Shown: positions 1-64,000 of the stretch, piece after piece
How positions within the stretch are numbered: the first letter of the stretch is position 1
Layout of the letters: every line of letters begins with the position of its first letter
Assembly (NCBI RefSeq): GCF_021869535.1
Contig: NW_026262701.1
Span: 16,554,001-16,618,000, forward strand
DNA from: Mytilus californianus
Taxonomy: Eukaryota
Length of the DNA: 64,000 nucleotides
Direction: 5' to 3'
The notes under the pieces: model-generated
Database searches by the model: none
The model's input: only the letters and a program-made list of their open reading frames with translations
What the model was told of the DNA's origin: nothing
Translations under genes and position numbers: made by a program

Positions 1-100
1 ACTGTGTTGAATACCCATTGGTTGCCTTGGACTGTTTTCTGCTCTTTGGTCGGGTTGTTGTTGTCTCTTTGACACATTCCCCATTTTAATTCTCAATTGT
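1..100. repeat. End of an abundant interspersed non-autonomous repeat (HINE-like)
   Basis: The motif CTGCTCTTTGGTCGGGTTGTT...GACACATTCCCCATTT recurs at ~2205-2250, and partly at ~8100-8130. Confidence 0.45.
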
Positions 101-610
101 ATGCTTGGATAGTTTAACGTACTAAAATTTGCACTTCTCATTTTCATGGAGATTATTTGGCCTCGCCCGCTAAGTCATTATATCTTGACTTTGATGTTTA
201 CGGCATATTTAACATGTCAAAGTTTTTAACTTGTTACTTGTATTGGGCCAGTCAGTTTAAAGGGAACCACGTATGGTTAGTGAAAGATATGTGGTATGCA
301 GTTGCATTAGCATAGACACATCTCATGTCCACGATGACGATTCAGCCGCGCATGTTGTATCGACACGGTCAAATTATCCCCGAAAGGTTTTAGCTTAAAT
401 GCTAAGCAGAATTACAAAACCAACCTGAACGACTCGCGGCTGATATATTCAAGTATAGAAGTCGTAATAATCTATTCATTTATACGTCCGTACATTTGTC
501 TTTTACTTCTTATGAATTGTTTCGTTGCGTATTTACCCTCTGAATTTAAGCTCTGATTTCCCTGTTTACGTATATTTGTATGTATTTCTACCTGATAAAT
601 TTATATGTAC

Positions 611-946
611 CTTTTACAGCCAACCTGACGTAGTTATACAAGGTTTCATTAACCGTGTCAACAGTACAACAATATAACCCCGCATCTTGGAAACTACTGT
701 TTGAAATTTCTAAATCATATTTTTCTCCACCTTCTTCGCCTATAATTCGAAGTCTTTCATGGAATGGTAATTTATTATTTATTCTCCAGCCATCTGTATA
801 TGTTATGCCTATTCCTGTAGATGTATCCCTGTTTCCATTCAGATTAAGCCATTGAATTATTCTGTTTCCCAGTATATTCCGGCATGGTAGGTAAACAGAA
901 TCGCCAACTATACATCTGATTTCAGGATATTGATCAGAAAATACTG
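611..946 (-). CDS. Internal exon encoding an Ig V-set domain (host gene; other exons not identified)
   Basis: Translation has V-set hallmarks: G-D-S-V-Y-L-P-C, I-Q-W, Y-D-L-E-I-S-N, D-A-G-L-Y-C-C and a terminal V-R-L-A-V. Polypyrimidine acceptor TTTTTTCAG|CAG at 947/944, donor AAG|GTACAT at 610; both junctions are phase 1. Confidence 0.85.
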
Positions 947-1001
947 CTGAAAAAAGAAAGCAACGGATGCTTATAAAAAGCCACATATACACTAAATGTA
1001 C

Positions 1002-1006
<5 letters not shown>

Positions 1007-1033
<27 letters not shown>
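1007..1033. repeat. (TA)n microsatellite
   Basis: Direct inspection; similar tracts at ~6148-6170 and ~7040-7060. Confidence 0.9.
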
Positions 1034-2689
1034 TCTAGGCACTTTATATAAATATATATATTATATAAACAAGTCTAAATTGAAAACAACGTTCTAATCT
1101 ATTATATATATATACATTATACTAATGTAGTAGCCATGTAAATATGATACAATATTGTACAATGTTGTACATTCATTTATAGAATATCAATCTAAACTTA
1201 ACTAGTCTTCCTGTGATCTTTCTATTTAAATACCTTTAACCAAACATGCATATAATGAGATAAAAACGAAGACATCCATTCAATCCAATGTCCATTAGTG
1301 TATATAATGATTACTTATTGTTATATTTTGAATACATTGGAAATTAAGGAAACAATGTTATTCATAGCTATGTATTTCCCGTTTCCGTAATCAATTGAAC
1401 TTGGGGAAAAAAACGAAAGCAAAACAATGAATGATGATTGTTATTGAATACATTGTACTTCCGTCGTTGTCACGTATTTTAAAATTAATAGTATTTTTAG
1501 TATGTTTTGGTAAGAGGAAATATTGATGAAAATCTAGCAAAATTGATGGTTTCGATTGTATTTCCGTTTAGTTAATTTAACACATACACTGTATAGAGAT
1601 ATTGTCTTTGGTATGGCAATAAATGATATTTAATTGAATGCAGATACAGTTTTGATTTTTAAATTTCACTGGTTATTGAATTCAACACTTTTGGACCACT
1701 GAAAGAAAAACTTGATTTGTATAATTCTGTATTTGATAAAAGGAACAATAAAATTATTTGATGATGAAAGTCGAGTATTGTATGATTGTTTACTATTTGT
1801 AGGCACAATGAGATTTGGTATATATTTTGGTGCCAGTTTGTGTTTTGATTTATGCATTATTAATGACATGTAGGAAATAATGTTTAATTATTCATTTTAC
1901 TGTGCGTATTGCTGTGTGTTTGTTTATTCTACATTGGTTAGAGGTATAGGAGGAGGGTTGAGATCGCACAAAACATGTTTAACCCCACCGCATTTTTACG
2001 CCTGTCCCAAGTCAGGAAATTCCGGCCTCTGTTAGTCTTTATGGTTTTTTTTTTAAATTTCGGTTCATTTATATGTTTCGGAGTTTAGTGTAACGTCTAT
2101 TTTCTCTGTACACATTTTTGTTTATGTACCAGCTGAGGCACGCATGCGGATGCGGGATTTTCTCGCTGTACGTGTTAAAGACCCATAGGTGGCCTTGGAT
2201 TTTTTTCTGCTCTTTGGTCGGGTTGTTCACACATTGCCCGTTTCCAATCGTAATTTTATTTTTTACAGAGCCGCGTGTAGACAGTAGCGTGCCTCTTCGT
2301 GCTTAAGGTTTATGCTCTGATAATATACAAGATAGTTGAGTATGTGTCCGAGCGAGAACTTTTCAATGGTCATTACTTTAGGAATATTTATCTTAAACTC
2401 ATATTTCACTGTTCATTCCCATTCTTCTTTTAAGTCAGACGTCAGGCGCTACTCTGATATACCCTGTCTTTTGTTTTTGTACTCTGGTTTTTTAGTTTAT
2501 ACATTTTGTCGGTACTTTCTGACGGATAGCGGTTTTACCGGATTCAATTCCTGTGTGTTGGTTAATATTCTAGACGCCAGTCTTTGCTCCTTTCAATTAC
2601 AAATACGGATAACAAAATGAAATTCAGATTATGGAAACATACTAAATACCAAATTCGTTCCAAGGTTATCTACACGTCTCAATCTTCAA

Positions 2690-3150
2690 AATCGCTTACA
2701 TCCCGTCATTGTGTTATTGTTCTATGGTAAAAATTTTGAATTCTTGTCTTTCATTTTTGCTAATGTGCTTTGTCTATATGCCTTTTTGTGTTTCTTTTTT
2801 TTACATATTTGTTTGTTTTTAAGTGATTAAGATTATAACACAATGTTGACTGCTGTACCCTTATTTTTGACATGTTTACCTATTATGTCTGTTTGTTTTG
2901 TTCACACACCGTTGTCAATATAATGGAATTTTATGCGACTGTCATACAAGTGAGAGATTTAGCTAGCTACAAAACTAGGTTTAATCCACCATTTTCTACA
3001 TAAGAAAATGCCTGTACCAAGTCAGGAGTATGACAGTTGTTATCCATTCGTTTGATGTGTTTGAGCTTTTGATTTTGCCATTTGATTCGGGACTTTCCGT
3101 TTTGAATTTTCCTCGGAGTTTGGTATTTTTGTTATAATTTTAATTTTTAT
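2690..3150. repeat. Interspersed non-autonomous repeat, second copy at ~10440-10900
   Basis: Shared blocks ...TATAATGGA.TT..ATGCGACTGTCATACAA...TTTAGCTAGCTA...CCAAGTCAGGA.TATGACAGTT in both places. Confidence 0.6.
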
Positions 3151-3942
3151 TCAAATATACTACAATCGCTAACATATTTAATTAAGATATAATGCAAGGG
3201 GGCTTGAATTTATTGTGATTTTATTATTGAGGGGTTTAAATACCCCATAAATTTGAAAGTATCATACATAAACACTTCAAGAAGCACAATCATATATTTA
3301 ACAGTTCAACCTTTAGAAATAGTAAATAAGCAGTCGGGGGAATCTCATTCAAAAATTGTACGATCACGGAAAATAGTTGAATTAAATTGGATAAAAACAT
3401 TATAGACAGTCTATCCTATCAGTCTAAATGATAATATTTAAAATATAATTCTAAAACTGTTTGGATATAGTTTCTGAAACTGTTTTGAAAAAAAACGTCC
3501 CCATGGGCGTTGAATAAATCGCAATCAGAGAAAATTCGTACCAACAATACAAATATTTCGGACCTAACTTCTGTTTGAAAAACAACGGCAGGCATCATCT
3601 ATTAACCAATCTCTGTTCTTTACCTTAATAGATCTATTCCTCGTATCAAACATAACCTAAAAGTACTCGCCAAAGAATTTGTTTTTGTCCCGACTTTTAA
3701 GGGTGCCAATAATATGATTATTATTTTACGTACATATTACGTTGAGGTTCTGCAAAAATAATTCAACAATTCACCATCATTATAACTGACTCCCATTTTC
3801 GGAAACAGACATAAACTTTTAGCTACTTCTTTATAGGCAACACCGAATAACATGAAAGTTCAAACTATGTACTATCTTCCGAAGCTGCACAAAACACCTT
3901 ACAAATATAGATTTATTTCGTCTTAAAGTCATTGTTCCCCTA

Positions 3943-5946
3943 CACTACAAACCAGTAAAAGTCTGAGATGGCCTATATCTGTACTCGACTGTACTGATTT
4001 TTACTCGACCAGTCTGAACTGGTCTGAAATTTACTTGATAATACTCGACTGTAGTCTAAACCATACTTAACAGTTTGAACTTGTACTCGACCAGTACTTA
4101 ACCATTTTATACGCGTCTGAACCGTGCTCGACCTAGTCTGGAACCGTGCTCGACCTAGTCTGAACCATGCTCGACCTAGTCTGAACCATACTCGACCTAG
4201 TCTGAACCATACTCGACCAAGTCTTAACCAACCTAGACCTATTTTTTGTATCTATCTATTGTATTTCATCAATTTAGGAACTGTTTTTAACAACAGCTAT
4301 TTCCCCTGGCTAGAAATTTGAACAACAATTTGAAATTAAAAATGTATTCAATATAGCATTAAAACCAAAATTTCACAATGAACATAATATAACTTCATCA
4401 CCATATTCATCAACACTTATATACATACATATATATCACCTTTAAAATTAAAATAAAACAAGCTGATCAAATAATCTCAAAACTGAATTGTGACTAATAT
4501 TTTCAATGTTATTCAAAATTTTTTGAATGTTTCAGATATATTTTATGGTTACTACTGGACAATTTTCACCATTAACTTAAGCCTCGTATAGATTTATGGT
4601 GTCAGTCGAGTTAAGTTAATAATGCAGTGAACATTTTTTTTTATTAAAATATATATAAAATAGCATATAAAGTAACTTAATAAATTTTAAAAATGACACT
4701 TTTGTTTTGTTAAACCAAGAATTTAATATAATCATGATAATAGAACTTCCATAGTAATTATTCCTGTGATAACTATTAAAAAAGGAAATGTGTTCCAAAG
4801 TTACAGTAAAAATTTATTTCAATTAAATTTATATAATTTTTGTCAAAATTAAAGACATGGCATACAAGAAGCACTTTGATAAGGTTTAATTGCCTCAGTA
4901 CATGTGTGTTTTACAGGTAAAAAGAAAGCCCTATTTTTCTTAAACTCGTGTATTACTTATCTAGTGAATTAAAAAAAGGCCTTGCGATTTAAGTTTCACA
5001 AGATGTTGCAAATTTGAATGAATGTTAATCATGTTAATTAGAATTTAATACTCTCTGACCATGTTGTGATCTTTTTAATGAGTTTGCCCCAAGCAGGAGG
5101 TATTACTTTATACTTCACCACTAATCAGAAGAAAAATTTTATTAATTTCTTTAATTTTTATCCCTTTTTGATATATATTGTATATAATATATCCCAAATT
5201 ATAATAATAGATGTATTTCTAAAATAAGGTTAAACAATTTCAGTGATTTTGTTGGCTGTTGTTACCTCATTAAAAAGATAATTATATAACTATTGTACAT
5301 TTTTTATATGTAACCATGAAACCTATGTAGTTTTTATTTAGGAATTAAGGAAAATTAATTTAAAAAAAAACACATGCCAAACAAGAAGCACCTTAATAAG
5401 GTTTAATTACCCTCAGTATAGGTGTGGTTTTTAGGTAAAAGAAAATCTTTTTTTAACAAAACTCTAAAATTTTAAAATGAATATAATTAAATTATTATAT
5501 AAGATAATTTGATTTAACTATCTCTATTCCATAAATCTGAGAATCATGTAAGAATGTAAAAATCTGTTTTTATAATATATCTTTATTTTATTGTGTCTGT
5601 TGTCATGTCAGTTAAAAAGAAATTTATTTTAACAGTTTGGTCCAGTATGGTTCAGACTGGTCGAGTATTGTTCAGACCTTTGGTCGAGTATGGTTTAGAC
5701 TGAAAAAAAAAAGTTCGAGTACAGGTCGAGAATGGGTTAAGACTGTTTCAGACTGGTCGAGTAATAGTTCAGACTATTTTCAATGGCAAAGATAAGGGTC
5801 AAGTACAAATCAGTACAGTCGAGTATGGTTAAGACTGGGGTCGAGTACTGTCGAGTAAAATTCAGACCAATTCAGACTGGTCGAGTAAAAATCAGTACAG
5901 TCGAGTACAGATATAGGCCATTTCAGACTTTTACTGGTTTGTAGTG
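3943..5946. mobile_element. Non-autonomous CACTA (CMC-EnSpm) DNA transposon, 2004 bp
   Basis: Termini CACTACAAACCAGTAAAAGTCTGA... / ...TCAGACTTTTACTGGTTTGTAGTG, with over 70 bp of near-perfect TIR, many subterminal ACTCGAC/GTCGAGT repeats, and a 3-bp TSD CTA (3940-3942, 5947-5949). Confidence 0.9.
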
Positions 5947-6334
5947 CTACTAAATTATCGGAATTCCAATAGGGACTAACTGTGCACCACTTATTGCGGA
6001 CCTGTTTCTGTATTGTTATGAGTTACAATTTATGACTAAAATAAATAAAGACCCATCGAAACAACATCTGTTACAAAAATTTAATAACACTTTTAAATAT
6101 TTGGATGATATATTGGCTCTCAATAATGACGACCTCAGTATGTATACTATATATATATATATATATATATAAAGAGATTTATCCGGCTGAACTGACTTTA
6201 AATAAAACTAATACTAACAATGAACACTGCCCTTTTCTGGATCTTGATATATATGTATCTTTAACAAGAAGCTTAATACCAAAACTAATGATAAAAGAGA
6301 TGATTTTTCATTTCCTATTGTTAATTATATATTA

Positions 6335-6433
6335 TAGATACAATGCATACGCGTTGATTCTTGAAAAAGAAACCATGAGCCTGGAAAGCGAATGGTTTGT
6401 TTTTCATGAATCAACGCTTATGCATTGCATCTA
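6335..6433. repeat. 99-bp foldback (42-bp arms, 4 mismatches, 15-nt loop)
   Basis: 6335-6376 is the reverse complement of 6392-6433 at 38/42 positions. Confidence 0.8.
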
Positions 6434-8129
6434 TAACTTAAATTATTGTGTTGATGTCTTTTACAAATTAAAGCCTTTACGTAATTAGAAGGTTATTGTA
6501 AGTGAGTTTAAATTACCACTTTATCATGTTCAACGATGTGTTATTAAATCTAAGTTACCAATTAATTGTTTAGAGAAATACAAATATAACATAACACATC
6601 TGTCTTTAATTTACCAAGTATCTGAATATTGTCCGTAATTTACAAAATAAGACATATTCGGATTTTTTTTTAAGTACATGTATATATGATAAGTATGTTA
6701 CCGAAATTTCTAGCAAGTAGCCTAATTCTAGGCACATCATTATTTACTCGCATAGTAATTTGCCAATAAACATTTGGAAAATTATGTAGTAAAACAGATG
6801 AAATCATACTATATTAATTAAACAAAAAAACGGAAAAACTAAAGAATAGGGCTTCAAAGAGAATATAGGGATTCGAACCTAAACCGACAAGTCTCTACCT
6901 TAACTTGACTCTTTTAACTCATTGATCTTAAGCATGCTAACCTCGCGTCTACCAACTTATACTATACGATTCCCTATTATGTATGTACAAAGATACAAGC
7001 CATATTTGTCCCTTGCACCGACTTATATCACATGTTCATTTATATATATATATATATATAATACACATCTAAATTGCAACCCATTGGTAGCCGAGATGTA
7101 TCGTCGATGTATTGATGTCAGTCACACATAGTTGATTTCAAGGAGTTCGATTCCCAGTGAAGGCATATGAAATTACAAAAATGAAAAGTAAGTTTTTAAA
7201 TTAATTTCATTAGTGAACAGAAATCATTGAATGAGCCAATTCAAACTTAATGAAATTAGGCACACAAAGGAAACAATTGAACATCATTTGGTGAATCCAT
7301 TTCAGCGACAGATTTAGGAAGCGTTGATTTTAGAAAAAGAATCCACGGTAAATGAATAGCCTGACGTCACGACAATGGTTTAACAATGTTTTGACAGCGA
7401 CGTTCCCTTGTTACCATCTCATGGTGTTTATATATCTCAACTTGTTCGATTCGCTCGCGTATTTAACAAAGTATTGATTTAAACGAAAGAAAATCTCTGT
7501 ATTACTAAAAATTATCACACTAGCGTTTTCGATATCACAAACTAGTCAAAACATGTACTAAATGTTATCATCGGTACAAGGAAATTATTCGTAAATATAA
7601 ATCAACATACAGACATCTTATACGTTTAGGGATTTCACATTCAATCTTTTATGGTAATATCCTTTACAAAGCACAAAAATGTCGACATTCACCTCAAAAG
7701 CCAACCAAATCTTTAAACAGACTTATTCAGAAGGGATATAGTTACGATACTGTTGTCAGGTCATTAAAGATGGCATATCCTGGTATTAATATTGATTCAC
7801 TCATAGGTTCTTTGCATTGGAAATAAACAAATGTATTCTAAAACCAGTTGTTGACATGATACGGGTTATGTTCTTCTCATATATTTTATGATGGTATGAT
7901 ACTAAACACCTAACGGGAGGGATTGTGCTTAATTTTCATATGATGAAGACATAATCTTTCAATCAGTTTAAATGATGTCTGGAGCTGGCATGTCAGTAAC
8001 TGTTAGTAGTCCTTTGATAATTTAAATATCATTGTCATTTTGCTTAGTTTATTTTGTTACCTATTCTGACATCGGACTCGGGCTTCTTTTAAACTGAGTT
8101 TGACGCATTCCCCATTTCCATTCTCAATT

Positions 8130-9095
8130 TTATGTCTATTCTCCTTACTAGTACACTTGGTACAAACAAAAAGCTGGTAATAAATTGTTCAAATAAGGCC
8201 TTTGTAAATGGTGGAATTAATTACTTTTTGGGTGTCAAAAATTCGTTGGAGGGACTTGATAAATTGCTTGCTCATATTGGTGATTTCGAATCTGTTCAAC
8301 GTTTTGCTTTTTCTACCCTGTATACCACTTTGCCTTATAATCTCATTAAGAAAAAATCACAAATCAAATTATTTGGCATTAAAAAAATCAGAATGCCAAT
8401 ATATATATGATCAAACTCTTTTATATCATTTTTCAGTAGCAACAAATAAAAGAAATAATTTCAATTAGACCTGCTATGATACGATAACTGCACTTCAATT
8501 TTTACTTTATAAAATTTTTGTTTGCTATGTAGATTCCGTATATCGTCAAGTTATCGGAATTATAATCATGGGGACTTACTCTGCACCACTTATAGCGCAC
8601 CTGTTTCTGTATTTGAACGAGTTACAAATTATGACTAAAATCAACAAAGACCCACCGAAACAACATCCGATACAAAAATTTAATAACACTTTTAGATATT
8701 TGGATGATATATTAGCTCTCAATAATGACAACTTTATTATGTACACTAAATAGTTTTATCCTGCTGAACTGACTTTAAATAAAGCGTATACTAACAATGA
8801 ACACTGCCCTGTCCTAGATCTTGATATCTATATCTTTAACGGGAAACTTAATACCAAAATTAAGGATAAAAGAGATATTTTTTTTTCACTTCCTATTGTT
8901 TATTATTCAATTTAAATGGTGATGTTCCCTTGTCACAATCTTATGGTGTTTATATATATAAACTTGATAGATTCTCTCGTATAATGTAAGAACGTATATT
9001 TGAGTTTAACGAAAGAAATCTCTTTATTACTGAAAAATTATTACACCAAGGTTTTTGATATTACAAATTGACAAAACATTTACTAAATTTTATCT
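8130..9095 (+). mobile_element. Degenerate Penelope-like RT copy 2
   Basis: ORF pieces 8132-8410 and 8568-8753 (MGTYSAPLIAHLFLYLNE...FRYLDDILALNN), homologous to copy 1, with frameshifts and stops. Confidence 0.75.
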
Positions 9096-9096
9096 C

Positions 9097-10055
9097 TGGA
9101 GGTCCACGACCAACTTCGAACAGACTAAAAACATTCGTAGTGAAGTTGTAGCAAAAACTGGTCGTAGTAGAAGCGAGGGAGGTTGTAGTTAGGACGTAGT
9201 GAGATCGAGATAGGCGTAGAAGCATCGTATTGGAAATCGTGGTGCAATCGGGAACCCAATGTTGATATAAAAACGGTAATTAAGTTCTACCAGTAGTTCA
9301 ACCATGGACACACATGGGCAAAACCTACTTCTGCAGTCTTTAATTCAGCTGCACTGTATCGATTAAACTGATCAGGCTACACTTTTGGTAATAAGAAAAA
9401 GGAGAAGATATAGTAGACAGCGTTGATTCTGTTGGGTGCGTCCTTGACTTTCTGTTGAAAGAAGACTCGAGCTTGGTCTTTACGACAGACTTTTGAAAGA
9501 ATTAAGGATGGAGAATCAACAGTCATTCATTAATTTTAAGGAAGTCTCCAGACATTTTTGTGAACATTTGAACAGAATTTCCTCGAATTCAGAAGATAGA
9601 CACCCGATTCAGAAAGGCACTATATTCCGGTCTGAAAGTTGCTATTAGCTTAAGGCGACAGGTATCCAACCCTTCTGTACGACTTCAGAATACTTTTATT
9701 CGTGAGATTTGCCAGGCAATTGTTCATGAATATAAAGATGAAGTCATGTCCTGTCCAACAGAACCAAATGAATGGCGAGCTATTGCCAAAGAATTTCAGA
9801 GAAGATGAAACGTGCCACAAGCACACTCAATGGAAAGTGTGTTGCCATTAGAAGCCGGGGATTAAAGCTGAGCCTTGTTTCATAACTAAAAACTAAAAAC
9901 AAATTATAAGTGCTCCTTGCCTTGGTGGATGCAGACTTCAAATTTTAATGGATAGATGTATGAGGATATGGTTCCTTGTCGAACGCCCAGATCTGCAACG
10001 CGCCAGAATTAGAGAACTGTGTTTGAAAGATAAGACTATTGGATTTCCAGATTCA
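9097..10055 (+). pseudogene. PIF/Harbinger transposase remnant
   Basis: Manual translation gives LYDRLLKELRMENQQSFINF..., IREICQAIVHEYKDEVMSCPTEPNEWRAIAKEFQRR*NVP and LLALVDADFKF*WIDV, typical of Harbinger DDE transposases. GTCGTAG-type subterminal repeats at ~9150-9250. Many stops. Confidence 0.7.
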
Positions 10056-10059
10056 GGTC

Positions 10060-10330
10060 CCTTACAGATCTAATGCCGACCTGAACATGCCATGGGATAT
10101 ACTCAACTCATTTGGTATTCAAGAGCATGCAGTTGCTTCCCAGAAATTTTCAAACGTCACCAGTGTTTGAGCAGAAAGTTGATGAAATTAGGTTATGTCA
10201 AAGAACGTCTCGCCATTTTTCTCAAAAAATTCATCGGAAGATATCAAGATCTTGTTGATAAATATTCCGTATCAACTTCACAAATAATACATGATGGTCT
10301 TGATGTATAAATTCTATGTACTGACGTTGT
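10060..10330 (+). mobile_element. PLE C-terminal fragment
   Basis: ORF 10092-10310 (YTQLIWYSRACS...RHQCLSRKLMKLGY...FIGRY) resembles the post-RT region of Penelope-like elements. Confidence 0.55.
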
Positions 10331-11454
10331 TTATCATCTTAATAACGTGTTATAGTGTTCTTTTACTTGTCTTTGTAAATTATTAACTTTCATTGTTTAG
10401 TCCATATGTTGTAATATTATATTGACGTGGCTCGGTACTTATGCATCCCGCCAATGTGTTGTTGTGCTGTGGTCATATTTGTATTCTCGTCTTTCATTTT
10501 TGCTTATGTGCTTTGTCTACATGCCATTTCGTTTTTCTTTGTTGACATATTTTTTTGTTTTATAGTAATTAAGATGATAACACAATCTTGATTAATGTAC
10601 CCCTATATTGTTTTACATTTTTACCTTGTATTATGTCTGGTTGGTTTTTTTTCACAAATTGTTTTCAATATAATGGATTTCTATGCGACTGTCATACAAA
10701 TGATAAAGTGGTTTAGCTAGCTATGAAATCAGGTTTTTCCACCATTCTCTCGTGACATAAGGAAATGCCTATACCAAGTCAGGATTATGACAGTTTGTTT
10801 CCATGTGTTTGATGTGTTTGTGCTTTTGATAATTGCCATTTGATAAGGGACTTGACATTTCTTGGATAGAGCAGGTGCGAATTTTTTTAAATTTGCGTTT
10901 TCTGTCTTAGATAAATTCACTACGATATAACTGTTTTCTCGGAGCAATTTTTGCTATATGTCTGTTTTGTTTTACTAACGTCATTCTGTCGGACTGTTCA
11001 ATATGACTGGCCAAGTGAGCTTTTCTCATCACTAGGCGTCCGTCGTCGTCGTCGTTCGTTAACTTTTAAAAAGTCTTCTCCTCTGAAGCTACAGGGTCAA
11101 ATGTAATCAAACTTGGCCACAATCATCATTGGGGCATCTAGTTGCCAACATCGTTGGGCTAAATTTGAGACGAGTTATATATATATTGTACAAAACATAT
11201 TGGTTAATACAATTTGGATAAAATGTAATGTGTAATTTAATTAATTACTTTAGTAAAGTCATAATAATTTAATTAATTACATTTCAAAAACTGTGAAATG
11301 GTAAGCAGTGTAATTGATCATTTTTGCAATGTAATGTGTAATTTAATTAATTACATTCCTATGTAATTGACCCCAAGTCTGACAGACACTAAATAGACTA
11401 AACGATCAGCAATATAAAGATAAATTAATTCTGTTCTCGTCTATAATGATGGAG

Positions 11455-14400
11455 AGAGTCTTTTGAAGTTTCAAAGTTATAAATACGATCTTGTGGTCAC
11501 TATATTGATAGAGTATATGCTTTAGATCTCTTATTTTATGCTTTAAGGCTTCAGATATACATATTTTGTCTATTCTAGTTTTAGCACCTCTATTACCTAT
11601 AAAAGTATAACTTATTTTTAGGATATTTATATCTATAGTTATCCAATATATTTAACATGCTACACAATTCTTTATATAACAAAATTATATTGTTATCAAG
11701 TACTACATTTGGGTTTTTTGTATCAATCTGTTGATCTATACAATTAAAATCTCCTAACATAATATTTCTTTGCGATTCTACGTTTACACTTGCACAGTAT
11801 TCTATCATTTCTCTATAAAACATTCCTTGTTGTTCTGTGGATTTTGTAGGACTATAAATGTTAATTAGATTTAGTACTTTGTCATCAGTTTTAAAACTAG
11901 TATGTACCAATCTACCATTCAAAATATGGTTGTTAAAGTAATGGTTTGTACATTCAATATCTTTTTTAACCAATGTAACCACGCCTTTTGTATGCAACTC
12001 TCCTTGAGAAAAATATATTTTAAAGTCTGTATTAATCTCTAAATCGTTAATAACATTTTGCTTGATATAAACACATTCCTGCAATTTCACAATCTCCATA
12101 ATCTTTAATAATACCATCTATTTTTGTTTCAAAACTCCTTCTAATATTCACACTTATAATTTTCAAAATACTTAACATTAGTAGTGTGCTATAAAGAAAT
12201 GTTATTTTAGCATGCATCATTTTGAAATGTGAGTTGTAGGTGTTTGTACCTTTGTTTTCTTTTGTAAATGATCTTGCTTTTTGCCTTCTAAATGGGAAAA
12301 TGGTTATTGGAAAATGAATGATAGTTTATTGGACAAAGAACTTTATATCGAATACATAGATAACTTCTGGATAAATTGGAAACAAAGGAAGAGTAACTAA
12401 TATATAATAGGTTGGTGGGAAATTGGAAAGAAAAAAATCAAAGAAATGACAGTACGTTTCTCCAAAATATTAGTAGCTCGTGAAAGAAAAGAACTTTCAG
12501 ATACAAATATACAACTTGAGAATGAAGAAAATAAAACTCAGCCTGATCAAGTCACTATTAATTACTTAAGTGAAATCATGATTGATTTAGAAAATAGGGA
12601 AAAAACGGGTACAATAATACGATCAAGAAAAAATTAGTACGAAGACGACATAGATAACATTGACTTTTTTTTAAAAGGAAGAGAAAAAAAGAGGAGATAA
12701 GCGAGAAGTAGAAAGTGTATAAGACAAAAACGGGAAGTCATGCACATCTAAAAGTGAGGTGATTAAAGTAGTGACAGACTTTAATTCCGATGTATATAAG
12801 TCACAAAACATTGATAGACAATCAATGACTGATTATTTAGAAGACCTTGAACTAAATAAACTAACAGACGAAGATAAAACAAACTTTGATACATTTATAA
12901 CACAAGAAGAATAGATATAAGAAGATGTGGTATGAGTGCCAAGGAGACAACTCTCCATCCAAGTGACAATTCATAAAAGTAAACCATTATAGGTCAAAGT
13001 ACGGTCTTCAACACGGAGCTTTGGCTCACACCGCACAGCAAGCTATAAAGGGCCCCAAAAATTACAAGTGTAAAACCATTCAAACGGTAAAACCAACGGT
13101 CTAAACTATATAAAAAACGAGAAACGAGAAACACTTATGAACCACATCAACAAATGACTGACAACTACTGAACATCAGATTCCTGACTTAGGACAGGTGC
13201 AAACAATTGCAGCGGGTTTAACGTTTTAATGGTACCAAACCTTCACCCTTATCTGAAACAATAGTGTAACATCACAACATAGAAAGACACACTATAAAAT
13301 ATCAATTGAAATGGCTTAACTTAAATTATTAAAAGAATTCAAAATAATAAATCTCCCGGAGTTGATGGAATTGGACAGTCTTTTTATACCAAATTCTGGA
13401 ATATAATAGGGGAAGACCTGGTTGAAGTATTGAATAACGTGTACTTGAACGGAGAATTGACGGAATCAATGAAGACAGGACTAATATCATTAATTTATAA
13501 AAATAAGGGTAATAGAAAAGACCTGAAACAATGGAGACCGATAAGTCTGTTATGTGTCGATTACAAAATTCTTACCAAATTCTTAAGCAAAAACTTATCA
13601 AAAGTAATAAACAAACTGTTAGATACATATATTTGCTATTTGGACTTCTATTTATAAGCATTTATTTTTATGTGTATTTAACGCTTCTGTCTGTTTTGTC
13701 ATGATCGTATATTTTTGTAATCTATATCTAGTATATATTAATCATATATGTACCTATATGCGGTAAAACATTTGGTTAATAAAGAATTGTAATTGAAAGA
13801 ATCAAACAGGTGCAGGACCAGAAAAATTTATTTCAGACAATCTTTTGTCAATAGAAAGCATTTTGGAGTATATGGACTCAAATGACATTAGTGGTATATT
13901 AATTATAGCTTTTGACCAAGAAAAGGCTTTCGGTCGTGTTGAGCACGAATTTATTATACAAGTGTTAAAAGCGATGAATTTTCCGTCAAATTTTATAAGA
14001 TGGATTGAGATAATTTAAACCGACATAACAAGTAAGGTTATTATAAATGGAGCACTTAGCGACAAGATCGTAATTCCAAGGTCCATAAGACAAGGATGTC
14101 CAATTAGTATGAGTATATATGCTCTTATAATAGAAACATTAGCTTGCAAAATTCGTACAAACAATAATAAAACAAAACAGAAATTGAAAAAATTGAAAAT
14201 CCTAATACAACAAACTTTGACAATATAAACAAATTAATTAAAGACGAAATCAAAGTCCTTGGAATATGGTATGGAAAAACGCAGTGGAAATTAACTTAAA
14301 AGAAATATAATGGACTCGTAAACCAGATTAACAAATGGAAAAAAAAAGAAAACTTCGATATGAACATAAAGTTTTAATTTTCAACACTTATGTGCTTAGC

Positions 14401-15340
14401 AAATTCTTATATACTGCAAGGGTATATCCACCTAGTGAATATTATATAAAGAAAATAAATAAAGTAATTTATGATTTTTTTTCTGGGACAATATTGAGGT
14501 ATTAAACAGAACAACAATTATCAAACAATATAAAGATGGAGGGCAACAAGTACCAGATATCAAAATGAAAAGTGAAGCATTACTATTATACAGAGTATCG
14601 CAAGTTTTTACTGGGAATAAATCTGTATGGACATCATTATTTATATACTTTATAGGAATCACCACAAGAGCCATACTCCCAAAGTTAGCAGACAATATGT
14701 ATAGACACTCTGTGGTCACTATAGGGCAATATGATAGATTGAAATTCATATATCTAAAATATAAAAGTAATGTTATACTTAATAACAAAAGTTTTGAAGA
14801 AATTTATTTACAGCTGTTGGAACTAAACAATATTAAAACAAGATTGAAATACAATACCCGAATGTAAAATTCCAACATATATGGAATAACTTACAAAGGG
14901 TGAACAATCTGTATATAAGAGATTTTATTTTTTTAAGTTGTACATATGATATTACCAACAGGAGAGTGGCTCTCAAGGAGACATTTTTACAGGCAAACAT
15001 ATTTATAAATGTTGTTATTGTAATAAACATATGGAGACGTTAGAACATTTATTTACAGAATGTGTGATTTTGACATATTCAGAAATTTAGTTTGTAGTAT
15101 TATACAAAATGAGAAAAATTGTCATAATTTTAGTATGAATACAAATACATGTATACTGTTTGATATAGAATGATATAGACTTGATTCCATATATTTATGG
15201 GTATGTACATAGCATTTGGACTTGTAGATATATGCCAAAAGAACACTTATTACAAATACTATAAAGATAAACTTTTATACAAACATTTAAATAATATTGT
15301 ACAGTAGTTTATTTCTCTCAAAATAAAATTTAAATAACAA
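11455..15340 (+). mobile_element. L1/Tx1-clade LINE ORF2, degenerate, with an inverted 5' segment (11455-~12288 on minus)
   Basis: Minus: ATG at 12178 MLSILKIISVNIR..., LGDFNC, TRIDKI...SDHKIVF (APE domain). Plus: GYWKMNDSLLD (~12300), KSPGVDG, WRPISLLCVDYKIL, DQEKAF, IRQGCP, and C-terminal CCYCNKHMETLEHLFTEC (~15020-15062). Confidence 0.9.
12912..13325. mobile_element. Short non-autonomous repeat inserted in the L1/Tx1 ORF2
   Basis: Starts ATAGATATAAGAAGATGTGGTATGAGTGCC...GAGACAACTCTCCATCCAAG; the same start recurs at ~17385-17450. It interrupts the RT-flanking coding sequence. Confidence 0.65.
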
Positions 15341-18200
15341 AGCACAATGATGAGAAAGTTGACATAAAACCATCAACATCGACCCTAATATAGGTGATCA
15401 AAGTGGTGTTAAAATGTGGTTTTTTTTTCCTTAAGATTTTTATTACATTTAAGTTGTAATCTTTTTTTGACTCTAGCTTTAGACTTCCTTCTTAACATAT
15501 GTAATCACAACTAAACTGAACTCAAAACTTTTATAACTCGCTCGGGAGAGTGTCCTTTGTTGAATATGCATATAGACCAAGGTGAGCGACACAGGCTCTT
15601 TAGAGCCTCTAGTTTATTTAGCTGCCAGTAAAGACAATCAGTTTCTGAGTGTTGTTGGAAAGTTTGTTAAAGTCAATATGAGTTCGCTCTATTTATTTTT
15701 CATGAAGCTATATTAGTATACTATAAACCAATGGTTTTATTACAATCTTATTGTATTATGATTGTTTATTTAAATTCTATGTATCTATGCTAACCAATAT
15801 ATTTTTTTTCTTATAAATGTATGCTCTGTAATATTAACATGCCCTTTGTGTGCCTTAATTGGTAACAAAAATGTTCTTGTTCATTTCAGAAAACACAAAT
15901 CTTATTGAACAAAATGTATGTTTGAAGAAGCGAAAAAGAAATTGCAATAGACTTAAAAATAGACCTGTATGTTTCAATGTCTGTTCTGATCTTTAGTGTT
16001 ACCTTCATGAAGATAAAATTAACAACTGTTTAAAAGGCTTTGAAATGCACACAAATGTTAACAGGTTTGTTCATTTGCATGAAATAAATATGGCTAAAAT
16101 ATCGTTCCGAAACATGAACATTGCACTGATACTTTTATTGGAATATATTGGGGTAACAAGTCATATTCTGATCGTAAGCTTTCATGTCGACGTCTGCCGG
16201 TAGATAGCGCAGCATTATAATCACACATGTATTACCTGTTGTCTTAGGTCATCCTGACACTCCAACATTTGCGCCAGAAACATACCCACGGCCAGGAACT
16301 TCAATAAGTTAATTAAGAACTTTAAAATTGTCACCAAATACCGTTCTACGTTTAGGGGGTAAAGACAATCAGCATGTGGTAATCGTTTATTTGCATTTTC
16401 TACATTTACACGTGATCATCGTAAAGGTGCTTTTTGTTTGGATGCAGCCAGTTACAACTGCGACCAATAGAGATCATTACTTTGTGTCTCCGAAATTCTA
16501 TCTCAATCCGCCAAGGGTGGAGAGGAGGGGAATGGATCGTAACCCTGGGCTAGCGAAGATGCTCCCATATTGAAATCTCATCATGCAGAAGTTCACCTAA
16601 TGTGTTCCTTTCCTAGCTATCCAATATCAAAGAAGTGGAATATATTTTATCATAATCCTTTGGTAATCAATGCAAATAGTGTCTCCTCCATGACAGTCTT
16701 GAACATTAAAACTAAATATTAAATAAACAACACTGCTAATGTTTAGTGTTTGGTTCAGGTTGGCTGTCATTGTGCAATACAGTTTAATATAGAATACTAT
16801 GGAAAAAAACAGAGAACACTTTTTGTCAGAAAACACTGTCAAACATCCAAACATACTATCCACACTGATCTGTGTCCAAACTTGTTATGCAGTATAAAAT
16901 AACAAGTTCACCCTTGGTTTAAAGCAAGGGGGGGTTCTTTCTCCTATTTTATTTCTTTCTAATTGAATGATTTTGAAAAAGAATTTATTGCTAATGGTAA
17001 TTGTGTCTTAGATTTGCAAGATAAAATATTATATTTGTTGATGTATGCTGATGATATGATTTTGATGTCTGAAACAGTTGAAGGTTTACAGGAAAAGTTG
17101 AATATTTTGTCAATTTACACAGAAAAATTGGGATTGTCTGTTGATACAAAGAAAACAAAAATTGTTGCATTCCGGATGGATGGAATTGTACGGCCTAATG
17201 AGTCATGGGTCTATGACGGTCAAACAGTGGATATTGTAGAACTATTTTGTTATTAAGGTGTATTACTACCATAATATGTAAATTTCTTAATACACAGAAA
17301 CATTGTGCAGAAGGGGTAGAAAAGCTATGTTCAGTATGAGGAGAACTACTTCATCACTATGTTTAAATATATTTACAATGCTAATAGATATAGGAAGATG
17401 TGGTATGAGTGCCAATGAGACAACTCTCCATCCAAGTTACAATTTATAAGTCTGTTTGATACTTATGTTAGTAATATATTAATGTATGGGTGTGAGATAT
17501 GGGAGTACACAAATCTCCTATGATAGAAAAGGTCCATTTGGCCTACTGTAAAATTTTATTACGTGTCAAAAAAAAATGACTTCAAATGTGATGGTCTACT
17601 TTGAATCAGGTAGATTTCCACTGCAGTATGAGTGTAATTTTAGAATACTTAAAATTTTGGTTCAAAATTTTAGTGAGTGACAATTGTATATTAAGGCCTT
17701 GTTATAAAGAGCTTATGTTAAATTGTTAAAAATGTTTGAATTGGGCAACATAATATGTAAAAAGATTGTTATATAGACTTGGTATGAATAATTTGTGGGT
17801 TAATCAGTGGTTGTTGAATGTAGACAGCTCAAAATTACCTTTAATAAGAAAGCGTTTGTTTGGTCAAGCTAAACAATAGTCACATTTTTTATTAGATTCT
17901 TCTGCAAAGTGTAGATTATATAAGTATGTGGTAACAAATTTAATTTTGCAATTTTATTTACAGAAATGCATTCCTGTACTTTTTCGTAAATGTATAACAA
18001 GGATTCGTTTGTCTTCACATAACCTTAAATTTGTATTGAAACTAGTTGGAACTGTAAGAAATGAAAGAAGTTGTATTTTTTTGTGGTTTAAGAATAATAG
18101 AGGATGCATTTCATTTCATTCTTCAATGTAGCAGTTAAACTGATTTGCGTAAAAAATATATCAAAAAATATTACTGGTCTAGGCCATCAACTTTCGAGTT

Positions 18201-19513
18201 GACTTACTTTGACTTAATCCACTTCGTCCCATGGGGGACATAGGGCGACCACAGTAGCTTTCCATCTTTTCCTGTCCTTGGCTAGTTTCTTTGCTTCACC
18301 CCATGTTTTCCCAATTTTCTGTAGATCAGATGTAAGATCTCTGCGCCAGGTGGATTTTGGTCGCCCTCTTTTACGATGACCCTGAGGATTCCAATCTAAC
18401 GCCTGTCTAGTTACATTTGTGTTGTTTTTACGTAAAGTGTGTCCAATCCATTTCCATCTGCGTGTTGTTATCGTTCTTTCTATTGGTTCTTGTCTTGTCC
18501 TTTTCCACAATTCTTTGTTGCTAATGGTGTTTGGCCACTTGATTCCAATGATGTTTCTTAGACACCTGTTTATGAAAACTTGTAATGTTTTCGTAGATGC
18601 AGCTGTTAGTCTCCAAGTTTCTGACCCATAGAGAAGTATAGATTTTACATTTGAGTTGAAGATCCTGATTTTGGTGTTTGTTCTAAGTGCTTTGCTCCGC
18701 CAGACTGGTTTAAGGATAGCAAAGGCTTGTTGAGCTTTTCTTTTTCTTGATTGGATGTCTTCATCTGTCCCTCCTGATGTACTGATGACACTTCCAAGAT
18801 ATGTAAACTCTCGGACATCTTCAATTTCAGCATCTCTCACTTTGGTTTTGTTAAGTTGGTTTGCGTTTACCCTCATAGATTTTGTCTTTTTCGAATTGAT
18901 GTATAGTCCTACTTGTTTTGCCGTTGTTTCAAGGTTGGTTGCTTGGTTTTGTGAGTCTTCAAGGCGATGGGAAAGCTGGCAGATATCGTCTGCAAAGTCA
19001 AGGTCTTCGAGGCATGACTGTAATGTCCATTTAATACCTAGAGGAGTGTTGTATGATTTCCGACTCACCCAATCTATAACTATCAGAAAAAGGAGAGGGG
19101 AAAGTAAACATCCTTGTCTGACACCGGTTGATACAGGAAATGGATCTGTCAGAGTCTCTGCATGGCTCACTTGACATGTAAAACCGTCATAGAGCTGTTG
19201 GATGACGGATATGATTTTTTCAGGTATTCCATAATATCTAAGGATGTTCCACAGTACTTGATGGTCTATACTATCAAAGGCCCTCTCGAAATCTACAAAT
19301 GTTAGGTATAGGGATGTCTGCCACTCAATGGTTTGCTCAATGATGATTCTTAATGTGGCAATTTGGTCAATACATGATCTCTCTTGTCTGAAACCGGCCT
19401 GTTCATCTCTCAGTAACTTATCAACTTCTTTCTTTAACCTCTGTAGGATGATGTGACATAGGACTTTGCTAGGAATGGAAAGCAAAATAATACCTCTCCA
19501 GTTGCTACAGATT
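18201..19513 (-). mobile_element. 5'-truncated RTE-clade LINE with an open RT frame
   Basis: NWRGIILLS, EQAGFRQERSCIDQI, FVDFERAFDS, GVRQGCLLSP, DFADD...ALCPPWDEVD*. 3' tail TAAGTCAAAG-TAAGTC(AA). Candidate TSD GAGTT at 18196-18200 and 19514-19518. Confidence 0.9.
18214..19513 (-). CDS. RTE reverse transcriptase, N-terminally truncated (the first ~38 aa of the track ORF are flanking DNA)
   Basis: Track ORF 18214-19629; RT homology begins at CSNWRG. Confidence 0.8.
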
Positions 19514-20058
19514 GAGTTAATAGAATTATATTCTGGTAAAAACAAAAAACTGCTTTGTAACTTAGCAAAATATATACAGTTCTCTCTTAACTTAAGAAAC
19601 AGTTTATTGTTAAGATATTTTGTAATCATGAAACTTCTGACGTCACCTATTGTTATAATTTATGCATATTGTTAATATTATTTGTAACATGCCATATGTA
19701 TACACTGTATTGAATAGTGATGAGCCGTAATGCTCAAAGTTAATTTTAATAAATGATTTGAATTTGAACCTTAAATGAATACGGATGATTTTGCAGTGTA
19801 AAATAATTATTTTTTTATTATAAAAATATAACAATTAATCACAAGAACTTTAAATAAAAGCTTGATTAAGTGAATTCAATCAATCATGATTTTGATTTAG
19901 ATAATTAAGCGGTTACAACTGGCGTTACTCTGAGGCGTTACTAATTAAGTTTGGTTCACGATCACCAAACAATTGTTGAATAACAAGCCAATTATAGATT
20001 TATGATTTCAATGATTTTAACAAGTCATTATGCTGATTACATAATTATATGTTGCATT

Positions 20059-21318
20059 CCCTTACTGAAAAAATCAGCCTCCTGCAAATAGATGCTGCAA
20101 GTCTGCAGCGAACTTGCTGCAGACTTGCAGCGAACACAGAGTCTGTATTTGCGGCATGTTTGCTGCAAATACGCTGAAGGTCTGCTGCAAACAATTTACC
20201 ATGCAAATGAGTGTTTGCTGCAGACCTGCTGCAAACATTTATATGCAAATGAGTGTTTGCTGCTGACCTGCAGCAAACATATTTATGCAAATTAATCTTT
20301 CACCTGCGTGTTTGCAGCAGACCTGCTGCGTGTTTGCTGCATACTTGCGGCAAACATTTATATTCAAGTTAATGTTTCTCCTGTGTGTTTGCGGCAAACT
20401 TGCAGGTACTACATAGTACATTATACAATTAACCAATGTCATGTTGTGTACACATCACATTATCTATATTACACAGCAAATTCTGAAAAAGTTACATACA
20501 ATAATTCAAATACTTTTTCATTTGCAAAATCATCATAGCATAAGTTAATACCTTTTAAAAATTAATTTAAAGTTTTGTTGTTCACGTATGTGCTCAAATG
20601 AATTGCATGCATTAATATCTAAAATACAAAACAGATTTATTTGAAATTTTATTGTGTGCATATATACAGTTAGTTAGAATAATATTGTCACAGAATTCTA
20701 CTTGACTTAGAACAACATAATATTTTAAAATAAGTTATAATCTCCAAACATACTAGAGAGTACTGTATATTTGTTGCATGTTTGAAAATGTTTTTCAAAC
20801 ATTCATGCAGCTATTTGTGGAGGGGACCCATTTCATAAGTTTACACTTCTATGAAGATTTGTACTTACAAATAATGTCTTTGAAAACTAAACTTTTCCAA
20901 CCTAAAATGCCTCCCTGAACACTAATATATAACATTTATAACATGACTCAAACGCCATCAACATTTTCATATTTCAAATCTTCATCTTCCAGGAAGTTAC
21001 CAATAGGCATGCTCATTCATTTTATGTAATTTTTGCAATGCTCTTGCAAGCATATAGAATTGTCAAAGATTCAGTCTGCAATCTAGCTGCGAACATCTCT
21101 TAAATTTTAGTTTTTCCTGCAATCTTACTGCAAACATAATTGTTTCTGCAAACTTGCCGCAAGCTTGCAGCAAAAAGCTGCAATGTTTGCAGGAGGTTCG
21201 CAGCTAGCTGCAAACATCTGCAAACATTATTCAAAGGGTTCCTGCAAGGTTTTTGTTTGCAGCAAACATGCAGCAAGTCTGCAGCAGATCTGCTGCAAAC
21301 ATTTCAGTTCTGTAAGGG
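20059..21318. mobile_element. Non-autonomous TIR element (CMC-like) with dense subterminal repeats
   Basis: Termini CCCTTACTGA / TCTGTAAGGG. Many GCAGCAAAC/GTTTGCTGC-type motifs at 20080-20405 and 21075-21300. No direct TSD found. Confidence 0.65.
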
Positions 21319-21809
21319 AATTAGTTTGTAAATATCTATTTATCTCTTCTGTGTGTGCGTTATAAAAAAAACTTTATACCTCACCCCACCCCATGATATC
21401 CCCAAGTTATCATGGAAAATGAAATCAATACTTATATGCTGATGCTGCTTTACAAACAGTACCAATCATACTCATTTTACAAACAGTACCAATCATACTC
21501 ATTTAAAATAATTCATCTGAATGTACCCTGGCAATATTAAGCCATGCAGAGACATATAATTATTATATATACATTAATCATCGATACTATTTACGTAAAT
21601 TACATTTATCCAGGGACTTTTCATACTAAAGTTAGTATAGAAAGTCCCTGATTTATCCTGATTCAAATACGTCACCAAATCCTCCGAAGTTAATATACAT
21701 AATTCATTATTTTTTTAATGGGGCCGGATCAACTTTGGGCCGGATCGACGTGGGACATCCGACTTGGGGCCGGACAGGCTTGTTGACGGAACGACCTGAT
21801 ACCGATCTT

Positions 21810-24235
21810 AAGCTACAGCGATAAAAAAACTCAATTGTAGAAAAGCTGCTGATGAATTTGGAATCTCATCTGAACATCTTAAAAATTCTCCGTACTCTGT
21901 TACAACGTTTCTCACAAACCTATTTGGAAAAATTCTGAAAGAACGAAAGTCCCTGGCAATCTCAAATCTGGAATTCTTACACCAGTATTGAGAAATGGAA
22001 AAGAAGCATCTATTATGGACAATTACAGAGGCATTACAGTGACGCCTATTATCTCCAAGCTCTTTGAAAGTTCCATCCTCCCAGGTCTTTCCAAAATCTT
22101 CTTGCTTTCTACTCTCCAATTTGGCTTTACAGAGGGACTCTGCATGCTAATGGCCGCTTTTATCATCAATGAAGCGCGAGCTGAATCCAAACATACAACA
22201 TTAGATTCATTATTTCTCATGACAGTAGATAGTAAAAAAGCGTTTGATGTAGTAGACCACATTATAATGATGGACAAATTCTATGAAAATATTCCAAATA
22301 GCTCATTATGGACAGTTATCAAGGATTTCTATTCGGGACTGACATCAAAAGTCAAATGGAAAGGTATCCTCAGCCACTCTTTTGGCATCAAAGAAGGAGT
22401 AAGACAAGGAGGAGTACTGTCACCCTTTCTATATAAAATGTATGTGAATGACCTCCTTGAGGACCTAAAAACACATAATATCGGATTAAAAATTGGAACA
22501 ACCTACGTAGGCTGCCCAACATGTGCAAACGATATTGCTTTCTTGAGTAGCGACCCGTCAGAACTTCAAACAATGGTATCTACCGCTATCTGGCATTCTA
22601 AACAGGACCGGGTAACGCTGCACCCTGAAAAAACTAAAGCTGTCATTCTCAATAAATCCGCAAAAATGGATAGATCAACACTAAGTTGGACATTGGACAA
22701 CACCACCATATATCCTTCCAAAGAAACAACCCATCTGGGAATCATAAGATCAGAACTAAAAGAAAACGACCTTAATATTGATGCTAGAATGAGCATAGCC
22801 AGGAGAACACTTTATTCTCTTATTAAAACCGGAGTACATGGAACTAATGGATTAAACCCGGCAACATCTTATAAAATCTACCAGTGCTATGTTTTACCAA
22901 GACTGATTTATGGATTGGAAATTTTACCACTAAACAACTCCCAGATGGACAAATTAAATATATTTCATTTAAAGAACTTGAAAAGCTTCCAATCTCTACC
23001 TATCAGGACAGCAAACTGTGCAGTATTATTACTTATCGGAGCATTGCCCCTTGAGGCAGAAATACACAAAAGGCAACTGACATTCCTCCATAATATACTT
23101 TCATGCGAAAACAGTACAATTAGGGATCTCTCTGAGCGTCAAATCCTCATGAATATGCAAATCCAATAAGCTTCTTTAACAGGATCCAACCGCTTCTAAC
23201 AATATATCAACTACCAGAGATAACTGCTCTCCAACAACGCTTGCCCACTAAACTATCGTGGAAATCTACAGTTAAATCATCTATCCGTGAGTTCTGGACA
23301 CAAAAATTAAAATCTGATATATCACAAAAATCTACCTTAAAACATTTAAGTCAAAACTGCCTAACCTTTGGATCCACTCACCCATCCTGGAGCAGTCTAA
23401 ATTCAACTATCTCAGATATAAAGAAAGGCACTGTAAAAGCACGACTAATTACTGGAACATATCTCTTACAAAGTCTAAAATATAAATATTCAGGAGGAAA
23501 GGAAGCACCTACTTGTAAATGCTGTGGATTGAGCGATGAAGATGAGATTCATTTCTTGCTAGACTGTCCGGCTCTATTTAAACAAAGAAAAGAAGCTTTT
23601 CAAGAACTGAAAATGTATACAACATGTACAATAAACATCATTGGGCCACAAACTTGGAAAAACACTTTCTCAAAGAAACAAGATACTGTACAGCTTGTAA
23701 TCGACTGTAGCCACTTCTGTGCATTATTCAAGAAGCAGGACATTATCAATATCCATAATCTTTCGGCAAGTCTATGCTATAAACTTCATACACATAGAAT
23801 CAGACTTTTAAAGTAATAACTCAGATATATAGGATACAAGGAGATGATCATAAACTGACATTGTATATAATGTGGCTACTGAACAGTGCTTTGCCAAATT
23901 TTTGTATGTATGTATATAGACAGATAAACAGGGAGAGACAGGGTATTCTTCCCGCTTAACTGTATAAAGTATCCTTGTACTAAGATTTTAAGTTTATTCC
24001 CGCTTAACTTTTACTGTACAAAAGTATCCTCTTAGATTTTAAACTTAGTCGCATATATAAATTTTAAAATTAATTCCCCATATTTATACGGTTTAAAAGT
24101 GTCCTTTTAGATTTTAAATTTATTAGCATAAATAAATTTTAAAAATTGTGTGACACATTTCAATACACATACAGAAAGGCTGTATGTGGTGTTCTAGAAT
24201 GGAAGGATATCCATGCAATAGAAGAAGAAGAAGCT
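21810..24235 (+). mobile_element. 5'-truncated RTEX-like LINE, degenerate
   Basis: ORFs 21988-23169 (DNYRGITVT, LQFGF, GVRQGGVLSP, VGCPTCAND where ADD is expected) and 23241-23816 (CKCC..DEDEIHFLLDC). (AGA)n tail TAGAAGAAGAAGAAG at ~24219-24233. Subclade tentative. Confidence 0.8.
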
Positions 24236-26426
24236 GACATGAACGGAACAAATTACGAGGAAAAAAGTGATTTAAAATTAAACATATTTATAAAATATTA
24301 GGTATTATTGTTGTTAAAATATAATTAAAATGTCTTTAATAACATTACTATCGAATCAAATTATGTTGAAACTGTTTATTTTGGTATATTGGGGTATGTT
24401 GGGTTTATTGGGGTAAAAAGTCACACCCCTGTTAATAGACCTTCCCCTTCCTATGTTGCGCATGTCACACAACTATACAGGATAATTCCTATTTTGGAAA
24501 ACTCGATATTGAACCAGGATCAGGATGACCCAAGACAACAGGTATATACACATTTGGACATGTTGATAGAGATGAACATTTCTTTATCAAAGGTTTTTTC
24601 GTGTGTGATAGTCATGATAGTTTTTAGATTTCGTTGAATCGGTTGATTTCGTCAGCCATAAAAATGATTCATGATGATTCATAGTCATATGCATATTGTG
24701 AAATCATGAGATTGTGTAATACCCTCCAGGAGTTTAGATCATCAGAGGGTTTTTATCGACATTTCTTTGGTCTGATGTAAATATTGTCATTTTTTGTTGA
24801 TCATGTCAAGGATTTGTATAGTGAGCCATGTTCATTGATAATTTTCTATGTTTTCTATGTATTGGGTGCGTTTTAGTCCCATGTACATTTACTCCATATC
24901 ATTTCAGTTTCTATTTTACTGTTGTTTATAATCATGAACTTATTTTTAACTTCCTGCCAGTCCTTCAATGAACTTGAACCTTTACATGTATAGTTCGATC
25001 AAGTTTAGGAGGGTGCCCAATGTCCAAAAAGTCCTCTTGTTAACGAGTTTAAGTTAACGGATAACACACGGCTGATTTTTTTGCACATTATAGGAAAATC
25101 ATTATATTTTACAATCATGATTGTCGTCGTAAGTTCCCGTGGTCACGATTTTCTAAATTTCGTGTTTTTATAGGGTACACCCAGATACCGTATTGTACGG
25201 GGAATCTTTAACATGAAAAATAAAATTATTGCGTACTTTGTTGGTAGTTAAAACAGTACCTATAATATAGTTTGTATATTAAATATATCATATAACGAAA
25301 TCGAAAAGTATTTAAGTGATTTTGATATAAGTATTTCAGCATTTTAGTAAGAGTAAAATTTTACCAGAAATTTACCCTATTTTCATCGAAAGCAAAATTA
25401 TTACGTGTATCATCACAATATTTTTTACTCTGATCTAAGCAATAAGATATAGTGCATGTGTGTACCAAATTGCATGCGTGAAATAAAAATCGTTTTGAAG
25501 AAATTAGCAATTAAAAACACAAATTAAGTCAACATTTTGGTATTCATTAAACACGGATTATCTCGTGTCATTAATCATTTTGTTGCTAACACTATTAGGT
25601 CATTAACAAGGACAGAGGTCACTCAAAACATTACTCTTTTTTGATTGTTGTGTGGTTGATTTATTTGTTGTGAATAGCCTGCTAACTTTGTAGATTGTCA
25701 CTTTGTTCGGCGAAATCTGTTTTGTGTTTGTTTTTTAAAACTTTAAACTTTTTATTGAATAAATATTTTTTTATAATTGTAGTATAAGAATCAAATCGGT
25801 CGGTTTTGTTTCACACCCGGAATATGGCAAATCAAAAGTCTTGTATGATGTTTTCGACATAAATCCCTCCGAGGCTCTGTGGGAATGAAAATATACCACC
25901 GTTCGTGCAACAAAATAAAAACAGGTACAACAGACAGCAACCAACGACAACCGTTGAATTGCAGGCTCCTTATTTTGGACAGACACATACAGAATTTAGA
26001 GGGTTAAACATGTTTGTGATCCTTCAACCCTCCCCTGACCTGGACAATGGTATAACAACACAGCATAAGAAAAATCTGCTGAAAACAGTTTGAATTGGCT
26101 TGACTTATCAAATCGGCATGAACCACAAAAACAACTAACATGAAGACAAAAAAACACTAAGTACCGATATAATAGTACTCACTGTTAGGGTAGAACATTT
26201 TATATTCTAAAGAAAGGAATGGGGCTGGCGGCGCGGAAATTTATTTTCACTTTTGTACACATTCATATCCTCAACTACAAATGTATCCTGCATTTCATGT
26301 TGAAGAGTGTTCATTCTCATCCTTTCTTGTGCAAAGTCAATTATTTCAGTTCATATCAGGCCAAGTAATTCATTTTCAAAATCCTCATTCCCTCCCTGTT
26401 TTCGAAATCAAATGGATATTCCCTTA

Positions 26427-29400
26427 CAGAGTTCGCGAAAACTTTTTTTGACCTGTCAGTCATGGGACTGACTAAGCAAGATTATTTGTCAGTCCTACAA
26501 AATTTTTGCTGGTCCTACAAAATCTATCAATTTTTCCTGAAATAAAATAAATAACATTTTTAATCAAAATTATCAATTTTATTCTTCACAAGAAAATTTC
26601 ACAATGAATGACCAGTTCTGGTCTTCAGATTGTTCAAATTCAAAGTTATCTTCTGTTTCCATTTCATCATCATCATCTGAATCATCTTTCTCATCAGTAG
26701 TTGTTTGAACAGTAATAATGTTCTCATTAGTAACAGGTTCAAGAAGCAGAGTTTCCTGATCTACAGTAACATCCTCATTTAGTTCATCCTGGACCTGATT
26801 CTCATTTTCAGGTTCAGGTTCCTTATCTGCAAGCTCTTGGTCCATGTCAACATTTTCAACATTGTCATTTTCATTAAAAGCAATATTTTCATTATCATCC
26901 TGAATAGATTCATTGTCACTGTCCACAGCAATTAAATTATTATTAGCATTCTCTTTCACAGCTGATTTTAGTTTCCTCTGGTACTGTGTTCTCCTTGAAC
27001 CTTGTCCACATGACTGAAATAAAAACATTTTTATCAGTGTTAGAAAATAAGAACAAAAGCAGTATTCAAAACCCTAGAAAATCAAATTCAACACACAATT
27101 TCATGCCAAGCTCAAAACACATTAGGGAATAGGGAATAGTGGATTTACTACTGTAAACTGTTCATAACAATTTTAAATACCTAAAGCTTAAGACTGAGTC
27201 AATTTTGTTTTAATACTAATTTTCAAGGACCTTTTATCTCATTTCAGAAGAATCAAATTTTTACAGACTGAAAGAAATTTGAGCGGGATTGTCAATTTAT
27301 TGGAATATTATTTCAAACCATTTAATATTCAAAATATTTTGTAATAGTAAATTACCATCCATTTGTCAATAGCATCACTTGGGTCAAACTCCTGTACACT
27401 AGGGGCCTCAAGTTTAGTCATCATGCAGTCATCGAGACGAGATCCACCCAATCTATGCCTTCTATCAGTCTTTAGAAGCTTCATCTGATTAAATGCAGTT
27501 TCATTGTAAACTGATGTAGGGGGCAAACTGTTTAACATGTCCAACAGCAGAAGAACATTGTTAACACCCATAGATGAAAAACTCTCATTCAACTGTACCA
27601 AAGATACTTCACTCAAAGCACAGTGTGTAAACCTGAAAAACAAAATATTAATAAATTCAATATTCATTATTGTCAATTGAGCTTTGAATTCTTTTTTTCA
27701 TTTGAGATTGACTAGAAAAAACCTTTCCGATTCATACTCAAATGTATAATATTAATATATTATACATAACCAAATTAAGATGTACATATATGCAAACAAA
27801 AAATCTAGTACTGACATAATCACATGTCATGCAATGGAAAAATAAATGTGATAACAAGAGCAACTACTAGTATATATGTAACAATATATACATTAACACA
27901 TACTACATACTTGCGGTATACAAGTCGTTGAAGGTGTCTCCATTCTCCTGGTAATTCCTCAATATCAACACCAGTTGACCTCAGAACAGTTCCAAACCTT
28001 TTGACTAATTTTTCAATGTGTGTTACACCAAAATCTGAAAACAGTTATTAATAAATTGATTAATTCATTTACTTGTAGAGGCCTCAAAAATATAGCTTTG
28101 GAAATGATGCATTTATTTAACATGTTTAATCATGATTTAAATCACATACTGGTTTAAATTGAAATGTCAAATACAATTAGACAAAATATGAATGACATCA
28201 GTTGGAAAAAGAGTACTAAAAGACAAAAGCTAGGTAGTAGCAGTAAGCACTGCACTGCAGTGGCAAGCATAGTATTAGTAGTATTATTAATGGAGCACTC
28301 AGCAGTGAAGTCAAGATAGAATGCATGGGATGATTGATTTATATGTTTATAAATATATCATATGTGAATACAGAGAAATTATTAGTCTACTAATAGTATA
28401 GCCATCACCTATAATATATGATATTATTACCTTCTGTCATATTCTGTAAATAAAAAAAAACACACAATATAAATAAATTATAATTGTTAATTCTTTAAAG
28501 TTCCTGTACTACTACTACTGATCAGTGATGACAGATGTATTTCATAATGCTTTTGCTTTGTTATTAATTTAATCATCTAAAAATAAATCCTTGGAAGTTA
28601 ATATGTAACAATAAACAACATTTATTTTCCCAAAAAGGTTTCAAATAAGAGCTTTTCATATATGAATGTGCATACCTGCTGTAAGCTCCGCAGGCCAGAG
28701 TCTCAATGCGCTTATCACTGTTGGCTCCAGATCTTCTTGCAGGACATCACTAAATCTGGTATTTATTGCAGTCAATATGTTGTCTATGAGTTTGGTGTTA
28801 TCAACGGAAATAAAACCCCTAGATGTCAATGTATACCCCATGAATCTTTTACTCTCGATCACCTCTACCATTTTATCAGATTTCCTTTAAAAAGATGAAT
28901 TGATATTATACTATATTTACTCTTTCTATGGGATACATGCCACAATTATTGTTTTCAAACATGAACATGCTGCTTTTAAATACAATGTTGAACTCAACTG
29001 ATTTCATAAAAAATAAAATGTCTTGCTTTGAACTGAAATTGGACAAAAATAAATATAGAAAAGGGAAAACAATCATAAATTACATACTGGCCCTGTAGTT
29101 GAGCTAAGGCATCCTTTGTTGACAAGACCATCAGAATAGCTTCCCCTAAGGTGAATTCATCTGCCTGTAGCGTCAGAGAGAGGCGACAAAGAGGATCAAG
29201 CACTTCCTAAAAATTAAATAAGTCAAATAAATATGAAAAACAATATTTCTTTTCAGTATTATCATGACTATCAGTCACTGCAATACACTTGTTCATGTTG
29301 ATTGAAGCAGTTAGTTGTTTCATTTTAAACGTCATTGATCAAAACAGTAATGTTCTCCGTCTTAAATACATGTATACTATAGTATAATTACTTAGAATTG

Positions 29401-31338
29401 ATTATTGCCAAATTTACTTGCTGTTCATTAAAAATCAGAGACAGACATGACATGTTAGTAATAGTTACAAGCTTGAAATAACAAATTACAATGCCATGGT
29501 AAATTAAATTCTGCTTACATATAACATCAAGGCAAACACCACAACATTCAGGCTTGCTAAGATTTTCGCCAGTCCCTCTGCTTTTGGATTATTGTGGGAT
29601 TGGTTCTGCAGATGAGTTATATACCCAGAGTAACTTTTAAAAAGTGACCCTAATGCTGTCTTCATGTGTGGCATCCATCTCGAGCCCCCTACACACTTTG
29701 GTAGGCAACCTTGTACCATTAACAACTGGAAAGAATTTGAAATACAGTAAATTTTATTTATAATTATTTGTTTAGTTTTAAATAGTTTGGTACATTAAGT
29801 CATTTCTTTTTTTGAATGTTTTTACTTTGTCATAATTTTATTTTATAATTAATATAGACTATAGTATATACAATGTACTTTACCTTTTTGGCAATTTTAA
29901 CTAGAAAAAGCTAGTGTACATTTATAAAGCTTAATATCATAAAGTCATATGTCAAAAAAAATTGCAACATTGAAATATAATTTGCTTTGTGTAACAAACT
30001 GTAAAATATGTTGTCATACCTTGAAAGTTTTCTTTAATCCTTTCCTCTGAAGCGGGCTCCTCTTATAGAAGTAATAAAGTCCTAAGAGCAGGGTAACCAG
30101 TTTGTCATATGTGGCATGGTTTTTTTTTATTGCATCCTTAAATGACAGTTCTAGCCTATGAGCAAGGCAGTGAATCCCTATAATGTTCGGGTAATCATTC
30201 TTTAGCTGAGTTATCAGGCCATTTCTTACCCCTGTCATGTTTGACGCCCCATCAGAGCCAAAGCCCACACATTTATTCATTTCACTAAAAATGTTTTTTG
30301 AATGCAACTGTTCAATAACAAAACTGTATAGGTCATTAGACGAAGTGCTTTCAGGTTCACCCATGGTTACAAATTTATGCTCAACTTTCCCTTTGTTACA
30401 ATAGCGTAGAAAGATTGATTCTTGTTCTACAGATGAATCATCAGTACTTCCGTCCATAGTCAATGAAAAAAACTTAATATTTTGCACTATTTTAACTAGC
30501 TTCTCTCTTGTCACATTAGCTATGGATTGAAGGAAAACTACAGCAGCTTTATCATTGTTATAAGTGTCACCCGTATCTAGGCCTTTACTTTTGTCCAATT
30601 CATTTAGCCATATATAATCTGAGAAAGGGCGGTTGTGTTTCACTATTGCATGTGTTTCTAAATTTCAATTCTAGTTGCTTTCTTCTATGTTGATTTAAAG
30701 ACAGTAAGGAATTGTATGCTGGGGTCTTTTTAGGTTGTAATGATGCACGTTGTTTTGCCATAGAGTCTTGATGGCTTTTAGACTTTTCATGGTCTAAGAT
30801 AGAACTTAATCTAAAATTGGAACACCCTGTGATGAATAAGTTCCGGTTTTTTAAGTGTTCAATACACTTGGAACCGCCTGCGCGTGGGTACTTAATGCAT
30901 ATCAAACAGGTCATGATTTTTTTTTCAGCGTCGTAGTTTAGCCATTCCCTTTTCTCCAGCCAACTAGCAGAAAATGAGCGGTCTGGTCTACGTTCCCCCT
31001 CATACTGCTTTCTTTTATTTTGTTTTGTTTCATCAGAAGTATCTGGCGCCGATCGTTTGCCAGGGACAGCTCCTTTAACAAATTTGATAGGCCACATGTG
31101 TAACTGGTTTGTTTATAATAAAATTAGGGAACCAGTACCGGATATTAGCCCCGATACATCTGATGACCGATGAAAAAAAACGAACTCGAAAATTAACCGC
31201 GAATACATCTGATAACCGATGCACTGCAACGGCCGTTTTTGCATCGGTCATCGGGACCGCCGTTAGTGTACAAAATACAGGTCCGAGCCTCATTTTGGCG
31301 GTCAGGACCGACAGGACCGACCATTTTCGCGAACTCTG
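26427..31338 (-). mobile_element. hAT DNA transposon copy 1 (4912 bp, 6-bp TSD CCCTTA)
   Basis: 15-bp TIR CAGAGTTCGCGAAAA at both ends; CCCTTA at 26421-26426 and 31339-31344; colinear with copy 2. Confidence 0.95.
26579..31097 (-). pseudogene. Seven-exon hAT transposase with a frameshift in exon 1 (exons 31097-30020, 29725-29519, 29206-29088, 28884-28676, 28034-27911, 27632-27356, 27013-26579)
   Basis: Mirror of copy 2 (position = 85522 minus copy-2 position); every track ORF maps exactly. Motifs: TTF-type zinc finger, MDGSTD, GSDGAS, HCLAH, SRW, LPPTS..NETAF. Confidence 0.85.
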
Positions 31339-33369
31339 CCCTTACTGAAAACTTATGAAAGGACGTCATCAATAGTCTGAGAACCCGACCGTGCGAGGGC
31401 TGTATAGCCAGTCAAGGTCGTTAAAAACTTCTGTCATCATAGTCTGAGAAATGTATGATCATAAACATCATTACTGTAAAAACTAGCTTTTGTTATAAAT
31501 CAGGCCGTTAGTTTTTTTTCAAATGAATTCTTTCATTTTTTTCATTACTGGCCATTTTATAGCCGACCATACGGTATGAGTTTTTCACATTGTCGAAGGC
31601 CGTACGGTTGCCTATAAGTGCTTGCGTCCACATCTCCTAATTTTTATATTATACAACAAGTTTTACATAAAATTAACACTATCTATGTTCCATGTAAATG
31701 AGGTAAGGTCAGATGAACTCTGCTACAAAATCATGTATACCTTGTTACCATTCCATACACCAAATATATTTAACCCACTACTATCTGAGACTGTACGGAC
31801 TTGACCGTGAAATTAGGTCGAGGTCAGGTGAATCATGTCTGACGGTCATGACTTGACCACTGAAACTTAACCTTGTTCTGATCCGTGAAATTATTTCGAT
31901 GTCAGGTGAATCATGTCTGATGGTCATGTAGACCTTGCAAGGATACCATATATTAGTAACCAAATATAGTTATCCTAGAACTCATGATAATTGAGACCTT
32001 CACATGACGAAAAAAGCTATACAGTTTTTTAGCAGTCACTTAACCATGAATATGATGTCAAGGATATGACGGAAACTTCGTAACACAATGGATCTATATA
32101 CAAAGTATGAATCATCCAGTTCCTCTGCCCTCTGAAATATAAAGCTATACAAACAGTTTACGGTGTTGCCGTCACCATTATCAGATTGTATTCTGTATTC
32201 CTCGCATTCTGCTACTTGCGTTGAATGCGATTTAAAAGAAAAAGAATATCTGAAATTAGCTCTCTTACCTAAAGCTAGTCGGTGGGCTTTCAACTTAACA
32301 GTAGACAATGAAACGTAATAGCTGCTACTAGCTCGGCAATTTTTTATACGATCGCAAAAAAATTTTGTGGTCGTATATTGGTATGACGTTGGCGTCGTCG
32401 TCAGGCGTCGTCGTCCGAATACACATTGGTTTTCGCACTCTAACTTTAGTTTAAGTGAATGGATCTTTTTGAAATTTGACCATAAGGTTAAATACCACAA
32501 AAGGAAGGTTGGGATTGATTTTGGGGGTTATGGTACCAACAGTTAAGGAATTAGGGGCCAAAAAGGGGCCAAAAATAAGCATTTACTAGTTTCCAGACAA
32601 TAACTGTGGAACGGTGTATGGATCTCTCTGAAATTATACTACAAGTTTCCATACCACAAAGGGATGGTTAGGATTTGCTTTGGGGGGTTATGGCTCAAAC
32701 CGTTTAGGAATTAGGGGCAAAAAAGGGGGAAAAACAAGGTTGTCCTGGTTAATGGACAAATACTTTAGTACAAAACATAATTTAAAGCAGTGTAAGGGAG
32801 ATAAATCAAATACATCATTGAAATTATCTCCCTTACACTGCTTTTAAATTATGTATAAAGTAATGGTTAATGAACAATAAAGATAATTTAAAACAGTGTA
32901 AGGGAGGTAATCCAAATACAACGTTTTGGTTACTTCCCTTACACTGCTTTTAAATTATGTTTAAAGAAATGCATATTTATAAAGGAAGACCAGTAAAAAT
33001 ATCTGCAAATGTTGCATCTTTTTTTTTACAAAAAAATCCATATGAAAGATTTGACACTATATTCTTAATTCTATTATAAAATAGATTAAGTTAGCACTAT
33101 GGTAAATTTAAATGGGTAATTATGGTTGCCAACTCCATTGGAAATTTGAATTGAGATTTAGACCATATCTTGAGGGAAAGAATTTTTTGGGGGAAAAAAG
33201 GGGGGGGGGATAAAAAGAAATTGTGGGGGGTCAATTTTTTCTCATTTCAGATTTCAGAAATTAAAAAGAATTATTCTTCAAATATTTTTTTTTTTTCAAA
33301 TTTCAAATATTGAAAAATTTCAAGAAGTAATCTTTAATTGCACAGTATGGCGCATTAGATTTGTAAAAT

Positions 33370-35250
33370 CTTTGATCACATTTATTTATTTGTTATGCCG
33401 AATCTAACAGTGTATTTAGATTTTTAATTTTGGGTCCAGTTTTCAAATTGGTCTACATTAAGGTCCAAAGGGTCCAAAATTAAACTTTGTTTGATTTTAG
33501 CAAAAATTGAATATATGAGGTTCTTTGATATGCTGAATCTAAACATGTATTTAGATTTTTGATTTTTGGCCCAGTTTTCAAGTTGGTCCAAATTGGGGTC
33601 CAAAATTAAACTTTGTTTGATTTCAACAAAAATTGAATATATGGGGTTCTTTGATATGCTGAATCTAAACATGTATTTAGATTTTTGATTATGGGCCCAG
33701 TTTTCAAGTTGGTCCAAATTGGGGTCCAAAATTAAACTTTGTTTGATTTCATCAAAAATTGAATTATTGGGGTTCTTTGATATGCCAAATCTAACCGTGT
33801 TTTTAGATTTTTAATTTAGGTCCCGTTTTTTTTAAATTGGTCTTCATTGAGGTCCAAAGGGTCCAAAATTAAACTTTGTTTGATTTTAGCAAAAATTGAA
33901 TATATGAGGTTCTTTGATATGCTGAATCTAAACATGTATTTAGATTTTTGATTTTTGGCCCAGTTTTCAAGTTGGTCCAAATTGGGGTCCAAAATTAAAC
34001 TTTGTTTGATTTCAACAAAAATTGAATATATGGGGTTCTTTGATATGCTGAATCTAACCATGTATTTAGATTTTTTATTTGTGGACCCCGTTATCAAATT
34101 GGTTCATATTGAGGTCAAAAGGATCCAAAATTAAACTTTGTTTGATTTCATCTAAAATTGAATTATTAGGGTTCTTTGATATTCCAAATCTAACCGTGTA
34201 TTTAGATTTTTTATTTTGGGTCCTGTTTTTTAAATTGGTCTACATTAAGGTCCAAAGGGTCCAAAATTAAACTTAGTTTGATTTTAACAAAAATTGAATT
34301 CTTGGGGTTCTTTGATATGCTGAATCTAAACATGTGTTTAGATTTTTGATTATGGGCCCAGTTTTCAAGTTGGTCCAAGATAGGGTCCAGTATTTAAACT
34401 TTGTTTGATTTCAACAAAAATTGAATATATGGGGTTCTTTGATATGCTGAATCTAAACATGTATTTAGATTTTTGATTATGGGCCCAGTTTTCAAGTTGG
34501 TCCAAATTGGGGTCCAAAATTAAATTTGTTTGATTTCATCAAAAATTGAATTATTGGGGTTCTTTGATATGCCAAATCTAACCGAGTTTTTAGATTTTTA
34601 ATTTGGGTCCCGTTTTTTTTAAATTGGTCTTCATTGAGGTCCAAAGGGTCCAAAATTAACCTTAGTTTGATTTTAACAAAAATTGAATTCTTGGGGTTCT
34701 TTGATATGCTGAATCTAAACATGTGTTTAGATTTTTGATTATGGGCCCAGTTTTCAAGTTGGTCCAAGTTGGGGTCCAAAATTAAACTTTTTTTGATTTC
34801 AACAAAAATTGAATATATGGGGTTCTTTGATATGCTGAATCTAACCATGAATTTAGATTTTTTATTTGTGGGCCCCCCTATCAAATTGGTTCATATTGAG
34901 GTCAAAAGGGTCCAAAATTAAACTTTGTTTGATTTCATCAAAAATTGAATTATTGGGGTTCTTTGATATTCCAAATATAACCGTGTATTTAGATTTTTAA
35001 TTTTAAGTCCCGTTTTTTAAATTGGTCTACATTAAGGTCCAAAGGGTCCAAAATTAAACATAGTTTGATTTTAGCAAAAATTGAATTCTTGGGGTTCTTT
35101 GATATGCTGAATCTAAACATGTGTTTAGATTTTTGATTATGGGCCAAGTTTTCAAGTTTGTCCAAGTTGGGGTCCAAAATTAAACTTTGTTTGATTTTAA
35201 CAAAAATTGAATATATGGGGTTCTTTGATATGCTGAATCTAACCATGTAT
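33370..35250. repeat. Tandem satellite of ~126-bp and ~136-bp monomers inside the HINE
   Basis: Recurrent GGGTCCAAAATTAAACTTTGTTTGATTT..AAAAATTGAAT..GGGGTTCTTTGATATGCTGAATCTAA; measured spacings 125-137 bp. Confidence 0.9.
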
Positions 35251-35334
35251 TTTGATTTTGGACATTGGACCATAATAGGTAAATTAAAAAAATTCAAGTT
35301 CTTAGACCACATTCTTTCTGTGTCAGAAACCTAT

Positions 35335-35787
35335 GGTCCGAGTACACAGTTATTTTCCCCTATCTGTCTATTATAACATAATGATAAATAAAAAAAATCC
35401 CACCTGCGCTTTTCTAACAAGATTTGGTGTACATAAAGTTTGGCATTAACCACAAAACATATCAAAAAATTAGAAAACTTCATCGGCTCATTTTCTCTTG
35501 GCAACACAAAACACAAGGACACCAGTATGGGTTAAGCCAGAGAGCTTCCGAAAAGAGGAAATTACACCTATGTTTACCCAACCAAATCACTCATTTCTGC
35601 TCAAAATATCAAAAAGAAATTTTACAGAAATTATCTTAGATGACTTTACATTCACATAAAAGCAAAAAAAGGGGAAAAAATTCAAAGGAAAGGCAAAAAA
35701 AAAAATTAAGAAAAAATATACTGAAATTAAAGGGAACTATATTTGTGGACAACGAAAATTGAGGGAAGATAACTGTGTACCCGGACC
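35335..35787 (+). repeat. LTDR 1 (453 bp) with its own TIRs
   Basis: GGTCCGAGTACACAGTTATTTTCCC ... GGGAAGATAACTGTGTACCCGGACC (25-bp TIR, 2 mismatches). Confidence 0.95.
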
Positions 35788-36899
35788 TAATAGACCCTTT
35801 TTAGTTATCCAAATGAAATAAAATTTTATATTTATTAACTTTAATATATATCAAGACTGCATACCAAATTTCAGACCAATCGGACAATACTTGCACCAGC
35901 AATGACATTTCTTAAACACCTACCCTCATACCCAAATTTCAACAGTTTTCCTAGCATGAATTTGTCATTTTCCTAAAGACACCCACTTTATCAAAAGATT
36001 CATAACTTTTTTATTAGTGCAAGTTTTTTAAAAAATTAAAGTGATTCTGAAAGGTAAATCATTACCCAAATTTAATCTAAGATAAAAATTCCCAAAATCA
36101 GAATGGTTCATGGTGCAATTAAAGTTAATTTTTCATTTTTTGTTGTAAATCAGTGAAATCCCAACTTAGAATACTTTTAAAATTCAATTAAAATTTCAAA
36201 ACTCATCCCTAAATTGTGAGAATTGCATTAAAAAATTCCAAATTCATTCTAGAATAAACAAAATGAAACTTTATGGGGGTCTTGAATAACCTTTAGGCTA
36301 AATTACCTGTATATTCAACACCCCCTTTACATCATCTGCCCAAGGCTAAATATGAATGTAATAAAAAATTTTAAAACGATATAAAATCCTTATTTCTTTG
36401 AATATTGAGATGAAATAAAGTGTTTTGGAAAGGTTAAGAAGTGAGGAAATAATTGCAATTGAAAAATTTAATAAATAGTACAGTTTTTTTTTTCATTTGT
36501 TTTTTTTCTTAATTTAAAAAAAAATCAACAAAAAAATTCAACAAAAATTCACAAAATCACATTTTCTGAACAAAACAACTTTTAAAATTTGCCTAAATTA
36601 ATGTTTTTTGAAATCTAAACAAGGAAAACAAAATATTTCCCATTAAAAAGGCCAAACAAAGGCATTTTCTTTGAAGCAGACCAAACCCTTTGAAGTTAAA
36701 AATCACTTTCTTTAATCCCACAGCTAAAAATAGATCAAAACAATAAACAAAAATGATTGACAGCATCATTAAGCCAATTAAAAATCAGCATCAAAGTTAC
36801 ACAATGCAAAAAAGTATAAAAACTAACAATTTTGAGGTCTGTCATCAAAGTTTCATTCGACGCTTTACACCGCACCAGAATATTCTATTTATCATCAAA

Positions 36900-38933
36900 A
36901 TGTTTCCAAAGGGTTCCCCTCCATTCAACAAGGGCCTTATTGGACTGCAGAGAGGGAGAGTTGCACCTGGTTACAAGTTCAAGCATAACAGTACGCCATG
37001 GAATAAAGTCCCTGTCTTACAGCTGTCCACATCACCAGATCCAGAAGAAAACCATGCTCCTGCTGTTGAAATGAATGTTGAACAGAATGCTATCCTTGAT
37101 GAATCCCCATGCACTTCTTCTACTTCACCTGCAGACAATGACAGCAAAAGGACTCGTTCCCACCTACTGGTTCCATCAGCTGACCTGAAAACAGAAAAAG
37201 AGTGGTGTTCAATATCTGGTATGAGGTTCGTCGACCATGAAGAGATGATGAAGATGCTCAACACAGTTATAAATGTCCATACAAAGAAGTTTAGGCACTG
37301 TAAAAATCCTGAAATACTAGCACACAGACAGGAAAAATGGGGAGTCTGCTGGAAATATACACTTAGATGCAAGAACTGTACCTACATGAGTCCAGTTATG
37401 AAGCTGTATAAGGAGATTGTTACAAATAAACCTGGTACCAACCCTGGAGCACCCAATGTAGCAGTAGCAGCAGCAATACAAGACTGTCCAATGGGGAGTA
37501 CTAAACTCCAGGAGTTACTTGCCAGAATGGACTGTCCTCCTCCTTCAAGAACCAGCATGCACAGAATGACCCACAATGTTGGAAAAGAACTGGTACAACT
37601 TAATAATAGAGATATGGCAGAAAAACTGGAGATTGTAAAGGCAAAAAATCAAGAAAGGGGACTTGCAGAGAATGAAATCAATGTCACAGTCGACGGAAGG
37701 TACAACAGTCAGACAATAACTAGTCGAAAGAAACCTGGACTAAATGCTACCCAAGGTTTTGCACTTGCCATGGAGACAACAACAGAAAAGAAATATATTG
37801 TGGCATCATTTGCCCAGAATCAGATGTGCTGGAAAGGGGCCTGGTTGAGAGGAAAAGGATTTAAAGTGGAATGTCCCAATGGTCATGAAGACTGCACCGC
37901 AAACCTACACAGAACAGCTCCATTGTCAGAGTATGAGATGGGAAAGGAAATTGGTACACAGCTTGCTCTTCAAGACATCCTGGTGAAGAACGCCACAACT
38001 GATGGAGACGGACGGGCAGCTAAAGGAATAGACGATGCAACTAGAGCCCTACATCCTATGTGGAAAGTGGAACGACTAGCCGACTATGTACACCTTGGAC
38101 AGTCACAGTTTCGGGCATCACTGAGAGCTAAGTTCAGTGAATCCATGTTCTATGGGCGTACGAAAGAGATAAGGATGGAAATGAAGAAAGCGTTCAGCCA
38201 AGATGTGAAGTGCAGGAGCTCAATGATCATTGGACAGCTAATGGAGAAGCACAACAAAGTAACAGAAGATGTGTGTAAAGACTTACCCAAAGTCCTGGAG
38301 GCTACACTCAGATGTTATGATGGTGACTGCTCCATGTGTAAACAGTACTCTGTAGTTTGTACCGGCGATGAGGGTTATAACTGGTGGACTCGGTCCAAGT
38401 ATCTAGGATGCTACAATATCACTGTCCTGCAAATGGATGAAAAAGACAAATTATTACTACAAGAAATATTGAAGATGAAGCTAAGTGAGCAGGCATTAAA
38501 CAGCATGAAGTTATATGACACCACCAATAAGAATGAAGGTGTTCATAGAGCCCTCAGTGTCAACTTACCGAAGAATGTTATTCATTCAAGAGGCATGCAA
38601 GCAAGATTGGCATCCGGAATACACCGTAACAACAACAAGCCAGGAACATCAGCCAAAATGAAGTGTGAACACCTTGGGATTAATTTGTCGGAGAGCAGTA
38701 TACAGTTTTTGAGCAAAATGGACAGCGACTACACTTACAAACAAGAATATGAAAAAAAACCTGAAGTTAAACGTAGACGGCTAACTCGGAGTGGTGAAAA
38801 AATATTGGAACACAGAGAAGCTAAGCAAAGCCGAAAGAAGTGTGATGTTTACAGAAAAGGACAGTTAGACCCGGTTCCTGCATTGCTAAGCCATAGTACA
38901 AACTGTAAAAGGCCACTTCCACCTGCACCTTAG
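36900..38933 (+). CDS. DDE transposase, unit 1 (677 aa from MFPK; open upstream to 36753 in this unit only)
   Basis: Candidate triad VTVDGRY / TTDGDG / NKNEG; Cys/His clusters (CKNC; CWKG..CPNGHEDC; CYDGDCSMC); basic C-terminus. Confidence 0.88.
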   Translation: MFPKGSPPFNKGLIGLQRGRVAPGYKFKHNSTPWNKVPVLQLSTSPDPEENHAPAVEMNVEQNAILDESPCTSSTSPADNDSKRTRSHLLVPSADLKTEKEWCSISGMRFVDHEEMMKMLNTVINVHTKKFRHCKNPEILAHRQEKWGVCWKYTLRCKNCTYMSPVMKLYKEIVTNKPGTNPGAPNVAVAAAIQDCPMGSTKLQELLARMDCPPPSRTSMHRMTHNVGKELVQLNNRDMAEKLEIVKAKNQERGLAENEINVTVDGRYNSQTITSRKKPGLNATQGFALAMETTTEKKYIVASFAQNQMCWKGAWLRGKGFKVECPNGHEDCTANLHRTAPLSEYEMGKEIGTQLALQDILVKNATTDGDGRAAKGIDDATRALHPMWKVERLADYVHLGQSQFRASLRAKFSESMFYGRTKEIRMEMKKAFSQDVKCRSSMIIGQLMEKHNKVTEDVCKDLPKVLEATLRCYDGDCSMCKQYSVVCTGDEGYNWWTRSKYLGCYNITVLQMDEKDKLLLQEILKMKLSEQALNSMKLYDTTNKNEGVHRALSVNLPKNVIHSRGMQARLASGIHRNNNKPGTSAKMKCEHLGINLSESSIQFLSKMDSDYTYKQEYEKKPEVKRRRLTRSGEKILEHREAKQSRKKCDVYRKGQLDPVPALLSHSTNCKRPLPPAP

Positions 38934-38976
38934 ATGACAGCCAGCCAGCCAGCCAACCAACCAACCAACCAACCAA

Positions 38977-39021
<45 letters not shown>

Positions 39022-39547
39022 AGCACATAATATTAACCAAAGGTCCTTTTAAGGACCAACCATATCTTTCAAAAAGAAGTTTGAAATTGTTGTCTAAATC
39101 AATAAAATAATTAAATAAATAAATAGACCTTAAAAGATAAATAATATAAATAATACCAATATTATTGTTTGCCATCTTCAAGTGTACCATGCAAGGTGGC
39201 AAAGGGTCTGGGTGCCCAAGACAATGACCACACGAAATGCAGGTTTTTCTACTGTTGTTGAAGCCGTGTGGCTCTAACACAAGATGATCAGCATTTATAC
39301 ATTTTGTGTTGTGGCACAGGTGCGAGACATCAAAATTAGGTAGTTGAAAATTAAGATGCCTTATCATGAACGCAAGTCTGTGCACATGCATTTGTTTCCA
39401 CCCGCCAGCATTGGGAAGCTTGCAATTTATCACCCCATATTTTCTATTTGGTGTACAAGCCCCAGTCCAAATCAGACAATGTCCATTTTGGCCAGGGGCT
39501 GAATTTTCTGACAATTTTCTTGAATATTTTTGTATTATTCCCTCCAT
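38930..39547 (-). CDS. His-Me finger (His-Cys box, I-PpoI-like) endonuclease, unit 1
   Basis: CLIWTG...YG...HVHRLAF...SHLCHNTKCINADHLVLEPHGFNNSRKTC. The domain is ~125 aa; the rest is low-complexity read-through. Confidence 0.88.
38938..39020. repeat. (CCAG)n/(CCAA)n microsatellite between the convergent ORFs (also ~43430-43508 and ~47917-47995)
   Basis: Direct inspection; unit 1 has one extra tetramer. Confidence 0.9.
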
Positions 39548-39828
39548 TAAACTTTAAAGAACTTTTTTTACATTTGTATGTGTAGTAATTTGCCCCAAAA
39601 AGAGAAAAATTATGAACCCCTGTTAGCAAAATAGTTTCAAAAGTGTCAACAAGTAAAAACATTTTAACCAGAAGGCCAAAAATTGGTTTTTTTTTGCAAT
39701 TTAAAATTTTTTGTTCATATTTTCTATAAATAAACAATAAATTATCTTTAAATTTCAATTTTGAGGCAAATAGAGCAAATCAGGGGGCCACAAAGTCGAT
39801 TTTTAGATAAAGTGGGTTCTGCCTCTTA

Positions 39829-40281
39829 GGTCCGAGTACACAGTTATTTTCCCCTATCTGTCTATTATAACATAATGATAAATAAAAAAAATCCCACCTG
39901 CGCTTTTCTAACAAGATTTGGTGTACATAAAGTTTGGCATTAACCACAAAACATATCAAAAAATTAGAAAACTTCATCGGCTCATTTTCTCTTGGCAACA
40001 CAAAACACAAGGACACCAGTATGGGTTAAGCCAGAGAGCTTCCGAAAAGAGGAAATTACACCTATGTTTACCCAACCAAATCACTCATTTCTGCTCAAAA
40101 TATCAAAAAGAAATTTTACAGAAATTATCTTAGATGACTTTACATTCACATAAAAGCAAAAAAAGGGGAAAAAATTCAAAGGAAAGGCAAAAAAAAAAAT
40201 TAAGAAAAAATATACTGAAATTAAAGGGAACTATATTTGTGGACAACGAAAATTGAGGGAAGATAACTGTGTACCCGGACC
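39829..40281 (+). repeat. LTDR 2 (453 bp), shared between units 1 and 2
   Basis: Same termini as LTDR 1; flanked by CTTA| and |TAAT. Confidence 0.95.
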
Positions 40282-41391
40282 TAATAGACCCTTTTTAGTT
40301 ATCCAAATGAAATAAAATTTTATATTTATTAACTTTAATATATATCAAGACTGCATACCAAATTTCAGACCAATCGGACAATACTTGCACCAGCAATGAC
40401 ATTTCTTAAACACCTACCCTCATACCCAAATTTCAACAGTTTTCCTAGCATGAATTTGTCATTTTCCTAAAGACACCCACTTTATCAAAAGATTCATAAC
40501 TTTTTTATTAGTGCAAGTTTTTTAAAAAATTAAAGTGATTCTGAAAGGTAAATCATTACCCAAATTTAATCTAAGATAAAAATTCCCAAAATCAGAATGG
40601 TTCATGGTGCAATTAAAGTTAATTTTTCATTTTTTGTTGTAAATCAGTGAAATCCCAACTTAGAATACTTTTAAAATTCAATTAAAATTTCAAAACTCAT
40701 CCCTAAATTGTGAGAATTGCATTAAAAAATTCCAAATTCATTCTAGAATAAACAAAATGAAACTTTATGGGGGTCTTGAATAACCTTTAGGCTAAATTAC
40801 CTGTATATTCAACACCCCCTTTACATCATCTGCCCAAGGCTAAATATGAATGTAATAAAAAATTTTAAAACGATATAAAATCCTTATTTCTTTGAATATT
40901 GAGATGAAATAAAGTGTTTTGGAAAGGTTAAGAAGTGAGGAAATAATTGCAATTGAAAAATTTAATAAATAGTACAGTTTTTTTTTCATTTGTTTTTTTT
41001 CTTAATTTAAAAAAAAATCAACAAAAAAATTCAACAAAAATTCACAAAATCACATTTTCTGAACAAAACAACTTTTAAAATTTGCCTAAATTAATGTTTT
41101 TTGAAATCTAAACAAGGAAAACAAAATATTTCCCATTAAAAAGGCCAAACAAAGGCATTTTCTTTGAAGCAGACCAAACCCTTTGAAGTTAAAAATCACT
41201 TTCTTTAATCCCACAGCTAAAAATAGATCAAAACAATAAACAAAAATGATTGACAGCATCATTAAGCCAATTAAAAATCAGCATCAAAGTTACACAATGC
41301 AAAAAGTATAAAAACTAACAATTTTGAGGTCTGTCATCAAAGTTTCATTCGACGCTTTACACCGCACCAGAATATTCTATTTATCATCAAA

Positions 41392-43425
41392 ATGTTTCCA
41401 AAGGGTTCCCCTCCATTCAACAAGGGCCTTATTGGACTGCAGAGAGGGAGAGTTGCACCTGGTTACAAGTTCAAGCATAACAGTACGCCATGGAATAAAG
41501 TCCCTGTCTTACAGCTGTCCACATCACCAGATCCAGAAGAAAACCATGCTCCTGCTGTTGAAATGAATGTTGAACAGAATGCTATCCTTGATGAATCCCC
41601 ATGCACTTCTTCTACTTCACCTGCAGACAATGACAGCAAAAGGACTCGTTCCCACCTACTGGTTCCATCAGCTGACCTGAAAACAGAAAAAGAGTGGTGT
41701 TCAATATCTGGTATGAGGTTCGTCGACCATGAAGAGATGATGAAGATGCTCAACACAGTTATAAATGTCCATACAAAGAAGTTTAGGCACTGTAAAAATC
41801 CTGAAATACTAGCACACAGACAGGAAAAATGGGGAGTCTGCTGGAAATATACACTTAGATGCAAGAACTGTACCTACATGAGTCCAGTTATGAAGCTGTA
41901 TAAGGAGATTGTTACAAATAAACCTGGTACCAACCCTGGAGCACCCAATGTAGCAGTAGCAGCAGCAATACAAGACTGTCCAATGGGGAGTACTAAACTC
42001 CAGGAGTTACTTGCCAGAATGGACTGTCCTCCTCCTTCAAGAACCAGCATGCACAGAATGACCCACAATGTTGGAAAAGAACTGGTACAACTTAATAATA
42101 GAGATATGGCAGAAAAACTGGAGATTGTAAAGGCAAAAAATCAAGAAAGGGGACTTGCAGAGAATGAAATCAATGTCACAGTCGACGGAAGGTACAACAG
42201 TCAGACAATAACTAGTCGAAAGAAACCTGGACTAAATGCTACCCAAGGTTTTGCACTTGCCATGGAGACAACAACAGAAAAGAAATATATTGTGGCATCA
42301 TTTGCCCAGAATCAGATGTGCTGGAAAGGGGCCTGGTTGAGAGGAAAAGGATTTAAAGTGGAATGTCCCAATGGTCATGAAGACTGCACCGCAAACCTAC
42401 ACAGAACAGCTCCATTGTCAGAGTATGAGATGGGAAAGGAAATTGGTACACAGCTTGCTCTTCAAGACATCCTGGTGAAGAACGCCACAACTGATGGAGA
42501 CGGACGGGCAGCTAAAGGAATAGACGATGCAACTAGAGCCCTACATCCTATGTGGAAAGTGGAACGACTAGCCGACTATGTACACCTTGGACAGTCACAG
42601 TTTCGGGCATCACTGAGAGCTAAGTTCAGTGAATCCATGTTCTATGGGCGTACGAAAGAGATAAGGATGGAAATGAAGAAAGCGTTCAGCCAAGATGTGA
42701 AGTGCAGGAGCTCAATGATCATTGGACAGCTAATGGAGAAGCACAACAAAGTAACAGAAGATGTGTGTAAAGACTTACCCAAAGTCCTGGAGGCTACACT
42801 CAGATGTTATGATGGTGACTGCTCCATGTGTAAACAGTACTCTGTAGTTTGTACCGGCGATGAGGGTTATAACTGGTGGACTCGGTCCAAGTATCTAGGA
42901 TGCTACAATATCACTGTCCTGCAAATGGATGAAAAAGACAAATTATTACTACAAGAAATATTGAAGATGAAGCTAAGTGAGCAGGCATTAAACAGCATGA
43001 AGTTATATGACACCACCAATAAGAATGAAGGTGTTCATAGAGCCCTCAGTGTCAACTTACCGAAGAATGTTATTCATTCAAGAGGCATGCAAGCAAGATT
43101 GGCATCCGGAATACACCGTAACAACAACAAGCCAGGAACATCAGCCAAAATGAAGTGTGAACACCTTGGGATTAATTTGTCGGAGAGCAGTATACAGTTT
43201 TTGAGCAAAATGGACAGCGACTACACTTACAAACAAGAATATGAAAAAAAACCTGAAGTTAAACGTAGACGGCTAACTCGGAGTGGTGAAAAAATATTGG
43301 AACACAGAGAAGCTAAGCAAAGCCGAAAGAAGTGTGATGTTTACAGAAAAGGACAGTTAGACCCGGTTCCTGCATTGCTAAGCCATAGTACAAACTGTAA
43401 AAGGCCACTTCCACCTGCACCTTAG
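41392..43425 (+). CDS. DDE transposase, unit 2 (677 aa)
   Basis: Translation identical to unit 1 from MFPK. Confidence 0.88.
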   Translation: MFPKGSPPFNKGLIGLQRGRVAPGYKFKHNSTPWNKVPVLQLSTSPDPEENHAPAVEMNVEQNAILDESPCTSSTSPADNDSKRTRSHLLVPSADLKTEKEWCSISGMRFVDHEEMMKMLNTVINVHTKKFRHCKNPEILAHRQEKWGVCWKYTLRCKNCTYMSPVMKLYKEIVTNKPGTNPGAPNVAVAAAIQDCPMGSTKLQELLARMDCPPPSRTSMHRMTHNVGKELVQLNNRDMAEKLEIVKAKNQERGLAENEINVTVDGRYNSQTITSRKKPGLNATQGFALAMETTTEKKYIVASFAQNQMCWKGAWLRGKGFKVECPNGHEDCTANLHRTAPLSEYEMGKEIGTQLALQDILVKNATTDGDGRAAKGIDDATRALHPMWKVERLADYVHLGQSQFRASLRAKFSESMFYGRTKEIRMEMKKAFSQDVKCRSSMIIGQLMEKHNKVTEDVCKDLPKVLEATLRCYDGDCSMCKQYSVVCTGDEGYNWWTRSKYLGCYNITVLQMDEKDKLLLQEILKMKLSEQALNSMKLYDTTNKNEGVHRALSVNLPKNVIHSRGMQARLASGIHRNNNKPGTSAKMKCEHLGINLSESSIQFLSKMDSDYTYKQEYEKKPEVKRRRLTRSGEKILEHREAKQSRKKCDVYRKGQLDPVPALLSHSTNCKRPLPPAP

Positions 43426-43468
43426 ATGACAGCCAGCCAGCCAGCCAACCAACCAACCAACCAACCAA

Positions 43469-43509
<41 letters not shown>

Positions 43510-44035
43510 AGCACATAATATTAACCAAAGGTCCTTTTAAGGACCAACCATATCTTTCAAAAAGAAGTTTGAAATTGTTGTCTAAATCAATAAAATAATT
43601 AAATAAATAAATAGACCTTAAAAGATAAATAATATAAATAATACCAATATTATTGTTTGCCATCTTCAAGTGTACCATGCAAGGTGGCAAAGGGTCTGGG
43701 TGCCCAAGACAATGACCACACGAAATGCAGGTTTTTCTACTGTTGTTGAAGCCGTGTGGCTCTAACACAAGATGATCAGCATTTATACATTTTGTGTTGT
43801 GGCACAGGTGCGAGACATCAAAATTAGGTAGTTGAAAATTAAGATGCCTTATCATGAACGCAAGTCTGTGCACATGCATTTGTTTCCACCCGCCAGCATT
43901 GGGAAGCTTGCAATTTATCACCCCATATTTTCTATTTGGTGTACAAGCCCCAGTCCAAATCAGACAATGTCCATTTTGGCCAGGGGCTGAATTTTCTGAC
44001 AATTTTCTTGAATATTTTTGTATTATTCCCTCCAT
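43313..44035 (-). CDS. His-Me finger endonuclease, unit 2
   Basis: Same nuclease domain; the frame reads through the microsatellite and overlaps the transposase 3' end by 113 bp. Confidence 0.85.
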
Positions 44036-44315
44036 TAAACTTTAAAGAACTTTTTTTACATTTGTATGTGTAGTAATTTGCCCCAAAAAGAGAAAAATTA
44101 TGAACCCCTGTTAGCAAAATAGTTTCAAAAGTGTCAACAAGTAAAAACATTTTAACCAGAAGGCCAAAAATTGGTTTTTTTTGCAATTTAAAATTTTTTG
44201 TTCATATTTTCTATAAATAAACAATAAATTATCTTTAAATTTCAATTTTGAGGCAAATAGAGCAAATCAGGGGGCCACAAAGTCGATTTTTAGATAAAGT
44301 GGGTTCTGCCTCTTA

Positions 44316-44768
44316 GGTCCGAGTACACAGTTATTTTCCCCTATCTGTCTATTATAACATAATGATAAATAAAAAAAATCCCACCTGCGCTTTTCTAACA
44401 AGATTTGGTGTACATAAAGTTTGGCATTAACCACAAAACATATCAAAAAATTAGAAAACTTCATCGGCTCATTTTCTCTTGGCAACACAAAACACAAGGA
44501 CACCAGTATGGGTTAAGCCAGAGAGCTTCCGAAAAGAGGAAATTACACCTATGTTTACCCAACCAAATCACTCATTTCTGCTCAAAATATCAAAAAGAAA
44601 TTTTACAGAAATTATCTTAGATGACTTTACATTCACATAAAAGCAAAAAAAGGGGAAAAAATTCAAAGGAAAGGCAAAAAAAAAAATTAAGAAAAAATAT
44701 ACTGAAATTAAAGGGAACTATATTTGTGGACAACGAAAATTGAGGGAAGATAACTGTGTACCCGGACC
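44316..44768 (+). repeat. LTDR 3 (453 bp)
   Basis: Same termini and inner flanks as LTDR 2. Confidence 0.95.
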
Positions 44769-45878
44769 TAATAGACCCTTTTTAGTTATCCAAATGAAAT
44801 AAAATTTTATATTTATTAACTTTAATATATATCAAGACTGCATACCAAATTTCAGACCAATCGGACAATACTTGCACCAGCAATGACATTTCTTAAACAC
44901 CTACCCTCATACCCAAATTTCAACAGTTTTCCTAGCATGAATTTGTCATTTTCCTAAAGACACCCACTTTATCAAAAGATTCATAACTTTTTTATTAGTG
45001 CAAGTTTTTTAAAAAATTAAAGTGATTCTGAAAGGTAAATCATTACCCAAATTTAATCTAAGATAAAAATTCCCAAAATCAGAATGGTTCATGGTGCAAT
45101 TAAAGTTAATTTTTCATTTTTTGTTGTAAATCAGTGAAATCCCAACTTAGAATACTTTTAAAATTCAATTAAAATTTCAAAACTCATCCCTAAATTGTGA
45201 GAATTGCATTAAAAAATTCCAAATTCATTCTAGAATAAACAAAATGAAACTTTATGGGGGTCTTGAATAACCTTTAGGCTAAATTACCTGTATATTCAAC
45301 ACCCCCTTTACATCATCTGCCCAAGGCTAAATATGAATGTAATAAAAAATTTTAAAACGATATAAAATCCTTATTTCTTTGAATATTGAGATGAAATAAA
45401 GTGTTTTGGAAAGGTTAAGAAGTGAGGAAATAATTGCAATTGAAAAATTTAATAAATAGTACAGTTTTTTTTTCATTTGTTTTTTTTCTTAATTTAAAAA
45501 AAAATCAACAAAAAAATTCAACAAAAATTCACAAAATCACATTTTCTGAACAAAACAACTTTTAAAATTTGCCTAAATTAATGTTTTTTGAAATCTAAAC
45601 AAGGAAAACAAAATATTTCCCATTAAAAAGGCCAAACAAAGGCATTTTCTTTGAAGCAGACCAAACCCTTTGAAGTTAAAAATCACTTTCTTTAATCCCA
45701 CAGCTAAAAATAGATCAAAACAATAAACAAAAATGATTGACAGCATCATTAAGCCAATTAAAAATCAGCATCAAAGTTACACAATGCAAAAAGTATAAAA
45801 ACTAACAATTTTGAGGTCTGTCATCAAAGTTTCATTCGACGCTTTACACCGCACCAGAATATTCTATTTATCATCAAA

Positions 45879-47912
45879 ATGTTTCCAAAGGGTTCCCCTC
45901 CATTCAACAAGGGCCTTATTGGACTGCAGAGAGGGAGAGTTGCACCTGGTTACAAGTTCAAGCATAACAGTACGCCATGGAATAAAGTCCCTGTCTTACA
46001 GCTGTCCACATCACCAGATCCAGAAGAAAACCATGCTCCTGCTGTTGAAATGAATGTTGAACAGAATGCTATCCTTGATGAATCCCCATGCACTTCTTCT
46101 ACTTCACCTGCAGACAATGACAGCAAAAGGACTCGTTCCCACCTACTGGTTCCATCAGCTGACCTGAAAACAGAAAAAGAGTGGTGTTCAATATCTGGTA
46201 TGAGGTTCGTCGACCATGAAGAGATGATGAAGATGCTCAACACAGTTATAAATGTCCATACAAAGAAGTTTAGGCACTGTAAAAATCCTGAAATACTAGC
46301 ACACAGACAGGAAAAATGGGGAGTCTGCTGGAAATATACACTTAGATGCAAGAACTGTACCTACATGAGTCCAGTTATGAAGCTGTATAAGGAGATTGTT
46401 ACAAATAAACCTGGTACCAACCCTGGAGCACCCAATGTAGCAGTAGCAGCAGCAATACAAGACTGTCCAATGGGGAGTACTAAACTCCAGGAGTTACTTG
46501 CCAGAATGGACTGTCCTCCTCCTTCAAGAACCAGCATGCACAGAATGACCCACAATGTTGGAAAAGAACTGGTACAACTTAATAATAGAGATATGGCAGA
46601 AAAACTGGAGATTGTAAAGGCAAAAAATCAAGAAAGGGGACTTGCAGAGAATGAAATCAATGTCACAGTCGACGGAAGGTACAACAGTCAGACAATAACT
46701 AGTCGAAAGAAACCTGGACTAAATGCTACCCAAGGTTTTGCACTTGCCATGGAGACAACAACAGAAAAGAAATATATTGTGGCATCATTTGCCCAGAATC
46801 AGATGTGCTGGAAAGGGGCCTGGTTGAGAGGAAAAGGATTTAAAGTGGAATGTCCCAATGGTCATGAAGACTGCACCGCAAACCTACACAGAACAGCTCC
46901 ATTGTCAGAGTATGAGATGGGAAAGGAAATTGGTACACAGCTTGCTCTTCAAGACATCCTGGTGAAGAACGCCACAACTGATGGAGACGGACGGGCAGCT
47001 AAAGGAATAGACGATGCAACTAGAGCCCTACATCCTATGTGGAAAGTGGAACGACTAGCCGACTATGTACACCTTGGACAGTCACAGTTTCGGGCATCAC
47101 TGAGAGCTAAGTTCAGTGAATCCATGTTCTATGGGCGTACGAAAGAGATAAGGATGGAAATGAAGAAAGCGTTCAGCCAAGATGTGAAGTGCAGGAGCTC
47201 AATGATCATTGGACAGCTAATGGAGAAGCACAACAAAGTAACAGAAGATGTGTGTAAAGACTTACCCAAAGTCCTGGAGGCTACACTCAGATGTTATGAT
47301 GGTGACTGCTCCATGTGTAAACAGTACTCTGTAGTTTGTACCGGCGATGAGGGTTATAACTGGTGGACTCGGTCCAAGTATCTAGGATGCTACAATATCA
47401 CTGTCCTGCAAATGGATGAAAAAGACAAATTATTACTACAAGAAATATTGAAGATGAAGCTAAGTGAGCAGGCATTAAACAGCATGAAGTTATATGACAC
47501 CACCAATAAGAATGAAGGTGTTCATAGAGCCCTCAGTGTCAACTTACCGAAGAATGTTATTCATTCAAGAGGCATGCAAGCAAGATTGGCATCCGGAATA
47601 CACCGTAACAACAACAAGCCAGGAACATCAGCCAAAATGAAGTGTGAACACCTTGGGATTAATTTGTCGGAGAGCAGTATACAGTTTTTGAGCAAAATGG
47701 ACAGCGACTACACTTACAAACAAGAATATGAAAAAAAACCTGAAGTTAAACGTAGACGGCTAACTCGGAGTGGTGAAAAAATATTGGAACACAGAGAAGC
47801 TAAGCAAAGCCGAAAGAAGTGTGATGTTTACAGAAAAGGACAGTTAGACCCGGTTCCTGCATTGCTAAGCCATAGTACAAACTGTAAAAGGCCACTTCCA
47901 CCTGCACCTTAG
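45879..47912 (+). CDS. DDE transposase, unit 3 (677 aa)
   Basis: Translation identical to unit 2. Confidence 0.88.
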   Translation: MFPKGSPPFNKGLIGLQRGRVAPGYKFKHNSTPWNKVPVLQLSTSPDPEENHAPAVEMNVEQNAILDESPCTSSTSPADNDSKRTRSHLLVPSADLKTEKEWCSISGMRFVDHEEMMKMLNTVINVHTKKFRHCKNPEILAHRQEKWGVCWKYTLRCKNCTYMSPVMKLYKEIVTNKPGTNPGAPNVAVAAAIQDCPMGSTKLQELLARMDCPPPSRTSMHRMTHNVGKELVQLNNRDMAEKLEIVKAKNQERGLAENEINVTVDGRYNSQTITSRKKPGLNATQGFALAMETTTEKKYIVASFAQNQMCWKGAWLRGKGFKVECPNGHEDCTANLHRTAPLSEYEMGKEIGTQLALQDILVKNATTDGDGRAAKGIDDATRALHPMWKVERLADYVHLGQSQFRASLRAKFSESMFYGRTKEIRMEMKKAFSQDVKCRSSMIIGQLMEKHNKVTEDVCKDLPKVLEATLRCYDGDCSMCKQYSVVCTGDEGYNWWTRSKYLGCYNITVLQMDEKDKLLLQEILKMKLSEQALNSMKLYDTTNKNEGVHRALSVNLPKNVIHSRGMQARLASGIHRNNNKPGTSAKMKCEHLGINLSESSIQFLSKMDSDYTYKQEYEKKPEVKRRRLTRSGEKILEHREAKQSRKKCDVYRKGQLDPVPALLSHSTNCKRPLPPAP

Positions 47913-47955
47913 ATGACAGCCAGCCAGCCAGCCAACCAACCAACCAACCAACCAA

Positions 47956-47996
<41 letters not shown>

Positions 47997-48522
47997 AGCA
48001 CATAATATTAACCAAAGGTCCTTTTAAGGACCAACCATATCTTTCAAAAAGAAGTTTGAAATTGTTGTCTAAATCAATAAAATAATTAAATAAATAAATA
48101 GACCTTAAAAGATAAATAATATAAATAATACCAATATTATTGTTTGCCATCTTCAAGTGTACCATGCAAGGTGGCAAAGGGTCTGGGTGCCCAAGACAAT
48201 GACCACACGAAATGCAGGTTTTTCTACTGTTGTTGAAGCCGTGTGGCTCTAACACAAGATGATCAGCATTTATACATTTTGTGTTGTGGCACAGGTGCGA
48301 GACATCAAAATTAGGTAGTTGAAAATTAAGATGCCTTATCATGAACGCAAGTCTGTGCACATGCATTTGTTTCCACCCGCCAGCATTGGGAAGCTTGCAA
48401 TTTATCACCCCATATTTTCTATTTGGTGTACAAGCCCCAGTCCAAATCAGACAATGTCCATTTTGGCCAGGGGCTGAATTTTCTGACAATTTTCTTGAAT
48501 ATTTTTGTATTATTCCCTCCAT
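47800..48522 (-). CDS. His-Me finger endonuclease, unit 3
   Basis: Translation identical to unit 2. Confidence 0.85.
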
Positions 48523-48802
48523 TAAACTTTAAAGAACTTTTTTTACATTTGTATGTGTAGTAATTTGCCCCAAAAAGAGAAAAATTATGAACCCCTGTTA
48601 GCAAAATAGTTTCAAAAGTGTCAACAAGTAAAAACATTTTAACCAGAAGGCCAAAAATTGGTTTTTTTTGCAATTTAAAATTTTTTGTTCATATTTTCTA
48701 TAAATAAACAATAAATTATCTTTAAATTTCAATTTTGAGGCAAATAGAGCAAATCAGGGGGCCACAAAGTCGATTTTTAGATAAAGTGGGTTCTGCCTCT
48801 TA

Positions 48803-49255
48803 GGTCCGAGTACACAGTTATTTTCCCCTATCTGTCTATTATAACATAATGATAAATAAAAAAAATCCCACCTGCGCTTTTCTAACAAGATTTGGTGTAC
48901 ATAAAGTTTGGCATTAACCACAAAACATATCAAAAAATTAGAAAACTTCATCGGCTCATTTTCTCTTGGCAACACAAAACACAAGGACACCAGTATGGGT
49001 TAAGCCAGAGAGCTTCCGAAAAGAGGAAATTACACCTATGTTTACCCAACCAAATCACTCATTTCTGCTCAAAATATCAAAAAGAAATTTTACAGAAATT
49101 ATCTTAGATGACTTTACATTCACATAAAAGCAAAAAAAGGGGAAAAAATTCAAAGGAAAGGCAAAAAAAAAAATTAAGAAAAAATATACTGAAATTAAAG
49201 GGAACTATATTTGTGGACAACGAAAATTGAGGGAAGATAACTGTGTACCCGGACC
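48803..49255 (+). repeat. LTDR 4 (453 bp), right end of the array
   Basis: Ends ...CCCGGACC, followed by the TSD CTAT. Confidence 0.95.
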
Positions 49256-52200
49256 CTATGCTGTGTCAAATATTTAATAACAATCCAAATTCAGAGCTGT
49301 ATCAAGCTTGAATGTTGTGTCCATACTTGCCCCAACTGTTCAGGGTTCGACCTCTGCGGTCGTATCAAGCTGCGCCCCAGCGAAGCATTTTATTCTATGT
49401 TGTTTCGCTCTTATTAAAATTCTGATCTTTATTAACTAGCATGCTCTTATATATAAGCTCAAATGAGGATAACGAAATCAGAGATCTATATTTTAATTAG
49501 ATTGATGTTGTTTACAAGTGTTTGTAAAATACATCGATGCTGTACAAAACGTTCTTTTTGTAGATAATCTTTAACTTCATGTCAATTGTAGGCCAATTTA
49601 TGTTCGATAAGTCATGTACATTACACTTGATATAAGTGTGTACGATGGAGTGATGAGCCTGCTGTTTCTAATTCTCATTTTGTTTTCATAACTTGTAACA
49701 GAAACCCTCCCCCTTTTTCACCGTTTGCAGTTTGTTTTTTTTATTTCTGTAAAGGAAATATATACTCAGACCTGCTAATTCAATCAATTCTGCGTTAATA
49801 TTCATCAGTTTTGGAACTAAGTACTATTTGATGTGCTTCCACGTTCATCAAAAGAGAATTGGATATTTACCCAGAAAATCATGACGAACACCTTCTATCA
49901 AAAGACGGAAAAAATAACAATTTTAGGGGGTAACTTATAAATGTTAATATCTAAAAAACATCTCTAAAGATCACTTAAATCGAACTTTATGTAAAAATTC
50001 CGATTTTGGAACTTTTAAAAGGTCAAGGTCACTGTTATTTAACAGCTCAATGAAAATTGTAAATGTGCACCTTTAAGTACAAATGTCAATCTCGAACCAT
50101 ATTTGGCAATAAAATTATCAAATTATTCCTAAATATAGAAACTATAGTTATAATCCTTTGAATTATTTGAATTTATTTTGTTATAAACACAAATATGTAG
50201 GGGTGGCCAGCTGTCTAAACGTGACTCTACGTTTTCCTTGAAATTTTAGATTTGACCTTTGACCCAAATTTAAGAAAATCGTGACCACTGTAGACAACGA
50301 CGACATCAATTTTTCGACGAGGCTTGTTCACCTCTTTCCAATGATATAAAATATAGCCGTGTGTTATTCCGTTAACCCAAATCGATTAAATTTGTTGACT
50401 GGGCACCCTACTAGTTACAACTCATGTATTTGCAGTTTGAACAGACGAGAATTCTTGAAAATCAATGAATTCATTTAATTTCTCATTTGTTGCGGACCTT
50501 ACATTTGTACATGTATATTGATTCTGTTAAATTTATTCATAACTTAACTATGATAAAAAATCAACATACAGATATTGTATGGAGACTTACTATTCTTGAA
50601 GACTGTATGATTTCCTCTAACTGTCAACATGGTCAATGCTCTTGTGTTAGTTGGGTCAGTTTCATATACTAGAAGAAAGGACAAAGACAAGCTGCGAAAA
50701 TAAATAATTGTTTTGACCTTCTCTTTGGGGTTATCTTAAACAGCTATTACAAGTATCATAAAGATGTGTTGGGCTACTCAAATTACGATCACAGGAAAAA
50801 TAACAACATAATTACGATAATTTTCGGCAACTGCCAAATGTAAACGACTATCAAAGTTTATTTTCCAGCTTGAGAGAGGTCCTCAATATGACATACTCAG
50901 AAGGAATCGTGATATCTTTGCGAATTAAAACAAAATATTGATCAAAGATGCTAAAACAAACTAAACCTAACAACAAACAAGTCAGAAATGATTATTTAGA
51001 TTACATATAAATCTTAAAAATAAAAATGGATCTTCACAAGGAATAAATGGTAATCAATCATATCATCTTGCATATCTATCTATGCTACTTATAACCATAG
51101 CAAATGACATAAACCTAAATCCAGGCCCAGACACAACAGTATTTCTATGCGGAACCTGTGACGAACCTGTTACATGGGAAGACAAAGGTATCATGTGTGA
51201 TACCTGTAACCAGTGGTACCATACCACCTGCCAGTCAGTCAGCTCTCGAACATACAACATCTTAGTAGAGGACAGTGCAATAGCTTGGGACTGCCTTATC
51301 TGTGACTGTCCTAATTACAGTTCAGTGTGCTTTGACATAGTATTATCCACCTCAAATTCATTTAGTATTCTATCTGATACATCTCTCCAGAGTCCACTCC
51401 CATCTGACTGTATCAAACCTATCCACGCATCAACACCAGACAGAAAGAAGCAGGATAAAAGACCAAAAAGCGTACCAATCAAGATGCTTACAGTAAATTT
51501 TCAGTCCATCAAATCAAAGCAAGGATTAGTTAAGAACTTGGTTGAAAGCACTAAACCAGATATTGTCCTAGGAACAGAAACCTGGATAGATTCTTCTGTA
51601 AAAGATAACCAGATTTTTCCACCAAATTACAACATCTACAGAAATGACCGCAACATGAAAGGAGGCGGGGTGCTAATAGCAATAAATCATGACCATCTAA
51701 GCACACCTGTACCCGAGTTACAAACAAATTGCGAGATTGTTTGGGCTAAAATCAGCTTAGCTGGTAGTAAAGACCTGTATCTTGCATCCTACTATAACCC
51801 CAAAACATCAAATGAAGAAAGCATTGAAGAACTTGGGCGAAGTCTTGAAAGAGTAAATGCTACAAAAAATGCCTTCATAGTAGTTGGTGGCGACTTCAAT
51901 CTCCCAGGCTGGAACTGGATAACAAGAACCCTGAAACCAGAATCAACATGTCAGAAAAACCACTACAAATTTGGCGACATTCTTGACGACAATGGACTTG
52001 TTCAACTAGTGGAGGAACCAACAAGAGGCCCTAACACGCTGGACCTAGTGATTACAAACAATCCAACACGCTTCACACGCACAAAAGTGATACCTGGGGT
52101 TTCAGACCACGACATCGTCTTCAGCGAAATAGACACCAAGCCCTTATCTAGGAAACAAAAACCTCGGAACATCCCCTTATACAGAAAGGCAAACTGGGAA

Positions 52201-54183
52201 ACCATCAAAGAGGAAATGATCCAAACACATGAAAAGATCAGAAACCTAGCTTCAAATGGAAGCTCAGCAGAGGAACTCTGGTTATTGTTCAAAACCAAGC
52301 TCAACCAAAGTGTAACAAACCATATCCCGCACAAGATAACAAAACAGAAAGATAGCCTCCCTTGGCTCACACCAAATGTACGTAAATTGATACGCCGCCG
52401 TGACAGACTATACAAAAGAAAGAAAAAGTCAGCGGATCCTCATATTACATCAAAATTCAAAGAAGTAAAGCAAAAAATACAGAAAGAACTACGTCGTGCA
52501 TATTGGAAATACATCGAAAATATAGTAACACCTAAAGCAATATGAAACGATTCTGGACATATATTAAACATATGAAGACTGATAGCAGCGGCGTGGCACC
52601 ACTACGTAGTGATGGAGTACTACACTCCCATCCTGTAGACCAAGCAACCATCCTGAATAAACAGTTTCAATCTGCATTCTCTTCAAAGGAAATATATAGT
52701 CCAGATGAATTCAAATCTCGTTGTAATATGCCAGGTCAATACACTTCTGCTGAAGATCTAATCATCACAGAAAATGGAGTACTGAAACTTCTATCAAAAA
52801 TAAATCCAAATAAAGCATCAGGACCAGACAATCTAAAACCAAGAATACTCAAAGAACTTGCAATCGAGATAGCCCCAATTCTAACTATCATCTTTACAAC
52901 ATCACTAAAAACTGGGAAAGTACCATCTGACTGGAAGAACGCCAACGTAAGCCCAGTCTTCAAGAAAGGAGAGAGATACAAGGCAGAGAATTATCGACCA
53001 ATATCTCTGACATGCATCTGCTGTAAACTCATGGAACACATAATAACTAGTCATATTATGAAACATGCAGATCTCCACAACATTCTATATCCATTACAGC
53101 ACGGATTTCGTAGCAAAAGATCATGCGAAACCCAGTTGATTGAATTTGTGGATGACATCACTAACAACATGAGCGCAGGAAAGCAAACAGATGTACTCAT
53201 TATGGACTTTTCGAAAGCCTTTGATAAGGTCAGTCACAGTCTCCTGATACATAAACTAGAACACTATGGTATACAAGGAAATGTCAACAAGTGGATCGCT
53301 AGCTTTCTGTCTAATCGAACCCAAGCAGTAGTCGTGGATGGAGAAAGCTCATCTCATATTGATGTAGAGTCAGGAGTACCCCAAGGCTAACGACATGCCC
53401 GATGGAATTAAATCTACAGTCCGACTATTTGCAGATGATACAATAGCTTACCTTACGATATCATCAGACAAAGATTCGCATGACTTACAACTAGATCTGG
53501 ACAAACTTGGAATATGGGAATCAAAATGGAAAATGTCATTCCACCCTGACAAATGCAATGTACTCACCATCAGCAGGAAAAACAACACAATTGCAACTTC
53601 ATACAGCCTACATGGTCATATTCTTGAGTCAGTCAGCAGTGCAAAATACCTAGGCTGCACATTTACATCCGAACTCAGATGGAATGATCACGTAAATAAC
53701 ATATGTAATAAGGCAAATCGAACAATTGGTTTCCTTAAAAGAAATTTAAATATAGGATCAACTACAGTGAAGGAGAATGCCTACAAAACATTGGTACGTC
53801 CAATTGTAGAATATGCCAGTCCAGTATGGGATCCATACCTTAAGATAGAGACTGACAGACTTGAGATGGTACAAAGAAGAGGAGCTCGCTACGTATCTAA
53901 CAAACATCATAACCACTCCAGCGTTAACATGATGCTACAACATCTCAAATGGACATCCCTGGAACAAAGAAGGAAAGAAGCGAGACTCACAATGCTCTAC
54001 AAAATAGAAAACAACAAAGTGGCCATGTCAAAGGAAGGTCGTCTAATACCACCAAAAAGACTGACACGAAACATGCATGATAAATCCTTCCAAGTACCAT
54101 CAGCATCCTGTGATTACCGCAAACACTCATTCTTCCCAAGAACCATCCGGGATTGGAACGCTCTTCCTCCTGGGGTCGTATCA

Positions 54184-57100
54184 CAGAGTTCGCGAAAATG
54201 GTCGGTCCTGTCGGTCCTGACCGCCAAAATGAGGCTCGGACCTGTATTTTGTACACTAACGGCGGTCCCGATGACCGATGCAAAAACGGCCGTTGCAGTG
54301 CATCGGTTATCAGATGTATTCGCGGTTAATTTTCGAGTTCGTTTTTTTTCATCGGTCATCAGATGTATCGGGGCTAATATCCGGTACTGGTTCCCTAATT
54401 TTATTATAAACAAACCAGTTACACATGTGGCCTATCAAATTTGTTAAAGGAGCTGTCCCTGGCAAACGATCGGCGCCAGATACTTCTGATGAAACAAAAC
54501 AAAATAAAAGAAAGCAGTATGAGGGGGAACGTAGACCAGACCGCTCATTTTCTGCTAGTTGGCTGGAGAAAAGGGAATGGCTAAACTACGACGCTGAAAA
54601 AAAAATCATGACCTGTTTGATATGCATTAAGTACCCACGCGCAGGCGGTTCCAAGTGTATTGAACACTTAAAAAACCGGAACTTATTCATCACAGGGTGT
54701 TCCAATTTTAGATTAAGTTCTATCTTAGACCATGAAAAGTCTAAAAGCCATCAAGACTCTATGGCAAAACAACGTGCATCATTACAACCTAAAAAGACCC
54801 CAGCATACAATTCCTTACTGTCTTTAAATCAACATAGAAGAAAGCAACTAGAATTGAAATTTAGAAACACATGCAATAGTGAAACACAACCGCCCTTTCT
54901 CAGATTATATATGGCTAAATGAATTGGACAAAAGTAAAGGCCTAGATACGGGTGACACTTATAACAATGATAAAGCTGCTGTAGTTTTCCTTCAATCCAT
55001 AGCTAATGTGACAAGAGAGAAGCTAGTTAAAATAGTGCAAAATATTAAGTTTTTTTCATTGACTATGGACGGAAGTACTGATGATTCATCTGTAGAACAA
55101 GAATCAATCTTTCTACGCTATTGTAACAAAGGGAAAGTTGAGCATAAATTTGTAACCATGGGTGAACCTGAAAGCACTTCGTCTAATGACCTATACAGTT
55201 TTGTTATTGAACAGTTGCATTCAAAAAACATTTTTAGTGAAATGAATAAATGTGTGGGCTTTGGCTCTGATGGGGCGTCAAACATGACAGGGGTAAGAAA
55301 TGGCCTGATAACTCAGCTAAAGAATGATTACCCGAACATTATAGGGATTCACTGCCTTGCTCATAGGCTAGAACTGTCATTTAAGGATGCAATAAAAAAA
55401 AACCATGCCACATATGACAAACTGGTTACCCTGCTCTTAGGACTTTATTACTTCTATAAGAGGAGCCCGCTTCAGAGGAAAGGATTAAAGAAAACTTTCA
55501 AGGTATGACAACATATTTTACAGTTTGTTACACAAAGCAAATTATATTTCAATGTTGCAATTTTTTTTGACATATGACTTTATGATATTAAGCTTTATAA
55601 ATGTACACTAGCTTTTTCTAGTTAAAATTGCCAAAAAGGTAAAGTACATTGTATATACTATAGTCTATATTAATTATAAAATAAAATTATGACAAAGTAA
55701 AAACATTCAAAAAAAGAAATGACTTAATGTACCAAACTATTTAAAACTAAACAAATAATTATAAATAAAATTTACTGTATTTCAAATTCTTTCCAGTTGT
55801 TAATGGTACAAGGTTGCCTACCAAAGTGTGTAGGGGGCTCGAGATGGATGCCACACATGAAGACAGCATTAGGGTCACTTTTTAAAAGTTACTCTGGGTA
55901 TATAACTCATCTGCAGAACCAATCCCACAATAATCCAAAAGCAGAGGGACTGGCGAAAATCTTAGCAAGCCTGAATGTTGTGGTGTTTGCCTTGATGTTA
56001 TATGTAAGCAGAATTTAATTTACCATGGCATTGTAATTTGTTATTTCAAGCTTGTAACTATTACTAACATGTCATGTCTGTCTCTGATTTTTAATGAACA
56101 GCAAGTAAATTTGGCAATAATCAATTCTAAGTAATTATACTATAGTATACATGTATTTAAGACGGAGAACATTACTGTTTTGATCAATGACGTTTAAAAT
56201 GAAACAACTAACTGCTTCAATCAACATGAACAAGTGTATTGCAGTGACTGATAGTCATGATAATACTGAAAAGAAATATTGTTTTTCATATTTATTTGAC
56301 TTATTTAATTTTTAGGAAGTGCTTGATCCTCTTTGTCGCCTCTCTCTGACGCTACAGGCAGATGAATTCACCTTAGGGGAAGCTATTCTGATGGTCTTGT
56401 CAACAAAGGATGCCTTAGCTCAACTACAGGGCCAGTATGTAATTTATGATTGTTTTCCCTTTTCTATATTTATTTTTGTCCAATTTCAGTTCAAAGCAAG
56501 ACATTTTATTTTTTATGAAATCAGTTGAGTTCAACATTGTATTTAAAAGCAGCATGTTCATGTTTGAAAACAATAATTGTGGCATGTATCCCATAGAAAG
56601 AGTAAATATAGTATAATATCAATTCATCTTTTTAAAGGAAATCTGATAAAATGGTAGAGGTGATCGAGAGTAAAAGATTCATGGGGTATACATTGACATC
56701 TAGGGGTTTTATTTCCGTTGATAACACCAAACTCATAGACAACATATTGACTGCAATAAATACCAGATTTAGTGATGTCCTGCAAGAAGATCTGGAGCCA
56801 ACAGTGATAAGCGCATTGAGACTCTGGCCTGCGGAGCTTACAGCAGGTATGCACATTCATATATGAAAAGCTCTTATTTGAAACCTTTTTGGGAAAATAA
56901 ATGTTGTTTATTGTTACATATTAACTTCCAAGGATTTATTTTTAGATGATTAAATTAATAACAAAGCAAAAGCATTATGAAATACATCTGTCATCACTGA
57001 TCAGTAGTAGTAGTACAGGAACTTTAAAGAATTAACAATTATAATTTATTTATATTGTGTGTTTTTTTTTATTTACAGAATATGACAGAAGGTAATAATA

Positions 57101-59095
57101 TCATATATTATAGGTGATGGCTATACTATTAGTAGACTAATAATTTCTCTGTATTCACATATGATATATTTATAAACATATAAATCAATCATCCCATGCA
57201 TTCTATCTTGACTTCACTGCTGAGTGCTCCATTAATAATACTACTAATACTATGCTTGCCACTGCAGTGCAGTGCTTACTGCTACTACCTAGCTTTTGTC
57301 TTTTAGTACTCTTTTTCCAACTGATGTCATTCATATTTTGTCTAATTGTATTTGACATTTCAATTTAAACCAGTATGTGATTTAAATCATGATTAAACAT
57401 GTTAAATAAATGCATCATTTCCAAAGCTATATTTTTGAGGCCTCTACAAGTAAATGAATTAATCAATTTATTAATAACTGTTTTCAGATTTTGGTGTAAC
57501 ACACATTGAAAAATTAGTCAAAAGGTTTGGAACTGTTCTGAGGTCAACTGGTGTTGATATTGAGGAATTACCAGGAGAATGGAGACACCTTCAACGACTT
57601 GTATACCGCAAGTATGTAGTATGTGTTAATGTATATATTGTTACATATATACTAGTAGTTGCTCTTGTTATCACATTTATTTTTCCATTGCATGACATGT
57701 GATTATGTCAGTACTAGATTTTTTGTTTGCATATATGTACATCTTAATTTGGTTATGTATAATATATTAATATTATACATTTGAGTATGAATCGGAAAGG
57801 TTTTTTCTAGTCAATCTCAAATGAAAAAAAGAATTCAAAGCTCAATTGACAATAATGAATATTGAATTTATTAATATTTTGTTTTTCAGGTTTACACACT
57901 GTGCTTTGAGTGAAGTATCTTTGGTACAGTTGAATGAGAGTTTTTCATCTATGGGTGTTAACAATGTTCTTCTGCTGTTGGACATGTTAAACAGTTTGCC
58001 CCCTACATCAGTTTACAATGAAACTGCATTTAATCAGATGAAGCTTCTAAAGACTGATAGAAGGCATAGATTGGGTGGATCTCGTCTCGATGACTGCATG
58101 ATGACTAAACTTGAGGCCCCTAGTGTACAGGAGTTTGACCCAAGTGATGCTATTGACAAATGGATGGTAATTTACTATTACAAAATATTTTGAATATTAA
58201 ATGGTTTGAAATAATATTCCAATAAATTGACAATCCCGCTCAAATTTCTTTCAGTCTGTAAAAATTTGATTCTTCTGAAATGAGATAAAAGGTCCTTGAA
58301 AATTAGTATTAAAACAAAATTGACTCAGTCTTAAGCTTTAGGTATTTAAAATTGTTATGAACAGTTTACAGTAGTAAATCCACTATTCCCTATTCCCTAA
58401 TGTGTTTTGAGCTTGGCATGAAATTGTGTGTTGAATTTGATTTTCTAGGGTTTTGAATACTGCTTTTGTTCTTATTTTCTAACACTGATAAAAATGTTTT
58501 TATTTCAGTCATGTGGACAAGGTTCAAGGAGAACACAGTACCAGAGGAAACTAAAATCAGCTGTGAAAGAGAATGCTAATAATAATTTAATTGCTGTGGA
58601 CAGTGACAATGAATCTATTCAGGATGATAATGAAAATATTGCTTTTAATGAAAATGACAATGTTGAAAATGTTGACATGGACCAAGAGCTTGCAGATAAG
58701 GAACCTGAACCTGAAAATGAGAATCAGGTCCAGGATGAACTAAATGAGGATGTTACTGTAGATCAGGAAACTCTGCTTCTTGAACCTGTTACTAATGAGA
58801 ACATTATTACTGTTCAAACAACTACTGATGAGAAAGATGATTCAGATGATGATGATGAAATGGAAACAGAAGATAACTTTGAATTTGAACAATCTGAAGA
58901 CCAGAACTGGTCATTCATTGTGAAATTTTCTTGTGAAGAATAAAATTGATAATTTTGATTAAAAATGTTATTTATTTTATTTCAGGAAAAATTGATAGAT
59001 TTTGTAGGACCAGCAAAAATTTTGTAGGACTGACAAATAATCTTGCTTAGTCAGTCCCATGACTGACAGGTCAAAAAAAGTTTTCGCGAACTCTG
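54184..59095 (+). mobile_element. hAT DNA transposon copy 2 (4912 bp, 6-bp TSD GTATCA)
   Basis: TIR CAGAGTTCGCGAAAA at both ends; GTATCA at 54178-54183 and 59096-59101. Confidence 0.95.
54425..58943 (+). pseudogene. Seven-exon hAT transposase with a frameshift in exon 1 (exons 54425-55502, 55797-56003, 56316-56434, 56638-56846, 57488-57611, 57890-58166, 58509-58943)
   Basis: All six introns are GT-AG with compatible phases (0,0,2,1,2,0). Motifs FSASWLEKREWL..MTCLIC, LTMDGSTD, FGSDGASNM, IHCLAHRLEL, GGSRW, LPPTSVYNETAFNQMK; acidic last exon. Confidence 0.85.
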
Positions 59096-60569
59096 GTATC
59101 AGCACCGTCAGTCGAGGCCTTTAAAGCCTCGATGACAAAGCTGAATTAAATTTTAAAATTTTGGGGGGAGGGGGGTGGTCTTATATGCGCACCAAACCAT
59201 GGCAGTATAATCAGTTTGTTGATTGTGGCCATTATCTGGCAGAAGCAGAAATCTTGCAATACACGCTGTTCGACCGGATATTTACTAACAGGCGCGTATA
59301 AATTTATAGTGGCGAGTAAGCAACATCTCACGATACACGAGAAGTGTTGATATACCGCGAGATTCCAATCCTTCTCACTATATACAAATCCTTGGTCATG
59401 TTTATGTTCAATCTGAACAGACTAAAGCATATAAACATGCTGAAGTAAACATTGTCATTTTATGCGTTTTTCTTCAGTATTCCATCTGAATGACATATCA
59501 ATGTGTTAACATTTGATGTCTATCTTGGTGCATTACATTTGCACACAAAAATCATTACGTTTGCGTGCAGCTTTTTATTACAGTTCGCGCATTCTTTTAC
59601 AGGTAAACTCATCTAAATACAGGTAGAATATATTTTTTTTACTATAATATATTTTTCTAACTATTTACAAGTCCGTCCCTTGTTTACCAACGAGGTGAAG
59701 GAAAAGGGATTTCAAGCAGGATAAGTTCGTTTTTTTATGCACAAGCACCAAGTTCTGGAAATATATACCGATCATATTATCGTATAGTCAGTCAAAATTG
59801 CTCCATCAGATACTCAGTGTTTCTTTCTTTCTCACTTCTACGAACAACTGCTGGTGTCTCAGGCCGCTCAATTTGATGTATGTGGTAGTTTTGAACTTTT
59901 AAAATAATGTCAAGATACACAAAATACATGGACAATCACTTAAGATATATTTTTTAAGAATTAATCTGATAAATATTTAAGTTGAAATTATAAATATGTT
60001 CAAAATTAATAACTATTGATGTATTTATTATAAATTATCTTTATAGTTACCTGTGTTACCTGTAAAATAAATGCGCTCAAATGTAAACAAAACCTGCGAC
60101 ACTGCGTGCAAACGTAAAAAATTTTAATCCCCCAAATGCACGCAAATGTAATGCGTCCGTCTATCTAGTTGATTGGGCCTTAATTTTTGCAGGAATTTAA
60201 TGATTAACTCTGTTCAGGACTCTGGAACAGCATGAACAGGTTGGGCACAAGTCAGGAAGTTAATAATTAATTGAAAAGAAAACTAATCAAAACAACAGTC
60301 ATAGATTGTTGAGAAAACTTCAAACAATTAACTTATGTATTCTTTCTGCTCATGTCTGCTTGATTATTTTTATCGATGTACAAAAAAAAAGTAATGAATG
60401 ATAAAATCCAAACCAAATTTTTTTCAAATAATTAAACATAGAAAGATCATTTATACATTTTTAAAATTATTTATATATATACAGTTTGAAACTTACTAGT
60501 ATTACTGTATAAATGAAGTTTGGAATTTACTGTTCATTATTAGACATTTTGTAGATAATTAAGTGTCCA

Positions 60570-62480
60570 TTAATCATATATATTCTTACCTCTACCCCCT
60601 TCAATTTGATAATGTGCTTTTATCTTGTAAACGGTTGAGATCCCTACTCCTAAACCATATATATTCTTGTATGGGACAATAAAACAAATCAAATGAAATA
60701 TTGGGATAGTCCTCGGGTTCACAGCTACCCTCCTTTTTTTGAAAACTTGTAAATGTGCAAGCTCCCCACCCTGAAACCATATATATACTTGTATGTTACA
60801 AATCAAATGAAATAAAAGGTGAGTCCCCTGGGGTCACCCCCAGCGTGTCTGTTTGAGAACTTGTAAACGGTCGAGATCCCCACCCCTAATATATATATAA
60901 TTTTGTATGGGACAATAAAAGAAATCAAATGAAATTTAACGGAAGCCCACCCCATTCTTTTTGAGAAATTGTAAACAGTTGAGATCCCCACCCCTACACC
61001 ATATTTATTCTTGTATTTGACAATAAAACAAATCAAATGAAATAAAAGTCGAGTCCCCTGGGGTCACCCAACCTTTTTCCTGTTTAAGAACTTGTAAACG
61101 GATCCCTCACCCCTAAACCATATATATTCTTGTATGGGACAATAAAACAAATCAAATGTAATATAGGGGAAGTTCATTGGGGTAACCCCCACCCCCTTAT
61201 TTTTGATAGCTTGTAAACGGTCAAGATTCCCACCCAGAAACCACAGTCAGGGGACTTATTGAAATAAGTGCACTTATTTAAGTAGCAAATTCGAAGTTTT
61301 GTCACAAATTGTGATTTTGTAGTTTTACCAAAATTTTAAACACATAGGTTTAGATAATATCTTTTCATTAGTAAAATTGAAAAAAAAACTTTTTGCTTCT
61401 TTTAAGCAGCAAGGTTTATGCCTTTGATGCAATCATTTAGCTGCAAATTCTATTTTAGTTGAAAAAATGCTATAAAAATGGCTTGACATAATGAACTGAT
61501 ACTTTCTTAACAGATTTTTCCCAGCAGTGGGAGTATTTTTCCTGTAAAATTCAAGGTTTCATCTTATAGATTATGCTATAAAATTCTACTGTTCGCCATC
61601 AAAATTTCACTGTTCGGGGGGTGTTGAAATTAGTGGGGGTTATTAAAATAATGATACTTAAAGAAGTGATTTTTTGGAAGGAAATTGAGGTATGATACTT
61701 AAACAAGTGATTTTTATGTCATTATCCTAGATTTAGTACAAGGTCATCACCTGACATGACCCGGTCATCCTATCAACACAGATGTTGGTTCTGATAATTT
61801 TAGCAACATAATTAGTCCCTGGATCATTAGTATTCTATATTTAAAGCTACAATAAAATTAAATCACTTAGTCTAGTGATTATTTGTACTACTTAAATAGG
61901 TGATTATTTAAGAAAGACAACTCTTACTTCCAACCTTTATGGACATAATGCTACTTGAATCAGTGATTTAGAAAATCACTCATTTAAGTAAGTCCCCTGA
62001 CTGAACCATATATATTCTTGTATGGGACAATTTATCAAATCAAATGAAATATAGATGAAGTCCACAGGGGGGGTAAATCCCAACACTTTCTTTTTGAAAA
62101 CTTGTAAACGGTTGAGATCCCCACCCTTAAACCATGTATACTCTTGTATGGGACAATATAACAAATCAAATGAAATTTAACGGAAGTCCACAGTGGTAAA
62201 CCCCACCCCCTTCTTTTTGAAAACTTGTAAACGGTTGAGATCCCCACCCCTAAACCATATATATTCTTGTATGGGACAATAAAACAAATCAAATGAAATT
62301 TAACGGAAGTCCACAGTGGTAAACCCCACCCCCTTCTTTTTGAAAACTTGTAAACGGTTGAGATCCCCACCCCTAAACCATATATATTCTTGTATGGGAC
62401 AATAAAACAAATCAATTGAAATTTAGGGGAAGTACCCTGGGGTAACCTCCACCCCTTTTTTTTGAAAACTTGTAAACAGT
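60570..62480. repeat. ~123-125-bp tandem satellite, interrupted by a MITE
   Basis: Recurrent CTTGTAAACGGTTGAGATCCCCACCCCTAAACCATATATATTCTTGTATGGGACAAT; spacing 123 bp at 62101/62224/62347. Confidence 0.85.
61244..62003. mobile_element. 760-bp MITE with CAG termini and a 5-bp TSD (hAT5-like)
   Basis: 15-bp perfect TIR CAGTCAGGGGACTTA; AACCA at 61239-61243 and 62004-62008. Confidence 0.88.
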
Positions 62481-62629
62481 CAAGATTTCTTGATTTTTTT
62501 TTTCCTTTTTTTTTTCTTTTAAAATTTTCCATTTTAAGTATGTTATTTCTGATTTATATTTTAAAGCAAATAATAATGATATGGTAGGAGATACACACCA
62601 AACAGGATGTGTAAATTATTATATAATAA

Positions 62630-62850
62630 GTATTGTGCAATAGCAAGAAATTTTCAATTGCACAGTATTGCACAATAGCAAGAAATCTTCAATTGCACAG
62701 TATTGCGCAATAGCAAGAAATCTTCAATTGCACAGTATTGCGCAATAGCAAGAAATATCCAATAGCACAATATTGCGCAATAGCAAGTAATTGTCAATTC
62801 TACAGTATTGCGCAATAGCAAGAAATATTTAATTGCACAGTATTGTGCAA
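62630..62850. repeat. 35-bp minisatellite (~6 copies)
   Basis: AATTGCACAGTATTGCGCAATAGCAAGAAATCTTC repeated; copies at 62656 and 62691 are 35 bp apart. Confidence 0.9.
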
Positions 62851-62889
62851 AAGAAGATACTTCATATAAATTGCTTATTTCTTGACCAA

Positions 62890-64000
62890 TTTCAATGGGG
62901 TTTTATTCTTGAATTCTTGGGGTTCTTTAATATGCTGAATCTAACCGTGTATTTAGTTTTTGGATTTTGGGCCCCGTTTTTAAATTGGTCCACATTGAGG
63001 TCCAAAGGGTCCAAAATTAAACTTTGTTTGATTTCATCAAAAATTGAATTATTGGGGTTCTTTGATATACCGAATCTAACCGTGTATTTAGATTCTTAAT
63101 TTTTGGTTCCGTTTTCAAATTGGTCTACATTAAGGTCCAAAGGGTCCAAAATTAAACTAAGTTTGATTTTAACAAAAATTGAATTCTTAGGGTTCTTTGA
63201 TATGCTGAATCTAAACATGTATTTAGATTTTTGATTATGGGCCCAGTTTTCAAGTTGGTCCAAATCGGGGTCCAAAATTAAACTTTGTTTGATTTCAACA
63301 AAAATTGAATATATGGGGTTCTTTGATATGCTGAATCTAACCATGTATTTAGATTTTTGATTTTTGGGCCCTGTTATCAACTTTGTCCACATTGAGGTCA
63401 ATAGGGTCCAAAATTAAACTTTGTTTGATTTCATCAAAAATTGAATTCTTGGGGTTCTTTGATATGCTGAATCTAACCATGTATTTAGATTTTGGATATT
63501 GGACCAAAATAGGTGAATGTCCAATTTAAAATTTTTAAGTTCTTAGACCACATTCATTCTGTGTCAGAAACCTATGCTGTGTCAAATATTTAATCACAAT
63601 CCAAATGCAAAGCTGTATCAAGCTTGAATGTTGTGTCCATACTTGCCCCAACTGTTCAGGGTTCGACCTCTGCGGTCGTATCAAGCTGCGCCCTGCGGAG
63701 CATTTTATTATAAATTGGTCCACATTGAGGTCCAAAGGGTCCAAAATTAAACTTTGTTCGATTCCATCAAAAATTGAATTATTGGGGTTCTTTGATATGC
63801 CAAATCTAACCGTGTATTTAGATTCTTAATTTTTGGTTCCGTTTTCAAATTGGTCTTCATTTAAAGGTCCAAAGGGTCCAAAATTAAACTAAGTTTGATT
63901 TTAACAAAAATTGAATTCTTAGGGTTCTTTGATATGCTGAATCTAAACATGTATTTAGATTTTTGATTATGGGCCCAGTTTTCAAGTTGGTCCAAATCGG
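62890..64000 (+). repeat. Same ~126/136-bp HINE satellite family, with a HINE 3' end at ~63500-63710
   Basis: Monomers match 33370-35250; 63541-63710 matches 35300-35334 joined to 49260-49391. Confidence 0.85.

What the first reader, a model, noticed from the sequence alone, without database searches (positions are those of the whole stretch)
35335..49255. Tandem trimer of a composite-like DNA transposon (KolobokP-like) encoding a DDE transposase and a homing-type nuclease
Seen: (453-bp LTDR + ~4.03-kb internal region) x3 + LTDR, each LTDR with GGTCC TIRs, a single CTAT TSD around the whole 13.9 kb, and intact transposase and nuclease frames in all three units. Known: this LTR-like architecture in a DNA transposon with a His-Me nuclease matches KolobokP, a Kolobok lineage that I recall is rich in bivalves, so the family is probably not new. 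Inference: shared LTDRs and one TSD mean the trimer arose at one insertion site, by integration of a multimeric or circular intermediate or by unequal exchange between LTDRs. Near-identity of the units suggests very recent activity.
Basis: partly seen in the sequence, partly recalled or inferred. Interest (0 to 1): 0.88.

Follow-up and report, generated by a model that had tools for sequence, protein, structure and literature searches.

The report
Known mussel KolobokP transposon trimer
The 13.9-kb repeat is a real three-unit tandem copy of an already published mussel DNA transposon (KolobokP), so it is ordinary as an element, but its transposase gene ends in a conserved histone-type RNA stem-loop that I could not find reported before.

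Summary
Window 35335-49255 is (LTDR-INT)3-LTDR. The four 453-bp LTDRs are identical. Units 2 and 3 are identical, and unit 1 differs only by four indels in low-complexity runs. A paralogous empty site at 63572-63575 proves the CTAT target-site duplication.

Each unit carries an intact 677-aa DDE transposase and a convergent I-PpoI-like His-Cys-box nuclease. This architecture, including TSD-flanked multimers, was published as KolobokP (Kojima & Bao 2022, PMC9587614). The nearest named family is KolobokP-7_MyEd of Mytilus edulis, with about 94-95% protein identity. A genomic M. edulis copy is about 93% identical in DNA. The Pfam label "Mutator-like" (PF20700) is only a name: the 4-bp TSD, the missing MULE domain and the zinc-finger signature all argue for Kolobok and against MuDR. 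The finding is therefore already known.

One addition: about 105 nt downstream of each transposase stop, on the sense strand, lies a histone 3' stem-loop (Rfam RF00032, above the gathering score). It is followed by a conserved purine-rich element. The same signal sits at the same place in related families whose transposases are only 55-60% identical. These families form one supported group on the transposase tree. The signal is absent from other KolobokP lineages. It suggests histone-like, S-phase-coupled expression of the transposase. I found no report of this.

The parts
35331..35334 (.). Left copy of the 4-bp target-site duplication CTAT
   Evidence: the empty paralog at 63572-63575 has one CTAT.
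35335..35787 (+). LTDR 1 (453 bp). TIRs lie at 35335-35353 and 35769-35787, and the termini are GG...CC.
35788..39828 (+). INT 1 (4041 bp)
36900..38933 (+). Transposase CDS, unit 1 (677 aa). The ORF is open from 36753 because of one extra A at 36808.
   Evidence: Pfam PF20700 at 1e-67. The signature is D265, CCHC, D368/370, DxxH, a Cys4 finger and E546.
38938..39021 (+). (CAGC)n/(CCAA)n microsatellite in the transposase 3' UTR. It is one 4-bp unit longer than in units 2 and 3.
39037..39082 (+). Histone-type 3' stem-loop plus downstream purine-rich element, unit 1
   Evidence: RF00032 at 36.4 bits (gathering score 34)
38930..39547 (-). His-Cys-box (I-PpoI-like) nuclease ORF, unit 1. The conserved core is about 39158-39547 and the tail is non-conserved.
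39829..40281 (+). LTDR 2, shared by units 1 and 2
40282..44315 (+). INT 2 (4034 bp)
41392..43425 (+). Transposase CDS, unit 2 (677 aa)
43525..43570 (+). Histone-type 3' stem-loop, unit 2
43313..44035 (-). Nuclease ORF, unit 2 (240 codons). The core is identical to unit 1.
44316..44768 (+). LTDR 3, shared by units 2 and 3
44769..48802 (+). INT 3 (4034 bp, identical to INT 2)
45879..47912 (+). Transposase CDS, unit 3 (677 aa)
48012..48057 (+). Histone-type 3' stem-loop, unit 3
47800..48522 (-). Nuclease ORF, unit 3
48803..49255 (+). LTDR 4 (terminal)
49256..49259 (.). Right copy of the TSD CTAT
63470..63715 (+). Paralogous empty target site in a second copy of the host satellite-tail repeat, with a single CTAT at 63572-63575

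Best explanation
This is a (LTDR-INT)3-LTDR multimer of a KolobokP DNA transposon. It belongs to the KolobokP-7_MyEd / KolobokP-2_MyCo family group and lies in a Mytilus genome.

Shown: one insertion event placed the element at a CTAT site in the unique tail of a satellite-bearing host repeat. Every unit is potentially autonomous. Each has an intact intronless 677-aa DDE transposase with the Kolobok signature and a convergent I-PpoI-like His-Cys-box nuclease that retains all catalytic and zinc ligands.

Inferred: the transposase acts on the 19-25-nt TIRs that end each LTDR. Any left/right TIR pair in the array (solo LTDR, monomer, dimer or trimer) is therefore a possible mobile unit, and integration gives a 4-bp TSD.

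Inferred, about 0.55: the unit number grew in place by unequal exchange or break repair between identical LTDRs on sister chromatids, possibly stimulated by the element's own nuclease. The last step was dimer (a,b) to trimer (a,b,b), which fits units 2 and 3 being identical while unit 1 differs.

Additional inference: the transposase pre-mRNA is cut at a histone-type stem-loop/HDE signal. This would make it a non-polyadenylated, SLBP-bound message expressed mainly in S phase.
For: Anatomy and identity of units.

TSD with empty site.

Transposase: Pfam PF20700 at 1e-67. There were 98 relatives, the best being M. edulis at 94% and M. coruscus at 82%. The invariant positions are D265, C310/C325/H329/C332, D368/D370, D395xxH398, C472/C477/C480/C487 and E546.

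Nuclease: Pfam zf-His_Me_endon at 4.9e-11. The sequence hit to I-PpoI conserves S97, H98, C100, C105, H110, E114, N119 and C125. The AlphaFold model has pLDDT 89.7, and its best Foldseek hits are I-PpoI chains with probability 1.0.

Published description: the lineage, its multimers and the proposed mechanisms are in PMC9587614. The match to KolobokP-7_MyEd appears in the supplement and in Table S1, which lists it as 4855 bp, LTDR 454/451, TSD 3/4.

Related copies: monomeric relatives occur in M. edulis (about 93% DNA identity) and in M. coruscus (4-bp TSD ATAA).

Histone stem-loop: RF00032 scores at or above the gathering score of 34 in the window (three times), L001, L005, L011, L012, L013 and L014, and 33.9 bits in L002. 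Every hit is 30-110 nt after the transposase stop on the sense strand. The 3' UTR alignment shows an island of conservation at this signal. The stem-loop-bearing elements form one group on the tree with 99/99 support. There is no hit elsewhere in about 325 kb scanned.
Against: The number of units rests on one assembly. Units 2 and 3 and all four LTDRs are identical, so a collapsed or expanded array cannot be excluded without reads.

The four unit-1 differences are all homopolymer or microsatellite indels. They could be polishing errors, so the (a,b,b) history is weak.

The sequence cannot distinguish three origins: unequal exchange, integration of LTDR-INT circles, or transposition of a pre-formed multimer.

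The nuclease target is unknown, and I found no obvious semi-palindrome in the LTDR.

Superfamily placement (Kolobok rather than MuDR) rests on the published phylogeny and on signature features. I built no tree with reference Kolobok and MuDR proteins.

The function of the stem-loop is inferred from sequence conservation only. AATAAA motifs also follow it, so polyadenylated transcripts may exist too.
Confidence: 0.9

Rival explanations
1. The trimer is an assembly artefact. The real locus would hold one or two units, or some other number, and the assembler mis-counted a near-identical tandem repeat.
For: Units 2 and 3 are 100% identical over 4487 bp and all four LTDRs are identical. The only differences are indels in homopolymers and a microsatellite, which is typical of long-read consensus noise. 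A related ENA contig, of which L010 shows a part, is 13,371 bp, labelled '_c', and holds almost exactly three 4449-bp units. This shows that assemblers can close such arrays arbitrarily.
Against: Unit 1 is distinguishable from units 2 and 3 at four sites, so at least two units were resolved. The outer junctions are clean, with a proven TSD. TSD-flanked multimers of this lineage are documented in several independent assemblies (PMC9587614), and other multimers turned up here (L004 and L010).
Confidence: 0.12
2. The multimer did not grow by unequal exchange. Instead it arose by integration of circular LTDR-INT units into a resident LTDR, as with IS26 translocatable units, or it was inserted as a pre-formed multimer using its outermost TIRs.
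For: The result would be the same: shared LTDRs and one TSD. Kojima & Bao propose the circle model and report excision footprints that suggest circular intermediates. Every TIR in the array is intact, so the outermost pair could have moved a multimer.
Against: There is no abutted-TIR junction, footprint or INT-INT junction in this locus. Nothing in the sequence requires a circle. Homologous exchange between 453-bp identical repeats needs only host functions.
Confidence: 0.3
3. The element is a MuDR/MULE-type transposon, as the Pfam name 'Mutator-like transposase' suggests, and not a Kolobok.
For: PF20700 'Mutator' is the only Pfam hit (1e-67), and UniRef names the relatives 'Mutator-like transposase domain-containing protein'. 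MuDR, P, hAT, Kolobok and Dada share the C/DxxH motif (PMC9587614).
Against: The TSD is 4 bp rather than 8-10 bp. The TIRs are short and the termini are GG...CC. None of 23 family members hits MULE, Transposase_mut or SWIM models at E<=1. A Cys4 zinc finger lies between DxxH and E, and a CCHC finger follows the first D. The paper gives these as Kolobok features absent from MuDR, P and hAT. The protein is nearly identical to the Repbase entry KolobokP-7_MyEd.
Confidence: 0.03
4. The histone stem-loop match has no histone-like function. It would be a fortuitous or structural hairpin, for example a transcription or replication pause site between two convergent genes.
For: The scores are only just above the gathering threshold (33.9-40.4 bits against 34). 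The stem is a DNA palindrome lying between convergent genes. AATAAA motifs follow it. There are no expression data.
Against: The hits share the same strand, the same distance from the stop codon, the SLBP-critical features (GG/CC base pairs, U at loop positions 1 and 3, an A-rich 5' flank in all but L011, an ACC 3' flank) and a purine-rich CAAAAAGA about 13 nt downstream. All of this is kept in lineages with 55-60% protein identity, while the rest of the UTR is unalignable. No other hit occurred in about 325 kb.
Confidence: 0.3

Closest known systems
KolobokP-7_MyEd (Mytilus edulis; Repbase, Kojima & Bao 2022) and its M. coruscus counterpart KolobokP-2_MyCo
   Same: [quoted passage not shown] By eye, the protein is nearly identical to KolobokP-7_MyEd_1p in the paper's alignment. 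It is 94% identical to an M. edulis protein. A genomic M. edulis copy is about 93% identical in DNA and an M. coruscus copy 80-83%.
   Different: About 7% DNA divergence from the M. edulis copy, so this is a sister-species copy or a subfamily. The monomer is 4940 bp against the listed 4855 bp, partly because of an 84-bp microsatellite in the 3' UTR. This copy is a trimer with zero substitutions among units.
KolobokP multimers (LTDR-INT)n-LTDR as described in PMC9587614
   Same: Consecutive units share LTDRs and one TSD flanks the whole array. The same proposed origins apply: unequal crossover, circle integration, or nuclease-induced unequal repair.
   Different: Nothing structural. This locus adds an internal empty-site control and an (a,b,b) unit pattern.
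Bacterial composite and IS26-type pseudo-compound transposons
   Same: TIR-bearing modules in direct orientation bracket a passenger segment. Solo modules and arrays arise and can move independently.
   Different: Here the transposase is encoded in the internal segment and not in the flanking module. The host is a eukaryote, and a homing-type nuclease is present in addition.
Tandem LTR-retrotransposon arrays (e.g. TRIMs)
   Same: An LTR-INT-LTR-INT-LTR layout with shared repeats and a single TSD.
   Different: No reverse transcriptase or integrase. The repeats carry 19-25-nt TIRs and end GG...CC rather than TG...CA. The element encodes a DDE transposase.
I-PpoI and other His-Cys-box homing endonucleases of nuclear group I introns
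   Same: The catalytic H98 and N119 equivalents and both zinc sites are conserved. I-PpoI is the best structural match.
   Different: Not intron-encoded. About 18-20% identity. The target site is unknown. The ORF tail beyond about residue 130 is not conserved.
3' end of replication-dependent histone mRNAs (Rfam RF00032; SLBP/U7 processing)
   Same: A 6-bp stem with GG/CC at the base, a UUUA/UUUC loop, an A-rich 5' flank, an ACC 3' flank and a purine-rich element downstream. The signal lies a short distance after the stop codon of an intronless CDS.
   Different: It sits on a transposase gene rather than a histone gene. The stem is GGUCCU/AGGACC instead of the consensus GGCUCU/AGAGCC. Processing has not been shown.

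Membership tests
KolobokP (Kolobok superfamily) | Long terminal direct repeats of about 450 bp (or about 660 bp) at both ends | tested here: met
   Four identical 453-bp LTDRs
KolobokP (Kolobok superfamily) | Each LTDR has its own short TIRs, with termini 5'-RR...YY-3' | tested here: met
   GG...CC termini. The TIR is 19 nt with 1 mismatch, or 25 nt with 2.
KolobokP (Kolobok superfamily) | TSD of 3-5 bp flanking monomers and multimers | tested here: met
   CTAT on both sides, with a single CTAT in the empty paralog
KolobokP (Kolobok superfamily) | [quoted passage not shown] | tested here: met
KolobokP (Kolobok superfamily) | Transposase signature: a CCHC finger after the first D, a C/DxxH motif, and a zinc finger between C/DxxH and the last E | tested here: met
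   Invariant or near-invariant D265, C310/C325/H329/C332, D368/D370, D395xxH398, C472/C477/C480/C487 and E546 in 23 relatives. The catalytic roles are assigned by position and have not been shown.
KolobokP (Kolobok superfamily) | Transposase groups with named KolobokP/Kolobok proteins and not with MuDR, P or hAT | tested here: inconclusive
   By eye, the protein is nearly identical to KolobokP-7_MyEd_1p in the paper's supplementary alignment. I built no tree with reference Kolobok and MuDR proteins, because the published sequences have no reference id and could not be handed to the tools.
MuDR / MULE | TSD of 8-10 bp and long TIRs | tested here: not met
   4-bp TSD and 19-25-nt TIRs
MuDR / MULE | MULE or Transposase_mut catalytic domain (Pfam PF10551 / PF00872) | tested here: not met
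   None of 23 family members hits these models at E<=1. Only PF20700 is hit.
LTR retrotransposon | Reverse transcriptase, integrase and gag in the internal region; LTRs ending TG...CA | tested here: not met
   The only ORFs of 80 aa or more with Pfam hits are the transposase and the nuclease. The repeats end GG...CC.
His-Cys-box homing endonuclease (I-PpoI group) | His-Me finger catalytic residues and two zinc sites | tested here: met
   Pfam zf-His_Me_endon at 43.4 bits against a cut-off of 27. Equivalents of S97, H98, C100, C105, H110, E114, N119 and C125 are conserved.
His-Cys-box homing endonuclease (I-PpoI group) | I-PpoI-like fold | tested here: met
   The model has pLDDT 89.7. The top four Foldseek PDB hits are I-PpoI chains (probability 0.99-1.0, TM 0.43-0.53), followed by I-HmuI.
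His-Cys-box homing endonuclease (I-PpoI group) | Site-specific double-strand cleavage of a defined homing site | not testable with these tools
   No obvious semi-palindrome in the LTDR. This needs a cleavage assay.
Replication-dependent histone-type 3' end | Stem-loop that satisfies the Rfam RF00032 model at the curated threshold | tested here: met
   36.4 bits in each of the three units. Relatives score 34.1-40.4 bits, and one scores 33.9.
Replication-dependent histone-type 3' end | Downstream purine-rich element (HDE) complementary to the host U7 snRNA | tested here: inconclusive
   A conserved CAAAAAGA lies about 13 nt after the stem in the aligned stem-loop-bearing loci window, L001, L005 and L011, with AAAAAAGA in L002, L012 and L014. 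Only L015 lacks it, where the contig ends about 30 nt after the stem.
Replication-dependent histone-type 3' end | Cleavage after the stem, no poly(A) tail, SLBP binding, S-phase expression | not testable with these tools
   Needs RNA data.

The most novel reading that the evidence does not exclude
One subclade of KolobokP transposons in mytilid mussels acquired the 3'-end processing signal of replication-dependent histone mRNAs (stem-loop plus HDE) on its transposase gene. It appears to have gained it once and kept it through long divergence. If so, transposase expression is tied to S phase through SLBP and U7. That would be a transposon using the histone mRNA pathway to time its activity to DNA replication, which is when sister-chromatid repair or unequal exchange can raise copy number.
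Probability: 0.5. Interest if true: 0.7.

Novelty: already known. Interest (0 to 1): 0.35.

Why it matters
As an element, this locus is a textbook-clean example of a published lineage and not a discovery. It has intact genes, zero substitutions among units and an internal empty-site control. Such a locus could serve as a candidate active copy for testing how KolobokP moves and multimerises.

The histone-type stem-loop on the transposase gene is the part worth following up. If functional, it is a simple, testable case of a DNA transposon coupling its expression to DNA replication by borrowing a host RNA-processing signal. It also bears on the replication-linked multimerisation model proposed for this lineage.

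Tried and rejected
1. MuDR classification, suggested by the Pfam name. Rejected on TSD length, absence of MULE-type domains and the zinc-finger signature.

2. LTR-retrotransposon array. Rejected because there is no RT or IN and the termini are wrong.

3. Search for a solved structure related to the transposase. Nothing meaningful came back.

4. Literature search for PF20700. No paper found.

5. Search for a semi-palindromic candidate nuclease site in the LTDR. Only trivial AT-rich palindromes, all in the INT.

6. Other LTDR or INT copies in the window (solo LTDRs). None beyond the array.

7. Large perfect inverted repeat around the array as a sign of misassembly. Rejected: the arms are two complete copies of another transposon, each with its own TSD.

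8. Literature on histone stem-loops in transposons. Nothing relevant in the searchable library. A search for mussel HDE sequences was uninformative.

9. Computed alignment of the window's LTDR and INT with the published consensus. Left out, because the published sequences exist only as PDF text with no reference id. The comparison was made by eye and by short-string look-ups.

10. Host species. Not determined beyond Mytilus, closest to M. edulis.

Full report
**1. Observation**

Direct-repeat analysis and a three-way alignment of the units confirm the layout.
- The four 453-bp LTDRs lie at 35335-35787, 39829-40281, 44316-44768 and 48803-49255. All are 100% identical.
- They are separated by INTs of 4041, 4034 and 4034 bp.
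- Units 2 and 3 are identical over 4487 bp.
- Unit 1 differs only by four indels and has no substitution: T at 36484, A at 36808, CCAG at 38977-38980, T at 39687. All four lie in homopolymers or a microsatellite.
- The window contains no N.

Each LTDR starts GGTCCGAGTACACAGTTAT and ends with the reverse complement of GGTCCGGGTACACAGTTAT. That is a 19-nt TIR with one mismatch. It extends to 25 nt with two mismatches, and the termini are GG...CC.

**2. Target-site duplication and single insertion**

CTAT lies directly outside both ends, at 35331-35334 and 49256-49259. The array sits in the unique tail that follows a 126/262/389-bp satellite (33389-35259). A second copy of that satellite-plus-tail repeat lies at 62909-63715 in the same window. 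It is continuous across the insertion point and has a single CTAT at 63572-63575. The 4-bp duplication is therefore real, and the whole 13.9 kb derives from one insertion site.

**3. Genes**

*Transposase.* Each unit has an uninterrupted 677-codon ORF on the + strand: 36900-38933, 41392-43425 and 45879-47912. The protein is identical in all three. In unit 1 the extra A at 36808 opens the frame 49 codons further upstream. The protein matches Pfam PF20700 end to end (1e-67). The database search returned 98 relatives, all carrying PF20700. The best are Mytilus edulis at 94% and M. coruscus at 82%, followed by other mussels, scallop, limpets and abalone. An alignment of 23 relatives down to 23% identity shows these invariant or near-invariant positions:
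- D265;
- a CCHC set (C310, C325, H329, C332);
- D368/D370;
- D395xxH398;
- a Cys4 set (C472, C477, C480, C487);
- E546.

*Nuclease.* On the - strand, converging on the transposase, each unit has an ORF starting at 39547, 44035 or 48522. It matches Pfam zf-His_Me_endon (43.4 bits) and I-PpoI in the PDB. The equivalents of S97, H98, C100, C105, H110, E114, N119 and C125 are conserved. Conservation among 19 relatives stops near residue 130. The tails are unrelated read-through, and the CCAG indel changes only that tail, giving 205 versus 240 codons. An AlphaFold model of the core has pLDDT 89.7. Its best Foldseek PDB matches are I-PpoI chains (probability 0.99-1.0, TM 0.43-0.53), followed by I-HmuI.

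**4. What it is**

The architecture is exactly that published as KolobokP by Kojima & Bao (Mob DNA 2022, PMC9587614). The defining features are:
- LTDRs of about 450 or 660 bp with their own TIRs and RR...YY ends;
- TSDs of 3-5 bp;
- a transposase plus an I-PpoI-like nuclease on opposite strands;
- abundance in bivalves;
- frequent solo LTDRs and TSD-flanked multimers (LTDR-INT)n-LTDR.

In the paper's supplementary alignment the protein named KolobokP-7_MyEd_1p is nearly identical to the window's transposase. Table S1 lists that family as 4855 bp, LTDR 454/451, TSD 3/4, TIR 17. Its LTDR consensus is visibly homologous to the window's LTDR. The INT termini also resemble KolobokP-2_MyCo.

I compared two genomic copies directly.
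- A 3'-truncated M. edulis copy (L001) is about 93% identical in DNA.
- An M. coruscus monomer (L005) is 80-83% identical and has a 4-bp TSD, ATAA.

The window therefore comes from a Mytilus genome. The species was not determined.

**5. Kolobok or Mutator?**

Pfam's name for PF20700 is "Mutator-like transposase", and UniRef copies it. Four results argue that this is only a name.
- None of 23 family members hits MULE, Transposase_mut or any other transposase model at E<=1.
- The TSD is 4 bp and not 8-10 bp.
- The TIRs are short.
- The two zinc fingers are the ones the paper gives as Kolobok features absent from MuDR, P and hAT.

I did not build a tree with reference proteins. Superfamily placement therefore rests on the published phylogeny plus these features.

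**6. How it probably works**

*Shown:* there was one insertion, all genes are intact, and all eight TIRs are intact.

*Inferred:* the transposase uses any left/right TIR pair. The array therefore offers ten possible mobile segments: four solo LTDRs, three monomers, two dimers and one trimer.

The origin of the multimer cannot be read from the sequence. Three routes give the same product: unequal sister-chromatid exchange between LTDRs, integration of LTDR-INT circles, and insertion of a pre-formed multimer. I favour in-place LTDR-LTDR exchange or break repair, at about 0.55, possibly triggered by the element's own nuclease as the paper proposes. The (a,b,b) pattern fits a dimer-to-trimer step by exchange at an LTDR. 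However, the four differences could be consensus errors. The LTDR contains no obvious semi-palindrome that might be a nuclease site.

Assembly error in the unit count remains possible, at about 0.12.

**7.

An Rfam scan of the window gave only three hits, one per unit. All are RF00032, the histone 3' UTR stem-loop, on the + strand at 39037-39082, 43525-43570 and 48012-48057. Each scores 36.4 bits against a gathering score of 34, with E = 6e-7.

The signal lies about 105 nt after the transposase stop, beyond an 84-bp (CAGC)n/(CCAA)n microsatellite. Its features are:
- a 5' flank CCAAA;
- a stem GGUCCU/AGGACC, which differs from the consensus GGCUCU/AGAGCC on both sides of two pairs while keeping them paired;
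- a loop UUUA;
- a 3' flank AACCA;
- a purine-rich CAAAAAGAAG about 13 nt further on, where a histone downstream element would be.

The same signal lies 30-80 nt after the transposase stop, on the sense strand, in related loci.

| Locus | Source | Transposase identity to window | RF00032 score (bits) |
|---|---|---|---|
| L001 | M. edulis | 94% | 36.3 |
| L005 | M. coruscus | 82% | 40.4 |
| L002 | second M. edulis family | 60% | 33.9 |
| L011 | ENA contig | 55% | 36.7 |
| L012, L013, L014 | ENA, Logan and metagenome contigs | 59% | 34.1 |
| L015 | metagenome contig | 60% | script only |

- L015 matched my stem-loop pattern script only. Its contig ends about 30 nt after the stem and it did not reach the Rfam threshold.
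- The 5' flank is ACUCA in L011 and UAAAA in L002, L012, L013, L014 and L015, against CCAAA in the window.
- In the 3' UTR alignment only the stem-loop and the CAAAAAGA element are conserved between families.
- Short-string look-ups in the published consensus sequences found the motif in three places. One is KolobokP-7_MyEd-like. One has a C-terminus that matches KolobokP-101_PeVi of Perna viridis. One lies among the Modiolus philippinarum entries.
- On a maximum-likelihood transposase tree, the six stem-loop-bearing rows form one group with 99/99 support, and a stem-loop-free element (L010) is their sister.
- No RF00032 hit occurs anywhere else in about 325 kb scanned. That total includes 47 KolobokP loci of other lineages.

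The transposase CDS is intronless, like histone genes.

The simplest reading is a single gain in a mytilid KolobokP subclade, followed by purifying selection. This implies SLBP/U7-type 3' processing and S-phase-biased expression of the transposase. That is inference from sequence only. AATAAA motifs also follow the signal.

The KolobokP paper mentions neither histone nor stem-loop. Three literature searches found no report of such a signal in a transposon. The library is incomplete, so this absence is not proof.

**8. Verdict**

The element and its multimeric arrangement are already known, so the finding as submitted is of low novelty. The conserved histone-type 3' end is a modest but real new lead.

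Noticed in passing
window 39037-39082, 43525-43570, 48012-48057 (+); also L001 8055-8100, L005 5892-5937, L002 6022-6066, L011 6103-6148, L012 2805-2850, L013 2124-2169, L014 3252-3297: A histone 3' UTR stem-loop (Rfam RF00032) with a conserved downstream purine-rich element lies just after the transposase stop. It is conserved in one KolobokP subclade of mytilid mussels and absent from other lineages.
   Followed up: yes
window 26427-31338 and 54184-59095: A perfect 4912-bp inverted pair brackets the region. Each arm is a complete copy of another DNA transposon, with a 15-bp TIR (CAGAGTTCGCGAAAA) and its own 6-bp TSD (CCCTTA; GTATCA). The ORFs carry zf-C17orf113 and DUF4371 (hAT-like) domains. 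The two copies are 100% identical, so this element was also active recently.
   Followed up: partly
window 33389-35259 and 62909-64000: Satellite arrays of about 126-137-bp monomers with 262- and 389-bp higher-order periods, each followed by a unique tail of about 210 bp. The KolobokP array is inserted in one tail, and the other tail serves as the empty site. The unit looks like the tandem-repeat-bearing mobile elements known from bivalves, but I did not classify it.
   Followed up: partly
window 18214-23169 and 51082-54447: ORFs of non-LTR retrotransposon type (reverse transcriptase; an AP-endonuclease plus PHD finger in the second). The window holds no evident host gene.
   Followed up: partly
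window 38938-39021 (and 43430-43509, 47917-47996): An 80-84-bp (CAGC)n/(CCAA)n microsatellite lies between the transposase stop and the stem-loop. The M. edulis copy (L001) has only about 12 bp there. It lengthens the 3' UTR from about 40 to about 105 nt and also forms the junk tail of the nuclease ORF.
   Followed up: yes
L010 (ENA ERZ25067879, contig ctg68276_4x_c, 13,371 bp) and L004 (ENA ERZ25073814): Other KolobokP multimers. The contig behind L010 is labelled '_c' and equals almost exactly three 4449-bp units, so it is either a closed tandem array or a real circle. L004 shows a second transposase 5317 bp after the first.
   Followed up: no
proteins P0069 and P0070: KolobokP-type transposases are annotated in metagenome-assembled genomes of Candidatus Thiodiazotropha, the symbionts of lucinid clams. 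The most likely cause is host clam DNA binned with the bacterium.
   Followed up: no
window 60683-62477 and 62629-62857: Further tandem repeats, with 108-123-bp units and a 35-bp unit, next to the second satellite array.
   Followed up: no
window 36808 versus 41300 and 45787: An A6 versus A5 run decides whether the transposase frame is open from an upstream ATG (MIDSII..., as in the published KolobokP-7_MyEd protein) or starts at MFPKG, as in other families. The conserved start is MFPKG.
   Followed up: partly
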